A DNA stretch of 64,000 nucleotides. Source: an uncultured Thermoleophilia bacterium. Lineage in GTDB: Bacteria > Actinomycetota > Thermoleophilia > Gaiellales > F1-60-MAGs149. The position numbers and the translations under genes were made by a program. A model generated the notes under the pieces. The model was not told where the DNA came from. It searched no databases and was given only the letters and a program-made list of their open reading frames with translations. Below are positions 1 to 64,000 of the stretch, piece by piece (within the stretch, counting starts at the first letter, position 1; each line of letters begins with the position of its first letter). The stretch covers positions 19,990-83,989 of the forward strand of contig CAWDBC010000013.1 in assembly GCA_963800515.1 (NCBI GenBank), in the 5' to 3' direction.

Positions 1-2
1 CG

Positions 3-908
3 GAGCTCGGACCCTGCGACGCCCACGAGCACCTCTTCCTGCGCTCGCCGCTCCTGCCGGGCGAGGAGCTCGCCGACCGGGACCTCGCGGCGGCCGAGGC
101 GTCGCTCCTCGCCGCCGCCGGCGCGGCGAGCGTCGTCGACTGGACGCCGATCGGCCTCGGCCGCGACCCGGTGGGCCTGGCGGAGGTCGCGCGACGTTCC
201 GGGCTGCACGTCGTCGCTGCGACCGGGTTCCACCGCGAGGCCCACTACCCCCGGGGGCACTGGGCGTGGCGCGAGCCCGTCGAGGAGCTCCGCGCCCTCG
301 TCGCCGCCGACCTCGCCGACGGGATCGACGCCAACGACTGCTGCGGGCCGCGCGAGCGCCGGACCGAGGTGCGGGCGGGCGTCGTCAAGGTCGGCGCCGG
401 CTACTGGCAGGCGTCGCCGCTCGAGCGCAAGCTGATCGAGGCCGCCGCCTCCGCCGCCGTCGCCGCCGGAGTCCCGGTCTGCGGCCACTCCGAGCACGGG
501 ACCTTCGCCCTCGAGCTCGTCGACCTCCTGCTCGGACACGGCGCGGCCGCCGACGCCATCGTCGTCGCGCACCTCGACCGCAACCCGGACGCGGGCCTCC
601 ACCGCGCGGTGGCCGAGACGGGCGTCTTCCTCCAGTACGACGGCCCCGGCCGGGCGAAGTACCACCCGGACGCGACGATCCTCTCCCTGATCGAGGCCGT
701 CGCGAGCGCCGGTCACGGCGATCAGCTGCTCCTCGGCGGCGACACGCCCCGTCGCTCCCACCTCGTCTCGGCCGGCGGCGGCCCGGGGATGGCCTATCCG
801 TTCGCCACCTTCCTGCCGCGGCTCCGGCGGGAGCTCGGCGACGCCCTCGCCGACCGGATCGCCGTCGCCAACCCGGCGCGCGCGTTCGCGCTGCGAGCGG
901 CCGCGTGA
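3..908 (+). CDS. Phosphotriesterase-family (amidohydrolase) protein, 5'-truncated by the window edge
   Basis: Frame open from nt 3 ([13 protein letters not shown]). HEH metal motif, [23 protein letters not shown] (carbamylated Lys position), CGH, AHLDR and LLLGGD are all PTE-family motifs. Confidence 0.88.
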
Positions 909-2182
909 CGGGCCCCGCGGAGTTCGACGTCGTCGTGGTCGGCGGCGGCTCGGCCGGCTCGACCGCGGCGATCGCCGCCGCCCGGGCCGGGGCCCGGACC
1001 CTCCTCGTCGACCGGATGGGATTCCTCGGCGGGACGTCGACCGCCGTCCTCGACACCTTCTACGCGTTCTACACGCCCGGCGCCGAGCCCCGGAAGGTCG
1101 TCAGCGGGATCGCCGACGAGGTCGTCGCGGGCCTGCGGAACGAGGATGCCTGCTTCGAGCGGCCGAACACCTACGGCGCGGGCACGGGGATCACCTACGA
1201 CCCGGAGGTGCTGAAGCGCGTGTGGGAGGCGCTGGTCTCCGGGAGCGGGGCCCGGATCCTCCTCCACTCCTTCCTCCATGGCGCCCGCAGCGTCGACGGC
1301 GGAGGCGTCGAGCTCTCGCTCCACACGAAGGGCGGCGAGCGGACCGTGCGGGCGGCGGTGGCGGTCGACGCGAGCGGCGACGGCGATCTCGCGACCCTGG
1401 CCGGCGCCGGCTTCGAGGGTCCCGGCGAGGGCGGGCCGGTGCAGAGCCTCTCGACCGTGTTCCGGATGGCCAACGTGGACGTCGCGACGGCCGAGGCGGT
1501 GCCCAAGGCCGAGCTCTGGCGGCGCATGCGGGAGGGGGCGGCGTCGGGCCGGTACCGGCTGCCGCGCCTCGAGGGATCGGTCCACCGGACCCCGCAGGCC
1601 GGGGTGATGATGGCCCTGATGACGCGGATGGCCGGCGTCGACGCGACCGATCCGGAGGCCCTGACCGACGCGGAGCTCGAGGGGCGGCGCCAGTGCCACG
1701 AGTACTTCCGCTTCCTCCGCGACAACGTCCCCGGCTACGAGCGCGCGGTGCTCGTCTCGACGAGCCCGGCGATCGGGGTGCGCGAGAGCAGGCGGATCCT
1801 CGGCGATCATCGGCTGACCGCGGACGAGTGCCTGAGCGCGACGAGCTTCCCCGACCAGATCGCCCGTTGCGGCGCCCCGATCGAGGACCACCACGCCGGC
1901 TCGGACACCCGCTGGGCCTACGTCCGGGACGGCGGCACCTACGGCATCCCCTACGGGTGCCTGTTGCCGAGGGCCCTCGAGTCCGTGCTCGTCGCCGGGC
2001 GCTGCTTCTCGGCCACGCACGACGCCCACGCGTCGGCGCGGAGCATGGCGACCTGCATGGCGATGGGTCAGGCCGCCGGGACGGCGGCCGCGCTGGCCGT
2101 CGGGGAGGGCACGACGCCGCGGGCGCTCGGCGCCCGCCGCGTCCGGGCCGCCCTGGTCGAGGCCGGAGCCGACGTCGGATGA
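905..2182 (+). CDS. FAD-dependent oxidoreductase (FAD_oxidored family)
   Basis: GTG at 905 overlaps the upstream [14 protein letters not shown] Rossmann motif, [61 protein letters not shown]. Confidence 0.9.
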
Positions 2183-2259
2183 GCACCGGCCGGCCGGGTC
2201 GCCGACCAGGGACGGCCTCCCAGCGAGAGAGCGGACAACGAGCGAAGGAGAACGGGCGA

Positions 2260-3465
2260 ATGGCGAACGGACATGCGGTGACGATGCTGGGAACGGGCCT
2301 GATCGGCCTCTTCTACACCCAGACCCTCCACGCCGGGCGGAGCCGGGACCGCGTCGGCTGCATCTACTCGCGCTCGGAGGAGCGGGCGAGGACGTTCGCC
2401 GAGGCGAACGACGTGCCGGCCTGGAGCACGGACCTCGCCGAGGCGATCACCTCCCCCGACACCGACGCCGTGGTCGTCGCCCTGCCGAACGACCTGCACG
2501 AGGAGGCGGTCGCGCTCGCCGCCTCCGCCGGCAAGCCGGTGCTCTGCACCAAGCCGCTCGGACGAACGGCCGCGGAGGCCCGTCGGATGCTCGACGCCGT
2601 CGAGCGGGCCGGCGTGTTCGGCGGCTACCTCGAGGACCTCTGCTACACGCCGAAGACGCTGAAGGCGCTCTCGTCCGTCGAGGACGGCGCGATCGGGCGC
2701 GTGATGTGGGTGCGGTCGCGCGAGACCCATCCGGGTCCCCACAGCGCCTGGTTCTGGGATGCCGCCCAGGCGGGCGGCGGCTGCATCGTCGATCTCGGCT
2801 GCCACTGCATCGAGATCATCCGCTCGTTCGTCGGCAAGGGGGATCGGCCCCTCGAGGTCATGTGCTGGGCCGACACCCTCGTGCACCCGATCGAGGCGGA
2901 GGACAACGGGATCGCCCTGATCCGCTTCGAGTCCGGCGCGATCGGCCAGTTCGAGGTGAGCTGGACGTTCCGCGGCGGCATGGACCTGCGCGACGAGGTG
3001 GCCGGCACCGAGGGCACGATCTGGCTCAACCACTTCCTCCGCACCGGCTTCGAGATGTTCACGTCGGGTGCGGGCGAGGGCTACGTCGCCGAGAAGGCCG
3101 AGTCGAGCTCCGGCTGGCAGTTCCCGGTCGGCGACGAGGTCTCCGAGCTCGGCTACGTCGACATGTTCGCCGACATGTTCGACGCGATCGACGCCGGCCG
3201 CGCGCCGCGGGAGAGCTTCTACGACGGCTACGTCGTGAACGAGATCATGGATGCCTGCTTCCGCTCCGCGCGCTCGAAGCAGTGGGAGCCGATCACGATC
3301 GACGGCTGGCGGGGCGGGACGGCCGAGCCGATCCGCAAGGCCGAGACCCGGTTCGAGGGGCAGGTCGTGATCAAGGAGGAGAAGCTGCCCGACGGCCGCC
3401 GCAAGCTGATCCTCAAGGACCCCGGCACGGGAGCCTTCACGGATCGCGTCGTCGCCGGCGCCTGA
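2260..3465 (+). CDS. Gfo/Idh/MocA-family oxidoreductase
   Basis: AAGGAG RBS then ATG at 2260. LGTGLIG NAD-binding motif, [27 protein letters not shown]. Confidence 0.9.
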
Positions 3466-3509
3466 CGCGTCCCGGCGGGGGTGGGCCCGACCGGCCCGCC
3501 CCGCGGCCG

Positions 3510-3821
3510 TCAGCCGACGAGGAGTCGCGTCGCCGCCGTCACGAGGATGGCGACCACCACCGCGAGGATGCTCGGGGCGCGGCTGGAGCGCACGAGGAGG
3601 GCGGCGGCGAGGCCGGCGGCGACGGGGGCGTTCGCGTCCCGCCAGCGCTCGCCCGCGAGGTCGGAGACGACGAGCCCGGCGAGGAGCGCCGGGGCGAGCA
3701 GGGCGATCACGTTGGTCGACCAGGCGGGGAGGGGCCGGTCGCCGATCACGGCGGGGCCGAGGGACTTGATCGTCGCGCAGACCGCGGCGACGGCGGCGAT
3801 CGCGATCCAGATCGTCGTCAT
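3510..3821 (-). CDS. azlD: AzlD-family branched-chain amino acid exporter small subunit
   Basis: MTTIWIAIAAVAAVCATIKSLGP...LLAPALLAGLVV; hydrophobic, 103 aa; ATGA-coupled to azlC. Confidence 0.8.
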   Translation of the reverse strand: MTTIWIAIAAVAAVCATIKSLGPAVIGDRPLPAWSTNVIALLAPALLAGLVVSDLAGERWRDANAPVAAGLAAALLVRSSRAPSILAVVVAILVTAATRLLVG

Positions 3822-4537
3822 GCCGGCGTCCGCGCGGGCTGACGGAGGCCGAGGAGGGCGGCGGCCGTGCAGCAGAGGATCGCGACCCCGACCGGGGCGA
3901 CCAGCACGATCACGCCCGCGATCGCCGCGCCGCACGCCACGGCCGGCCACGACCCGCGCCGGACCCGCAGCTCGTCCCAGAGGAGCATCAGGTAGAACGC
4001 CGGGAAGGCCGCGTCGAGGCCGAGCCGGTCGATCATGTGCGGGCTCGGGCCGAGGACGGCGCCGATGGCCGTTCCGAGGACCCAGGCCGGGAACTGGGCG
4101 AGGGTGGAGCCGATGAGCCGCTCGCGGTCGAAGCGCCCGCCGCCGCTCGCCGCCATCACGAACGAGGCGTCGACCACCGCCTGTCCCTCGACCGCCCGCC
4201 GGAGGCGCCCGCCGCGGAGGCTGCCCGCGATGGCCACGCCCATCGGCAGGAAGCGCGCGTTGATCAGGCTCGCCGCCGTGATCGCCGTGATCAGGCCGCC
4301 CCCGCCGCCGAGAGCCGTCAGCATCGCGAACTGGGCGGAGCCGGAGAAGACGACGAGCGAGGCGACGATCGGCGCCAGCCAACCCCAGCCCTCGGCGCGG
4401 CTGACGGCGCCGAAGGCGACGCCGAGGAGGAGGGTGGGGACGGCGAGCCCGAGCCCCGCGCGGAACCCGTCCTGGAAGCGCCGGCGGGCGGAGGCCTCCG
4501 GTGGAGCGGCGTCCAGCGGCAGCGACCGGCTCGTCAC
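3818..4537 (-). CDS. azlC: AzlC-family exporter permease
   Basis: SLVVFSGSAQF, INARFL, AWVLGTAIG and LGLDAAFPAFYL motifs. TATGAT lies 6 nt upstream of the GTG (leaderless). Confidence 0.88.
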   Translation of the reverse strand: MTSRSLPLDAAPPEASARRRFQDGFRAGLGLAVPTLLLGVAFGAVSRAEGWGWLAPIVASLVVFSGSAQFAMLTALGGGGGLITAITAASLINARFLPMGVAIAGSLRGGRLRRAVEGQAVVDASFVMAASGGGRFDRERLIGSTLAQFPAWVLGTAIGAVLGPSPHMIDRLGLDAAFPAFYLMLLWDELRVRRGSWPAVACGAAIAGVIVLVAPVGVAILCCTAAALLGLRQPARTPA

Positions 4538-4658
4538 GCGGGGATCATAACGCCTCAGATCGTTCTAGACCATTAGACGCCGCGGAGGTCGCTCCTCCCG
4601 CCGAAAGCGGCGCGACGGCCGCCGCTACGCTGCCCGCCGTGAACGGGCCCGGGACGTC

Positions 4659-5537
4659 GTGCTGCGCCTCGGGCTGATCGGGCTCGGCTGGATCGGCCGC
4701 ACCCATGCGGCCACTATCGGCGAGCTGGCCGGGGCCGAGCTCGTCGCCACGGCGGACCCGGTCGCGGACGGCGCCACCCACCGCGACTGGCGCGCGCTCC
4801 TCGGAGAGGAGCTCGACGCCGTCCTCGTCTGCACGCCTCCCGACCTGCATCGCGAGCCGACGCTGGCCGCCCTCGACCGGGGGCTCCCCGTCTACCTCGA
4901 GAAGCCGATCGCCCACGACCGCGCGGACGCCCGGGCGATCGTCGCGGCGGCGGAGGCGCCGGGGGCTCGCTGCGTCGTCGGCTACCAGTACCGCGCGCTC
5001 TCCTTCCTCGACGACCTGCCCCGAGATGCGACCGTCGTCCTCGGCGTGGGGCTGTCCGAGACGATGGATCGTCCGTGGCTCGGCGACCGGAGCCGCGGCG
5101 GCAGCTTCATCCTCGAGCGGGCGAGTCACCTGATCGACCTCATCCGCGTCGTCGCCGGCTCGGTCGAGCGGATCGTCGCCGTCGAGCGCGAGGCGACGCT
5201 GGCGCTGACCCTGGAGCTCGCCTCCGGCGCCCTGGCGTCGATCGTCGTCGGCCGCTCCGGCCGGGGACCCGGCTGGCGGCTCGAGCTCGTCGGCCCGGCG
5301 GGCGCCACGGTCGTGCGGCTGGACGACCCCGCCTCCGCCTCCGGTCCGGCCCTCCGGGTCGACGACGAGGACGGGCCGCTCCTCGGACGTGCCCTCGGCC
5401 TCTTCTGCCGGGCGGTCGGAAGCGGCGATCGGCCGGCCCCCCTCTGCTCGTCGGCGGACGCGCTGGAGACGCTCGAGGTGGCGCTCGCCGCCGAGCGCTC
5501 GCGTCTCTCCGGGCGGATGGAGGCGGTCGGGCGGTAG
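4659..5537 (+). CDS. Gfo/Idh/MocA-family oxidoreductase
   Basis: LGLIGLGWIG, VCTPPDLH, VYLEKP, GGSFILERASHLID. Confidence 0.85.
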   Translation: MLRLGLIGLGWIGRTHAATIGELAGAELVATADPVADGATHRDWRALLGEELDAVLVCTPPDLHREPTLAALDRGLPVYLEKPIAHDRADARAIVAAAEAPGARCVVGYQYRALSFLDDLPRDATVVLGVGLSETMDRPWLGDRSRGGSFILERASHLIDLIRVVAGSVERIVAVEREATLALTLELASGALASIVVGRSGRGPGWRLELVGPAGATVVRLDDPASASGPALRVDDEDGPLLGRALGLFCRAVGSGDRPAPLCSSADALETLEVALAAERSRLSGRMEAVGR

Positions 5538-5647
5538 GGTCGTCTCGACGTGCTCGCGGACGCCCCGGGCGGCTCGCGTTCCCGGTGCGGCAGGCGAGAG
5601 GCGACGAACGCGTCCGGCCCGGCGGCGAGCAGCCGGCTGCCCGGCGC

Positions 5648-8368
5648 CTACCGCCCGAGCCGGGTCCGCTTGGTCCGGGTGAAGACGTTGCCGGAGCGGT
5701 TCTTGAAGGACGCCTTCTTCGTCACGACGATCGGCGGGTGCGCGTGCCGCAGCAGCCGGCGTCCGGTCGTCGTCAACCGGATCCGGATCAGGACCTTGCC
5801 GCGGCGCTTCAGCGCCTTGGCGCCCCGGGCGACGCCGACCCTGCGCGCGGGGTGGCCTCGGCGCGCGGGCCTGGTCTGGACCGTCCAGGTGATCGCGATC
5901 CGGCCGGCGCTCGGCGCCTTGAAGAGGGTCGAGCAGCCGCCCCGCTCGAGGAGCAGGCGGACCGTGAACCGCGGACAGGAACCGGCGAGCGCCTTCTTCA
6001 ACGCCGCCCTGGCGACCGCGATCGTCTGCGCCGAGGCGGGGGAGGGCCGCGTCGTGGGCGGCGGTATGGGCTCCGATCCGATCACCCCGGCGAACGGGGC
6101 CTCGCTGGTGTCGCCGAAGGTCGAGGTCTGGGCCGCCCAGACGCGCTGGCCGGGGGCGAGCGCGAGGTGCGGGATGGTCCAGATCCCGGTGGTGGGGACG
6201 GCGGTGGTGCCGATCGGGTCGATCGAGCCGCTCGTCGGGTTCTGGGCGTAGACCTCGACGGTCGCGCCGTAGGCGGAGCTCGTGCCGCTGATCGCCGTCG
6301 TGGAGAGCAGGGTGACCGGCGGCGCGTTCTGCTTGCGGTTGGCGCCCGTGTCGGCATCGCCGGGATCGTTCGGCAGGGGCGTGCCGAGCTGGTTGTCGCC
6401 GTTGTCGAGGTCGATCAGGAGGTTGCCGATCCCGGCGTAGTGGTTGCCCTGGATCGTGTTCGAGTAGGCGCCGAGGGATTCGACGGTGACGCCGACGGCG
6501 GCGCCGGCGATCGCGTTGCCGGTGACCGCGTCGAACTGGGCCGAGCGGCGGAGGACGATGCCGAAGTCGTAGGTGCGGGGGACCAGACCGGCGCTGTCGG
6601 TGCCGATGGCGTTGCCGCGGAACGTCTCCTGGGTGGAGGCGATGCCGGTCGAGAAGCCGGCCCGCTGGGGCATGCAGCGGTTGCCCTCGACGAGGTTCGA
6701 CGGCGAGTGGTCGTAGACGTTGACGCAGTCGGCCTTGTAGAGGTCGTCGGCCACGGACGTGGTCGCCCGGTTGTCGTCCACGCCGGCCGACAGGTAGGCG
6801 CCGCCGGCGTAGCGGCCGTACGCGTCGAGGCCGAAGGTGTTGCCCTGGATCGCGTTCGCCTCGTTGTTCCAACGATCCTCGCCGCCGGGCGGGGCGCCCG
6901 CGCCCGTGTAGCCGTGGGAGAGTTCGACGGCGGTGCAGCCGGTGGCGGCGAAGTGGTTGCCCTGGCCGGCCGCCAGGCCCCCGATCTGGTTCGAGTGCGC
7001 GCCGGCGTTCCAGTCCGTCCCCGCGCACTGGAGCGGACCCGGGGCGCCGTTCGGCCCGATCCCGATCAGGTTCCCCTGGATCGTGTTCCTCGTCGTATAG
7101 CCCTCGCTGTGGGTGGCGCGGCTGAAGTTGCCGAAGACGTTGCGGTCTCCGGGCGCCGGCGAGCCGATGAGGTTGCCGCTCGTGCTGTCGAGGACGATCG
7201 CGTAGTCGCCGCTCGCCGCCGCCGCTCCGGCCGTCGTGAACCCGAACCAGTTGCCGACGATCCGGTTGTTGTTGCCTCCGGCCTCGACGTCGATCGCCGC
7301 ACCCCGGGTCGTGAACGCGAGCCCGGTGAAGACGTTGGCACCGCCCGAGAGGACGAACCGGGCGTGGCCGCCGGCCGAGTCGATGGTGATCAGGTTCCTT
7401 GCGTTCGAGAGCACCGGGTCGGTGTTCGGCGCCGAGCCGGGCTCGCTGTAGCCGTCGATCGTCGTCCCGCCGGTCGAGTCGGTGAGCGCCAGCGAGCCGC
7501 CGTTGGTCAGCTGGAAGACCGCCGTCGCGCCCGACGGCGCGACGTTGAACCGGATCACGTCCGATCCGTGGTGCGCGTTCGCCTCGGTCACCGCCGCCCG
7601 CAGGGAGCAGGAGCCCGTCGACGTGCGACAGGACCCGTCTCCGGGATGCGCGTCCGGCAGGTCGGCCGTCGTGCTGACCGTCCAGGTCGCCGTCGCCGAC
7701 AGGCGGCGGGAGACGGCGGGCGCGGCCGCCGCGGTGGCCGCCCGTGCGGCGAGCGCCTGGACCTCGCCCATCCCGACCTGCCCGCGGGCGAAGAACGCCG
7801 CCGCGATGCCCGCCCGGCCGTGCGACCACGATGGCGCGCCCGCCGCCGCCAGCAACGGATCGGCCGTGCCTCTGCCCACGGCCAGGCTCGGCGCCCGACC
7901 GGCCAGCAGCGTCCGGTTCGCGCCGACCCGCACGGTCAGCGTCGTCGGCCGCGCCCGCGCCACGACCCGCCCCTCCGGGTCGTACAGCGTCGCTCGCGCG
8001 ATCCGGAACCGGAACACGCCGCTTCGGGCCGGCTCGACGCTGATCACCCCGAGCGGACCCGACCGCGGAGCGACGCCCGAGGCGCCGTAGAAGCCGACCC
8101 GGCCGTCCTCCCCGCCGACCGGAAAGCCGCCGCGGACGAGCGGCAGCGCTGCGGAGATCGACGTGGCTCCCTGCGCGTAGCCGAGGCTCGCCGCGAAGGC
8201 CCCCACCCGCAGTCCGGCTGGTGCCCGCACCTCGATCGCGAAGGACTCACCCGCCGCGGCCCGCCCAGGGGCCGTGAGCTCCAGACGCGCCGACGCCGCC
8301 ACCGCGCCCGGGGCTGGCAGCGCAGCCACACCGGCGGCAGCCAGCCCGCCCAAGCACCGAACACGCAT
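5648..8368 (-). CDS. Secreted CSLREA-domain / right-handed beta-helix protein with N-terminal cohesin-like module and basic C-terminal domain
   Basis: GGAGAGG RBS and signal peptide MRVRCLGGLAAAGVAALPAPGAVAA. TVSTTAD...GDGSC...CSLRAAVTEAN motif; many N-x-I-x-G-N-x-(F/I)-G beta-helix turns; Pro/Thr linker; K/R-rich tail. Confidence 0.82.
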   Translation of the reverse strand: MRVRCLGGLAAAGVAALPAPGAVAASARLELTAPGRAAAGESFAIEVRAPAGLRVGAFAASLGYAQGATSISAALPLVRGGFPVGGEDGRVGFYGASGVAPRSGPLGVISVEPARSGVFRFRIARATLYDPEGRVVARARPTTLTVRVGANRTLLAGRAPSLAVGRGTADPLLAAAGAPSWSHGRAGIAAAFFARGQVGMGEVQALAARAATAAAAPAVSRRLSATATWTVSTTADLPDAHPGDGSCRTSTGSCSLRAAVTEANAHHGSDVIRFNVAPSGATAVFQLTNGGSLALTDSTGGTTIDGYSEPGSAPNTDPVLSNARNLITIDSAGGHARFVLSGGANVFTGLAFTTRGAAIDVEAGGNNNRIVGNWFGFTTAGAAAASGDYAIVLDSTSGNLIGSPAPGDRNVFGNFSRATHSEGYTTRNTIQGNLIGIGPNGAPGPLQCAGTDWNAGAHSNQIGGLAAGQGNHFAATGCTAVELSHGYTGAGAPPGGEDRWNNEANAIQGNTFGLDAYGRYAGGAYLSAGVDDNRATTSVADDLYKADCVNVYDHSPSNLVEGNRCMPQRAGFSTGIASTQETFRGNAIGTDSAGLVPRTYDFGIVLRRSAQFDAVTGNAIAGAAVGVTVESLGAYSNTIQGNHYAGIGNLLIDLDNGDNQLGTPLPNDPGDADTGANRKQNAPPVTLLSTTAISGTSSAYGATVEVYAQNPTSGSIDPIGTTAVPTTGIWTIPHLALAPGQRVWAAQTSTFGDTSEAPFAGVIGSEPIPPPTTRPSPASAQTIAVARAALKKALAGSCPRFTVRLLLERGGCSTLFKAPSAGRIAITWTVQTRPARRGHPARRVGVARGAKALKRRGKVLIRIRLTTTGRRLLRHAHPPIVVTKKASFKNRSGNVFTRTKRTRLGR

Positions 8369-8499
8369 CGCGTCGCCCTCTCCCGCCGTTGGTAGCCGCG
8401 CACGCAATAGTGAACCCCATACGGGGGAAAAGTGCAATCACGCCACGGCCAAACGGGGGAGGCGAGGGCCGAGCGTGCGCGCTCGCGCTCGACGACGCC

Positions 8500-9645
8500 T
8501 CAGGCGGCGGCGACCGCCTCCGGATCCGAGACCACGACCTCCGCGTCGGGATCCACCCGGAGCACCCGCAGCGCCTCCGGCGCCAGGTGCAGCGAGACCG
8601 GTGTGCCCTCGGTCAGGCCGGTGCCGCCGTCGTTCTGGGCGACCGCCTTCACCAGCTCGCCACCGACCAGGCGCACCCGGACCTCCTCGAAGCTGCCGAG
8701 GAAGACGGCGTGCTCGACCATGCCCGGGAAGGCGGTTCGTCGCCGGCCGCGCCGTGCGGCTCGACCCGGACCCGCTCGGGGCGGATCATCAGCCGCACCT
8801 CGCCCGTGCAGTCGGTCTGGCCGCTCGTGGCCCGGAGCGTTCGCTCGCCGACGCGCACGACGCACCCCTCGCCCTCGCGCCCGGCGACGGTGCCGGCGAT
8901 CAGGTTGGAGACGCCGAGGAAGTCGGCGACGAAGAGCGTCTCCGGCTCCTCGTACATCGTCGGGCGGCGGTCCGGCCTGCTCGACCCGGCCGCGCGCTCA
9001 TCACCGCGATCCGGTCGGACATCGTCAGCGCCTCCTCCTGGTCGTGCGTGACGAAGACGAACGTGATCCCGAGCTCGCTTCTGGAGCGCCTTCAGCTCGA
9101 CCTGCAGGTCCTTGCGCAGCCGGGCGTCGAGGGCGCCGAGCGGCTCGTCGAGGAGGAGGACCCGGGGCCGCAGGACGAGCGCGCGGGCGAGAGCCACGCG
9201 CTGCTGCTGGCCGCCGGAGAGCTGCCCGGCTTGCGCTTGCCGAAGCCGGCGAGGCGCACGAGCCCGAGGGCCTCGCGCGACCTGCTTCGCGCGCTCCGCC
9301 TTGCGTCAGCTTCTTGTACTTGAGGCCGAAGGCGACGTTGTCGGCCACCGCAGGTGCGGGAAGAGCGCGTAGCTCTGGAACACGGTGTTGACGTTGCGCC
9401 GGTGCGGCGGGGTCTGGGCGACGTCGGTGCCGTCGAGCAGGATCCGGCCGCTGCGTCGGCCGCTCGAAGCCGGCGATCATGCGCAGGGTCGTCGTCTTGC
9501 CGCAGCCCGAGGGGCCGAGCAGCGTGAAGAACTCGCCCGGCGGCATGTGGAGGTCGATCCCGTCGACGGCGGCGACCTCGTCGAAGCGCTTGACGAGGGA
9601 CTCGAGCTGGACCTCTCCGAGCGTCGGTGTCTCGTCCTGGCTCAC
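8500..9645 (-). CDS. potA: Polyamine-type ABC transporter ATP-binding protein (frameshifted in this assembly)
   Basis: Fragments in different frames: GPSGCGKTT Walker [46 protein letters not shown]-like tail. Confidence 0.85.
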
Positions 9646-10511
9646 GTCACACTCCCAGATCTGCGATGGCGTCGGTGGTGCTCGAGCCGGCGAAGCGCCG
9701 GTAGACCAGGTAGGTCAGCGTGAGGGTCGCCATCGTGATCACGAGCGCGATCGTCGCGAGCGCGTTCAGGGCGGGCGTCGGGGCGGCCCGGGCCGACGAG
9801 TAGAGGAGCATCGAGCACGGTCTGCGTCCCGGCGCCGCCCGACAGGTACTGGGTGACGACGAAGTCGTCGATCGAGAGCGCGAAGACGATCGCCGCGCTC
9901 GCGAGGATCGCCGGCATCAGGAGCGGCAACAGGATCCGGACGACCCGGTCGCGGGGCGGCGCTCCGAGGTCGGCCGCCGCCTGCTCGTACTCGGGGCCGA
10001 TCGAGACGAGCCGGCCGCGGACGATGACGACGACGTAGGACAGCGAGAACGTGACCTGGCCGATCGCCTGCGACGTCGTTCCGAGGCCCGATCGTCGGCA
10101 GGATCTGGAGGAAGAAGAGCAGGAGCGACGACCCCCATCACGATCTCGGGCGTGACCAGCGGCAGGAGCATCATCACGTTGACCGGGCCGCTGCCCCGCC
10201 CGCGCCAGCGCTGCAGGCCGAGGGCGAGCGTCGACCCCGAGCGGCACGCGAGAGCGACGACGCAGATCAGCCCGAGGAACAGCGTGTGCGGAGCGCGTTC
10301 TGGTAGTCGGGGTTGTGCAGACGCTGAGGTTCGGATCGCCCGTAGAACCAGCGGAGCGAGAAGCCCTGCCAGTCGCTGAGCGAGCGCCCGTAGTTGAACG
10401 AGAAGAGCGATCGCGATCAGGACCGGGCAGGACCGTCCAGATGAGGTAGAGGCCGATGATCACCGGCAGGAAGCGCGGCCGGCCCCAGGGATTCCGCAGC
10501 CAGGCGGTCAT
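9642..10511 (-). CDS. potC: PotC-like ABC permease (frameshifted)
   Basis: LLPLVTPEIVMG, EAA loop YEQAAADLGA, FALSIDDFVVTQYL. Confidence 0.82.
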   Translation of the reverse strand: MTAWLRNPWGRPRFLPVIIGLYLIWTVLPGPDRDRSSRSTTGARSATGRASRSAGSTGDPNLSVCTTPTTRTRSAHAVPRADLRRRSRVPLGVDARPRPAALARAGQRPGQRDDAPAAGHARDRDGGRRSCSSSSRSCRRSGLGTTSQAIGQVTFSLSYVVVIVRGRLVSIGPEYEQAAADLGAPPRDRVVRILLPLLMPAILASAAIVFALSIDDFVVTQYLSGGAGTQTVLDAPLLVGPGRPDARPERARDDRARDHDGDPHADLPGLPALRRLEHHRRHRRSGSVT

Positions 10512-11430
10512 CGTGCGCCGTCACCTCGTCGCCGGCGCGCCGCGTCTGTCCGCAGGTAGTAGAGCATCAGGAAGAGCAGGAGCACGGAGAGGATGATCGT
10601 GAGCATCGCGCCGACCGTCTTCTGCGGAGCCCTGGCGGACGAACAGGTCGATCTGGTTGCCGAACATGTTGGTCCGGGGCGAGGCCGAGATCAGGTCGGC
10701 GGTGTAGTAGTCGCCGAACATCGGCAGCGCGATCAGGACCGTCCCCGAGAGGAGGCCCGGGACGGACATCGGGAGCGTGACCCGCAGGAACGCCGAGAGC
10801 GGGTTGCCGCCGAGGTCCCGGGCCGCCTCGATCTGCCGCTGGTCGATCCGGTCGAGCGCCGCGTAGAGCGGCAGGAGGAGGAACGGGATGTAGCCGTAGA
10901 CGAGGGCCAGCGACGACCGAGGAGGGCTGCCCGTCGAGCCAGCCGCCGCCGGGCGACAGCAGGTGCAGCTGGCGGAAGAGCCACTCGATCCCGGTGTCGT
11001 GGAGGAACGTCGCGCCCCAGCCGCCCGGCGAGAGGAGGTTGATCCAGGCCAGCATCCGCATCAGGTAGTTGATCCAGAACGGCAGCACGAGGCCGACGAG
11101 GAGGGCACCGCGCCAGCGGCCGCTGTGGCGCGCCGTGTAGTAGGCGACGGGATAGCCGACGAGGATCGAGAGGACGATCGCGATCGCCACATAGAGGATG
11201 GTCCGCAGGAGGACCTTGAGGAACGCGCCGTTGTGCCAGAAGTTGCGGAGCGTCTCGATCGCGTAGCCGACGTTCCAGTCGAGGGGGTTCCAGAACGGGA
11301 TCGGCTGGGCGACCGTGTTCTGGTTGCCGAGCGCCACGCAGACGACGGCGTACATCGCGACGAGGAAGAAGAGCGAGAGCCAGGCGACCCCCGGGATCGC
11401 CAGGAGCCGCCAGGTCCACCGGGACTCCAC
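10508..11430 (-). CDS. potB: PotB-like ABC permease (frameshifted)
   Basis: VGYPVAY, LPFWINYLMRMLAW, PMFGDY; 3' end approximate. Confidence 0.82.
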
Positions 11431-11433
11431 CCC

Positions 11434-12790
11434 TCAGCCCGCCTTGAACGCCGACCAGGCGTCCTGCCAGAGCTTGTCGCCGCTCGCCGTGAGCGCCAGG
11501 AGCTCCTGGTTGTTCGAGAACTGCTCCGGCGAGAGGACCGCCGTGGAGAGCGACTTCGGGATCAGCCCCTGCTTGACGAGGGTGGCGCCGTCGATGGTGT
11601 TCTGCGGCGGCGTGTAGCCGACGAAGTCGGTGAAGTTGGCGTACGCGTTCTTCTCGTCGAGCATGAAGTTGATGAACGCGTGGGCGAGCGCGGGGCGGGG
11701 CGACGACTTCGTGATCATGAACATGTCGTTCTGGAAGACGCCGTTCTTCTCGGGGCCCCAGAACGACATCACCGACGGCTTGACGCCCTTCGGCATGTAG
11801 TAGAGGGCGGCGCCGACCGCGTCGCCCGACCAGCAGTGGTGGAGCCAGGACTTGGCCTGAGGAACGGTCTGGTACTCGGTGATGTCGACCTTCACGTCGC
11901 AGATCCCGACGAGCTGGGTCAGGTCCTTGCCCGCCTTCGCCACGAGCTTCGGGTCCTCGGTGTTCAGGTCGGGGCGCACGCCCGTGCGCATGGCGTCGCG
12001 CTGCATGGGCATCGACAGGCGAGTCGCGGTCGTCGTCGAGGATGCCGACCTTGCCGCGCCAGGGCTTGCGACTCCCAGAAGATGTCCCAGGGCACCTTCA
12101 TCCCGGCGATGTCCTCGCGGATCTTGTCGTTCCGCCAGAGGATGCCGTCGAGCCAGACGACGTACGGGATCGTGTAGCGCGACCCCAGGTCGTACCAGGG
12201 ATCCTGGAGGACCGGCCAGACGTTCTTCAGGTTCGTCAGGTAGGAGTGGTTGAGCGGCGGCAGCAGGCGCTGCGAGATGAAGCCGGCAGCACGCTCGCCG
12301 CAGAGCCCGATGACGACGTCGAACGCCACCTGGCCCGAGGACGAGCTTGGCGAGCGCCTCGTCGCTCGAGTTGTAGGTCGCGACCTGCACCTTGCAGCCG
12401 TACTGCTTCTCGAACTTCTTGACGAGGCCGGGGAAGATGTAGTCGGCGTAGTTGTAGACCCGGAGCGTCCCGCCCTCGGGCTTGACGGCCGTCGGGGATC
12501 GGCTGGTTGTCGTCGAGGATCGCCCAGGTGACGCTGTTGTCGGGCCGCGGGAGCGGCAGCGCCGCCGGGCCGAGCGGCTTGGCCACCACGAACGAGGCGG
12601 CCTGGGCGCTCTCGCCACCGCCGTTGTCGCAGGCGCCGACGGGCGTCGTCGTGTATCGGCGCAGCCGGCTGAGCGCGCCCAGCGCGCCGCGCGCCGAGCG
12701 CGACGCCCCGCCGCGCCCTGGAGGAGCCTGCGCCGCGGAACTCCGATCCCGAGGGCGTCCGTGGGCCGATTCCGCACGTCGATGGCTCAT
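11434..12790 (-). CDS. potD: PotD/PotF-like substrate-binding lipoprotein with Tat-type signal (frameshifted)
   Basis: RRRLLQGA twin-Arg motif, LRVYNYADYI, DPWYDLGSRYTIPY, CWSGD, AHAFINFML. Confidence 0.8.
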
Positions 12791-12791
12791 G

Positions 12792-14949
12792 TCAAGGTGC
12801 GCGCGCGCCCGGCCATCGGCCTCCGGCCGGTGGACGACCGACGCGGAACCAGTCGCGCCCGGACCCTCGTCGAGGACGACGCAGGCGTCGAGGCGCGCCC
12901 GCCGCGGCGACGCGCGCAGCGGGTTGACCTCGATCTCGGCGAGCTCGGGCAGGCCGCACAGCGATGTCGCCGAGCGCCACGGCGACCCGCGCCACCGCAT
13001 CGACGTCGACCGCGGGGGCGCCCCGCGCTCCGGCGAGCAGCGGCGCCGCGCGCAGCCCGCGCAGCAGGCCGGGCGACGTGCTCCGGGGTCGGCCGGCGCG
13101 AGCGCGACCGCGACGTCGTCGAGCACCTCGGCGAGGACCCGCCCGCGCCGACGAGGATGACCGGGCCGAGCAGCGGGTCGCGGCTGGGCGCCGACGATCA
13201 GGTCGAGACCCGGCGCGGCCATCCGCTCGACGAAGACCCCGTCGCGCCGCCTCGCCGCCCGCGGCCGGTCAGGCGCGCGGCCGCGGCCTCGGCGTCGTCG
13301 GCGGGCGCGACGCCGAGCACCACGCCGCCCGGCATCGGTCTTGTGCAGCAGCGTCGGGGCTGACGAGCTTGAGCACGAGCCGCCCGCCGAGCGCCCGCGC
13401 GGCCGGCGGCTCGGCCTCGGCCGGGCTCGCGGCCAGGCCGCCCTCGGCGAGGGCGATGCCGCAGGCGGCGACGAGCGCCCGGCGCCTCGACGTAGCCCGG
13501 CCGCGGCCGAGACCACGGCGGGCGGCGCCGCGGCGGCGCGGGCGGCGACGGGGCGCCACGCGCGCGCGGCAGGCGCGCGAGGGCCGCGACGGCCGCGTCC
13601 AGCCGCGGGTAGACGGGCACGCCGGCGGCGCGCAGGGCCGGGATGCCCGGCACGGGGCGGTGCAGGTGCATCGTGTGCACGAGCAGCGGCTTGCCGGCGG
13701 CCGCAGCGGCGCGCGCCAGGCGCTGGCCGGCCGTCGGCCTCCTCAGGGCCCGAGGGCGTGGGTCGTTGTCCCCGTAGCCGCCGAAGTAGCCGGTCAGCAG
13801 CAGCGACTCGATCGGCGGGGTCGGCCAGCAGCCCCTCGCCGATGCGGGCGAAGGAGTGCACGTCGCGCTCGCCGGCGCCGGCCAGGTCGAGCGGGTTGCC
13901 GCGCGATGCCGGTCGGGATCTCGCGCGCACGAGGCTGGCGACCGTCGCCGCGCGATGGGGCGCGGCAGCTCCAGCCCGGCGTCGATCAGCAGGTCGGCCG
14001 CGATCGCCGGTTGCCGCCGCCGTCGGACATGACGGCCACCCGCCGGCCGCCGACCGCCGCGGGCGTGCACGAGCGCCGCGGCCGCGTCGGCCAGCTCGCC
14101 CATCGAGCGCACGAGCCGCGCGCCGGCGTCGCGCAGCGCGGCCTCGAGCACGCGCCAGGGCGCGGCCAGCGCGCCCGTGTGCGAGGCCGCGGCGCCGCGC
14201 CGGCCTGCCGAGCGGCCGGCGGCGAGCACGAGCACCGGCTTGCGCGCGGCACCGGCGCACCGCGTCGATCAGCCGCGGCCCTCGCGCAGTGTCCTCGACG
14301 TAGCAGCCGGCGACGAGGTCGCGCTCGTGCTCCGCGGTCGATGGCCAGCACGTCGGCGACGCTCACGTCGCTCGCGTTGCCCAGCGAGGCGAGCCGGCTG
14401 AAGCCGAGCCCGTGCTTCTGCAGCAGGCCGCCGAGCTCGATGGCCAGGTTGCCGCTCTGGGCCACGAAGGCCACCGGCCCGGGCGCGAGCGTCATGCCGA
14501 TGCGCGTTCAGGCTTCGCGGCCGCCTCGTAGACGCCCATGCAGTTCGGCCCGACCAGCAGCCCGCCCGCCGGCTGCACGCGCTCGGACGAGCCGCCGCTG
14601 CGCCTCGCGCCCCCGCTCGCCGGTCTCGGCGAAGCCGGCCGCGACGGCCACGAAGGCGCGCGACGCCGGCCGCGAGACCCTCCTCGACGGCGCCTTCGGT
14701 CGCGCGCGCCGGGATCGCGAGCACCGCGAGGTCGCAGCCGGGCGGCACGTCGCGCAGGCTCGCGTGCACGGGACGGCCGTCGATCTCGCCGCCGCGCCGG
14801 TTGACGAGGTGCAGGTCGAAGCGCGCCTCGGGCTGCGACAGCGTCTGCACGAGCCAGGTGCCCCAGGCCATCGGGTCCGCGCTCGCGCCGACGACGGCGA
14901 CGCCGCGTGGCTCGAACAGGGCTCGCAGGTCGCGGTCGCCGGCCGTCAC
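12792..14949 (-). CDS. Acetate--CoA ligase family (ADP-forming acyl-CoA synthetase, fused alpha/beta; heavily frameshifted)
   Basis: LFEPRGVAVVGAS, VAFVAQSGN, ASLGNASDV, AASHTGALA (phospho-His), GNPLDLAG, VLKL...HKTD, EIEVNPL. Confidence 0.85.
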
Positions 14950-16155
14950 GCGGGCAGAACGCTAGCGGGCGCGGGAGCCAGCATCGCCTCCACCCCCCGC
15001 CGCTCGAGCCCGCGCGCGACGATCAGGCGCTGGATCTCGCTCGTCCCCTCCCAGATGCGGTCGACGCGCAGCTCGCGCAGGAAGCGCTCCGCCACGTTGG
15101 TGCGCACGTAGCCGCGGCCGCCGAAGACCTGCACGCAGCGATCGGCGCAGCGGTAGGCGGCCTCCGACGCGAAGCAGCTTGGCGGCCGAGGCGCGGGCGT
15201 GCACGAGCTTCGGGTCGGCGCCCTCGTCGGCGAGCTGGGCGACGTCGTAGGTGAGCAGGCGCGCCGGCGGCGCAGTCGGCGGCGGAGTCGGCGAGCGGGA
15301 AGCTCACGCCCTGGTGGTCGAGGATGCGCTCGCCCGAACTGCCGCGTTCGATCGCCCAGGCGGTCGTCTCCGCGATCAGCCGCCGCATCGCGCCCGACGC
15401 AGCGGGCGGCGATGTGGATGCGCTCCTCGACGAACCACGCGTTCTGCTGCTCGCTGCCGCGGCCGATCATCTCCGGGCCGCCGACCACCGCGTCGGCGCC
15501 GGCGTCGGACGTCGAAGCGGATGGTCGGGATGACCGTGGGGATAGCTGTGCGTGAACGGCGGGTCGTCGACGAACTCGATGCCCTCGCTGCCGGCGTCGA
15601 CGAAGAAGAGCGTCGGGCGGCGCTCGCCGTCGGCGCCGACGACGTCGACCATGACGACGAAGACGTGCGCGACGTCGCCCGAGGTGACGAACCACTTCTC
15701 CGTCCGGATCCGGTAGCCGTCGCCCTCGGGGACGGCCGTCCCCTCGATCGCCGAGGGATCCGAGCCGGCCTCGGCCTCGGTCACGGCGTAGGCGTCGTTG
15801 AGCGTGCCGGCGAGCGCGGCATCAGGTACCGCTCGATCTGCTCGGGCGTGCCCATCGAGAGGACGTTGTAGCCGCTCTCGGAGTGCCACCAGATGCCGTT
15901 GGTGTTGCGGCCGAGCTCCTCCTGGACGAGCGCCTGCTCGAGCACGCACCAGCCCTGGCCCCCGTGCTCCGCCGGGTGGTGGCCGCCGGTCAGGCCGAGG
16001 CGCCGCGCCGCCGCGGCGACCTCGGCCGCGACGCCCTCCGGCAGGCGGCCGTGGGCCCGCTCGGCCCGCTCCTCGAGGGGGATAGCCGTCTCGTCGACGA
16101 ATCGGGCCGCGCGGCGCCGCAGGTCCTCCTGCGCGGCTGTCAGCGAGAGAGCCAT
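14946..16155 (-). CDS. Acyl-CoA dehydrogenase (frameshifted)
   Basis: AYAVTEAEAGSD, EKWFVTSG, HQGVSFPLADS, VQVFGGRGY, RVDRIWEGTSEIQRLIVAR. Confidence 0.9.
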
Positions 16156-16500
16156 GCGTCCTCCCGGCCGGCGAGCACGGCGAGGCGCCCGCCCTCCGAC
16201 CGATCCGGCTCCCGCAACCCGGGCACGCCGGGCGCGAGCAGGTGCTGCTCGAGGAGCACCTGGGCGAGCCGGCGGCAGAGCGCCTCGTCCGCTCCCGCCC
16301 GGACGGCTGCCTCCAGGCGACGCCGGCAGTCGCGGAGGAACGCGAACCAGCGCTCGGGGTCGTCCTGGCCGATCAGCTCGTCGATCCGTTCGCGCTCCGC
16401 GCCGCCGGCCGGCGCCAGGAGCTCCATCAGCCCCGGGACCTCGCGCTCGACCTCGGGTGTGAGGAAGAGCCAGGCGGCCCGCTCGTCCGAACGGTGCCAG
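16140..16500 (-). CDS. Hypothetical helical protein (~95-120 aa; start uncertain)
   Basis: Frame with normal codon usage (AAWLFLTPEVEREVPGLMELL...ERWFAFLRDC...LLEQHLLA) fills the gap between the Rieske stop and the acyl-CoA dehydrogenase start. First in-frame ATG is at 16427. Confidence 0.55.
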
Positions 16501-16504
16501 CGCC

Positions 16505-17627
16505 TCAGCCGGGGTCGATGCCGGGCACCGCGGCCCGCAGCTGCTCGTGGAAGTGGCGGACGCCGGCCTCGTTGACGTTGAGGACGCCCCGGTCGTAGGT
16601 GAGCGACTCGAGCCCCCGCTGGACGCCGTCGCAGAGCTCGACGTCCTCGTCCATCACGAGCGTGTTGATCGTCGTCGAGAGGCGGCGGACGAGGCGGTTG
16701 CGGAGCGACTCGCCGGCCGGCCGGTAGACGACGGAGACTGCGCGGGTGCGGCGAAGGCCGACCGGCTCGAGCGCCCAGGTGTCGATCGAGTCCGGATAGA
16801 TGTCGAGGAACGTGGACGGCCACAGGTGGACGTAGGTCCACGCCCCGGCGAGCTCCGGCGGAAAGCCCGGCATCGGCGTCCGCAGGCGCTGGTAGACGCG
16901 CTCGCGGCGGTCGCGGGAGCGCTTCTCGCGAAAGGGCCCGTCGATCCACGTGTAGCGGGTGCCGGGCGTCGGCCTCGTAGCGCTTGTAGTCGAGGAGGCG
17001 GAGGAGCCCGGGGTGGCCGACCGGGATGTGGTAGCCCTCGAGGTAGTTGTCGGCGATGACCTTCCAGTTGTGATCGTACGTCGCCACCTGCGGCTCGGCG
17101 GGTACGAGCGCGGGAAGCGGGAGGCGGGCGAGTCGCTCCCCGAGGTCGCCGAAGTACGTCTCCAGCGGCTCCGTCTCCTCGTCGAGGCAGACGAAGACGA
17201 GCCCGGCGAGCTCGCCGACGCGGAAGCGCGGCAGGCGGACCGCGTCGCGGTCCAGGTCGTCGAAGCCACGGGCCTCGGGGACGGCGGCGAGCTGGCCGTC
17301 CTGGCGGTAGGTCCAGCCGTGGTACGGACAGCGCAGCACCTTGGGGCAGCTGCCGGCTCCGGCCAGGATCGTCGAGGCCCGGTGCCGGCAGACGTTGGAG
17401 AGCGCCCGCAGGACGCCGTCCGAGGCGCCGCGGAGGACCGCGACCGGCTCGCCGGCGATGCTCGTCGTCGCGAAGCTGCCGGGAGCCTCGACCTGCGAGG
17501 CGTGGCAGGCGAGCTGCCAGGCGCGCGCGAAGACCTCGCGCCGCTCGCGCTCGAGGATCCCGGGGTCCGTGTAGGCGCTGGCCGGGAGTGTCGTCGCCGG
17601 CCGGAGCCGCGTCGGGCTGGCGGTCAT
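16505..17627 (-). CDS. Rieske non-heme iron oxygenase alpha subunit, CntA/choline-monooxygenase-like (one frameshift near 16965)
   Basis: TLPASAYTD, NVCRHRA...CPYHGW Rieske motif, NWKVIADNYLEGYHIPVGH iron site with bridging Glu, EDVELCDGVQRG. Confidence 0.9.
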
Positions 17628-18223
17628 CCGATCACCCGATCCGCGCGCCGGCCGGCGCCGAGCACGGTGACGACCGAGTCGTGGAGGAGCGCCGCGGCCC
17701 GCCCGTGGTCCATCCCGCCGAGCACCACCTGCTGCGCGAGCCCGTCGAGCGTGGCGGCGAGGATGCGGGCGACGTCCTCGGTGTCCGCCGTCGAGACGAT
17801 CGAGCCGTCGGCCTTGCCGGCGTCGATCTCGGCCGCCAGGAGCTGCAGCCACAGCTCGTAGGAGGCGAGGGCCGGTTCGCGCAGGAAGGGGTTGAACATC
17901 GCCGCGCGCCAGACCTCGATCGAGATGACCCAGGTCTCGTGGAAGGCCGGCGAGTCCTCGAGGTAGACCGCGAGCAGCGCCTCCAGCCGCTCGGCGCCGG
18001 TGGCGAGGCCCTCCATGGCGCGGGCGGCGAGCACGTCCGCGGTCGCGTCCGTCCGCTCGAAGGTCCGGGCGAGGAGGTCGTCCCTGGTCGCCACGTAGTA
18101 GTGGACCAGGGCCGTCGAGACGCCGGCCTCACGGGCCACGTCGGACATCCTGAGCGCGTCCACCCCCTCGCGGGCGATCACGCGCGCCGCGGCGTCGAGC
18201 AGATCATCGATGCGACTCGTCAT
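17624..18223 (-). CDS. TetR-family transcriptional regulator (BetI-like C-terminus)
   Basis: LLDAAARVIAREG...MSDVAREAGVSTALVHYY HTH; LAATLDGL; ATGA-coupled to the Rieske gene. Confidence 0.92.
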   Translation of the reverse strand: MTSRIDDLLDAAARVIAREGVDALRMSDVAREAGVSTALVHYYVATRDDLLARTFERTDATADVLAARAMEGLATGAERLEALLAVYLEDSPAFHETWVISIEVWRAAMFNPFLREPALASYELWLQLLAAEIDAGKADGSIVSTADTEDVARILAATLDGLAQQVVLGGMDHGRAAALLHDSVVTVLGAGRRADRVIG

Positions 18224-18235
18224 CTCTCCCTCACC

Positions 18236-18259
18236 GTTTGACTGACTCGTCAGTCAAAC
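18236..18259. promoter_or_regulatory. Perfect 11-bp inverted repeat, probable TetR operator over divergent promoters
   Basis: GTTTGACTGAC-TC-GTCAGTCAAAC in the 50-bp gap between tetR and the amine oxidase; contains a TTGACT -35-like hexamer. Confidence 0.8.
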
Positions 18260-18273
18260 CTCATACTAGCGCA

Positions 18274-19581
18274 GTGCAGCACGCCGACGTCGTCGTCCTC
18301 GGAGCGGGTCTCGCCGGCCTCGCGTGCGCCCGGGACCTCGTCGCGGCCGGCGCCGACGTCGTCCTTCTCGAGGCGCGGGAGGCGGTCGGCGGGCGCACGC
18401 CCCGGGTGGAGGTCGGGGGCAGGTCCGTCGACGGCGGGGGCGAGCTCGTCGGGCTCTTCATGGCGCCCATCGTGGAGCTCGCCGGCGAGCTCGGCCTGGA
18501 GCTCGAGGAATCGCAGACGGCGCTCCCCGGCGACACCGTCTACCTGGTGGACGGCCGCCGTGTGGCCGGTCAGGCCGACGACCTGATCGGCGCGAGCGGC
18601 CGCCGCTCCTACGAGGCCTACGAGCGACGGCTCGCGGAGCTGGCCGCCGGCTTCGACCCGGTGCGGCCGTGGGCGCACCCCGACGCGTCCGAGCTCGATG
18701 CGCTTTCGGTGGTCGATCACGCCCGTCGCCTCGGCGCCGACGACGCGGCGGTCGGGATGATCCGCCTGCACCACCTGTCGCTCTCGATCGACGCCCCCGA
18801 GCGGACGAGTGCGCTCGCGGAGGTCCGCAAGTACGCGGCCGGCGGCCGCTACGACTACGCCGCCTGGGAGTCGCACCGCGTCGCCGGCGGGACCTTCCAG
18901 CTCGCCGAGCGGATGGCGGACGGGCTCCACGACCGGATCCGCCTCGGCGCGCCCGTCACCCGGATCGCGCGCGTCCCGGGCGGCGTCCGGGTGCAGCTCG
19001 GAAGCGGCGCCCAGGTCGAAGCCGACGCCTGCGTCTCGACGATCCCCGGCGGAGTGCTGCACGGGGTCGTCCTCGAGGGGCTGTCCGAGCCGCGCCTCCG
19101 GGCGCTCCGCCGCCTCCGGCAGGCGCGGGCGGCGAAGGTCGTGGCGGTCTACGAGTCGTCCTTCTGGCGGCGGGCCGGCCTGACCGGGCTGTCCTACTCG
19201 GACGGCGTCGTCGGCTCGACCTGGGAGCAGCGTCCCGGGGTCCTCTCGGCGCTGGTGCCGCCGGAGCGGCTCGGCTACTTCGGGGCGATGAGCGACGAGC
19301 GCCGGCGCGCCGAGGCGCTCGACCACTTCGAGGCGCTCTTCGGGGACGAGGCGCGGACGCCGCTCGGGATGTGGATCCGGCTCTGGGGGGAGGAGCCGTA
19401 CACCCGTGGCTACGTGACGCAGCACGGCCTCGGGGACCTGACGGCGATGGGCGACCTCCTCGCCGCCTCCGAGGGGCCGTTCCACGTCGCGGGGTCGGAC
19501 TTCGCCCGGGTGGCCGGGTACATGACGGGAGCCGTGGAGACGGGCCGCGCGGCGGCCTCGAGGGTGCTCGCCGGGAGCTGA
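18274..19581 (+). CDS. Flavin monoamine oxidase family protein
   Basis: DVVVLGAGLAGL, EAREAVGGR, DGGGE, WGEEPYTRG, HVAGSD...GYMTGAVETGRAAA. Confidence 0.9.
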   Translation: MQHADVVVLGAGLAGLACARDLVAAGADVVLLEAREAVGGRTPRVEVGGRSVDGGGELVGLFMAPIVELAGELGLELEESQTALPGDTVYLVDGRRVAGQADDLIGASGRRSYEAYERRLAELAAGFDPVRPWAHPDASELDALSVVDHARRLGADDAAVGMIRLHHLSLSIDAPERTSALAEVRKYAAGGRYDYAAWESHRVAGGTFQLAERMADGLHDRIRLGAPVTRIARVPGGVRVQLGSGAQVEADACVSTIPGGVLHGVVLEGLSEPRLRALRRLRQARAAKVVAVYESSFWRRAGLTGLSYSDGVVGSTWEQRPGVLSALVPPERLGYFGAMSDERRRAEALDHFEALFGDEARTPLGMWIRLWGEEPYTRGYVTQHGLGDLTAMGDLLAASEGPFHVAGSDFARVAGYMTGAVETGRAAASRVLAGS

Positions 19582-19686
19582 CGCGGGCTGCCGTGGCGGC
19601 CCGCCGCCGGCGCCGCGTCACCCGCACGCTGGCCGGGGGCGCCCCTGCGGCGGTTGAGTCGCGCCGCAGCGGGGGACGATGCGTCC

Positions 19687-19770
19687 ATGACCATCCTCTG
19701 GATCGTGATCATCGTCCTCATCGTCCTCTTCATCCTCGGCTACTTCGGCCGCGGCCGCATGGGGCGGTAG
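19687..19770 (+). CDS. 27-aa single-pass membrane microprotein
   Basis: MTILWIVIIVLIVLFILGYFGRGRMGR*. Every sense codon ends in G/C; GGGGGA lies upstream. Below the ORF-track size cutoff. Confidence 0.75.
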   Translation: MTILWIVIIVLIVLFILGYFGRGRMGR

Positions 19771-19845
19771 GCACGCCGCACCCGACCCGCGAGCCCCGGG
19801 GTCACGGTCGGGAAGGCTCGTTCGCCCCGGGTCGGGAAGAGGGCC

Positions 19846-20030
19846 GGTGGACCCGGGTGTGCCTTCGGTCCGGCGCGGAGACCAGACCCACGCGCGGTAG
19901 GCGACGAAGCGTCGGAGGTGCGGGAGGGTGTCGTCTGGATCGGACCCCGCGCGCCCAGGGCGTCATCGGCCCCGCCGAGGGCTGAGGTACGACGCCGGGG
20001 TGACGGGGACCGGCACCGCACAGGGTCGCC
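19846..20030 (+). ncRNA. Candidate structured RNA (three-way junction) in a convergent intergenic region
   Basis: Nested complementary segments read by eye: GACCC/GGGTC, GTGCC/GGCAC, GGTCC/GGACC enclosing hairpins 19873-19952 and 19959-19996. No family recognised. Confidence 0.3.
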
Positions 20031-20088
20031 GTCTCCCCCGGGTCGGCGCGCGTCGGGGACGACGAGGCGGGCCGGCGGGGCGGCCGGT

Positions 20089-21463
20089 CTACGTGGCCGG
20101 CAGGGTGATCCGGACGAGTGCGCCGCCGCCGGGCGCGTTCTCGGCCGCCACGACGCCGCCGGCCGCCTCGACGGCCTGGCGGACGATCGCGAGGCCCAGG
20201 CCGGAGCCGGGCTTGGCGCGGGCGGAGGCGGCCCAGGTAGAAGCGCTCGAAGACGTGGGGGAGGTCCGTCTCCAGGAATCCGGACCCGTGGTCGCGCACC
20301 GTGAGGGTGCGGTCGCGAAGCCGGACCTCGACGCGGCCGCCCGGCGGCGACCAGGTGACGGCGTTGGCGAGGACGTTCGAGATCGCCCGCGCGATCCGCT
20401 CGGCGTCGACCGTGGCGACCGTCTCCTCCAGCTCGACGGCGAACGCGGGCGCGTCGGGGCGGCGCTCGAACCGGTCGACGAGGGCCCGGACGACGAGATC
20501 GACGCGCGTCTCGTCGATCTCCGCGGCCGGACGCGAGCCGCGGGCGAGCTCCACGACGTCGGCGACGAGGGCGGTCAGCTCGTCGAGCTCGGCGATGATG
20601 TCGGCGCGCAGCGCGTCGCGGTCCTCCGGCGGCAGGCGATCCGCCTGATCGAGGATCTGGACGTTCGCCCGCAGGCTCGCCAGCGGCGTCCGGAGCTCGT
20701 GGCTCGCGTCGGCGACGAGCTGGCGCTGGGACTCGACCGACCGCTCGAGGGCGCTCAGCGAGGCGTTGAAGCTGGCGGCGAGCCGCGCGAGCTCGTCGTC
20801 GCCGCTGACCTCCAGCCGGTGCGACAGGTCCGGATCCTCGACGATGGTCTCGGTCCGCGCCGTGAACCGCCGGATCGGCGCGAGCGCCGTCCGCGCGGCG
20901 AGGCCCCCGAGGAGGGCCGCCAGGAGGATCCCGCCGGCGCCCATCAGGGCCAGGGAGATCGAGAGCCGGTGCAGCGAGGAGTCGACCTCCGTCAGCGGAC
21001 GGGCGACCTGGACCGCCCCCCGGACCCCGGATCCGACGGTCAGGATCCGCAGGTGGACGCGCCGCGTGACGCCGCTCTGGACGACGTTGCCGTAGGCGTC
21101 CCGGAAGGACCGACCGGCGCCACTCGCGGCGATCGACCGGGTGCGCGCGTCGACCGGAAGGGGCTGCTCTCCGGGCGGCCTGGAGACGACCCCGGTCTTG
21201 GAGATGGTCTGGAACGACCCGGAGGCGCCCCCGAAGGGCAGGCCGGGCGGGGAGTCGCCGGGTGCTCGGCCGTCGCCGTCGGGGATGCCGTCGTTCCGGC
21301 GGTTGGACGTGTCCTGGTAGACGCGGGCGCGCTCGTTCAGCGCGCTGTCGACCTGACCGCGCAGCTCCGACCGCGTGGAGGCGTAGACGGCGATCGCCAG
21401 GATCACCGTGACGACGGCGACCGCGAGGCTCGCGGCGGCGGCGAAGCGGGCCCGGAGGGTCAT
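20089..21463 (-). CDS. mprB: HAMP-domain sensor histidine kinase, MprB-like (frameshift near 20235)
   Basis: Two TM segments, DELARLAASFN HAMP, VADASHELRTPL H-box, NVLANA, VRDHGSG. G2 box GSGLGLAIV continues in the shifted frame to TAG at 20089. Confidence 0.88.
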
Positions 21464-22134
21464 GGCTCGCGGAGGACGTACCCCACGCCGCGGACGGTGT
21501 GGAGGAGCTGGCGGGCGCCGGCCTCCGTCAGCTTGCGGCGGAGGTAGCCGATGTACACCCGCAGCCCGTTCGAGGCGGGGCCGAAGTCGTAGCCCCAGAC
21601 CCGGTCGTAGATGAGGCTCGGCGGCAGCACCCGGCGCGGGTTCATCATGAAGAGCTCGAGCAGCTGGTACTCCGTGCGCGTCAGTTCGACGAACTGCTCG
21701 TCGACGAAGACGCCGTGACGGGCGGCGTCGAGCGTCAGCTCCTCGAACCGCGCGGTCCCCGGATCGCCGTCGCCGGACGTGCGGCGGAGGAGGGCGCGGA
21801 GGCGGGCCTGCAGCTCCCCCACGTCGAACGGCTTGACGAGGTAGTCGTCGGCCCCGGCGTCGAGGCCGCCGATCCGCGCGTCGACCGCGTCGCGCGCTGT
21901 CAGGATCAGGATCGGCAGTCGGTTGCCCTCCCGGCGCAGGGTCCGGCAGACCTCGAGTCCGTCGAGGTTGGGCATCCCGATGTCGAGCACGAGCGCGTCC
22001 GGAACGTCGGTGGTCACGCGGGCGAGGGCGTCGTAGCCGTCCTCGGCGGTGTAGACCTCGTAGCCACCGAGCATCAGGGCGCGGCGGAGCGCGTCGCGCA
22101 CGGCCCGGTCGTCGTCGGCGACGAGGATTCTCAT
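21460..22134 (-). CDS. mprA: OmpR-family response regulator, MprA-like
   Basis: MRILVADDD, LDIGMP, GADDYLVKPF, VWGYDFG...VYIGYLRRKL, HTVRGVGYVLREP. Confidence 0.92.
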   Translation of the reverse strand: MRILVADDDRAVRDALRRALMLGGYEVYTAEDGYDALARVTTDVPDALVLDIGMPNLDGLEVCRTLRREGNRLPILILTARDAVDARIGGLDAGADDYLVKPFDVGELQARLRALLRRTSGDGDPGTARFEELTLDAARHGVFVDEQFVELTRTEYQLLELFMMNPRRVLPPSLIYDRVWGYDFGPASNGLRVYIGYLRRKLTEAGARQLLHTVRGVGYVLREP

Positions 22135-22372
22135 GCCGGGGATTCTGCGCGGGCGATGACGGCCGCGCGACCGGAGCAGTCGTCGTGCCCGCTCACGGAG
22201 CCCGAGACGGCCGTGCAGGCCGTCATGAACGGCCGCGCCCCGCCGTTCGTCCAGATGCCGGAGGGGCCGCGGGATCGTTCCCGCGCCGGCTCGAGCGACG
22301 GACGGGCCGGGTCGGGGACCGCGTGCATGACCTCACCATCCCCGACGCGCGTCGGCGCGGCGTGAGGGGCGG

Positions 22373-22389
22373 CTAAGACCGCCGTAAGA
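22373..22389 (-). promoter_or_regulatory. OmpR/MprA-type direct-repeat box
   Basis: Minus strand TCTTAC-N5-TCTTAG, resembling the mycobacterial MprA box TCTCAG-N5-TCTCAG, upstream of the response regulator. Confidence 0.5.
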
Positions 22390-22443
22390 GGGCGCGGCCG
22401 GGCGCAGGAGGGGAGGCGGCTCGACGACCGACCGCATGCTAAA

Positions 22444-22465
22444 CTGACGTTGACGTGAACGTCAG
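22444..22465. promoter_or_regulatory. MerR-type dyad operator
   Basis: CTGACGTT-GACGTG-AACGTCAG, overlapping a TAAACT -10 and the merR start codon. Confidence 0.7.
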
Positions 22466-22962
22466 AATCTCTCCTCCGCCCCTCGCCGAGCCCTCGGCCG
22501 ACGCCGGCCAGCAGTTCCGGATCGGCGAGTTCGCCCGACGGGCGGGCGCGACGCCCCGCCTCGTCCGGTACTACGAGGAGCTCGGCCTGCTCCCGGACGG
22601 CGGTCGCGCCGACGGCGAGCACCGCCTCTACGACGACGCGGCGGTCGAGCGCCTGCGCGAGCTCCTGCACGTGCGAGAGCTCCTCGGCCTGTCCCTCACG
22701 GAGCTCCGGGACTGGACCGAGGCCGAGCGCGCGCGGCGGGCGATCCGCGAGCGCTGGCGGTCCGGCGGCAGCGACTCCCCGGAGCGCGCGCGGCTGCTCG
22801 CCGACGCCACGGTCCACCTGGACCGGCAGCTCGCGCTCGTGCGGAGCCGCGCCGCGGCCCTCGAGCGCCTCGAGGCCGAGCTCGTGGAGCGTCGCGACGC
22901 GCGTCGCCGTCCTCGCCACCGCCACCGACGACACCGACCAGACGGATCCCGAAGCCCGATGA
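22455..22962 (+). CDS. MerR-family transcriptional regulator (slip near 22900)
   Basis: FRIGEFARRAGATPRLVRYYEELGLL...GEHRLY...LGLSLTEL. The shifted frame ends in ATGA overlapping the MFS start. Confidence 0.88.
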
Positions 22963-24725
22963 CCTCACCCGACCGCTACAAGTGGATCGCCCTCTCGAAC
23001 ACGACCATCGGCATGCTGATGGCGACCATCAACTCGTCGATCGTGCTGATCGCCCTGCCGGACATCTTCCGCGGGATCCACCTGAACCCGCTGGCAGCCG
23101 GGCAACGCCAGCTACCTGCTGTGGATGATGATGGGCTTCATGGTCGTCGACCGCCGTGCTGGTGGTCAGCTTCGGGCGGATCGGCGACATGTACGGCCGG
23201 GTGCGGATGTTCAACCTCGGCTTCGCGGTCTTCACGCTCTGCTCCGTGCTGCTCTCGATCACGTGGATGCAGGGCTCCCACGGCGCGCTCGTGGCTGATC
23301 GCGATGGCGGATCGGCCAGGGCGTCGGCGGCGCGCTCCTGATGGCGCAACTCGATCGGCGATCCTGACCGACGCCTTCCCCCACGACGAGCGCGGGCTGG
23401 CGCTCGGGCATCAACGCCGTGGCCGCGATCGCCGGCTCCTTCATCGGGCCTGGTGCTGGGCGGCGTCCTCGGCGCCGGTCTCGTGGCGCCTCGTGTTCCT
23501 CGTCTCCGTGCCGGTCGGCCTGCTCGGCACCGCCTGGTCGTACTGGAAGCTCGAGGAGCGCGGCGAGCGGCGCCCGGCCAGGATCGACTGGTGGGGCAAC
23601 CTCACCTTCGCCGCCGGGCTGGTCCTGGTGCTGGTGTCGATCACCGACGGCATCCAGCCCTACGGCGGCCACACGATGGGCTGGACGAACCCGAAGGTGC
23701 TCGCCGAGCTGGTCGATCGGGCTGGCCCTCCTGGTCGGCTGTTCGCCGTCGTCGAGCTGCGGGTCCCCGATCCGATGTTCCGGCTCGGCCTGTTCCGCAT
23801 CCGGGCCTTCACCGCCGGCTGCATCGCGAGCCTCCTCGCGTCACTGGGTCGCGGCGGCCTGATGTTCATGCTGATCATCTGGCTGCAGGGGATCTGGCTG
23901 CCGCTGCACGGCTACAGCTTCGTCGACACGCCGCTCTGGGCCGGCATCTACATGCTGCCGCTGACCGTCGGCTTCCTGGTCGCCGGGCCGCGCGTCGGGC
24001 TACCTGTCCGACCGCTTCGGCGCACGCCCGTTCGCCACCGGCGGCATGCTCATCGCGGCCGGCGCTTCGTTCCTGCGCTCGAGCTGCTGCCGGTGGACTT
24101 CCGCTACGTCTGGTTCGCGGCCCTCCTGCTGCTCATCGGCCTGGCGATGGGCCTCTTCGCCTCGCCGAACCAGACGGGCATCATGAACAGCCTGCCGCCC
24201 AACCGCCGCGGCGTCGGCGCGGGCATGGCGGCCACGTTCCAGAACTCGGCGATGGTGCTCTCGATCGGGATCTTCTTCTCGCTGATGATCGTCGGCCTGG
24301 CGGCGCACGCTGCCGGGCGCACATGTACAGCGGCCTGACCGCGCAGGGCGTGCCGGACGCCGACGCGACGCGCATCTCGCACCTGCCGCCGGTGGGCGCT
24401 GCTGTTCGCGTCGTTCCTGGGCTACAACCCGATCAAGGAGCTGCTGGGGCCGCACGTGCTGCACCACCTCGCGGCCCAGCACGCGGCCAACCTGACCGGC
24501 CGCAGCTTCTTCCCGAAGCTCATCTCCAAGCCGTTCCAGCACGGCCTGCACGCGGCCTTCGACTTCGCGATCGTCGCCTGCCTGATCGCCGCGGCGGCCT
24601 CGTGGCTGCGCGGCGGCCACTACGTCCACGACCTCCACGCCGAGGATGCGACCGCGGTCGAGTCGATGGAGGGCGAGACCGCGCTCGACGTCGCGCCGGC
24701 CGAGCGGGTGCCGATCGGCCGCTGA
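22959..24725 (+). CDS. MFS efflux transporter, DHA2 (14-TM) type (frameshifted)
   Basis: LMATINSSIVLIALP, GRIGDMYGR motif A, DPMFRLGLFR, FASPNQTGIMNSLP. Confidence 0.88.
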
Positions 24726-24768
24726 CCTCCGGCCGCTGACCGGGATGCGGTCGGGGCCGAGCGGCCGG

Positions 24769-25556
24769 TCAGGCCTGACGGGCCCCAGCGACGCGCCATA
24801 GTCCCTGCTCCGTCTCGCGGGCCGTCAGGCGGCGCATCACGGCCCAACCAGCGGCGGCGACGCCGACGCCGACCACGACGTCGAGCAGGTAGTGGTTGCC
24901 GGTGGCGATGACGGCCCACGTCATCAGGACCGGGTGGAGCCAGAGGAGCCACCCGAACCGGTGGCGCCGGAGCGCCCGGACGAGGGCGACCGCGACGAGG
25001 AGCGTCCAGCCGACGTGCATGCTCGGCATCGCGGCGTACGGGTTGAACCGGATCCCGTGCGCCGAGCCGGCGTCGTGACCTCGCATCCCGACGACGTCGA
25101 CCATCCCGAGCTGCGGCACGAGCCGGGGCGGGGCGGTCGGGTAGACGGCGAAGACGACGGCCGCCAGGGCGAGCGACGCCATCATCGCGGTCCGGAGCTC
25201 CAGGTAGAGCGCGCGATCGGCGATCGCGAGCGCCACCCCGACGACGACGGCGGCGGGAAGGAAGGCGAGCTCGTAGTACTCCCCCAGGACGTCGAGCACG
25301 GCGTCGGCCGTGTGCGCCTGGACGAGGCGCTCGAGGTCGAGGCTCCAGAGCCGCCCCTCGAGGTCGTGGATGGCCGTCCCGTGGCGGTGGGCCGCGGCGG
25401 TCCCGCTCAGCGTCAGCCCTCGCACGACGAGGTAGCCGAGTAGAAGAGGATCCAGAGGCCGGCCTCCGCGACGAGGAAGCGCAGGAATCCGTCGCGTCCC
25501 TCCGCGAGGATCGAGCGGGCTCGACGCGACGCGCGGACGGCGGAGCCGGAGACCAT
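24769..25556 (-). CDS. PAP2-superfamily membrane phosphotransferase (IPC-synthase/AUR1-like; frameshift near 25440)
   Basis: YPTAPPRL, NPYAAMPSMHVGW and ATGNHYLLDV catalytic motifs. Confidence 0.85.
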
Positions 25557-25627
25557 TCTCCAGGGTGATAACCGGATGCGCGGTGCGGAAACCGGCCGCG
25601 TCGCCCGCGGCCGTGGGCGTCTACCGT

Positions 25628-27848
25628 ATGGGCGGTGGACGACGGCGACATTCCGTCGGGCGAGCGCCCGGCGGGGGCGAGAGCCCCGATGCGGGCGCGA
25701 GCGGCCGCGTGGCGGGTGCCGCGGCGGACGCCGCGGATCGGCTCGATGCGGCGTCGGGCGGCGAGGACGCGACCCCTCCCGGGGAGGTCGTGGCCGGTGG
25801 AGCGACGGAGTCCGCCGGGATCGAGGAGCTCCCGCGCACGACGGCGGCCGCCGAGGTGCTCGAGCGGGAGGCCGAGAGCAACCGCGAGCTCCCCCAGGTC
25901 GATCCCGAGACGGAGGCGAGCGCCGGGCAGACGGCGCGGGCGGCGGCCGACCACGGCGGCCCGGCCGCCCACTCGACCCACGTCAAGAGCGGCGCGGCCG
26001 CGTTGACGCTCGGCGCCCTCGGCGTCGTCTTCGGCGACATCGGCACGAGCCCGCTCTACGCGCTGAAGGAGTGCGTTCGACGGACCCGGCGTCGCGCCGC
26101 GCACGACAACGTGCTCGGCGTCCTCTCGCTGATCTTCTGGGCGCTCATGATCGTCGTCACGTTCAAGTACGTCGCTTCGATCATGCGGCGCCGACAACGA
26201 CGGCGAGGGCGGGATCCTCGCGCTGCTCGCGCTCGTGCTGCGGGCGCGCCCGCGCGCCGAAGAGCGTGCAAGTTCGGCCTGGTCGCCCTCGGCATCTTCG
26301 GCGCCGCCCTCTTCTACGGCGACGGGATGATCACCCCGGCGATCTCGGTGCTCTCCGCGGTGGAGGGGCTCGAAGGTGGCGGCGCCGTCGCTCGAGCACC
26401 TTCGTGCTCCCGATCGCGATCGCCATCCTCGCCATCCTCTTCATCGCCCAGCGCTGCGGCACCGGCGGCCGTGGGCGCGGCTCTTCGGTCCCGTGATGGC
26501 GCTCTGGTTCCTCTCGATCGCCGGCCTCGGCCTCCGCGAGATCGTCAAGGAGCCGAGCATCGTCCGCATCCTCTCGCCGTCGTACGCGGATCGAGTTCAT
26601 CGCCCGCCAGCCGGGCACCGCCTTCATCGCCCTCGGCTCGGTCGTCCTCGCCGTCACCGGTGCCGAGGCGCTCTACGCGGACATGGGCCACTTCGGCCGC
26701 GCGGCCGATCCGCGCGCCTGGTTCGTGCTCGTGCTGCCCGGCGCTGGTGCTCAAGTACTTCGGCCAGGGCGCGCTGGTGCTGCGCGACCCCGCCGCGGTC
26801 GCGAACCCGTTCTTCGCGCTGGTCCCGCGGGCGCTGCCTGATCCCGATGGTCGTCCTCGCGACGTGCGGCGACGGTGATCGCGTCGCAGGCGCTGATCTC
26901 GGGGGCCTTCTCCTGACGCACCAGGCCGTGCAGCTCGGGTTCCTGCCGCGCCTCCGATCGTGCACACGTCGGCGCGCCAGAGGGCCAGGTCTACGTGCCC
27001 GTCGTCAACTGGGGCTCTTCGCGGCCGTCCTCGCCCTCGTCCTCGGCTTCCGCTCGTCGTCGAACCTCGCCTCCGCGTACGGGATCGCGGTGACGGGGAC
27101 GATCGCGATCACATCGATCCTCTTCTTCGTCGTCGCCCACCTCCTCTTCCGGCGGCCGGTCTGGGTCGCCGTTTCCGGCGCCGTCGTGCTGCTCGTGGTC
27201 GACCTCGGCTTCTTCAGCGCCAACATCCCGAAGATCGCCCACGGCGGCTGGTTCCCGCTGGCGATCGCGACGATCGTGTTCACGACGCTGATGACCTGGC
27301 GCGCCGGGCGGATCCTCCTGCGCGACCGCATGATCGTGGACGAGGTCCCGATCTCCGAGTTCCTCGCCGACGTCGAGCGCCGGCAACTGGCGCGGGTGCC
27401 GGGGACGGCCGTCTTCCTGACGGCGACCGGGCCCGACGCCCCGCGCTCGCTGATCCAGAACGTCGAGCACAACCACGTCCTCCACGAGCGCGTCGTCCTC
27501 TTCACGATCAAGGTCGAGGGCCGTCCATCCGTTCCTGACGAGGAGCGCCTGCGCGTGACCGACCTCGCGCCCGGCGTCCTCCGGATCGAGGGCCACTACG
27601 GATTCCAGGACGTGTCCGACATCCCGGCGACGCTGCGGCTCGCCCAGGACGAGGGCGTCGACATCGACGCCGAGCACGCGTCCTACTTCATCAACCGGGT
27701 CTCGCTGACGACGGGCCGCGGCTCCGGCCTCGCCCGGTGGCGCAAGCGCCTCTTCCGCCTCCTCAACCTCAACGCGCGGGACGCGGCCGAGTACTTCCAG
27801 CTGCCGGCCGACCAGGTCGTGGAGATGGGCTCGCGCGTCGAGCTCTGA
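25628..27848 (+). CDS. kup: KUP/HAK/KT potassium uptake protein (frameshifted; start uncertain)
   Basis: [69 protein letters not shown]. Confidence 0.93.
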
Positions 27849-27894
27849 GGATGAGCGGACGACCTCGGAGGACGGCCGTCCCGAGGCCGGTGGC

Positions 27895-29058
<1,164 letters not shown>

Positions 29059-29262
29059 CACGAACTCCCTGAAGGATGCGAACACGCGCAGGTCCGGCGC
29101 AGACGGGAACCACTCCGACCATACAGACCCCCTTGTCACCCCTCCGGGGGGTGCCGGGTCGGCCCGTGACGCCGCGGACGCGGGCTATCCGACGTCCGGC
29201 GCGTTCGCGGGCCCTCGGGCGCCGACGCTGGAGGCGGCGGAAATGCGGAACCCCCCGACGCC

Positions 29263-29291
29263 TTGACATCGTGGACTTAAAGATATATCGT
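29263..29291 (+). promoter_or_regulatory. Sigma-70-type promoter of padR with overlapping GATATATC dyad
   Basis: TTGACA-N17-TATCGT. Palindrome GATATATC at 29282-29289 is a plausible PadR autoregulatory site. AAAGGAA RBS precedes ATG 29325. Confidence 0.7.
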
Positions 29292-29324
29292 TGAGACGTC
29301 TTGATAGTCAACGAAAGGAACAAG

Positions 29325-29894
29325 ATGCATTCGCCAACGCGAACACACCGGTGCGGTCGCCATCCCGAGGGGCACCGCCGTCACGGTGGCTTCGGGCCCG
29401 GCTTCGAGGCCGGCTTCGGACCCGGCGGGCGCGGCTTCGGCCCGCGGCGCGGCCGCCGACCCCGCGGCGACGTCCGGGGCGCTGTCCTGCTCCTCCTCGC
29501 GGAGGAGCCCCGCAACGGCTACTCCATCATGCAGGAGATCGAGCAGCGCTCCGCCGGCGCCTGGCGGCCGAGCCCCGGCTCGGTCTACCCGCTCCTGCAG
29601 CAGCTCGAGGAGGCGGGGCTCGTCCGCTCCGTCGACCGGGACGGGCGCAGGCTGATCGAGCTGACCGACGAGGGCAAGGAGACGGTCGAGCGGGAGCGCG
29701 AGGCGCTCGGCGAGCCCTGGAAGCTCGCCGACGACGGCCCCTGGGCGCAGGTCCAGGAGGCGCGCTCCGCCTCGATGGGCGTCCTGCAGGCGGCGAGCGC
29801 CGTCTTCGGCCAGGGCGACGAGGCCCAGAAGGCCCGCGCGCTGGAGCTCCTCACCGAGACGCGGCGCGCCCTCTACGGCATCCTCGCCGGCTGA
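29325..29894 (+). CDS. PadR-family transcriptional regulator with Gly-rich N-terminus
   Basis: RGDVRGAVLLLLAEEPRNGYSIMQEI...WRPSPGSVYPLLQQL...LTDEG; RRALYGILA. Confidence 0.92.
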   Translation: MHSPTRTHRCGRHPEGHRRHGGFGPGFEAGFGPGGRGFGPRRGRRPRGDVRGAVLLLLAEEPRNGYSIMQEIEQRSAGAWRPSPGSVYPLLQQLEEAGLVRSVDRDGRRLIELTDEGKETVEREREALGEPWKLADDGPWAQVQEARSASMGVLQAASAVFGQGDEAQKARALELLTETRRALYGILAG

Positions 29895-29908
29895 GGGATC
29901 CGTCCACC

Positions 29909-29941
29909 GGGCCCGGCTCGCCCTCTGGTCGAGCCGGGCCC
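29909..29941. terminator. 12-bp GC hairpin between convergent padR and corA
   Basis: GGGCCCGGCTCG-N9-CGAGCCGGGCCC; no U-tract. Confidence 0.55.
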
Positions 29942-29949
29942 CGCGGCGC

Positions 29950-30972
29950 TCAGACCCAGCGTCGGAGCCGGAAGAAGACGAGGATCCCGATCGCCGTCAG
30001 GACCTGGATCGCGACCCCGACGACGAACGCCTCCCGGCCGCCGATCAGGTGATCGGTGAGGTACGAGAAGTTCTGGCCGAAGAACCCGGTCAGGTAGCTG
30101 ATGGGCAGGAACACCGTGGCGATCACGGTCAGCTGCTTCATCACCTGGTCGCGCCGGTTCCCGACCGTCGCGAGGTAGAGGTCCGCGGTCGAGGCGAGCA
30201 GGTCGCGATACGTGTCGACGAGATCGCCGAGGCGGATCAGGTGGTCGTAGACGTCGCGGAAGTACCGGGTCGTCTCCTCGGTGACGCCGGGGAGGGTCTC
30301 GACACCGGAGACGATCGCCGCGAAGAGGTCGCGTTGCGGGGAGATCACCTTGCGCAGGTGGACCAGGTCCCGCCGGATCTCGAAGACCCGGGCGAGCTGC
30401 TCGCTCGACGGCGACTCGAGGATCGCCGCCGAGATCTCGTCGATCGTGTCGTCGATCTCGCCGAGGGCCGGGAAGAAGCTGTCGACGAGGCTGTCGGAGA
30501 TCCGGTAGAGCAGCATCCCGTCCGCCAGGTCGACGTCGCCCCGCCGGTGCGCCCGGTCGATCAGGCGGTCGAACGCCGGGCACCCGTCGTGGCGCACCGT
30601 CACGACGTAGTGCGGAGCGGTGAAGACGTGCACCTCCACGAGCCCGTCCTCGTCCGGCGAGGAGCCGTAGAGGACGAGGAACGAGTATCCCGGATAGTCC
30701 TCGAGCTTCGGCCGCTGGTCGAACACGGACGTGTCCTCGAGCGCCAGGGGGTGGAACCCGAAGGTCTCGCCGAGCCGCCGGATGTCCTCCTCGGACGGGC
30801 GGAGCACGTCCAGCCAGAAGTAGGAGCCCGTGGCGAGGCGCTCCTGGACCGCCGCGGCACCGTCCGACGTCGTCACGGCGCCGTGCCCGTCGACCAGCGC
30901 CCAGACGACGCCGGTGGCGTCCGCGTCGACGTGCTGAGCGGTCGCCGTCCGCGGAGGATCGGACTCGATCAT
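29950..30972 (-). CDS. corA: CorA-family Mg/Co transporter
   Basis: GFHPLALED...QRPKLEDY, YFRDVYDHL, MKQLTVIATVFLP, GFFGQNF (GMN variant). Confidence 0.92.
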   Translation of the reverse strand: MIESDPPRTATAQHVDADATGVVWALVDGHGAVTTSDGAAAVQERLATGSYFWLDVLRPSEEDIRRLGETFGFHPLALEDTSVFDQRPKLEDYPGYSFLVLYGSSPDEDGLVEVHVFTAPHYVVTVRHDGCPAFDRLIDRAHRRGDVDLADGMLLYRISDSLVDSFFPALGEIDDTIDEISAAILESPSSEQLARVFEIRRDLVHLRKVISPQRDLFAAIVSGVETLPGVTEETTRYFRDVYDHLIRLGDLVDTYRDLLASTADLYLATVGNRRDQVMKQLTVIATVFLPISYLTGFFGQNFSYLTDHLIGGREAFVVGVAIQVLTAIGILVFFRLRRWV

Positions 30973-30981
30973 CTCCGCATC

Positions 30982-33900
30982 CTATGTCCCCGAGCCCGGC
31001 CGCCCGGCTACGGGATGGGACGCTCCCGGGGAACTGCCTCGTCGTCGCCGTCGGAGGGCGGCGCGGCCGGTGTCGTGTCGGCGCCGTCGGACGGTGGCCC
31101 GCCGGTCCCGGCGGGGCCCGTCGCCCGAGGCACGGACGACCACCACCGGGTGCTCGCGGCCATCGGGCGCGGGGATCGGCGACGCCGGAGCCGGAGGCGC
31201 CTCGGCCTCGCCCGGTCCGGTCCCCGGCGGGCCGGGCGGAGGCCGCCCGGGGTCCTCGTCTCCGGTGCCGGGCCGACCCGTCGGATCGATCACGCCGCCG
31301 CTCCGATCGGGCGGCTCGCCGTTCCCGGCGGGCGCCTCGTCGCCCGAGGCGCGGACGACCACCACCGGGTGCTCGCGGCCATCGGGCGCGGGGATCGGCG
31401 ACGCCGGAGCCGGAGCCGCCTCGGCCTCGCCCGGTCCGGTCCCCGGCGGGCCGGCCGGAGGCCGCCCGGGGTCCTCGTCTCGGGTACCGCGCCGACCCGT
31501 CGGGTCGATCACGCCGCTGCTCCGATCGGCCGGCCCGCCGGGCCTCGGCTCGGTCGTCCGGTCGGCTCCCGGCGCGCGCGGACGCTCGGCATCGCGAGCG
31601 GGATCGCGGGCCCCGTCGGAGGCGTCGGCGTCGGCGTCGTCGTCCGCGCGCCTCGGCTCTCCGGCCGCGCGGTCTTCGGCGCCCGCGGCGGCCTCGGCCG
31701 CCTCGGCGAAGGAGCGCGTCCCGGAGATCGTCGCGGGGGCATCGGTCCGATCGGCGGCCGCTCCTCGCCCGTTCTCGGCGGCCTCGTTCTCCGGGTCCTC
31801 CGTCGCCTCCCGGGCCTCGGCCTCGGCGTGCAGCTCGGCGAACGAGCGGGTCCCCGGGATCACGGCCGCCTCCTTCTCCTCCTGCTCCTCCTTCTGCTCC
31901 GCCTCCATCTCCTCGAACGACGTGCGCGGCCAGCGGCCGGCCTCGCCGAACGTCGAGATCAGCGAGGGGACGAGGAGCGTCCGGACGATGAACGCGTCGG
32001 CGAGCACGCCGACGGCGAGTCCGAACGCCAGCTCGCGGAAGGTCCCCACCTGGACGAGCGCCAGCAGGCCGAAGCTCGCCGCGAGCGCGAGGCCGGCGAT
32101 GGTGACGGGGCCGGTGGTCGTCGACTGCCCGACCGCCAGGGCCTCCGCGAGCGGCCGCCGCTTCGCCTCCTGCCAGATCCGGCCGGTCACGAAGATCGTG
32201 TAGTCGGAGCCGAAGGCGAGGAGGAGCACGGCCACGACGAGGGGGACGTAGTAGACCACCTCGGGATGGTCGAGGCCGCGCTGGAGGAAGAGCTCCATCG
32301 CGCCGAGCGCGGTCGCGAGCCCGAGCGCGCTGGCGCCCAGGAGGTAGAGGGCGGCCAGGGGCGCCCGGAGGAAGAGCAGGATGAGGAGGAAGTTGGCGGC
32401 GAGGGCGACGACGGCGATCCGCACGAAGTCGCTCGACACGGCGTCGACGGTCTCCTTGGCGAGGGCGGTGTCCCCGCCGATGCTCACGCGCACGTCGGCG
32501 AGGCCGGATGCGGCGAGGAGGCTCGGCAGCTTCTGCTCGAGCGAGCCCACCGTCTGGATCCCGCTCGCGCCGAAGGGGTCGTCGGTGAGGATCACCGCCA
32601 TCCGGGCCGCCGTGCCGTCCGAGCGGACGATCGCGCCGTCCGGGACGCCGGTCACGTTCTCCCGCGGCCCGATCACGCCCGCGACGCCGGGCTCGCGCTG
32701 GAGCAGGTCCTCCAGGTTCGAGAGCTGGGCGTGCTTCTGTCCGATCCCGGCCCCCTCCAGGATCAGCTCCGAGGGCGCGATCGCCCCCGGGCGATCGCCC
32801 TGCTCGCGGCGTCGGCCGCGCGGGCCGGCTCGGAGGAGGACGGCAGCGAGCGGATCAGCGAGAAGCCGAGGTGCATCCGGGGCGCCGCCGAGGCGACGTA
32901 GCCGAGGCAGGCGCAGATGATGACCGCGAGGAGGAACGCGCGGCCGCGGTGGGCGATCAGCCGGCTCGCGAGGGTGTGCCGCTCCGGATGGGGCGGATCG
33001 TCGCGGACGCCGCGCGGCCAGAAGAGGGCGCTGCCGAAGGTGGCGATGATCGCCGGCACGAGGGTGATGGAGACGAGGACGCCGACGATGACGGTGCCGG
33101 CGAGCGCGGGCCCGAGGGAGCGGAAGAACGGCAGGTGGGCGACCGCGAGCGTCGCCGTGGAGGCGGCGACGACGACGCCGGCCAGGAGGATCAGCGGGCC
33201 GGACTCCCGCACGGCGGCGGCGGCGGCCTCGCGGCGCTCGACCCCCTGCTCCAGGCGGCGCCGGGCCGAGGAGAGGAGGAAGATCGTGTAGTCGGTGACG
33301 ATCCCGAGGAGGAGCACGAGCATCACCGGCTCGAGCTCCTCCGGGATCGGCCGGTCGAACCGCTGCCCCAGCCACTGCACCGCCCAGATCGCGGTGACGA
33401 AGGAGACCCCGACGGCGGCGAGCGCGGGCAGCGGGGCGAGGACGGAGCGGAAGTGGAGGCTGAGGATGAGCACGATCAGGACGATCGTGCCGGCGTCGAT
33501 CAGCGTCAGCGCGTCCGAGATCTGCCGGAACTGCTCGAGGAGGGCGGGCGCCGCGCCGGTCACGCCGACGAGGCCGTCCTCCGGGCGGCCCGCGGTCGCC
33601 TTGGCGAAGGCGCGCGCGACGGACTCCTGCTGCTCGAGGGAGTACTTCTGCGGAAAGAAGAGATAGGTGACGGCCGTGGAGCGCGGCTCCCGGCTCCTCG
33701 GGATCACGTTCAGCTCGTTGACGAGCGGCAGCGCGTAGGCGAGCTCCGGGAACGGCCGGTCCTTCTTCGCGACGAGGTCGACGGACCGCTGCGCCACCCG
33801 CGCCCTGGCGTCCGTCGAGAGGCCGCCGGGCACCCGCTGGACCATCGCGATCTCGCTCAGGATCGGGGCCTGGAAGAGCTCGACCGAGCGCTGGCGGGCG

Positions 33901-34043
33901 AGGAGCGCCGGGGCGTTCGCCGGCACGAGGTTCCCGAACTCGTCCGACGAGGTCGCGGCCGGGGGGCCCGTGTAGTGATTGGCCGCGACGGCGATCGCGA
34001 TCCAGGCGAGGATCACGACGTATCGCAGCCGTACGAGTATCAC
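30982..34043 (-). CDS. MMPL/RND-family transporter with long disordered C-terminal tail (frameshift near 32780)
   Basis: VTGAAP, LLLGIVTDYTIFLLS, FGSDYTIFVTGR, VTIAGLALAASF, GVLADAFIVRTLLVP. Confidence 0.88.
31119..31534. repeat. Two near-identical ~197-bp copies with 219-bp (73-codon) period in the MMPL tail
   Basis: Copies start at 31119 and 31338; both encode DRSxGVIDPTGRxGTxDEDPGRPPxGPPGTGPGEAEAxPAPASPIPAPDGREHPVVVVRASGD. Confidence 0.9.
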
Positions 34044-34069
34044 GTCCCGTCACCCATCGCCTCGCCAAC

Positions 34070-34097
34070 GTACCCGTCGAGGGGGTCCGACGACACC
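34070..34097 (-). promoter_or_regulatory. SigF/SigB-type promoter candidate for the MMPL gene
   Basis: Minus strand GGTGT-N17-GGGTAC, 26 nt upstream of the start; compare mycobacterial SigF consensus GGWWT-N16/17-GGGTAY. Confidence 0.5.
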
Positions 34098-34252
34098 TCG
34101 CGGAGCCCCGGCCGGGGCGCCGATTCGGCGAGGTGCGCTACAATCACATACACGGCACCGGTACCACCCCCGGCCGGAGCCGCGCGCCGGAATACCCCGG
34201 CGGGGCCATCGAGACGTTCCTCGAAGGGCCCGATTCTTCGATCTGGAGTCTC

Positions 34253-35596
34253 ATGACCAGCACGTTCGCCGAGCTCGGCGTTCCCGCCGACCTGTGCACG
34301 GCCCTTGCGGAGCGCGGCATCACCGCCGCATTCCCCATCCAGGCCGCCACCCTCCCGGACGGCCTCGCCGGCCGCGACGTCTCCGGACGCGCGCCGACTG
34401 GCTCGGGCAAGACCATCGCCTTCGGGCTCGCCATGATCGCCCGGCTCGATCGGCGCGCCCGTCCGAAGCGCCCGAGGGGCCTCGTCCTCGTCCCCACCCG
34501 CGAGCTCGCCGACCAGGTGACGCGCGAGCTGCAGGCGCTCGGCGCGCCGCGGCAGGTGACGGTGGTCGCGGTCTACGGCGGCACCGGCTACCACATCCAG
34601 CGCAAGCTGCTCCGCCGCGGCACCGACGTGCTCGTGGCCTGCCCCGGCCGCCTCGAGGACCTGCTGGCGCAGGGCGACCTCGTGCTCTCCGACGTCGAGC
34701 TCGTCACCGTCGACGAGGCCGATCGGATGGCCGACATGGGCTTCCTGCCCGCCGTCCGGCGGATCCTCGACCTGACCTCGCCCGATCGGCAGACGCTCCT
34801 CTACTCGGCGACGCTCGACGGCGACGTGGACGTGCTCGTCCGCCGCTACCAGAAGGATCCGGTCCGGCACGAGGTGGAGCTCGATCTGGCCGGGACCGGC
34901 GACATCCGCCACGTCTTCCTCGCCGTGGACCGAGACGACCGCGTGGCGGTCACCGCCGACGTGGTGACGCGCCATCAGCCGGCCATCATCTTCACCCGCA
35001 CGCGGCACGGGGCGGATCGCCTCGTCAAGCAGCTCGCCCGCGAAGGAGTGAGCGCCGTCCCGATCCACGGCAACCGGACGCAGCCGCAGCGGACGAAGGC
35101 GCTCGCCGCCTTCAGCTCCGGCGAGGCGACGGTGCTCGTCGCCACCGACGTCGCGGCCCGCGGCATCCACGTCGACGACGTCGCCTGCGTCGTCCACTAC
35201 GACCCGCCGGCCGACGCCAAGGACTACGTCCACCGCTCCGGCCGCACCGGTCGCGCCGGCGCCGACGGCGCCGTCTACTCGCTCGTCGAGGAGTCGACCC
35301 GCGGTCAGGTCCGGACGATGATGCGCAAGCTCGGGATGGACCAGCAGATCGAACGCGCCGACGGGCGTCCCGCCGATCGGCCGGCCGCGCCGGCCCGCCG
35401 CTTCGATCGCTCGCCCCGGGGCGACCGGCTCGTCGCCGGAGCCGCCGCGCCCCGCTCCTCCGAGGGCCACGCCGCGACCGAGCCGCGGCGGGAGCCCGGT
35501 CGCCGGCCGGCCCGTCCGGCCGCCCATCCGGGCGACTGGCGGCCGCGCCCCAAGCCGGGCAAGGGCCGGCGCCGGACGGGCGAGCGCCCGAGCTGA
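34253..35596 (+). CDS. DEAD-box RNA helicase (RhlE/DeaD-like)
   Basis: GGAG RBS; FPIQ Q-motif, APTGSGKT, PTRELA, DEAD, SAT, ARGIHV, HRSGRTGRAG; Arg-rich tail. Confidence 0.95.
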   Translation: MTSTFAELGVPADLCTALAERGITAAFPIQAATLPDGLAGRDVSGRAPTGSGKTIAFGLAMIARLDRRARPKRPRGLVLVPTRELADQVTRELQALGAPRQVTVVAVYGGTGYHIQRKLLRRGTDVLVACPGRLEDLLAQGDLVLSDVELVTVDEADRMADMGFLPAVRRILDLTSPDRQTLLYSATLDGDVDVLVRRYQKDPVRHEVELDLAGTGDIRHVFLAVDRDDRVAVTADVVTRHQPAIIFTRTRHGADRLVKQLAREGVSAVPIHGNRTQPQRTKALAAFSSGEATVLVATDVAARGIHVDDVACVVHYDPPADAKDYVHRSGRTGRAGADGAVYSLVEESTRGQVRTMMRKLGMDQQIERADGRPADRPAAPARRFDRSPRGDRLVAGAAAPRSSEGHAATEPRREPGRRPARPAAHPGDWRPRPKPGKGRRRTGERPS

Positions 35597-35721
35597 GCGA
35601 ACGGTCCTCGCGCCCACGGCGGTGCGAGGCGGTCCGGCGCCCGCTCTGGCGCGCGGGCCCGCGTCCAGCCTCGCGCACCGCGGCGCCGCACGCCCTCGCT
35701 CTCGGGTGCGCGCCGGTACTC

Positions 35722-35756
35722 CGCGCCCCAGACCGCATCGAGCGGGCTGGGGCGCG
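35722..35756. terminator. GC hairpin between convergent genes
   Basis: CGCGCCCCAG...CTGGGGCGCG with inner CCGC/GCGG pairing. Confidence 0.45.
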
Positions 35757-35796
35757 AAACGATCCCGCGGCCTCCGGCGTCGCCCCGAGGCGAGCG

Positions 35797-36882
35797 TCAG
35801 CGGCGCGCGTCCGCCGCGGCGATCGTCGCCCCGACGCCGAGGCCGTAGGCGAGATGGAACGCGAGATCCTGGGCGTGCTCGCCCGCGCTGAGCGTCTTCG
35901 CCGGCGGCGAGACGTCGACGCGGGGCAGGAGGTACTCCTCGAACGCCCACGCCAGGAGCCCGAAGATCGCGCCGTCGACGAGCGGCGACGGGTCGTCGCG
36001 GGATTCCTCGACCAGCGCGAAGACCGCGCCGAGCGTGATCCCGTAGCCGACGTGCACGACGTTCGTCGCGAACTCGATCTTGTCCGGGCCGAGCGGCCCC
36101 TGGCGGAGCACGCCCTCCCAGATCCTCCGGCCGACCTTCGCCGGAGACGGCGCGTCCTGCCACGGGTCGCGGTCCTCGCCGCCGCCGGCGCCGGCCGGAG
36201 CCGGCGAGGCCTTGGCGAGGCCCCGCTGCGCCGCGTCCATCGCCGCCATGCCGACGAGGCCGGCCGCCGCCCCGATCGCCACCGTGGTCAGCGGCCGCCG
36301 GCGCTTGCGCACCGGCTTCGAGAGCGCCGTCGGCGCGAGGGCCGTCAGCGCCCCGCCGACGTCGATCCCCGCCGCCTGCTCGGCGAGCCACGACCGCGCC
36401 TCCCCGGCGAGCGTCCGCGCCTGGTCGGCTCCCGCGCTCGCCGCGTCCGACGCGCGGCTCGCGGTCGCGGCGGCCGCCGCGCTGCCCGCCGCGGCGGCGC
36501 TCGCCTTGATCGCGTCCACGCGCTCGGCCGCGAGCGCCTGGACCTGCCGCCGCCGCCGGAAGAACCGCTTGCGGCGACGGCGACCCTCCTGCAGCGCCGC
36601 CTTACGCGCCTCGGCCGCCGAACGAACGGCCAGCCGGCGCGCGGCCTCGGCCTGCTTCTTCGCCACCTTGCGCCGCGATCGTGCCGATGTCCGGACGCGG
36701 CGCCGCCACCGACCGCCGACCTCCTCGGACCGCCCCAGGACCTCGGACTTGCCCGTCTGCGCCAGGTCGGCGATCGCTCCACTGCCCTTCTGGGCGAGCT
36801 CGGAGACGGCGTCGGCGGCGGCCGTGATCGGACGTTCGATCGTCGCGGTGACCCGGTCGGACAGCGATTCGCGTGTGCGCAC
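35797..36882 (-). CDS. Hypothetical membrane protein (Ala/Arg-rich N-terminus, DUF1440-like C-terminal membrane domain)
   Basis: GAAGGG RBS then GTG 36882. GAAAGLVGMAAMD...PAKVGRR...VHVGYGITLGAVF...HLAYGLGVG. Confidence 0.7.
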   Translation of the reverse strand: MRTRESLSDRVTATIERPITAAADAVSELAQKGSGAIADLAQTGKSEVLGRSEEVGGRWRRRVRTSARSRRKVAKKQAEAARRLAVRSAAEARKAALQEGRRRRKRFFRRRRQVQALAAERVDAIKASAAAAGSAAAAATASRASDAASAGADQARTLAGEARSWLAEQAAGIDVGGALTALAPTALSKPVRKRRRPLTTVAIGAAAGLVGMAAMDAAQRGLAKASPAPAGAGGGEDRDPWQDAPSPAKVGRRIWEGVLRQGPLGPDKIEFATNVVHVGYGITLGAVFALVEESRDDPSPLVDGAIFGLLAWAFEEYLLPRVDVSPPAKTLSAGEHAQDLAFHLAYGLGVGATIAAADARR

Positions 36883-36947
36883 GGCTGGAGGTCCCTTCTC
36901 GGCTTCGAGCCCGGTCGGTGCCGGGTCGCGGGCTTGAGGACGGCGAG

Positions 36948-38123
36948 CTATCCCGGCACGGTAGCCAACGCGCGGGCGAGGTCCGTCCACAGGTCCTCGA
37001 CGTCCTCGAGGCCGACGGAGAAGCGGATCAACGTGTCGGGCGTCCCCCGGTCCGCCTCCTCGGGGTACCGGGCCCGGCGCTCGGCGAGCGACTGCACGCC
37101 ACCGAGGCTCGTGGCGTGGAGGATCACGCGCAGGCTCTCGCAGACGCGCTCGGCGTCGGCGGCCTGGCCGGCGGTCTCGAACGAGATCATCGTGCCGAAC
37201 CCGGAGAGGAGGCCCGAGGCGCGCTCGTGGCCGGGATCGGAGGCGAGCCCCGGGTAGCGCACGCGCGTGACCACGGGATGCTCGTCGAGCCGGGCGGCGA
37301 GGACGCCGGCGGTCGCCTGCTGCCGCTCGAGGCGGACGTGGAGCGTCCGCAGCCCGCGGAGCGCGAGGTACGACTCCAGGGCGCCGGGGATCGCGCCGGT
37401 GTTGGTCCTCCGGTACCGCAACCGCTCCAGACGGTCCGGATCGCGAGTCACGAGCACCCCCATCAGCAGGTCCTCGTGGCCGGAGATGATCTTCGTCGCC
37501 GAGTGCATGACCACGTCGGCTCCGTGGTCGAGCGGACGGACGAGGAGCGGCGAGGCGAAGGTCGAGTCGACGACGACGAGCGCGCCGGCCGCGCGACCGG
37601 CGCGGCAGAGCACCGGCAGGTCGGCGATCTCCATCGTCGGATTGACCGGCGACTCGATCCAGACGAGGTCGGCGCCGTCGATCGCCGCGACCACGGCGCC
37701 GGTGTCGCCGATGTCGACGAGCCGCAGCTCCATCCGGCCGAGCCGCGCCTGCTCGCCGAAGAGCTCGCCGACGCCGAAGTAGGGGCCCTTCGGGAGGACG
37801 GCCACGGTGCCGGTCGGCATCCCCTCGATGACGGCCGCCGCCGCCGCCAGGCCGGACGCGAACGCGAGCGCCTCCCCGCCCTCGAGACCCCCGAGCGCCG
37901 TCTCGAAGGCGACGATCGTGTCGGAGCCGGAGCGGGCGTAGTTCACCTCGCCGTTCGCCCGGTACGTCGAGGAGAGGACGACGGGGACGTTGACGGCCGC
38001 CCCGACCGCCTCGGGCGGACGGCCGAGATGGACGATGCGCGTGGCGGGTGCGAGGTCGGCGCCGGCCACGGCGGGAGCGAGGTCGGCGCCGGTCACGGCG
38101 GGAGCGAGGTCGGCGCTGGTCAC
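36948..38123 (-). CDS. PLP-dependent trans-sulfuration enzyme (cystathionine gamma-synthase/lyase family)
   Basis: VVLSSTY, YAR, FASGLAA, ESPVNP, VDSTFASP, HSATK (PLP Lys), ATSLGGVQSL, IRFSVGLED. Confidence 0.92.
   Translation of the reverse strand: MTSADLAPAVTGADLAPAVAGADLAPATRIVHLGRPPEAVGAAVNVPVVLSSTYRANGEVNYARSGSDTIVAFETALGGLEGGEALAFASGLAAAAAVIEGMPTGTVAVLPKGPYFGVGELFGEQARLGRMELRLVDIGDTGAVVAAIDGADLVWIESPVNPTMEIADLPVLCRAGRAAGALVVVDSTFASPLLVRPLDHGADVVMHSATKIISGHEDLLMGVLVTRDPDRLERLRYRRTNTGAIPGALESYLALRGLRTLHVRLERQQATAGVLAARLDEHPVVTRVRYPGLASDPGHERASGLLSGFGTMISFETAGQAADAERVCESLRVILHATSLGGVQSLAERRARYPEEADRGTPDTLIRFSVGLEDVEDLWTDLARALATVPG
38043..38123 (-). repeat. Three tandem 27-bp units at the 5' end of the trans-sulfuration gene
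   Basis: Units 38043-38069, 38070-38096 and 38097-38123 encode V(T/A)(S/G)ADLAPA; each starts with GTG. Confidence 0.9.
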
Positions 38124-38259
38124 GCAGGGAGCCTAGACGAGCCCGCCGGGCCGCCTGCGCGCAGGTCGGGCCGAGGTCGACCGGGCGCGCCTGCCGCATC
38201 CGGCGCCCCGTCCCGGCTGCGGGCGGGCGCCCCGCCTCGATCCCCTAGCGTCCACGCCG

Positions 38260-39159
38260 GTGTCGGGCTACGAGACGCAGCGACGGGAGCTCCGGCGGTT
38301 CTGGCTCGCCGAGGGCAGCCTCGCGGCGGTCGAATGGACGGACGGCCTCGCGGAGAGGATCGACCGCTGCGCGCGGCGCTTCGCCCTCCAGGTCGGAGAG
38401 CCGCTGCCGGGGGGCTCGCTGGCCATGGTCCTCGCCGCCACGACCCGGGCCGGCGCGCCGGTCGTGCTCAAGCTGAACCCTCCGCTCCCGGAGCTGGCCC
38501 TCGAGCCGGCGGCGCTCGCCGCCATGGGCGGGCGGGGCGCCGTGCGGATCCTCGATGCCGACCGATCCCTCGGCGGGCTCGTCCTCGAGCGGGCCGAGCC
38601 GGGCGGCTCGCTCGAGGCAGCGCTCCCCGTCCTGGAGGCGCTCGAGATCGCCGGGCGGGTCGCCGCGAGGACGCACGTCGAGCTCCCGCCAGGCCATCCG
38701 TTCCCGAGCGGATCCGTGTACCTCGCCCGGATCGCGATCGAGCTGCCGCTCCGCCACGTGTTCGCGGCGCGTGCGCTGCCGGCCGACGTGCTCGAGCTGA
38801 CGCTCGACGCCTGCGCCCGTCTGGCCGAGCGGCGGGCCGGCATCGGGCTCGCCAACGAGGACCTCCACCTCGGGAACATCCTCGCCGGGGCGCGGGAGCC
38901 CTGGCTCCTGATCGACCCGAAGCCGTGGGCCGCCGAGCTCGCCTTCTCGGCGGGCTACCTCCTGCGCTCCGCCTGTGGGGGCCTTCCTCCGGGCGCCGTC
39001 GCCGAGGCGCTCGCCGTCGTCGCCAGTGCGCTCGGGGTCCCGTGGCAGCCGGTCCGGGACTGGGCGCTCGTCCGCGCGGCCGCCGGCGTCTACGAGCGCG
39101 GCGGCGGGCCCGATCCGGAGTCGGACCTCGCGCTCGCCGCCACGCTCAGCCGCCTGTGA
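38260..39159 (+). CDS. Aminoglycoside/hydroxyurea phosphotransferase-like kinase (APH(6) family)
   Basis: GGSLAMV, VVLKL, GRGAVRIL, LVLERAEPG, DLHLGNIL, WLLIDPKP. Confidence 0.82.
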   Translation: MSGYETQRRELRRFWLAEGSLAAVEWTDGLAERIDRCARRFALQVGEPLPGGSLAMVLAATTRAGAPVVLKLNPPLPELALEPAALAAMGGRGAVRILDADRSLGGLVLERAEPGGSLEAALPVLEALEIAGRVAARTHVELPPGHPFPSGSVYLARIAIELPLRHVFAARALPADVLELTLDACARLAERRAGIGLANEDLHLGNILAGAREPWLLIDPKPWAAELAFSAGYLLRSACGGLPPGAVAEALAVVASALGVPWQPVRDWALVRAAAGVYERGGGPDPESDLALAATLSRL

Positions 39160-39715
39160 TCACGCTCTGGAGGTCCTGCGTCATCTTCTGGGCGAGCGTC
39201 CGCACCTTCGCGGCGTCTCCCGCCTCGGCGGCCGCCCGGATGTCGTTGACGTCCTGGTCGAGGCGCGACGCGCCCGCGTCGTTCGCCTTGTGGAGCTGGT
39301 CCTTGACGCCCGCGTAGTCGCGCTCCAGCTTGTCGGCGGCCGCCTTCACGTCGCCCTGGCCGAGGAGCAGGGCGAGGACGTCCTGGCCCACCGCCACCGC
39401 TGCCTGGCCGGCGCCCGAGTCGAGCGCCGAGGAGATCTGCGACGACTGCGCGGGGGACAGGGACGAGGCGACCTGGGAGAGCGCGGAGGAGGCGGAGGCC
39501 TGGAGGTCGCTCGTCGATCCGGAGGCCGCGGAGAGGGCGCTCTCGGCCTGGGCGACGACGGTCGAGCTCTGCGCGGAGGCGTCGGAGAGGGCGGAGGACG
39601 CGCTCGCCGAGACAGACGACGAGCTCGAGGAGGACGACTTGGAGGAGCTGCCACAGCCCGCGGCCAGGAGGGCGAGGGCGGTCACGGAGAGCACGGCGGC
39701 ACGGGGGGTTCGCAT
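39146..39715 (-). CDS. Hypothetical lipoprotein with Ser/Ala-rich N-terminal half
   Basis: GAAAGG RBS; MRTPRAAVLSVTALALLAAGC lipobox; poly-Ser linker; helical C-terminus. Confidence 0.78.
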   Translation of the reverse strand: MRTPRAAVLSVTALALLAAGCGSSSKSSSSSSSSVSASASSALSDASAQSSTVVAQAESALSAASGSTSDLQASASSALSQVASSLSPAQSSQISSALDSGAGQAAVAVGQDVLALLLGQGDVKAAADKLERDYAGVKDQLHKANDAGASRLDQDVNDIRAAAEAGDAAKVRTLAQKMTQDLQSVITGG

Positions 39716-39782
39716 GCGGGGCCTTTCGTTCGGTAGACCGATCCTACCGTTCCCGCGCGGCGATCCATCTACGCTCCCCGTC

Positions 39783-40385
39783 GTGACGGGGGTCTCCACC
39801 GACGAGGAGAGCCGGGCGGCGAAGGCGGTGCTCCGGGGGTCGCTCCGCGCGAACCGGCGCGCGCTCGCGCCGGCGAGCCTGGCCGCGGCAGGCCAGGCCC
39901 TCGCCGCCCACGCGCCGGTCCTGGCGCGAGGGAGCGTCGCGCTCTTCGTCTCCGCCGGGTCCGAGCCGCCGACGCTGCCCCTGATCGACGTCCTCGTCGA
40001 CCTCGGCGTCCGCGTCCTCCTGCCCGTCCTGGAGGACGACTTGGACCTCGACTGGGCCGTCTACGACGGGGTCGACCGGCTCGTCGAGGGCCGGCGCGGG
40101 ATCCTGGTCCCGGACGGGCCCCGGCTCGGTCGGAGCGCCGTCTCCTCGGCCGAGCTCGTCCTCGTCCCGGCGCTCGCCGTCGGCCGGGACGGGACCCGGC
40201 TCGGCCAGGGCGGCGGGAGCTACGACCGCGCGCTCGGCCGCACCGCGGCGCCGGCCATCGCCGTCGTCCACGACGACGAGGTGCTGGCGACCGTCCCGGT
40301 GGAGGCCCACGATCGCCGGGTCGGCGGGTTCGTGACGCCGGCCGAGGGCGTCGTGAGGATCGGCGAGGGCGGAGGTGCGTGGTGA
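39783..40385 (+). CDS. ygfA: 5-formyltetrahydrofolate cyclo-ligase
   Basis: KAVLR, EPPT, VLLPV, LVPALAVGRDGTRLGQGGGSYDRAL, PVEAHD. Confidence 0.92.
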   Translation: MTGVSTDEESRAAKAVLRGSLRANRRALAPASLAAAGQALAAHAPVLARGSVALFVSAGSEPPTLPLIDVLVDLGVRVLLPVLEDDLDLDWAVYDGVDRLVEGRRGILVPDGPRLGRSAVSSAELVLVPALAVGRDGTRLGQGGGSYDRALGRTAAPAIAVVHDDEVLATVPVEAHDRRVGGFVTPAEGVVRIGEGGGAW

Positions 40386-41338
40386 GCGGAGGCCGGCGGC
40401 GGGTCGTGCTCGACACCGACCCGGGCCTCGACGACGCGTTCGCCTTCGCCTACGCCGCCCGCTCGGCCGAGATCGACCTCGTCGCGCTGACGACGGTGTT
40501 CGGCAACGTGCCCGTGGACGTCGCGACGGCGAACGCCCTCGACCTCCTGGAGATCGCGGGGACCTCCGGCGTGCCGGTCCACGCCGGCGCCGCGGGCCCA
40601 CTCGACGGCCGCACTCCGGGCTACGCCCGTCACGTCCACGGCACGTACGGCCGCGGCTCCCTCGGGCCGGCGCGACCCGCCGGCCGCGCCAGCGGCACCC
40701 ACGCCGCGGTCGCCCTCTGCGAGCTCGTCGCCGCCGAGCCGGGGGGAATCGACCTCGTGGCGGTGGGCCCCCTGACCAACGTGGCGCTGGCGGTCGCGCT
40801 CCGCCCGACGTTCGTCTCCGAGCTCCGCTCGCTGTCGATCCTGGCCGGGACCGGGCGCGCCCCCGGCAACATCACCCCGAGCGCTGAGGCGAACGCCGCC
40901 AACGACCCCGTCGCCCTCGCCGCGGTGCTCGCGGCGCCCGGCGAGACGACCCTCGTCACGCTCGACGCGACGATGCGCGTCGAGGTGGACGGCGGGATGG
41001 TCGGCCGCCTGACCGGATCGGACGATCCGCTCGCCCGGCACGTCGGCCGCCTGCTCGAGGACTACGCCGCCTTCTACGCGTCCGTCTTCGGGCGCCACAT
41101 CTCCGTCCAGCACGACGCGACCGCACTCGCCGTCGGCCTCGGGCTGTGGCCGGCCACGGTGGCGCCGCGGGTGCGGGTCGAGGTCGAGACCGGATACGGC
41201 CCGGCCCGGGGCGCGGTCCTCGCCGACCTCCGCGGGGTCTACTCCGGATGGCCGGCCCAGGCCGAGGCGCACTGCACCGTCGTCCTCGACGTCGCCGAGG
41301 GCCTCGCCGAGCACATGGTCTCGACGATCGCCGGCTGA
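40379..41338 (+). CDS. Inosine/uridine-preferring nucleoside hydrolase
   Basis: DTDPGLDD, TTVFGN, HVHG, GPLTNVA, GNITPSAEAN...DP, HDA. Confidence 0.92.
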   Translation: MVSGGRRRVVLDTDPGLDDAFAFAYAARSAEIDLVALTTVFGNVPVDVATANALDLLEIAGTSGVPVHAGAAGPLDGRTPGYARHVHGTYGRGSLGPARPAGRASGTHAAVALCELVAAEPGGIDLVAVGPLTNVALAVALRPTFVSELRSLSILAGTGRAPGNITPSAEANAANDPVALAAVLAAPGETTLVTLDATMRVEVDGGMVGRLTGSDDPLARHVGRLLEDYAAFYASVFGRHISVQHDATALAVGLGLWPATVAPRVRVEVETGYGPARGAVLADLRGVYSGWPAQAEAHCTVVLDVAEGLAEHMVSTIAG

Positions 41339-41432
41339 CAGGCCGGCGCCGGGCCCGGGTCGGTCGCCCCGGCCGCTTCCGGCCGCCGGACCGAGGCCGG
41401 CGCGACCCGGCCGCCCGCCGGTGACGCGGGCG

Positions 41433-42788
41433 TCAGCGCGGCTCGGTGTGCAGGATCAGCTCGAGCACCTCCGGCACCTCGCGGTGGACGGCCACCTCCG
41501 CCTGCGACGCGCGCCGGTGCGCCTCCGCGACGGAGAGGACCTCCGGCAGGACGATCGTCGCGTAGGCCACCGCCCCCGCGTCGGTCAGGCGGAGCTCGAC
41601 GGAGATCGGCGCCGTCCCCGTCGCCCCCTCGATCGCCGCGGCGACCCGGGCTGCCCGCGACCCGTCCTCGCCGCTCGAGAGGATCGCCTCGTCGAGGGGC
41701 TCGATGTGGGTCTGGACGCGCTTCGCCTCCGGCACCGCCCGCTCGATGGCCGCCTCGACCTGGCTCGCCACCTGGTGCGCCTCGGCGAGGGCCATGCTCC
41801 CGGCGAGCTTCATGTGGAGGGACACGTCGACCCCGCCGTCGACCTCGAGCACGAGCACGTTGTGGATCTCGCGGACGTTCGCCACGCCGAGCGCGGCGAC
41901 GGTCGCCCGCTCGCGCGGCGACGCGCCCGCCTGCAGCGGCTCGACGTGGACGACGACGTCGGATCCCGGGATCAACTCCTCGACGATCTCCTCGACCCGG
42001 TCGGCGAGCGTGTGGCCGCGGACCAGCGCCGCCTCTGGGGCCACGCCGATCGTGACGTCCCCGATCACTGCCGAGCCGACCTCCCGGACCCGGACCCGGA
42101 GCAGGGCGGCGTCCGGCGCCCCCCGCTGGACGGCGGTGCGGATGAGCGCGGACCGCCGGGAGGAGGTCTCGTCCATCAGCGTGCCGACGTTGGACCGGAC
42201 GAGGCGGACGGCGACCATGCCGGTGATCCCGGCGACGACGAGCGCGGCCCACGCGTCGGCCGCCGGATGGCCGCCGCGGACGAGCGCGATTCCCCCGAGG
42301 ACGACGAGCGTCCCGCCGAAGTCGGAGAGGAAGTGCGCGGCGGACGCGCCGAGCGCCGCCGAGTGATGGCGCCTGGCGGCCCGGCGCGTGGTCACGGCGC
42401 GGGAGGCGTCGACGACGAGGACCACGCCGAGCACGGCGATCAGGCCAAGTGAGGCGTCGACGTGCGGAGGCGCGTCGGCCGTCAGCCGGGTGATCGCCTG
42501 CGACGCGATCACGCCCATCGAGACGAGGAGGAAGGACGCCTCGCCGAGCGCGGCGAGGTTCTCGGCCTTGCCGTGGCCGAAGGGATGCTCCGCGTCGGCC
42601 GGACGGTTCGCGATCCGCAGGGCGTAGAGGGTGGCGGCGGCGGCCACGGCGTCCGCCGTGGACTGGAGCCCCTCGGCGATCAGGCCGAGGCTGCCGGACG
42701 CGAACCCGAAGGCGAGCTTGAGGGCGACGAGGAAGACCGCCGCGGCGAACGCGTAGGCGGCCGTCCTCCACGCCTCGTCGCGCCCCAT
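41433..42788 (-). CDS. Cation diffusion facilitator with three C-terminal ZT_dimer-like domains
   Basis: GSLGLIAEGLQSTAD, PADAEHPFGHGKAE, AHFLSD; three units ending HVEP, HIEP and HTEP. Confidence 0.9.
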   Translation of the reverse strand: MGRDEAWRTAAYAFAAAVFLVALKLAFGFASGSLGLIAEGLQSTADAVAAAATLYALRIANRPADAEHPFGHGKAENLAALGEASFLLVSMGVIASQAITRLTADAPPHVDASLGLIAVLGVVLVVDASRAVTTRRAARRHHSAALGASAAHFLSDFGGTLVVLGGIALVRGGHPAADAWAALVVAGITGMVAVRLVRSNVGTLMDETSSRRSALIRTAVQRGAPDAALLRVRVREVGSAVIGDVTIGVAPEAALVRGHTLADRVEEIVEELIPGSDVVVHVEPLQAGASPRERATVAALGVANVREIHNVLVLEVDGGVDVSLHMKLAGSMALAEAHQVASQVEAAIERAVPEAKRVQTHIEPLDEAILSSGEDGSRAARVAAAIEGATGTAPISVELRLTDAGAVAYATIVLPEVLSVAEAHRRASQAEVAVHREVPEVLELILHTEPR

Positions 42789-43049
42789 CCCCGCATTCTC
42801 GCCGAGTGCGCGGGCGCGCCGGTTGCGGGCGGCGACCCCGGCCGGGGATCGCCGGACGGCCGCGAGCGTGTCGATCCGTTTCGATCCCGTCCTCGCCGCT
42901 CCCGCGTCCGCTCGCCCGTGCTCGGCGCCGCCCGTCGACCCGTGCGGACAAGGCCGGGGTCGCCGCAGCCCGCTCGCACCGGACGACCCGCGAGGCGGCC
43001 GCGGTCCGGGGGATCGCTTCGCGCGCGGTGGGCGCGCTCCGACGCCCTG

Positions 43050-43067
43050 TGCGAACATACGTTCGCA
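43050..43067. promoter_or_regulatory. LexA (SOS) box
   Basis: TGCGAAC-ATAC-GTTCGCA, a perfect dyad matching the Gram-positive/actinobacterial CGAAC-N4-GTTCG box; last base is the A of the downstream ATG. Confidence 0.85.
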
Positions 43068-43444
43068 TGACGCATCCCGGGGCGCCGCTCACGATCTTCC
43101 GCCGCGCCGTCGCCGCCGGCGACGCGCAGACGGCGCTCGCCGTCGCCGGTGAGCTCGGCACCGTCGATCCGGCCGACGCCCTGGCGCTCGTCCTCGTCCT
43201 GCTCGACGAGATGCCGGACCGGTACCCGCTGGCCGCTGCCCGCTGGCACGCGCTCGCCGTCCGCTCGGCGGGCGGCGCCTCCCTGGCCGACGCCTCCGTC
43301 CTCCTGGCGGCGCTCCACGCCCTCGCCGATGCCGGGGCGCGGGAGGACGCCTGCGCCTCGATCGAGGCCTGGGCCGGGCGCTACGGCCTTCGCGGGGTCG
43401 ACCGCGAGCTCGTCGCCTGGGCCGCCCGGCGCCGGCGCCGCTGA
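43067..43444 (+). CDS. Hypothetical 125-aa helical protein, probably SOS-regulated
   Basis: MTHPGAPLTIFRRAVAAGD...ELGTVDPADALALVLVL...RYPLAAARW...SLADA; typical codon usage; ATG abuts the LexA box. Confidence 0.8.
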   Translation: MTHPGAPLTIFRRAVAAGDAQTALAVAGELGTVDPADALALVLVLLDEMPDRYPLAAARWHALAVRSAGGASLADASVLLAALHALADAGAREDACASIEAWAGRYGLRGVDRELVAWAARRRRR

Positions 43445-43492
43445 ACGCCCATCGGGGTTGGCCGCCGGCGATCGCGGCTATACCCTCGCGCC

Positions 43493-44392
43493 ATGAGGCT
43501 TCCCGATCGCGGTGACGCAAACGTCGAGGACACCTCCGGCCAGTCCGGCGGCGGCGGGTTCGGCGGCGGTCTCGGAGGCTTCCCGATCGGCCGGGCCGGC
43601 CTCGGCGGCGGCGGCATCCTGATCTTCGCCGTGATCGCCCTCCTCCAGGTCTTCGGCGGCGGTGGCGGAGGCGGGGTCGGCGGGGTGCTCAACCAGATCA
43701 ACCAAGTGCAGCCCGGCGCCGCCGCTCCGCCGGTGGACGCGACCGAGCGGCAGTTCGCCATCAACGTCTTCGAGGACGTGCAGGCCACGTGGCAGCAGTC
43801 GTTCGCGGCGAGCGGTGAGACGTACAAGCCCGCAACGCTCCGGCTCTACTCGGACCAGGTGCAGACGTCCTGCGGCACCGGAGAGACGGCGATGGGGCCG
43901 TTCTACTGTCCGGGCGACTCCACCGTCTACCTCGACCTCAGCTTCATGAACGAGCTGGCGACGAAGTTCCACGCGCCCGGGCAGTTCGCGGAGGCCTACG
44001 TCGTCGCGCACGAGATGGGCCACCACGTCCAGAACCTGCTCGGACTGGAGGAGAAGATGCGCCAGCTGCAGGCTGACCACCCGGACGAGAAGCTCCAGTA
44101 CTCCGTCCGCCTCGAGCTCCAGGCCGACTGCTTCGCCGGCGTCTGGGGCCACAGCGTCTACACCCAGCAGACCGCCGACCGGCAGCTGGGCGAGAACGAG
44201 ATCCAGTCGGCGCTCACGGCCGCGGCCGCCGTCGGCGACGACACCCTGCAGAAGGAGACGCAGGGACGCGTCGTGCCGGACTCCTTCACGCACGGCACGT
44301 CGGCGCAGCGGCAGAAGTGGTTCAAGGCGGGCTTCGACTCCGGCGACACCACCTCCTGCGACACCTTCAAGGGCGACTACTCGAGCCTGTAG
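43493..44392 (+). CDS. Neutral zinc metallopeptidase (YpfJ-like)
   Basis: Gly-rich N-terminus with TM segment, GPFYCPGD, YVVAHEMGHHVQ (HExxH), LELQADCFAG, FTHGTSAQR. Confidence 0.93.
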   Translation: MRLPDRGDANVEDTSGQSGGGGFGGGLGGFPIGRAGLGGGGILIFAVIALLQVFGGGGGGGVGGVLNQINQVQPGAAAPPVDATERQFAINVFEDVQATWQQSFAASGETYKPATLRLYSDQVQTSCGTGETAMGPFYCPGDSTVYLDLSFMNELATKFHAPGQFAEAYVVAHEMGHHVQNLLGLEEKMRQLQADHPDEKLQYSVRLELQADCFAGVWGHSVYTQQTADRQLGENEIQSALTAAAAVGDDTLQKETQGRVVPDSFTHGTSAQRQKWFKAGFDSGDTTSCDTFKGDYSSL

Positions 44393-44458
44393 GCGGGCAC
44401 GGTCGACGCCCGTCGGCGACTCGATCCGACGGGCCGGCGTCCGGGCCTGGGGGACGGG

Positions 44459-45417
44459 CTAGCGTTCGGCCCCGACCGCCAGGGGATCGGGGGGGCGGAC
44501 CCAGACGGTCGAGCCCTCGCTGACCGCCAGGCTCTCGACCTGATCGCGCGTCAGGAGGACGTGGGTCAGCTCCTCGTTCCTGCGCAGGTTGGCGCGCACC
44601 TCGAAGCCGACGCGCTGCAGCCGCTCGACCGTCGCCTCGTGCGTTCCCGGCTCCGGCGCGGCGAACACGTCCACGTCGTGGGGGCGGACCAGCCGGCCGT
44701 GCAGCCGGGTCACCGGGCCCAGGAACTCCATGACGAAGTCGTTCGCCGGGTGGTCGTAGAGCTCCGTCGGGCTCCCCACCTGCTCGACGATCCCGTGGTT
44801 GATCACGACCAGCTCGTCGGCCACCTCGAGAGCCTCCTCCTGGTCGTGGGTGACGAAGATCGTCGTCACGTGGACCTCGTCGTGGAGCCGGCGGAGCCAC
44901 TCCCGCAGCTCCTTGCGGACCTTGGCGTCGAGCGCCCCGAAGGGCTCGTCGAGGAGCAGGACCTTCGGCTCCGCGGCCAGCGCCCGGGCGAGGGCCATCC
45001 GCTGCCGCTGGCCCCCCGAGAGCTGGGCCGGCAGGCGATCGGCGAACTGGTCGAGGTGCACCAGCTCGAGCAGCTCGTGGACGCGGCGGTGGACCTCGGC
45101 CTTCGGGCGCTTGCGCACCTCGAGCCCGAAGGCGACGTTCTGAAGACCGTCAGGTGCTTGAACGCGGCGTAGTGCTGGAAGACGAAGCCGACGTCACGGC
45201 GTTGCGGGGCGAGCCGGGTGGCGTCGACGCCGTCGATGACCACGGTGCCGGCGTCGGCCTGCTCGAGGCCCGCGATGATGCGGAGCAGCGTCGACTTGCC
45301 GCCGCCGCTCGGTCCGAGGAGGGCGGTCAGCTGACCGCTGCGGACGTCGAGGCTGACGTCGTCGAGCGCGACGAAGTCGCCGAAGCGCTTGCTGACGTGG
45401 GTGGCTTCGATGCCCAT
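44459..45417 (-). CDS. cysA: Sulfate ABC transporter ATP-binding protein (frameshift near 45140)
   Basis: [47 protein letters not shown]-like tail. Confidence 0.9.
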
Positions 45418-45431
45418 CGTGATCTCTCTTC

Positions 45432-46323
45432 TCATGTCGTGCTCTTCGTGGGGTCGCAGGAGCGCGACGACGACGATGCTGGCGACCGCGATGGCGACCA
45501 TCACGAACGCGACGGCGTAGGCCCCCGACTCGTCGAAGTCCTGGTAGCGCTGGGCGGCGAGCAGCGGCAGCGTCTGCGTCTGGCCGAGCGACGTTGCCGG
45601 CGACCACGCGGACGGCGCCGAACTCGCCGAGTGCACGGGCGAGGCTGAGGACGACGCCGTAGGCGAGCGCCCAGCGGATCCCCGGCAGCGTGATCCGCCG
45701 GAAGCGCTGGATCGGCGCCGGCGCCGAGGGAGCGCGCCGCCTGCTCCTGGTCGAGGCCGATCTCCTCGAGCACCGGCACCAGCTCGCGGACGACCAGCGG
45801 CAGCGAGACGAAGCACGGTCGCCAGGACATCCCGGGCAGTCGCGTAGATCACCTTCATGCCGAGGGCCTCGAGCGACGCCCCCGAACCAGCCCGTCGTCG
45901 CCGTAGACCAGGATCAGGGCGAGGCCGGCGATCACCGGCGACACCGACACCGGCAGGTCGATCAGCGCGTTGAGGAGCCGGCGGCCCCGGAACCGGTAGC
46001 GGGTGATCAGCAGCGACACCGCCACGCCGAAGACCGTGTTGACCACCACGGCCGCGATGCCGCGACCTCGAGCGAGAGCCCGACCGCGTGGACGGCCTCC
46101 GGCGAGGTCAGCGCGTCGAGGAAGGGGCCGAGGCCGTTGCTCGAACGTGCGCCACGACCATGACCGTCGAGCGGCAGCAGCACGAGCACGCACGATGTAG
46201 CCGACGGCGAGCAGCCGCAGCGGCCAGCGGGCGGCCGGCGAGCGGCCGGCTGCCGGCCCGGCGCGGGGCAGCCGGGGGCGAGCGCCGCGGACCGATCGTG
46301 GTCGGGGTCAGGGCATCAGCCAC
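45432..46323 (-). CDS. cysW: Sulfate ABC permease CysW (frameshifted)
   Basis: [36 protein letters not shown]...QEQAA, TQTLPL; ends approximate. Confidence 0.85.
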
Positions 46324-47191
46324 GACGTGCCGTCCGTCGCTGGACGACGCCGAGCCCGACGATCACGGCGAGAGCGACGACGAGCAGCACCGTCGCCACC
46401 GCGGCCGCGCCGGCCAGGTTGTCGCTCTCGATCTGGCCGAGCATCCGGGCCGACGCGACCTCGGTCGTTGAGCGGCAGGTTGCCCGAGATGAGCACGACG
46501 GAGCCGTACTCGCCCAGCGCCGCGGGCGAAGCGACAGCGCGGCGCCGGCGGCGATCGCGGGCGCGATGTTCGGCAGGATCAGCCGGCGGAAGACGTGAAC
46601 CGGCTCGCGCCCAGCGAGGCGGCCGCCTCCTCGACGTCGCGGTCGAGCTCCTCCAGCACCGGCTGGACCGCCCGCACCACGAACGGCAGGGTGACGAAGA
46701 GCAGCGCCACGAAGATCGACCACCGGGTCTGGGCCAGGTTGACGCCGACGGGCTGCTCGGTGCCGTAGAGCGCGATCAGCACCAGTCCGGCCACGATCGT
46801 CGGCAGCGCGAACGGCACGTCGATGACGAGGCTCGAGCAGCCGCTGGCCCGAGAACCGGTCGCGCACCAGCACCCAGGCGACCAGGGTGCCCATGACGGT
46901 GTTGACCAGGGTGACGCCGGCGGCGCTGGCACGGTCAGCCGGAGGGCGGCGGCCACCGCGGGCTGGTCAGCGGCGTCGAAGAACCCGCCCAGCCGTCGCG
47001 TCGCGCGCGTGACCAGCACCGCGGCGAGCGGCAGCAGCACCAGCAGGCTCATCCAGAGCAGGGTCACGCCCGAGCCCGAGCCCGAGCCCGGCGCCCAGGC
47101 CGCAGCGACGCCGGGAGCGAGGCCCCGCCCGCCGGGCGGCCGCGGACCTGCCGGGGCCGGCCGGGGTCGGTCAGCGGTCGAGCGAGCTCAC
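46316..47191 (-). CDS. cysT: Sulfate ABC permease CysT (frameshifted)
   Basis: GTLVAWVLVRDRF, IDVPFALPTIVAGL, TLPFVVRAVQPVLEELD...EEAAASLGA; start approximate. Confidence 0.85.
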
Positions 47192-48230
47192 GAGCACCTT
47201 GCCGCTGGCGTCCTGGATCTTGGTCACGATGCCGGTCTTCTCGTCGAAGAACTTGCTGGAGACGGCCTTCCAGCCACCCAGCTCGGCGATGGTGACCAGC
47301 TTCTTGACCGCCGGGAACGGGTTCGCGGGATCGTTCGCGCCCTGTACCTCGCCGGGTCGACCGATGCGGCTCGACCGGCCGGAAGCCGTGCTTGGCGAAG
47401 ATCTTCTGGCCGTCGGCGGACTCGACGTAGGTCAGGAACTTCTTCGCCTTCGGCGGCGCCTTGACGGTGACGGCGCCCGGGTTCTCGATCTTGAGGGTGG
47501 TGTCGGGCACGATGTAGTCGACGTCCTCATCGTTCTGCCGGGCGGCGATGGCCTCGTTCTCGTAGCGAGATCAGCACGTCACCGGTGCCGCTGGTGAACG
47601 CGCTGGTGGCCTCGCGGCCGCTGGCCGGCAGGCTGACGACGTTCTGGTAGTACTTCGTCAGGTAGCCGTCGCCTGCGGCCTCGGCGCCGCCGTCTGGCCG
47701 TGATCTGGGACCAGGCGGCGAGGACGTTCCAGCGCGCCGAGCCCGACGAGCCCGGGTTCGGCGTGACGATCTTGACGCCGGGCTTGACCAGGTCGGCCCA
47801 GCCGTGTGATGCGCTTGGGGTTGCCCTTGCGCACCACGATGACCACGACGGAGGTGCTACACGATGCCCTTGGTGGGGCCCGCGTCCCAGTCCTTGGCGA
47901 CGAGGCCTTGTCGACCAGCTTGGTCATGTCGGAGGTCGAGGGAGAAGCCGACGTAGTCCGCCTGGCAGGCCGGCGATCACGGCGCGGGCCTGGTCGCCGC
48001 TGGCCCGTAGGAGGACTTCCACTTCGATGCCCTTGCCGTCGGCGTGCTTGGCGAAGCTCTGTCTGCAGGTCGTCGTAGGCGGGCTTGGGCACCGAGAACG
48101 CGACGAGGGACAGCTGGGAGCCGGAGGCGCTGCCGCCGCACGCGCTGAGAGCGGCCGTGGCGACGAGCCCGGCGGCGACCGCCACCGCCGTCGCCGCGCG
48201 CCGGAGGGACGGGTGAGATCTCTTCTGCAT
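47188..48230 (-). CDS. sbp: Sulfate-binding lipoprotein (frameshifted)
   Basis: LSAC lipobox, [41 protein letters not shown]. Confidence 0.85.
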
Positions 48231-48392
48231 CGAGGCTGTCTCGCACTCTCTTATGTGGTGTATTTGCATGCCTTATGGCGGAAGGTAGCAAAGCCGGCTC
48301 GGAGGAAGGGCGGCAGGACCGCCGGGGACGCCTGAGGCGAGGCTGATCGGGGGGACGAGTGACGGCCGCCGGGCGGCGGAGGTCTGCCGGCG

Positions 48393-48492
48393 GCTCGTCG
48401 CCACCCGGGGCAGCCCCTCGCTCCCGGGCGGCGCCCGGGGAGGGCGCTCGTCGCCACCCCGGGCCGCCCCCGCGCTCCCGGGCGGCGCCCGG
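48393..48492. repeat. Two imperfect ~46-bp direct repeats (53-bp period), intergenic
   Basis: GCTCGTCGCCACCC...CGCTCCCGGGCGGCGCCCGG at 48393-48438 and 48446-48492. Confidence 0.75.
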
Positions 48493-48520
48493 CGGGCTCG
48501 CGGAGGCGAGAATCCGGGTC

Positions 48521-50080
48521 ATGGGCACGGATCGAGTCGACGTGGCGATCGTCGGCGGCGGCCACAACGGGCTCGTCGCGGCCGCCTACCTCGCGCGCGC
48601 GGGACACTCCGTCCGCGTCCTGGAGCGCCTCGACCACCCCGGGGGAGCCGCGGTCTCGGCGCAGGCCTTCCCCGGCGTCGACGCCCGCATCTCGCGCTAC
48701 GCCTACCTCGTCAGCCTCCTCCCGGACCGCATCGTCCGCGAGCTCGGGCTCCGCTTCCGCACGCGCTCGCGCTCCGTCGCCTCGTACACGCCCGTGCGCC
48801 GCTCCGGTCGCGACACGGGCCTTCTCGTCGCCCGGGACGAGGCCGCGACCGGGGCGTCCTTCGCCGCCCTCACGGGCTCCGATCGCGCCCATCGCCAGTG
48901 GCTGGCGTTCCAGGCGCTCTGCGCCCAGGTCGCCGAGCGGGTCGCTCCCACCCTCCTCGATCCGCTCGTGGACCGGGCCGACCTCCGGGCGCGGTTCGCG
49001 GACGCGCCCGAGGCGTGGCGGGCGGTGTTCGAGCGGCCGCTGGGAGAGGTCGTCGAGGCGTCGCTCGACGACGACCTCGTGCGCGGCATCGTCCTCACCG
49101 ACGGCCTGATCGGGACCTTCGCCGCCGCCCACGATCCCTCGCTCCTGCAGAACCGCTGCTTCCTGTACCACGTGATCGGCAACGGCACCGGCGAGTGGAG
49201 GATCCCGGTCGGCGGGATGGGCGCGCTGACCGACGCGCTGGTGCAGGCGGCCCGCACGGCCGGGGCGGGGATCGCCTGCGGATGCGAGGCGACGGCGATC
49301 GGCACGGACGGAGCGGGCGCGGAGGTGCGCTACCGGCAGGCGGGCGACGAGCGCGCGCTCGCCGCGCGGCTGGTCCTCTCGGGCGTCGCACCGCGGGTGC
49401 TCGACGTCCTGCGCGGTCGGGCGCCGGGCGAGGATCCGGAGGGCGCGCAGTTGAAGGTCAACCTGCTCCTGACCCGGCTCCCCCGGCTGCGCTCGGGCGT
49501 CGACCCCGCCGTCGCCTTCGCCGGGACGCTCCACGTGGACGAGGGGTACGACCAGCTGCAACGGGCGTACGACGAGGCGGCCGGCGGGCGGCTGCCGGGG
49601 ACCGTCCCCGCCGAGGCCTACTGCCACACGCTGACCGACCGCTCGATCCTCGGCCGGGACCTGCGGGCCGGCGGTGCGCACACGCTGACGATCTTCGGGC
49701 TGCACGCCCCCGCACGACTCTTCGAGGAGGGCAACGCCCGCGCCCGGGAGGCGCTGCTCGCCCGGACCATCGCGGGCCTCGACGCCTATCTCGCCGAGCC
49801 GCTCGCCGACTGCGTGGCCACCGACGGGGAGGGGCGCCCGTGCGTCGAGGCCAGGTCGCCGCTCGACCTCGAGGCCGACCTCGGCCTTCCCCGGGGGCAC
49901 ATCTTCCACCGGGATCTGAGCTGGCCGTTCGCGGCCGGCGACGCCGAGGTCGGGACCTGGGGCGTGGAGACCGACGACGACGCGCTCCTGATCTGCGGAT
50001 CGGGCGCGTCCCGGGGCGGCGCCGTCTCCGGGATCCCGGGGCACAACGCGGCCCGCTGCGCCCTCGGCCGCCTCGCCTGA
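48521..50080 (+). CDS. Phytoene-dehydrogenase-like FAD-dependent oxidoreductase (PYROXD2-like)
   Basis: IVGGGHNGLVAAAYLA, SRYAYLVSL, PVGGMG, SPLDLE...GHIFH, CGSGASRGGAVSGIPGHNAA. Confidence 0.88.
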   Translation: MGTDRVDVAIVGGGHNGLVAAAYLARAGHSVRVLERLDHPGGAAVSAQAFPGVDARISRYAYLVSLLPDRIVRELGLRFRTRSRSVASYTPVRRSGRDTGLLVARDEAATGASFAALTGSDRAHRQWLAFQALCAQVAERVAPTLLDPLVDRADLRARFADAPEAWRAVFERPLGEVVEASLDDDLVRGIVLTDGLIGTFAAAHDPSLLQNRCFLYHVIGNGTGEWRIPVGGMGALTDALVQAARTAGAGIACGCEATAIGTDGAGAEVRYRQAGDERALAARLVLSGVAPRVLDVLRGRAPGEDPEGAQLKVNLLLTRLPRLRSGVDPAVAFAGTLHVDEGYDQLQRAYDEAAGGRLPGTVPAEAYCHTLTDRSILGRDLRAGGAHTLTIFGLHAPARLFEEGNARAREALLARTIAGLDAYLAEPLADCVATDGEGRPCVEARSPLDLEADLGLPRGHIFHRDLSWPFAAGDAEVGTWGVETDDDALLICGSGASRGGAVSGIPGHNAARCALGRLA

Positions 50081-50105
50081 GAGCCGGGTCCCCCGGCGGC
50101 CCCGC

Positions 50106-50132
50106 GGTTTGCCGGCCGCCGCTGACGGGAAC
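50106..50132 (+). promoter_or_regulatory. SigF/SigB-type promoter candidate
   Basis: GGTTT-N16-GGGAAC, 10 nt upstream of GTG 50143. Confidence 0.55.
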
Positions 50133-50142
50133 GAACGGGCGC

Positions 50143-50673
50143 GTGGAGGGGTCGCGCTACCCCGATCAGCTCGATCCGCGGGCCAACCGGGACCGGGAGG
50201 GCACCGCGTGGCGCGCCTGGGCCCGCCGTTTCCTGCTCGCCGCCTTCGCGCTCGTCTCGGTCCTCGGGCTCCTCGACGTCTTCGGCCAGCAGCCGAGCAC
50301 CGCCAGGGCGGGCGGACCGTCCGCCAACGTGGCGCTCCAGATGCCCGGCGCCGTCCGCGGGGGCCTGATCTTCCAGATGCGGGTCACCATCGAGGCGACG
50401 AAGCAGATCGACTCCCTCCGGCTGGTGATGGACCCGTCGCTGTACGACGGGATGACGTTCAACACGATGTTCCCGAGCGCCGTGGCGGAGACCGACCGGG
50501 AGGGCCGTCCCGTCTACCAGTACGGGACCCTGCCGAAGGGCTCGCGCTTCGTGGTCTGGTTCCAGCTCCAGGTGAACCCCACGAACATCGGACGCCGTGG
50601 CGCCACCGTCGAAGTCGACGACGGAACCACGCCCCTCGTCACCGTGCACCGCACCCTCACCGTCTTCCCCTAG
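50143..50673 (+). CDS. Hypothetical membrane-anchored protein (one TM plus beta-rich domain), partner of DUF421
   Basis: RRFLLAAFALVSVLGLLDVFGQ TM; beta-rich domain ending TLTVFP*; RBS-coupled to the next gene. Confidence 0.75.
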   Translation: MEGSRYPDQLDPRANRDREGTAWRAWARRFLLAAFALVSVLGLLDVFGQQPSTARAGGPSANVALQMPGAVRGGLIFQMRVTIEATKQIDSLRLVMDPSLYDGMTFNTMFPSAVAETDREGRPVYQYGTLPKGSRFVVWFQLQVNPTNIGRRGATVEVDDGTTPLVTVHRTLTVFP

Positions 50674-50682
50674 GAGCCGCAG

Positions 50683-51129
50683 ATGGACGTCGTCCTGCGC
50701 ACGATCTTCGCCTTCGGCTTCCTGCTCCTCGTGACGCGGGTGGTCGGCAAGCGCGAGCTCGCCGACCTCCAGGCCTTCGACCTGATCCTCCTCGTCGTAC
50801 TGGGCGATCTCGTCCAGCAGGGCGTCACGCAGGCCGACAACTCGCTGACCGGAGTCGTCCTCGTCTTCACGACGCTCGCGATCCTGATCGCCGCCACGTC
50901 CTACCTCAACTTCCGGTTCTCCGCCGTCCGCTCGGTGCTCGACGGCAACCCGGTCGTCCTGGTCGAGGACGGCGCCCCGATCCTGCGGAACCTGACGCGC
51001 GAGCGGATCACGGTCGGGGAGCTCGCCGCCGAGGCGCGGCTGCAGCAGATCTCGACCCTGGACGAGGTGCGCTTCGCCGTGCTCGAAACGAACGGCAAGA
51101 TCTCCTTCATCCCGCGCTCTGGCAGCTGA
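50683..51129 (+). CDS. DUF421/YetF-family membrane protein
   Basis: GKRELADLQAFDLILLVVLGD, GNPVVLVEDG, AVLETNGKISFI. Confidence 0.9.
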   Translation: MDVVLRTIFAFGFLLLVTRVVGKRELADLQAFDLILLVVLGDLVQQGVTQADNSLTGVVLVFTTLAILIAATSYLNFRFSAVRSVLDGNPVVLVEDGAPILRNLTRERITVGELAAEARLQQISTLDEVRFAVLETNGKISFIPRSGS

Positions 51130-51546
51130 TCGCCGGCCAGCGCCCGCCCGTCAGGCACGGCTCGCCGGGAGTCCCGCCGGCCCGCCACCCCGGCGGCGGG
51201 TCGTCTCACGATGAGGCTCGAAACGGCGTGAAATCGCACTGACATTCCAGGGATTGCTACGGTGGGGCGATTGTCGGAAGCGTGGACCGTGCGTCGCGCG
51301 CGTCGCGCCGCCCGGCCACCGACCGGTCACCGGCGAGTCCCCCGGCTCGGGAGGTGTGGTGGGAGATCTCTTCATCGGCGATGCGCGGGTCGAGGGCCCG
51401 GCGGGCGCCCCCCGCTCCGCGCCGAGCCCGCCCTCCGGCCGGGCGACGCCGGCGACCCTGCGGCCGTCCCCGGCGATGCTCGAGCGCGTCGTCCGCCCGC
51501 GTCGTCGAGAATTCCGGCCAGGGAAGCGAGTGGAGGAGATCGAGGC

Positions 51547-52641
51547 ATGACGGAGACCGCCGCCGGGGATGCGCCGGCACCACGAAGGACGCTCGCCGAG
51601 CTGCGGGCCAGCGACTGGGCCGGGGTCGAGCCGCTGATCTCCGTCCGCGACCTCTGGAAGGTGTTCGGCCCCCGGGCGGGCTCGATCCCGGGCTCGGACC
51701 ACGCGACCCTCGATCGCGCCGGCCTGCTCGAGGCCACCGGGTGCGTGGCCGCCGTGCACGACGTGTCGTTCGACGTGCGACCCGGTGAGGTCTTCGTCGT
51801 GATGGGCCTCTCGGGCTCGGGGAAGTCGACGCTGATCCGCTGCCTGACCCGCCTGATCGATCCCACCGCCGGCCAGATCGAGGTCTGCGGGGTGTCCGTC
51901 ACGGACTCCTCCGAAAAGGAGCTGCGCGAGCTCCGCCGGCACCGCGTGTCCATGGTCTTCCAGCACTTCGGCCTCCTCGCCCACCGCCGGGTCATCGACA
52001 ACGCCGCCTTCGGCCTGGAGATCCAGGGGATGAAGAAGGAGGAGCGCCGGGAGCGCGCGGCGAAGACGCTCTCGCTGGTCGGCCTCGACGGGTTCCACGA
52101 GTACTACCCCGACCAGCTCTCCGGTGGCATGCAGCAGCGCGTCGGGCTCGCCCGCGCGTTCACCGTCGAGCCCGACGTCCTGCTCTTCGACGAGCCGTTC
52201 TCCGCGCTCGACCCGTTGATCCGGCGGGACATGCAGACCGAGGTGATCCGGCTCCAGGAGGACACCGGCAAGACGATGGTCTTCATCACGCACGACCTCC
52301 ACGAGGCCCTGCGGCTCGGCGACAAGATCGCGATCATGCGCGACGGCCGGGTCGTGCAGACGGGGACCGGAGAGGAGCTCGTCTCCAACCCCGCCGACGA
52401 GTACGTCGCGAACTTCATCGCCGACGTGCCGAAGAGCACCGTCCTGACCGTCCGCTGGATCATGCGCGACCCCGTCGAGGGCGAGGACCTGACGGGGCCC
52501 GAGGTCCGGCCCGACGTCGTCGTCCGCGACATCGTGCCCATGGTCACGGAGTCGGAGAAGCCCGTGCGGGTGGTCGAGGAGGGCCGCACGATCGGCGTCA
52601 CCGACCGCGTCGGCGTCCTGACGGCGATCGGAGGCAACTGA
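51547..52641 (+). CDS. proV: Glycine betaine/proline ABC transporter ATP-binding protein
   Basis: GGAGGAG RBS; [47 protein letters not shown]. Confidence 0.92.
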
Positions 52642-52644
52642 CCG

Positions 52645-54612
52645 ATGGCGGCCATCGCGGATCGGACGACGCCCGCCGTCGAGGTGCGCCGGCGAACGAT
52701 CGGACGCGGGCCGCTGATCGCCCTCGTGATTCTCGGCTACCTCGTCGTCGGCCGGATCCTCGAGGGCAAGGCTCGCCCGCTGTGGCCGAAGGGCCTGACC
52801 TTCGACCTCGTGTCCCGGGGCGACCGGTTCAACAACTGGGTGACGGCGAACCAGGACACGAACGCCGTCTTCCTCTACTTCTTCAACTACATCAAGCTCT
52901 ACCTCAAGGACCTCGCGGGCTGGGTCAACGACGGGTTCGCCGCGCTCCGCTGGCCCGGGGTGATCGCCGTCCTCGTGCTCCTCGCGCTGCGCTTCGCGAG
53001 CCGGTCGGCCGCGGCGATCGTGGCGGTGACGTGCGCCTCGTTCTGGCTCCTCGGGCTCTTCCCGTTCGCCGTCGAGACGCTGACCCTGATGCTCCTCTCG
53101 GTGTTCTTCGCCCTGCTCCTGGGCCTGCCGCTCGGGCTCCTCGCTGGGCGCTCGCCGTGGTTCCTCCGCGCCATCTCGCCGCTCCTCGACGCGATGCAGA
53201 TCATTCCCGCCCTGGCCTACCTCGTCCCGCTGGCGATCCTCTTCGGCATCGGCGACCAGACAGGGATCGTCGCCACCGTCATCTTCGCGATGCCCGCCTG
53301 CATCCGGATCACGGCGCTCGGCGTTCGCGGCGTGACGCCGAACACGATCGAGGCGGCCCGGTCGACCGGCGCCTCCTCGGGGCAGGTCATGCGCAAGGTG
53401 CAGGTGCCGCTCGCCCTGCCGCAGATCCTCCTCGCCATCAACCAGACCGTCAACCTCGCCCTCGGCATGGTCGTGGTCGCCGTCCTCGTCGGGGCCGGCG
53501 GCCTCGGCGACAACGTCCAGGAGGGGCTCCAGAACCAATCGCTCGGCGAATCGCTGCGCGCGGGCCTCGTGATCGTCCTGATCGCGATCGCCCTCGACCG
53601 GTCACTGCAGGCCCTCGGCCAGCGTTATACGCCGGGCCCGCACAAGGTGCCGTCCGGCATCGGCTCGGGCCTCCTGCCGACCGGCGTCTGCGTCGCCGTG
53701 GTCGCCGTCGTCGCGCTCGTCGCCCGAAATCGCGGCTACGGGCTGACGCCGTCCCACGACATCGCGGCCCGCTGGGACGCCCGCTGGCAGATCATCCTCA
53801 ACTACCTCGTCAGCCCGAGCCACTTCGTCTACCCGATCACCTCGAACATCTCCGACTTCCTGACGAAGCGGATCGCCGTCCCGCTCCAGTCGCTGATGCA
53901 GCTGACCCCGTGGTGGCTGACGATCGCCGTCTTCGTGGCGCTGGCCTACCTGATCGGCCGCAAGCTCTCGTCGATCGTCGTGCCGCTCGTCGCGTTCGTC
54001 GTGATCGGCGTCTGCGGCGTCTGGGTGGACGCGATGGACACGCTCTCGCAGGTGATCACCGCGACGGCGCTGACCGTCCTGATCGGGACGATCCTCGGGA
54101 TCCTCGCCGCCGAGTACGGCTGGCTGCGCCGCGGCTTGAGCCCGCTGCTCGACACGATGCAGACGCTGCCGGGCCTCGTCTACCTCGTGCCCGTCGTCGC
54201 CCTCTTCGGAGTGGGGCTGATCTCGGGCCTGATCGCCGCCGTCGTCTACGCGCTGCCCGTCGTCGTCCGGCTCGTCACGCAGGGCATCCGCTCGGTGCCG
54301 GCTCCGCCGGTCGAGGCCGCCCGGTCGTTCGGGGCGACGAAGCGCGAGATCCTCTTCAAGGTGCAGCTGCCCCTCGCCCGGGACTCGATCATGCTCGCCG
54401 TCAACCAGGGCCTGATCCTCGTCCTCGCGATCATCACGCTGGCCGCTCTCGTGGGCGGCGGCGGGGCCCTCGGCAACAACGTGCTCGTCGGCCTCTCCCG
54501 CGGCGAGTTCGGCGTCGGGCTCGCGGCGTCGGTGGCGATCCTCGCCATGGGCATCGGGCTCGACCGGATCACGCAGAGTGCCGCCCGCCGCGAGAGGGCG
54601 ACGGGTCGGTGA
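52645..54612 (+). CDS. proW: Betaine ABC permease with two fused permease domains
   Basis: Two copies of PLLD(A/T)MQ..P...YLVP, EAAR(S)xGA and (I/V)NQ motifs in one 655-aa ORF. Confidence 0.9.
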   Translation: MAAIADRTTPAVEVRRRTIGRGPLIALVILGYLVVGRILEGKARPLWPKGLTFDLVSRGDRFNNWVTANQDTNAVFLYFFNYIKLYLKDLAGWVNDGFAALRWPGVIAVLVLLALRFASRSAAAIVAVTCASFWLLGLFPFAVETLTLMLLSVFFALLLGLPLGLLAGRSPWFLRAISPLLDAMQIIPALAYLVPLAILFGIGDQTGIVATVIFAMPACIRITALGVRGVTPNTIEAARSTGASSGQVMRKVQVPLALPQILLAINQTVNLALGMVVVAVLVGAGGLGDNVQEGLQNQSLGESLRAGLVIVLIAIALDRSLQALGQRYTPGPHKVPSGIGSGLLPTGVCVAVVAVVALVARNRGYGLTPSHDIAARWDARWQIILNYLVSPSHFVYPITSNISDFLTKRIAVPLQSLMQLTPWWLTIAVFVALAYLIGRKLSSIVVPLVAFVVIGVCGVWVDAMDTLSQVITATALTVLIGTILGILAAEYGWLRRGLSPLLDTMQTLPGLVYLVPVVALFGVGLISGLIAAVVYALPVVVRLVTQGIRSVPAPPVEAARSFGATKREILFKVQLPLARDSIMLAVNQGLILVLAIITLAALVGGGGALGNNVLVGLSRGEFGVGLAASVAILAMGIGLDRITQSAARRERATGR

Positions 54613-54658
54613 CGTCAACGGCGGGCGGAGGAGCCCGGAAAACAGAGGAGGAAGTCGC

Positions 54659-55750
54659 ATGAGGAGTTCCAGGACCACGATTCGGGCGGGCGCGTCGCTC
54701 GTGGGCGTGACCGCGCTCGCGATCGCCGCGGCCGCCTGCGGAGGCGCGAAGTCCGGCTCGAGCTCGGCGTCGAGCGCGGCCGCCTCGGGGTCGAGCGAGG
54801 CCTCGAGCGCCGTCAGCGAGGCCACGAGCGCGGCGTCGAGCGCGGCGAGCTCCGCCTCGGGTGCGGCGTCCGGCGGCACGCTCCAGAAGAGCGACGGCTC
54901 GACGACGATCAAGATCAACACGCAGTCGTGGGTCGGCTCGCAGGCCAACACGGCGGTCATCAGCTACGTGCTCCAGAACATGCTCGGCTACAAGGTCCAG
55001 GAGACGAAGGTCGCCGAGATCCCCGCCTGGAACGCGCTCTCGCAGGGTGAGACGGACCTCCTGCCCGAGGACTGGGGGCACACGCCGCAGTTCAACCAGT
55101 TCGTCAAGGGCTCGAAGACGGTGACCGACGCCGGCAAGGAGGGCATCGACGGGATCATCGGCTGGTACACGCCGAAGTACGTCGTCGACGCCCATCCGGA
55201 GATGGCGACCTGGGAGGGCCTGAAGAAGGATGCGGGCCTCTTCAAGACCGCGCAGACGGGCAGCAAGGGCATGCTCCTCGACGGGGCGGCCGACTTCGTG
55301 ACGAACGACGAGGGCCTCGTCAAGAGCCTGAAGCTCGACATGAAGGTCGTCTACGCCGGCTCCGAGGCCGCCGAGATCACGCAGGTCCAGCAGGCCTACG
55401 CCCAGAAGAAGCCGATCATCTTCTACTGGTACGACCCGCAGTGGCTGAACTCGAAGCTCGACCTCGTCCACGTCAAGCTGCCGCCGCCGCAGCCGGAGTG
55501 CAACTCCGATCCGAAGACGGCGAGCTGCGACTACCCTCCGTACCCGCTTGAGAAGTACGTGTCGACGAAGGCCGTCAACGATCCCAAGAAGGCCTCCGCC
55601 GTCCAGTTCCTCAAGAACTGGACCTGGACGAGCGCCGACCAGGACGCCGTCGCGCTGATGATCGCCGACAAGCACATGAAGCCCGCCGACGCCGGCAAGG
55701 CGTGGGTGACCGCGAACATGGACAAGGTCAACGCCTGGCTCAAGGCCTGA
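54659..55750 (+). CDS. proX: Betaine ABC substrate-binding lipoprotein
   Basis: GAGGAGG RBS; AAAC lipobox; Ser-rich linker; SWVGS, EDWG, IGWYTPKY, FYWYDPQW, CDYP. Confidence 0.9.
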   Translation: MRSSRTTIRAGASLVGVTALAIAAAACGGAKSGSSSASSAAASGSSEASSAVSEATSAASSAASSASGAASGGTLQKSDGSTTIKINTQSWVGSQANTAVISYVLQNMLGYKVQETKVAEIPAWNALSQGETDLLPEDWGHTPQFNQFVKGSKTVTDAGKEGIDGIIGWYTPKYVVDAHPEMATWEGLKKDAGLFKTAQTGSKGMLLDGAADFVTNDEGLVKSLKLDMKVVYAGSEAAEITQVQQAYAQKKPIIFYWYDPQWLNSKLDLVHVKLPPPQPECNSDPKTASCDYPPYPLEKYVSTKAVNDPKKASAVQFLKNWTWTSADQDAVALMIADKHMKPADAGKAWVTANMDKVNAWLKA

Positions 55751-55761
55751 ACGCGCCTCTA

Positions 55762-55813
55762 CGGCCCACCGGCTGGGCGGTCCGCTCCGTGCGGCCGTCC
55801 GGCCGGTGGGCCG
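55762..55813 (+). terminator. Long hairpin after the betaine SBP gene
   Basis: CGGCCCACCGGC...GCCGGTGGGCCG with further inner pairing. Confidence 0.55.
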
Positions 55814-55826
55814 GCGCTCCTCCCGC

Positions 55827-55869
55827 TTGCCCCGTCGGGCGGTGAGCCGCAGAATGCGTGAAATGTCAG
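55827..55869 (+). promoter_or_regulatory. Promoter and candidate operator of the dimethylglycine oxidase gene
   Basis: TTGCCC-N17-CAGAAT followed directly by GCGTGAAATGTCAG; related motif at 51226-51249. Confidence 0.5.
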
Positions 55870-55906
55870 GCGCGGCGGCTCCCGTCCGCCGGGAGAGGTT
55901 CGTCCA

Positions 55907-58371
55907 GTGGCCCAGAGAGTTGTGATCATCGGCGCCGGCATCGTCGGCTGCGCGATCGCCGACGAGCTGACCGAACGCGGCGTGACGGGCGTGACCGTCC
56001 TCGACCAGGGCCCGCTCCCCCTGACCGGCGGCTCCACCTCGCACGCGCCCGGGCTGGTCTTCCAGACGAACCCGTCGAAGATGCACACCGACCTCGCCCG
56101 CTACACGGTCGAGCGGCTGTGCGCGATGCCGTACGGCGACGACGGCGAGGCCTGCTTCTGGCAGACGGGCGGCCTCGAGATCGCGATCACGGACGCGCGC
56201 TGGGCGGAGCTCCATCGCCGGCACGGCCTCGCCGCGTCCTGGGGCGTCGACGGCTCGATCCTGTCGCCCGAGGAGTGCCGCGCGCTCTGGCCGCAGATCG
56301 GCGACGAGGTCGACCTCAAGGGGGGCTACCTCGTCCCGACCGACGGCGTCGCCCGTGCCGTCTGGGCCTGCGAGGAGATGACGCGGCGCGCCGAGGCCCG
56401 CGGGGCGACCTTCCGGGGGTCGACGGAGGTCACCGGCTTCGTCCGGGACGGCGGCGGTCGGGTCGTCGGGGTGGAGACGCCCGCCGGCCGCCTGGAGGCG
56501 GACCTCGTCGTGGTCGCCGCCGGGATGTGGGCGCCGAAGCTCGGCCGCCTGCTCGGCGTCTCGATCCCGCTCGTCCCCCTGCAGCACCTGTTCGCCTGGA
56601 CGACCCCGCTCCCGTCGCTCGAGCGCTCGGCGGCGGAGACCGGCCGGGAGGCGACCCGCCCGATCCTCCGCCACCAGGATCGCGACCTCTACTACCGCGA
56701 GTTCGGCGATCGGCTCGGGATCGGCAGCTACGCCCACCAGCCGCTGCCGGTCGAGCCGGAGGCCATCCTGTCGCCGGACCAGGCGGTGGACCAGCCGTCC
56801 AAGATGGCGTTCACGCCGCCCGACTTCGCGTCCACCTGGGCGGAGACGCAGGCCCTCTTCCCGGAGGTCCGGCAGGCGGCGATCGACGAGGGGTTCAACG
56901 GGCTCTTCTCCTTCACGCCGGACAGCGCGCCCCTGATCGGCGAGCTGCCCGGTGCCGAGGGCGTGCTCTTCTCGGTCGCGGTCTGGGTCACCCACTCGCT
57001 GCGGGGTCGGCCGGTCGGTCGCGCAGCTGATCGTGGACGGCCGCTCGCAGATCGACCTGCACGAGGCCGACATCAACCGCTTCGAGCCGTTCGCCTCGAC
57101 GCCCGCCTACAACCTGCGCCGCGGCGCCCAGAACTTCATCGAGGTCTACGACATCCTGCATCCGCTGCAGCCGATGGAGGAGCCGCGCCCGCTCCGGGTC
57201 GAGCCCGTTCTGGGCCCGGGAGAGGGAGCTCGGCGCCTACTTCCTGGAGGCCACCGGCTACGAGCGGCCCCACTGGTACGAGACGAACGCCCACCTGGTG
57301 GACGAGCACCCGCCGCCACCGCCGCGCGACGCCTGGGCGGCCCGCTACTGGAATCCGATCGCGGCCGCCGAGCACCTGCACGTCAGGGCGCACGCCGGGA
57401 TCTTCGACATGACGGCGCTGAAGCGGATCCTCGTGCGTGGCGCCGGGGCGTTCCGGTTCCTGCAGGGGCTGACGACGAACAACCTGGACCGGCCGGTCGG
57501 CTCGGTGGTCTACACCCTCCTCCTCGACGACGCGGGCGGGATCCTCTCGGACCTGACGATCTGCCGCCTCGGCGAGGAGGAGTTCCAGATCGGGGCCAAC
57601 GGCAACCTCGATCTCGCCCTGCTCTCGCGCCGCAAGCCCGACGACGGCTCCGTCTGGATCGACGACATCACGCCTGGCACCTGCTGTCTCGGCCTCTGGG
57701 GCCCCCGCGCCCGCGACGTGCTGGCGCGGCTCGCCGACCGCGACGTCTCCAACGAGGCCCTTGGCTACTTCAAGGCGCTCCGGCTCTCCGTCGCCGAGGT
57801 CCCGACGACGGCGATGCGGCTCTCCTACGTCGGCGAGCTCGGCTACGAGCTGTACACGACGGCCGACCTCGGCCAGCGGCTGTGGGACGTGATCGTGCGC
57901 GCGGGCGCCGAGGACCGGCTGATCCCGGCCGGTCGCGCCGCGTTCAACGGGATGCGCCTGGAGAAGGGCTACCGCTCGTGGGGCGCCGACATGACGCCGG
58001 AGCACGACCCGTTCGAGGCGGGGCTCGGCTTCGCCGTGCGCCTCGAGGCGCACGACTTCGTCGGCCGGGAGGCGCTCCTGGCCCTGGACCCCGAACGGCC
58101 CGAGCGCCGGCTCGTGGCCCTGCGCCTGACGGGCCACGGCGACACGGCGATGGGCAAGGAACCCGTCCTCGTCGACGGTCGCTACGCCGGCTACGTGACG
58201 AGCGCCGGCTACGGCTACTCGCTGGGCCACGGGATCGCCTACGCCTGGCTCCCGGCGGCCGCCGCGGACGCGGGCACCGAGGTCGAGATCCAGTACTTCG
58301 ATCGCCGCCTTCCGGCCGTCGTCGCCGCCGAGCCGCTCTTCGACCCGAAGATGACGCGGCTTCGCGGGTAA
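55907..58371 (+). CDS. Dimethylglycine oxidase-like GcvT-family flavoprotein (frameshifts near 57000 and 57200)
   Basis: VVIIGAGIVG, GGSTSHAPGLVFQTNPSK (covalent-FAD His motif of Arthrobacter-type DMGO), PILRHQD, FSFTPD; C-terminal folate domain with YVGELGYE and RLEKGYRSWG. Confidence 0.88.
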
Positions 58372-58511
58372 GGGCCACCGTCCGCCATCGGCGTCCCCAG
58401 GATGGCCGACGCGGCGGCGACCCCGAACCTTCACCGAACACACGGCGCCGCAAACCGCCCTAGGCTGAAAGGAGAGCGCACCTCCACGCTCGCTCTCCTC
58501 CGAAGGAACCC

Positions 58512-60604
58512 ATGATGCTCAGATCCGTCCGTCCGCGCGATGTCGCGGCCGTCCTCGCGGCTTCGCTCGGCGCGGTCGTCGTGGGGAGCGCCACGCCGGC
58601 CGAAGCGGCGACGCCGCCGATCACCTTCACGGTCAACACCACGAGCGACGCGGGCGATGCGGCTCCGGGGGACCACGTCTGCGCCACGGCGGCCGGCACC
58701 TGCTCGCTGCGGGCCGCCGTCGACGAGGGGAACCGGCACGCCGGACCCGACACCGTCGCCTTCGCGATCCCCGGCGGCGCCGGCCAGACGATCACGCTCA
58801 CCGGCGGACGGATCTTCGTCTCGGCGCCCGACCTGACCATCGACGGGTACACCGAGCCCGGCGCCTCGGCGAATCGCGACCCGATCGTCTCGAACGCGAA
58901 GCCGGGCGTCAACATCGTCGGCAGCGGGCCGGAGGGCCTCGAGTCGATCTACGTCACGACCTCCGGGACGACGATCCGGGGGCTCGCGTTCCAGCGGATG
59001 AAGAACGCCGTGCGGATCACCGGGCCGAACGCGACCGCCACGACGGTGGCCGGCAACTTCTTCGGGGTCACCGCCGACGGGGCGAGCGTCAAGCTCTCCG
59101 GCGGGAAGTACGTCCTCATCGACGGCGGCGCCCACGGCAACCAGATCGGCCTGCCCACCGCGGCGGGACGAACGTCATGGTCAACGGCAAGGACGGGATC
59201 GACCTCGACTCGGCCGGCACCGACGCGAACGTGATCATGAACAACCTGATCGGCGTCTCCCCCGACGGCGAGCACGCCTGGGGGAACTGGGACAACGGCA
59301 TCGACGTCAACTTCGGGCCCAAGGCGAACCAGATCGGCGGCCTCGGCGCGATGGAGCGCAACGTCATCAGCGGCAACATCAACGACGGCGTCGAGATCTC
59401 CCACGGCTGGAACCCGACCCTGCCGCCGCGCCAGGACGTCTCGCTGCCGTTCCAGTTGAACGGCAACCGGATCCTCGGCAACGTCATCGGCTTCCGTCCC
59501 GACGGCTCCTACGATCCCCTCTTCCGCGACGGGCTCTGCTACCCGGCCTGCGCGATCGACAACGGCCAGGGCATCAACATCATCGACGGGGCCAACGGGA
59601 CCCTCGTCCAGGGCAACTGGATCACGGCCGTCAAGGCGGGCATCCAGCTGACGTCGCTCATCTCCACGGGCAACATCATCACGGGCAACCACATCGGCAC
59701 CTCGCCCACGGGGCGCCTCGGGCCGATCGAGGGCTTCGCCGTCGTCATCCAGCAGCGGACGTCCGGCAACGTCGTCTCCGGCAACGCCATCGCCGGGGTC
59801 AAGGGCAGCGCGATCGTGATCGCCGACTCCGTGACCTACGACAACACGATCATCGGCAACAGCTTCGATCGCCTCGGCTCGCTGGCCCTCGACCTCTTCC
59901 CGACCGGAAAGGTGAACGTCAACGGGTTCAAGATCGCCGGGCACCAGCCGTCGCTCCGCTACCCCGTCTTCCGTTCGGTGACGCGAAGCCGCGTCCGTGG
60001 CAGCGCGCCGGCCGGGAGCACGGTGCAGATCTACACGAGCTTGAAGGGCCCCGGCTACTTCGGCAAGGCCCAGCGCTACCTGAAGACGGTCACCGCGACG
60101 TCGACGGGGGTCTTCGCCGCGCGGGTCAACCTCCGGCGGGGCCGGTGGGTGACGGCGCGGGCCACGGTCCCGGGGAACCTGAGCGAGTTCGGCCCGGCGG
60201 CGGTCGTCCGCGGCTCGCGTCCGACGGCGACGACGGGCCACATCCAGGCGTCCTGGGGCACCTGCCTCGGGCTCCGCGCGGGCAAGCTCCGAACGGGGCT
60301 CCGGCTCGCCATCGTCCGCTGCATCGCGCCGACGCCGCTCGCCTGGACACTGACCGCGCGCGGCGCCCTGCGCCTCGCACGGGTCGACCGCTGCGCGAAG
60401 CCCGAGGGCGGGCGGGCCCTCACCGGCGTCAAGGTCGCGCTCGCCGGTTGCGGTCGCGAAGCCGACGTCTGGAAGCTCACGAAGACCGGCCAGCTCCAGA
60501 TCGGCCGCCTCTGCCTGGCGGCGCCGCACGGGACCAACCAGTCCGTCGTCCGCCTGCAGGCGTGCACCGACGCGCCGAACGAGATCTGGCCCTTCACGGA
60601 CTGA
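58512..60604 (+). CDS. Secreted CSLREA / beta-helix protein with C-terminal ricin-B-like lectin domain (frameshift near 59165)
   Basis: GAAGGA RBS; signal peptide ending AEA; FTVNTTSD...GDHVC...CSLRAAVDEGN; Asn-rich turns; three C...C...W subrepeats at the C-terminus. Confidence 0.82.
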
Positions 60605-60817
60605 CCCACGCGCCGGCCGCCCTCGTCTGCTCCGCCCGGGGCGGAGGAGGGCGGCCGGTCGCCTCCTACCGTCGCGGTCGGTACGCCCCACGCCCTCGCG
60701 GCCAGCGGACGCCGCAGTCCGCGACGGCGCGCGCCGCCCCGACGGAGTCGCGCGCGGAAGCGCAGCCGGGCCGGCGGCTCTCGGGTGCGCCGCGCGGAGC
60801 CCGGGGGCCCCGGTGGC

Positions 60818-61707
60818 TCAGGCCGCGCAGGCGCCGGTGCGAGGATGCCGGTCTGGATGGTGCGGTAGACGCCGGTGCGGTCGGACCGCGTGAGATCGAC
60901 GACCAGGCGGCGGCCGCAGTGGACCTCGAACACGCGCGAGGCCTGCCAGGTCCGGCCGTCGGGAAGGGTGATCGAGATCGGCTTGCGGCCGCTCCAGGCG
61001 ATCGTCGTGGATCGTCAGGCCATAGGTCAGCGTGCGCCCCTCCTGGTTCGTGACGCCGACCGGGACCGTGACGCGGACGAGGTTGACCGACAGCTTCCCG
61101 TCGCGCCCGACGTTCGGGCTGTGCGCGAAGGCGAGCGCGGTGAAGGGCTGGCCGACGTCGCGCTGGGCACCGGGGAGCTCCCAGGCGATCAGCCCGAGCG
61201 GGCCGGCGACGGCGACCGCCGCCGCGATCGTCAGGAGGGGGCGAGCGACGAGCGGCCGGCGGATCGCCGCCCACGAGGGTCGCGGACGCGCGAGGCGCGG
61301 GCGGCGGTCGAGGAGGAGCGCGGAATCGAGGAGGGCGAGTGAGACGAGGGAGACGACCATCACGGACGATCGTTCCGTCATCCGGAGCCGGATGACCTCG
61401 AGGACCACGACCGACAGGGCGACCAGCGCGATGCTCGCGCAGACCCCCACGAGCAGCCGCTTGAAGAGGTTGGTCCAGCCGAGCCGAAGGCAGGCGAGGA
61501 GCCCCCAGCCGGGGGCGGGAGGACCGCGACCGTGCCGATCGCCGGCCGCAGCGGGCCGAGCGGGACGCCGATGGCCCCGGCCAGCGAGAGGAGGGTGACC
61601 ACGATCAGGGCCTCGCAGCCCTGGCGCACGTACTCCGGGTCGACGGACCGGGGGGACGCCGCCGCCGCGGCGAGCGCCCGCCTCGCGGGAAGGCCGGCGA
61701 TGCTCAT
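60818..61707 (-). CDS. DUF1616-like membrane protein (frameshifted)
   Basis: Several TM segments, then PFTALAF...VGVTNQEGRTLTYGL beta domain; ATGA-coupled to the upstream gene; 3' end uncertain. Confidence 0.6.
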
Positions 61708-63952
61708 CCGCCCACCCGCGTCGCGAACCGGTCGTCGTAGATCTGCATGTTGCCGTTGTCGTAGATCAACCCGAGCCGCGTCGCCTGGTTGAACTTGTCG
61801 AGGAGAGCGGCGGGGAAGGTCGGCTGGCCGTAGTCGACGTTGCCCCAGCCGGTGAGCTCGGCCTTGCCGAAGTAGCCGAGGTAGCGGGGCTTCAGGGTGG
61901 AGATCCGTCGGTCGACGACGAGGAAGCGGACCTTCTGGTTGTCGATGTAGAAGTTGAGCCCCTTCTCCGTCTCGTCGCGGAACGGGATCCAGGAGCCGAA
62001 GCCCGGCGACTGCTGGTCGCCGTAGACGGAGAAGATGACCTGGGACTGCTGGTCGCCGACGAGCCGCTGGCCGGTCCCGCGATTGCGCAGCCAGCCCGCG
62101 GCCGCCACCATGTCCTTCGTCGCCGTCTCGGGCCCCGCCGCGCGAGCCGGCGTGTTCGCCGGGAACCGGCCGCCCTGGTTGTCGCCGATGGCGATCCCGC
62201 CGGCGAGCAGGAGGAAGAGGATGGGGGCCGACCAGAAGAGGCCGGGACGGCGCCTCGGGGCGAACCTCCGCACCAGCCGGCGCGGGAACCTCCGGGACGT
62301 CCAGTCGAGGCCGGCCGCCACGTAGACGGCGACCCCGAGGAAGAGGAACGGCCACGCGCGCAGCGCGAGGTCCGCCGTCGGTGAGGCGATCATCGGCGCG
62401 GTCACGGTCCAGGCGAGCGGGCCGAGGAGCCCGAGCGCGAGGAGCGCGGCGCCGTGCCGGTGACGGTGGTGGCCCCGGAAGCTGCCGCTCCGCCGGATGA
62501 CGAGCACGCCGACGACGACGAGCACGAAGACGAGCCCGGGGTAGGCGCGCGTCATCATGTGGTCGAAGAACGGCAGGGGCGCGGAGCCGCCGGAGCCGCC
62601 GCCGGTCCGGCTCTTGTTGAGGAGCGTCGTGGACTCGAGACCCGGCCGCCGACCTTGCTCAGCTTGCCGATGATGCCCGAGGCGATCGTGAAGCGGCTGC
62701 CGAGGTTCGACTTCAGGTAGTGGATCGAGTGCGGCTCGAAGGACAGCCAGGCGATCGGCAGGACGACCGAGGCGATCGCCGGCACCAGCAGGCGCTCCAC
62801 GAGGCGCCGGTGCCGGATCACCGACAGGAGCCAGAAGAGGACGATCGAGATCGCCGCCAGGTACGAGCTGACGTGGTGGGTGACGGACACCCCGGCGATC
62901 AGCAGCACGAGCAGGCCGATGTCCTGGTTCGTCCGGCGGGGTCGGGACGGCGAGAGGAGGATGCCCAGATCGCGAGGAAGAAGACGATGCCGAGCGACTC
63001 GTAGGAGAAGATGTCGTGGAAGAAGCCGTAGCTCGTGTTCGTCGTGTAGACGATGGCGACGAGGAAGGCGACCTTCGGCCGTCGCCCCAGGCCGAGCGCG
63101 GCGAGGTAGACCAGGAGCGGGATCAGGATGTGCAGGGTGAGGGTGACGATCCTCGTCGCCGCGAGCGTCGAGACGCCCGTGGCGCCGTGCAGCGTGAGTG
63201 CCGTGAACTCGAGGCCCGGATAGTCCCCCGGAATCGGGTAGAAGGTCTCCTTGATGTTCAGGTTCCCGACCGACTGGAGGTGCTGGAGGACCTGGAGATG
63301 GAAGAACTCGTCGGTGAAGATCAGGCGACGGGGCGCCCGCAGGTAGTACGGGAGCCAGAGCAGGAGGCCCATGCCGGCCAGCGCCACCGCGTGGGTCGAG
63401 ATGCGCGGCCGGCAGCCGAACCCGGCGGCGAGGACGCCCGTGAAGGCAAGGCCCACGCCGAGCCAGTACCCCTGGTAGCCGAGGCGGTCGGCGTAGGTCG
63501 TGACGAGCAGCGCGATGCCCAGCAGGTACACCCCGAGCGCCCCGACCAGGCGGTAGGGCTCGGCGTCGCGCGGCGCCTCCGAGACGTCGCGGAGGGCGGC
63601 CTTCGTCGGTGCGCCGGGATCGGCCTGGATGCCGGCCGGGGGGCGCGTCGATCTCGACGGCGGGGAGGACGGGAGCGTCGAGGACGGAGGTCCCGCCGGA
63701 CTCCTTCAGGGCCATCGGCGCCTCGAGGACGGCGAAGGGACCGTCGTCGTCGACGTCCCCGGTCCGGTCGTCGTCGTCGGACGGGGGGGCCAGCCGTCCG
63801 GCACGCCCCCGCGGGTACGTCGTCGCGAGCCGGTCCTCGATCGCGAACGCCTGCGCGCGAGCCGCTGTCCACGTCGAGCGCGGAGAGGGGCTCGCCCGCG
63901 CCCGGGCCTCCCGGAGGCGTACGGAGGCGGTCGTCCAGGCGTGAGGGCTCAC
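61704..63952 (-). CDS. Polytopic membrane protein, GT-C-like / glycan-locus type (frameshifted)
   Basis: FTDEFFH acidic first loop, YPGLE, FSYESLG, VTHHVSS, RAWPF, C-terminal IYDNGNMQIY; more than 10 TM segments across three frames. Confidence 0.62.
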
Positions 63953-64000
63953 GTCGCACCTCACTCAGTAAAGCCGTGTTCTCCCCGACATGCAACGTGG

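Follow-up and report, generated by a model that had tools for sequence, protein, structure and literature searches.

Which compound is handled by a gene cluster that sets a Rieske oxygenase, CoA-dependent enzymes, a polyamine-type importer and a flavin amine oxidase around a single candidate operator? The cluster lies in a 64,000-nucleotide stretch of DNA (the window) from an uncultured soil actinobacterium of the order Gaiellales. Thermoleophilia (Gaiellales, Solirubrobacterales) are abundant soil bacteria, mostly uncultured, and little is known about what they use as carbon and nitrogen sources; a regulated pathway dedicated to a charged amine would reveal one of their substrates. With moderate confidence, we read the locus as a conserved catabolic module of Thermoleophilia that is repressed by a TetR protein and serves an imported amine compound with a positive charge. 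The gene content, gene order and operator given in the first-pass annotation proved to be real, as judged by Pfam domains and by direct reading of the sequence:

8500..9645, minus strand: PotA-like ABC ATPase with TOBE domain; at least two frame changes
9647..10511 (approximate ends), minus strand: PotC-like permease, BPD_transp_1 partial; at least one frame change
10521..11430 (approximate ends), minus strand: PotB-like permease, BPD_transp_1 partial; at least one frame change
11434..12777, minus strand: solute-binding protein of the PotD/PotF fold class, SBP_bac_8; open frame of 447 aa
12792..14949, minus strand: ADP-forming (NDP-forming) acyl-CoA ligase, fused alpha and beta; at least four frame changes
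14946..16155, minus strand: acyl-CoA dehydrogenase (ACAD), ATG at 16155; at least two frame changes
16140..16507, minus strand: small helical protein, conserved, about 110-120 aa (the earlier "orphan ORF"); no Pfam family
16505..17627, minus strand: Rieske non-haem iron oxygenase alpha subunit, CntA-like, Rieske and Ring_hydroxyl_A; one frame change
17624..18223, minus strand: TetR-family repressor with BetI-type C-terminal domain, TetR_N and TetR_C_6; intact
18236..18259, no strand: perfect 24-bp palindrome between the divergent starts, candidate TetR operator
18274..19581, plus strand: FAD amine oxidase of the MAO/putrescine-oxidase family, Amino_oxidase 165 bits; intact

The minus-strand genes run from the BetI-type TetR through the Rieske oxygenase, the small ORF, the ACAD and the CoA ligase to the Pot-type importer. 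The TGA of the TetR gene and the ATG of the Rieske gene overlap as ATGA, the small ORF extends 16 nt into the ACAD gene, and the ligase and ACAD genes overlap by 4 nt. The earlier description as a tightly coupled operon thus stands as far as gene spacing is concerned, but not for the integrity of the ORFs, since genes are frame-broken in the window sequence.

The TetR protein matched the Pfam families TetR_N (42 bits) and TetR_C_6 (59.7 bits versus 27), while it scored 55.4 bits with the NCBIfam BetI model TIGR03384, whose cut-off is 201.3; on this evidence its fold is probably of BetI type, though it does not appear to be orthologous to BetI. The palindrome, GTTTGACTGACTCGTCAGTCAAAC, occupies the greater part of the 50-bp gap that precedes the TetR ATG and occurs once in the 2.43-Mb assembly. 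Its core, TGACTGAC..GTCAGTCA, is found just upstream of the TetR gene in five related loci (L006, L009, L020, L022 and L023). In line with the proposal that a divergent flavin amine oxidase shares this candidate operator, the palindrome lies between the divergent starts; sequence reading gives GTG 18274 as the oxidase start, and the TTG 18238 of the ORF list was rejected.

The Rieske oxygenase and its recurrent partners

Direct reading of the Rieske sequence revealed CRHR...CPYHGW and DNYLEGYHIPVGHPG; the motif DNYLEGYH and the iron-site pattern YH...H can be read in the window. Carnitine monooxygenase CntA (6y8j) was the best and the only full-length solved match (1.2e-37), while aromatic dioxygenases aligned over the N-terminal half only, covering the Rieske domain and where the catalytic domain begins; as had been anticipated, the protein does not group with the latter. 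By sequence it is most similar to carnitine monooxygenase, and it keeps residues matching CntA Y203, E205, H208, H213 and D323. Among 23 clade sequences C77, H79, C97, H100, H197, H202 and D325, corresponding to the Rieske ligands and the 2-His-1-Asp site, are invariant, as are D190, N191 and E194, and Y192 is at least 90% conserved. Aromatic dioxygenases carry Asp in place of the bridging Glu. The clade E194 aligns with CntA E205, and the window protein has a Tyr at the position of Y203; PMC7948474 describes these CntA residues as the bridging glutamate and as the pi-cation contact to the ammonium group, respectively. Some group V members have a Cys-x-x-Cys pair near the iron site (CntA C206/C209), according to PMC10952381. 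In the clade this pair is replaced by G and I/V, and of the three hydrophobic residues in the CntA pocket, Y315 and F319 are replaced by I and V; the trimethylammonium pocket of CntA is therefore not kept.

In a tree of 81 homologues all cluster-linked Rieske proteins fell in one 27-row clade (SH-aLRT 98), with E. coli YeaW outside it on a long branch; the orthologue at locus L023 is 32% identical to YeaW. GbcA was the best NCBIfam model for the clade, followed by aromatic dioxygenases. Identity with GbcA was rejected, three clade members reaching 110.5, 121.1 and 135 bits against a cut-off of 670 (NF058607), and so was orthology with CntA/YeaW, given the position of YeaW and that neither the window cluster nor the conserved neighbour sets contain a reductase gene. 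The first-pass assignment to the CntA/GbcA type survives for the CntA-like site and the full-length match, but the protein belongs to a supported clade of its own and fails the GbcA cut-off. The Gaiellales clusters examined contain no reductase or ferredoxin gene; a NuoF-like flavoprotein occurs in L034 and L043 only.

We fetched 80 Rieske loci, 27 of them clade or near-clade and 53 more distant. Among the 27, the small helical protein was present in 24, the ACAD in 23, the BetI-type TetR in 21, the ADP-forming CoA ligase in 18, at least two Pot components in 10 (one of them weak, with 30-31% identity) and the putrescine-oxidase-like amine oxidase in seven, while at the 53 distant loci neither the small protein nor the TetR, the ACAD, the ligase or the amine oxidase was found. 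Other neighbours include a class-III aminotransferase (six loci) and an Orn/Lys/Arg decarboxylase (G001, G003 and G008), which point to amines. The expected synteny was thus found, and the literature searched gave no description of the module, in line with the earlier view that the combination is undescribed. The module is rare: of 301 genomes drawn from the whole class Thermoleophilia, 12 contained its small-protein marker, and it is shared patchily among relatives of this bacterium. In Streptomyces lutosisoli the Rieske/TetR/small-protein trio adjoins genes for a dimethylglycine-oxidase-like protein (DAO-GCV_T) and for PurU, ETF and FolD.

The small protein of the window is 54.5% identical to its L023 homologue; its start codon is uncertain, with CTG where L023 has GTG. 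Homologues share an invariant W-L-x-L-T-P-E-x-E...P...W pattern and the protein had no Pfam match. An AlphaFold2 model of the L023 homologue displays five helices (pLDDT 84.8) and gave no fold match in the PDB. The family, which carries no annotation, comprises 154 clusters among 1.84 billion representative proteins.

Candidate substrates and a proposed route

The most likely substrate of the module is an N-alkylated (methylated) amine or an omega-ammonio acid. The Pot-type ABC system would import the compound, which itself or through a product may free the BetI-type TetR from the palindrome that separates the divergent promoters. A primary amino end would be oxidised to an aldehyde by the putrescine-oxidase-like flavoenzyme, and an unlinked dehydrogenase would convert this to the acid, from which the ADP-forming ligase could make a CoA thioester for desaturation by the acyl-CoA dehydrogenase. 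The CntA-like Rieske enzyme would hydroxylate a carbon next to the remaining charged nitrogen, resulting in N-dealkylation or C-N cleavage. The small helical protein would be a dedicated accessory. The order of these steps is guesswork. The gene set lacks an aldehyde dehydrogenase and a thiolase, and this window a hydratase as well, which leaves gaps in the CoA branch proposed here.

The ADP-forming acyl-CoA synthetase (ACD) family is defined by CoA_binding_2, Succ_CoA_lig and ATP-grasp_5 in one chain of about 700 aa. Intact ligase orthologues have these three domains in one chain and the window fragments agree with this architecture; no NCBIfam equivalog cut-off was reached (best 320 bits versus 1300). 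The ACAD is of a generic short-chain type.

Importer and oxidase bear on the main alternative, which we regard as possible but rather unlikely: that the module degrades unmethylated polyamines (putrescine, cadaverine, spermidine or homospermidine). In that case the Rieske enzyme would cleave a secondary-amine C-N bond or hydroxylate the chain, and the CoA enzymes would take the resulting omega-amino or dicarboxylic acids. Consistent with this, the PotA orthologue of G001 passes the NCBIfam polyamine ATPase subfamily TIGR01187 (381 bits, cut-off 355.6), while the G001 permeases (150 and 165 bits) stay below the equivalog cut-offs and the G001 binding protein, to which that of the window is 34% identical in one frame, scores 78 and 70 bits with PotD and PotF (cut-offs 636 and 582). 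The best PDB matches of a close orthologue of the binding protein (L003), although weak, are putrescine- and spermidine-binding proteins (2.2e-17, 66 bits), and that of the amine oxidase is putrescine oxidase 3rha over its full length (4.5e-46, about 161 bits). At the position of Glu324 of Rhodococcus putrescine oxidase, the acidic residue that defines the substrate through its distal amino group, the oxidase has a gap or Ser, depending on the PDB alignment used. Betaine importers are usually OpuAC or BCCT systems. The decarboxylase and aminotransferase neighbours would also suit a polyamine, and the Tyr at the Y203 position could contact a protonated amine too. However, the similarities to polyamine proteins are all distant, the S. 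lutosisoli context is one of one-carbon and methyl metabolism, and the characterised relatives of this Rieske group that PMC7948474 names all act on quaternary amines.

We favour an N-methylated substrate because the S. lutosisoli trio adjoins one-carbon genes (dimethylglycine-oxidase-like, PurU, FolD). This is the one locus in favour of the methylated or quaternary compound that had been proposed at first, and both importer and oxidase are similar to proteins for diamines without methyl groups (PotF/PotD, putrescine oxidase). As to the suggestion that the pathway feeds the betaine/dimethylglycine genes, which lie at 51.2-58.4 kb, the content of these genes was confirmed, but 32 kb of unrelated genes lie between and the linkage was not found conserved.

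More tentatively, the Rieske enzyme and the ~110-aa helical protein might form a new amine oxygenase system acting on CoA-activated omega-(methyl)ammonio acids, in which the NuoF-like flavoprotein replaces the reductase in some Actinomycetes; we think this improbable as a whole. If true, it would be an undescribed aerobic C-N cleavage or demethylation route in soil Thermoleophilia, with N-methylated polyamines or betaines resembling butyrobetaine or valerobetaine as examples of its substrates.

Integrity of this copy and the least likely readings

Frame changes were called where Pfam domains or tblastn segments of one gene fall in different frames. Between 8500 and 17627 only the small ORF and the binding-protein gene are not broken up in this way; all others occupy two or more reading frames, and the changes number at least 11 over about 9 kb. 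For PotA the N- and C-terminal parts of ABC_tran and TOBE_2 lie in three separate stop-to-stop ORFs, and tblastn with the G001 orthologue as query gave frames -2, -3 and -2; PotC was found in frames -3 then -1, PotB in -2 then -3. CoA_binding_2 and two Succ_CoA_lig pieces of the ligase are spread over three frames, its ATP-grasp part being in frame -1 (13240-12866). The ACAD N, M and C domains lie in three different ORFs; the matches to the L023 orthologue, with 52-58% identity, are in frames -2, -1 and -3. The Rieske change, near 16944-16977, is one extra base relative to L022 and L023 inside a G+C run. No frame change was seen in the TetR, amine oxidase and small ORF, nor in the binding protein over its aligned part (residues 106-448 of the G001 orthologue, the N-terminus being unaligned).

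These breaks could mean that 8500-17627 is a truly decayed operon of pseudogenes with no working pathway. Besides their number, the intact flanking TetR and oxidase genes would agree with decay, as would the clean long ORF cover of 8500-17600, which at 0.27 is among the lowest ~5% of 263 nine-kb bins (genome median 0.66, 5th percentile 0.30). However, rpoB of the same assembly, which is essential and no possible pseudogene, gave 13 matches in at least eight open frames; mean clean-ORF cover is only 0.65 genome-wide; the assembly has 14 contigs and yet 61.8% completeness, with several few-contig relatives similarly low; the dimethylglycine-oxidase-like gene at 55.9-58.4 kb is split as well; and no large deletions were seen, every domain being still recognisable. 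We therefore consider decay very unlikely and assembly indel errors the most likely cause, and in the real organism the genes of this copy are probably intact. The case also warns that a window of an error-rich long-read assembly can pass for an intact operon when translated by eye.

Also very unlikely is that the CoA-dependent route serves an acid without nitrogen (aromatic, alicyclic or dicarboxylic), in which case the Rieske protein would hydroxylate a ring or chain and the importer and oxidase would be unrelated neighbours: the Pfam name Ring_hydroxyl_A, the aromatic dioxygenases next among NCBIfam matches, the ADP-forming ligases known for aryl-acetates and pimelate and the generic ACAD would fit, but the full-length alignment among solved proteins is with CntA alone, there is no beta subunit, and importer, amine oxidase, aminotransferase and BetI-type TetR are linked repeatedly across families.

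Relation to known systems

The Rieske enzymes that attack quaternary or methylated amines are few and of interest for trimethylamine and one-carbon fluxes; an amine module as proposed here would give them a further branch. Group V, the quaternary-amine oxygenases, comprises CntA, CMO, OxyBAC, GbcA/BmoA and Stc2. Like CntA/YeaW (group Va), its Rieske protein has ~370 aa, no beta subunit, full-length similarity, the same Rieske and 2-His-1-Asp ligands, the bridging Glu and an aromatic residue two positions before it. Unlike them, it belongs to a separate clade without the Cys pair and with differing pocket residues, has CoA enzymes and the small helical protein as its linked partners, and has no adjoining CntB/YeaX reductase, while YeaX adjoins YeaW in E. 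coli. As for group Vb, the glycine betaine monooxygenase GbcA/BmoA provides the best NCBIfam model, yet at 110-135 bits versus 670 and over the N-terminal half only, and the stachydrine demethylase Stc2 (3vca) matches at 4e-26. Betaine demethylation loci resemble the S. lutosisoli set in their dimethylglycine-oxidase-like, PurU and FolD genes. According to PMC7948474 group Vb is without an aromatic residue at the Y203 position, unlike the module clade.

The importer has the same four components and fold families as PotABCD/PotFGHI, although its binding protein is far below the PotD and PotF cut-offs, and the oxidase aligns over its full length with actinobacterial putrescine oxidase (PuO). An aerobic CoA-dependent route for gamma-butyrobetaine exists in rhizobia. 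A parallel in chemistry is the anaerobic BbuABC system of Emergencia timonensis, in which, according to bioRxiv 10.1101/2021.01.25.428109, gamma-butyrobetaine is activated as a CoA thioester before an acyl-CoA-dehydrogenase-family enzyme acts; an omega-ammonio acid would enter the module in the same manner. As described there, Bbu relies on CoA transferases and a BCCT transporter and has no oxygenase, whereas in the module the ligase is ADP-forming, the importer is of Pot type and a Rieske oxygenase is present.

The cluster and its reading frames

Domain and orthologue matches bore out the gene content and order that the first-pass annotation had given for the cluster, including the divergent oxidase.

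Features of the window (G+C 72-76%)
8500-18223, minus strand: TetR regulator with a BetI-type C-terminal domain, Rieske oxygenase, small ORF, acyl-CoA dehydrogenase (ACAD), ADP-forming CoA ligase, solute-binding protein (SBP), two permeases and Pot-type ATPase
Between the TetR ATG (18223) and the oxidase GTG (18274): perfect 24-bp palindrome GTTTGACTGACTCGTCAGTCAAAC
GTG start at 18274, divergent from the minus-strand genes: flavin amine oxidase
51.2-55.8 kb, plus strand: betaine ABC transporter (OpuA-type ATPase, permease, OpuAC binding protein), starting at 51232
55.9-58.4 kb, plus strand: DAO + GCV_T protein of the dimethylglycine/sarcosine-oxidase type, in overlapping split frames (55862-57412 and 57031-58371)

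The palindrome occurs once in the whole assembly, and five related loci carry its core directly upstream of their TetR gene. Two minus-strand open frames flank the cluster (5648-8437 and 19740-21527; 929 and 595 aa from stop to stop); neither gave a Pfam match at 1e-6, and the GC3 pattern of the former is clean and coding-like.

The minus-strand genes had also been read as one tightly coupled operon. The spacing is indeed tight, with adjacent genes overlapping or lying a few bases apart, but the sequence as it stands does not give intact genes: tblastn with intact orthologues needed at least 11 frame changes across the cluster (PotA 2, PotC 1, PotB 1, ligase at least 4, ACAD at least 2, Rieske 1), the phase of the GC3 frame plot shifts every few hundred bases over 8.5-17.6 kb, and Pfam domains of one protein are spread over different stop-to-stop ORFs. 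The Rieske indel is one extra base within a G+C run, its exact position not being fixed by the alignment. We infer that the breaks are long-read indel errors, since the cluster does not stand alone in this respect: rpoB of the source assembly (G000:C1:86631-89849, outside the window) falls into 13 matches in at least eight open frames, the genome-wide cover of clean long ORFs has a mean of 0.65 with 5% of 9-kb bins as poor as the cluster region, and relatives with few contigs likewise show low completeness. Indel errors seem to be frequent throughout the assembly, which would account for its rating of 61.8% complete despite only 14 contigs (2.43 Mb; contig 13 holds the window). Owing to these probable errors the copy in the window is a poor template. 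Functional reasoning was based on intact orthologues. Further along, a MerR DNA-binding domain and then part of an MFS transporter share one open frame (22443-24338, plus strand), probably two genes joined by an assembly indel.

The Rieske family, its neighbourhood and the small protein

The window Rieske fragment contains CRHR...CPYHGW and DNYLEGYHIPVGHPG, and its orthologue in the relative G001 matched CntA (6y8j) over the full length (1.2e-37). Kinship with aromatic dioxygenases, which the first-pass annotation had named as an outcome that would refute its amine pathway, was not seen; their alignment to the G001 protein, like that of Stc2, is limited to the N-terminal half. According to PMC7948474, group V Rieske enzymes are defined by quaternary-amine substrates, and in group Va an aromatic residue at Y203 gives a pi-cation contact while E205 is the bridging residue. 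Among 23 members of the cluster-linked clade, conservation of the Tyr aligned to CntA Y203 reaches at least 90%, and no variation occurs at the bridging Glu, the two His or the Asp, in agreement with the CntA-type iron site proposed earlier. In contrast, the Cys pair of CntA, as described in PMC10952381, is replaced by G and I/V, N270 by Asp, and Y315 and F319 by Ile and Val (our mapping). With the GbcA model of NCBIfam, whose cut-off is 670 bits, clade members reached 110-135 bits. Identity to E. coli YeaW is 32% for the orthologue at public locus L023. A quick maximum-likelihood analysis of 81 homologues placed all cluster-linked Rieske proteins in one clade (27 rows, SH-aLRT 98) and the remaining 53 homologues on a separate branch, with YeaW outside on a long branch; among YeaW, GbcA, BmoA, Stc2, CMO and OxyBAC, the reference covered by this tree is YeaW, and L010, L024, L037, L038 and L040 were left out for split or truncated matches. 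On its sequence, the cluster enzyme is thus CntA-like in architecture and active site, yet appears to be a family of its own, given the CntA match and kept residues, the changed residues and the separate clade. Two further Rieske paralogues in the assembly (G000:C11:22172-23206 and C4:39689-40729) are about 30% identical to it.

Conservation of the neighbourhood was followed in relatives from the same family and order and in 80 public loci retrieved with a Rieske profile, 27 of which fall in the clade or near it by identity; the gene set proved syntenic in both.

Gene order in relatives
G001: SBP-PotBCA-TetR-Rieske-ligase1-hydratase-ACAD-ligase2
G004: TetR-Rieske-ligase1-hydratase-ACAD-ligase2
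G011, G018: TetR-Rieske-ligase1-ACAD-ligase2
G028: Pot genes-Rieske-TetR, divergent from small protein-oxidase-ligase
G003 (L014, G003:C3, 3693-12480): TetR-ligase1-hydratase-ACAD-ligase2, adjoining an Orn/Lys/Arg decarboxylase, no Rieske

The last arrangement indicates that the CoA branch can occur without the oxygenase. Among the 27 public loci, the small protein is a neighbour in 24, ACAD in 23, TetR in 21, a ligase in 18 and an amine oxidase in seven, while all five are absent from the 53 other fetched Rieske loci; at least two Pot components accompany ten of the 27, one weakly (30-31% identity). These counts are lower bounds, since many of the 27 loci sit on short contigs. A class-III aminotransferase recurs in six loci, along with methyltransferases, an SDR, an enoyl-CoA hydratase and an OYE/FadH-type flavoprotein, and the Orn/Lys/Arg decarboxylase is present in G001, G003 and G008. 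Outside Thermoleophilia, clade members occur in Streptomyces lutosisoli and in MAGs labelled Mycobacterium, Nocardioidaceae and Dongiaceae.

The small ORF, first listed as an orphan, is a real gene and has the motif W-L-x-L-T-P-E-x-E...P...W...Y-L in common with its homologues in all these clusters. It lies 3' of the Rieske gene in the window, L023 and G001, heads the divergent oxidase-ligase operon in G028, L027 and L029, and precedes a NuoF-like flavoprotein in L034 (S. lutosisoli) and L043. The AlphaFold2 model of the L023 homologue, first row of the family alignment, has five helices (pLDDT 84.8). Pfam gave nothing below E 0.08, Foldseek against the PDB no match at E <= 0.001 (generic helical bundles only) and the ESM Atlas no usable match. 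Its profile recovered 154 clusters only from 1.84 billion representative proteins, and the gene is present in 12 of 301 genomes sampled across the class. The predicted complex with the Rieske subunit scored 0.02 against a mark of 0.32, which is uninformative in either direction. Fusions to a Ring_hydroxyl_A tail, amine oxidase or ACAD (P0083, P0078, P0113, P0108) were read as gene-calling run-throughs, which support adjacency of the genes and nothing more.

Substrate and proposed route

In our best reading, the module encodes an inducible pathway whose substrate would be a charged amine or ammonio acid, probably N-alkylated. The primary amine end would be oxidised, the product activated with CoA and the CoA ester desaturated, and the Rieske enzyme would carry out N-dealkylation or C-N cleavage. 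An amine substrate is suggested by context, namely the CntA-type active site, BetI-type repressor, Pot-type importer, putrescine-oxidase-like enzyme, aminotransferase and decarboxylase. The best solved match of the oxidase is putrescine oxidase 3rha (4.5e-46), the position of the specificity residue being ambiguous in the alignment. For ACAD, solved structures gave generic short-chain matches only and the best NCBIfam match, acryloyl-CoA reductase, reached 176 bits where the cut-off is 640; no specific assignment was therefore made.

The evidence for N-methyl groups is thinner than for an amine as such, and a plain polyamine route is a serious rival to an N-alkylated substrate. The N-methyl reading draws on characterised Rieske relatives, whose substrates are quaternary amines (PMC7948474), and on the neighbours in S. 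lutosisoli. At L034 (8282-17933), the NuoF-like FMN/4Fe-4S protein and small protein are divergent from Rieske-TetR-(DAO-GCV_T)-PurU-ETF-FolD, in which the DAO-GCV_T (dimethylglycine-oxidase type), PurU, ETF and FolD genes are a one-carbon disposal set. The idea that the cluster feeds betaine/dimethylglycine genes elsewhere in the window held in so far as such genes exist (51.2-58.4 kb), but they lie about 32 kb away with unrelated genes between, and linkage was not found in relatives. A 577-aa FAD protein, CrtI/phytoene-desaturase-like (NAD_binding_8, weak Amino_oxidase), is encoded at 48347-50080 (plus strand), 29 kb from the cluster.

No account of this gene combination turned up in the literature searched; the first-pass annotation had likewise not recognised it as a described pathway. 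Altogether, we rate the module as representing a new CntA-like oxygenase subfamily, with a gene context that is undescribed and a partner protein that lacks annotation; it is conserved and testable, one cultured carrier of its core is known (S. lutosisoli CGMCC 4.7198), and its proposed chemistry is deduced from gene content. An aerobic rhizobial butyrobetaine-CoA pathway exists; the first-pass annotation had likened the ligase and acyl-CoA dehydrogenase pair to CoA-dependent gamma-butyrobetaine routes. For the CoA branch, butyrobetaine metabolism offers a precedent, in which the CoA ester of an omega-ammonio acid is the substrate of an acyl-CoA-dehydrogenase-like enzyme (bioRxiv 10.1101/2021.01.25.428109).
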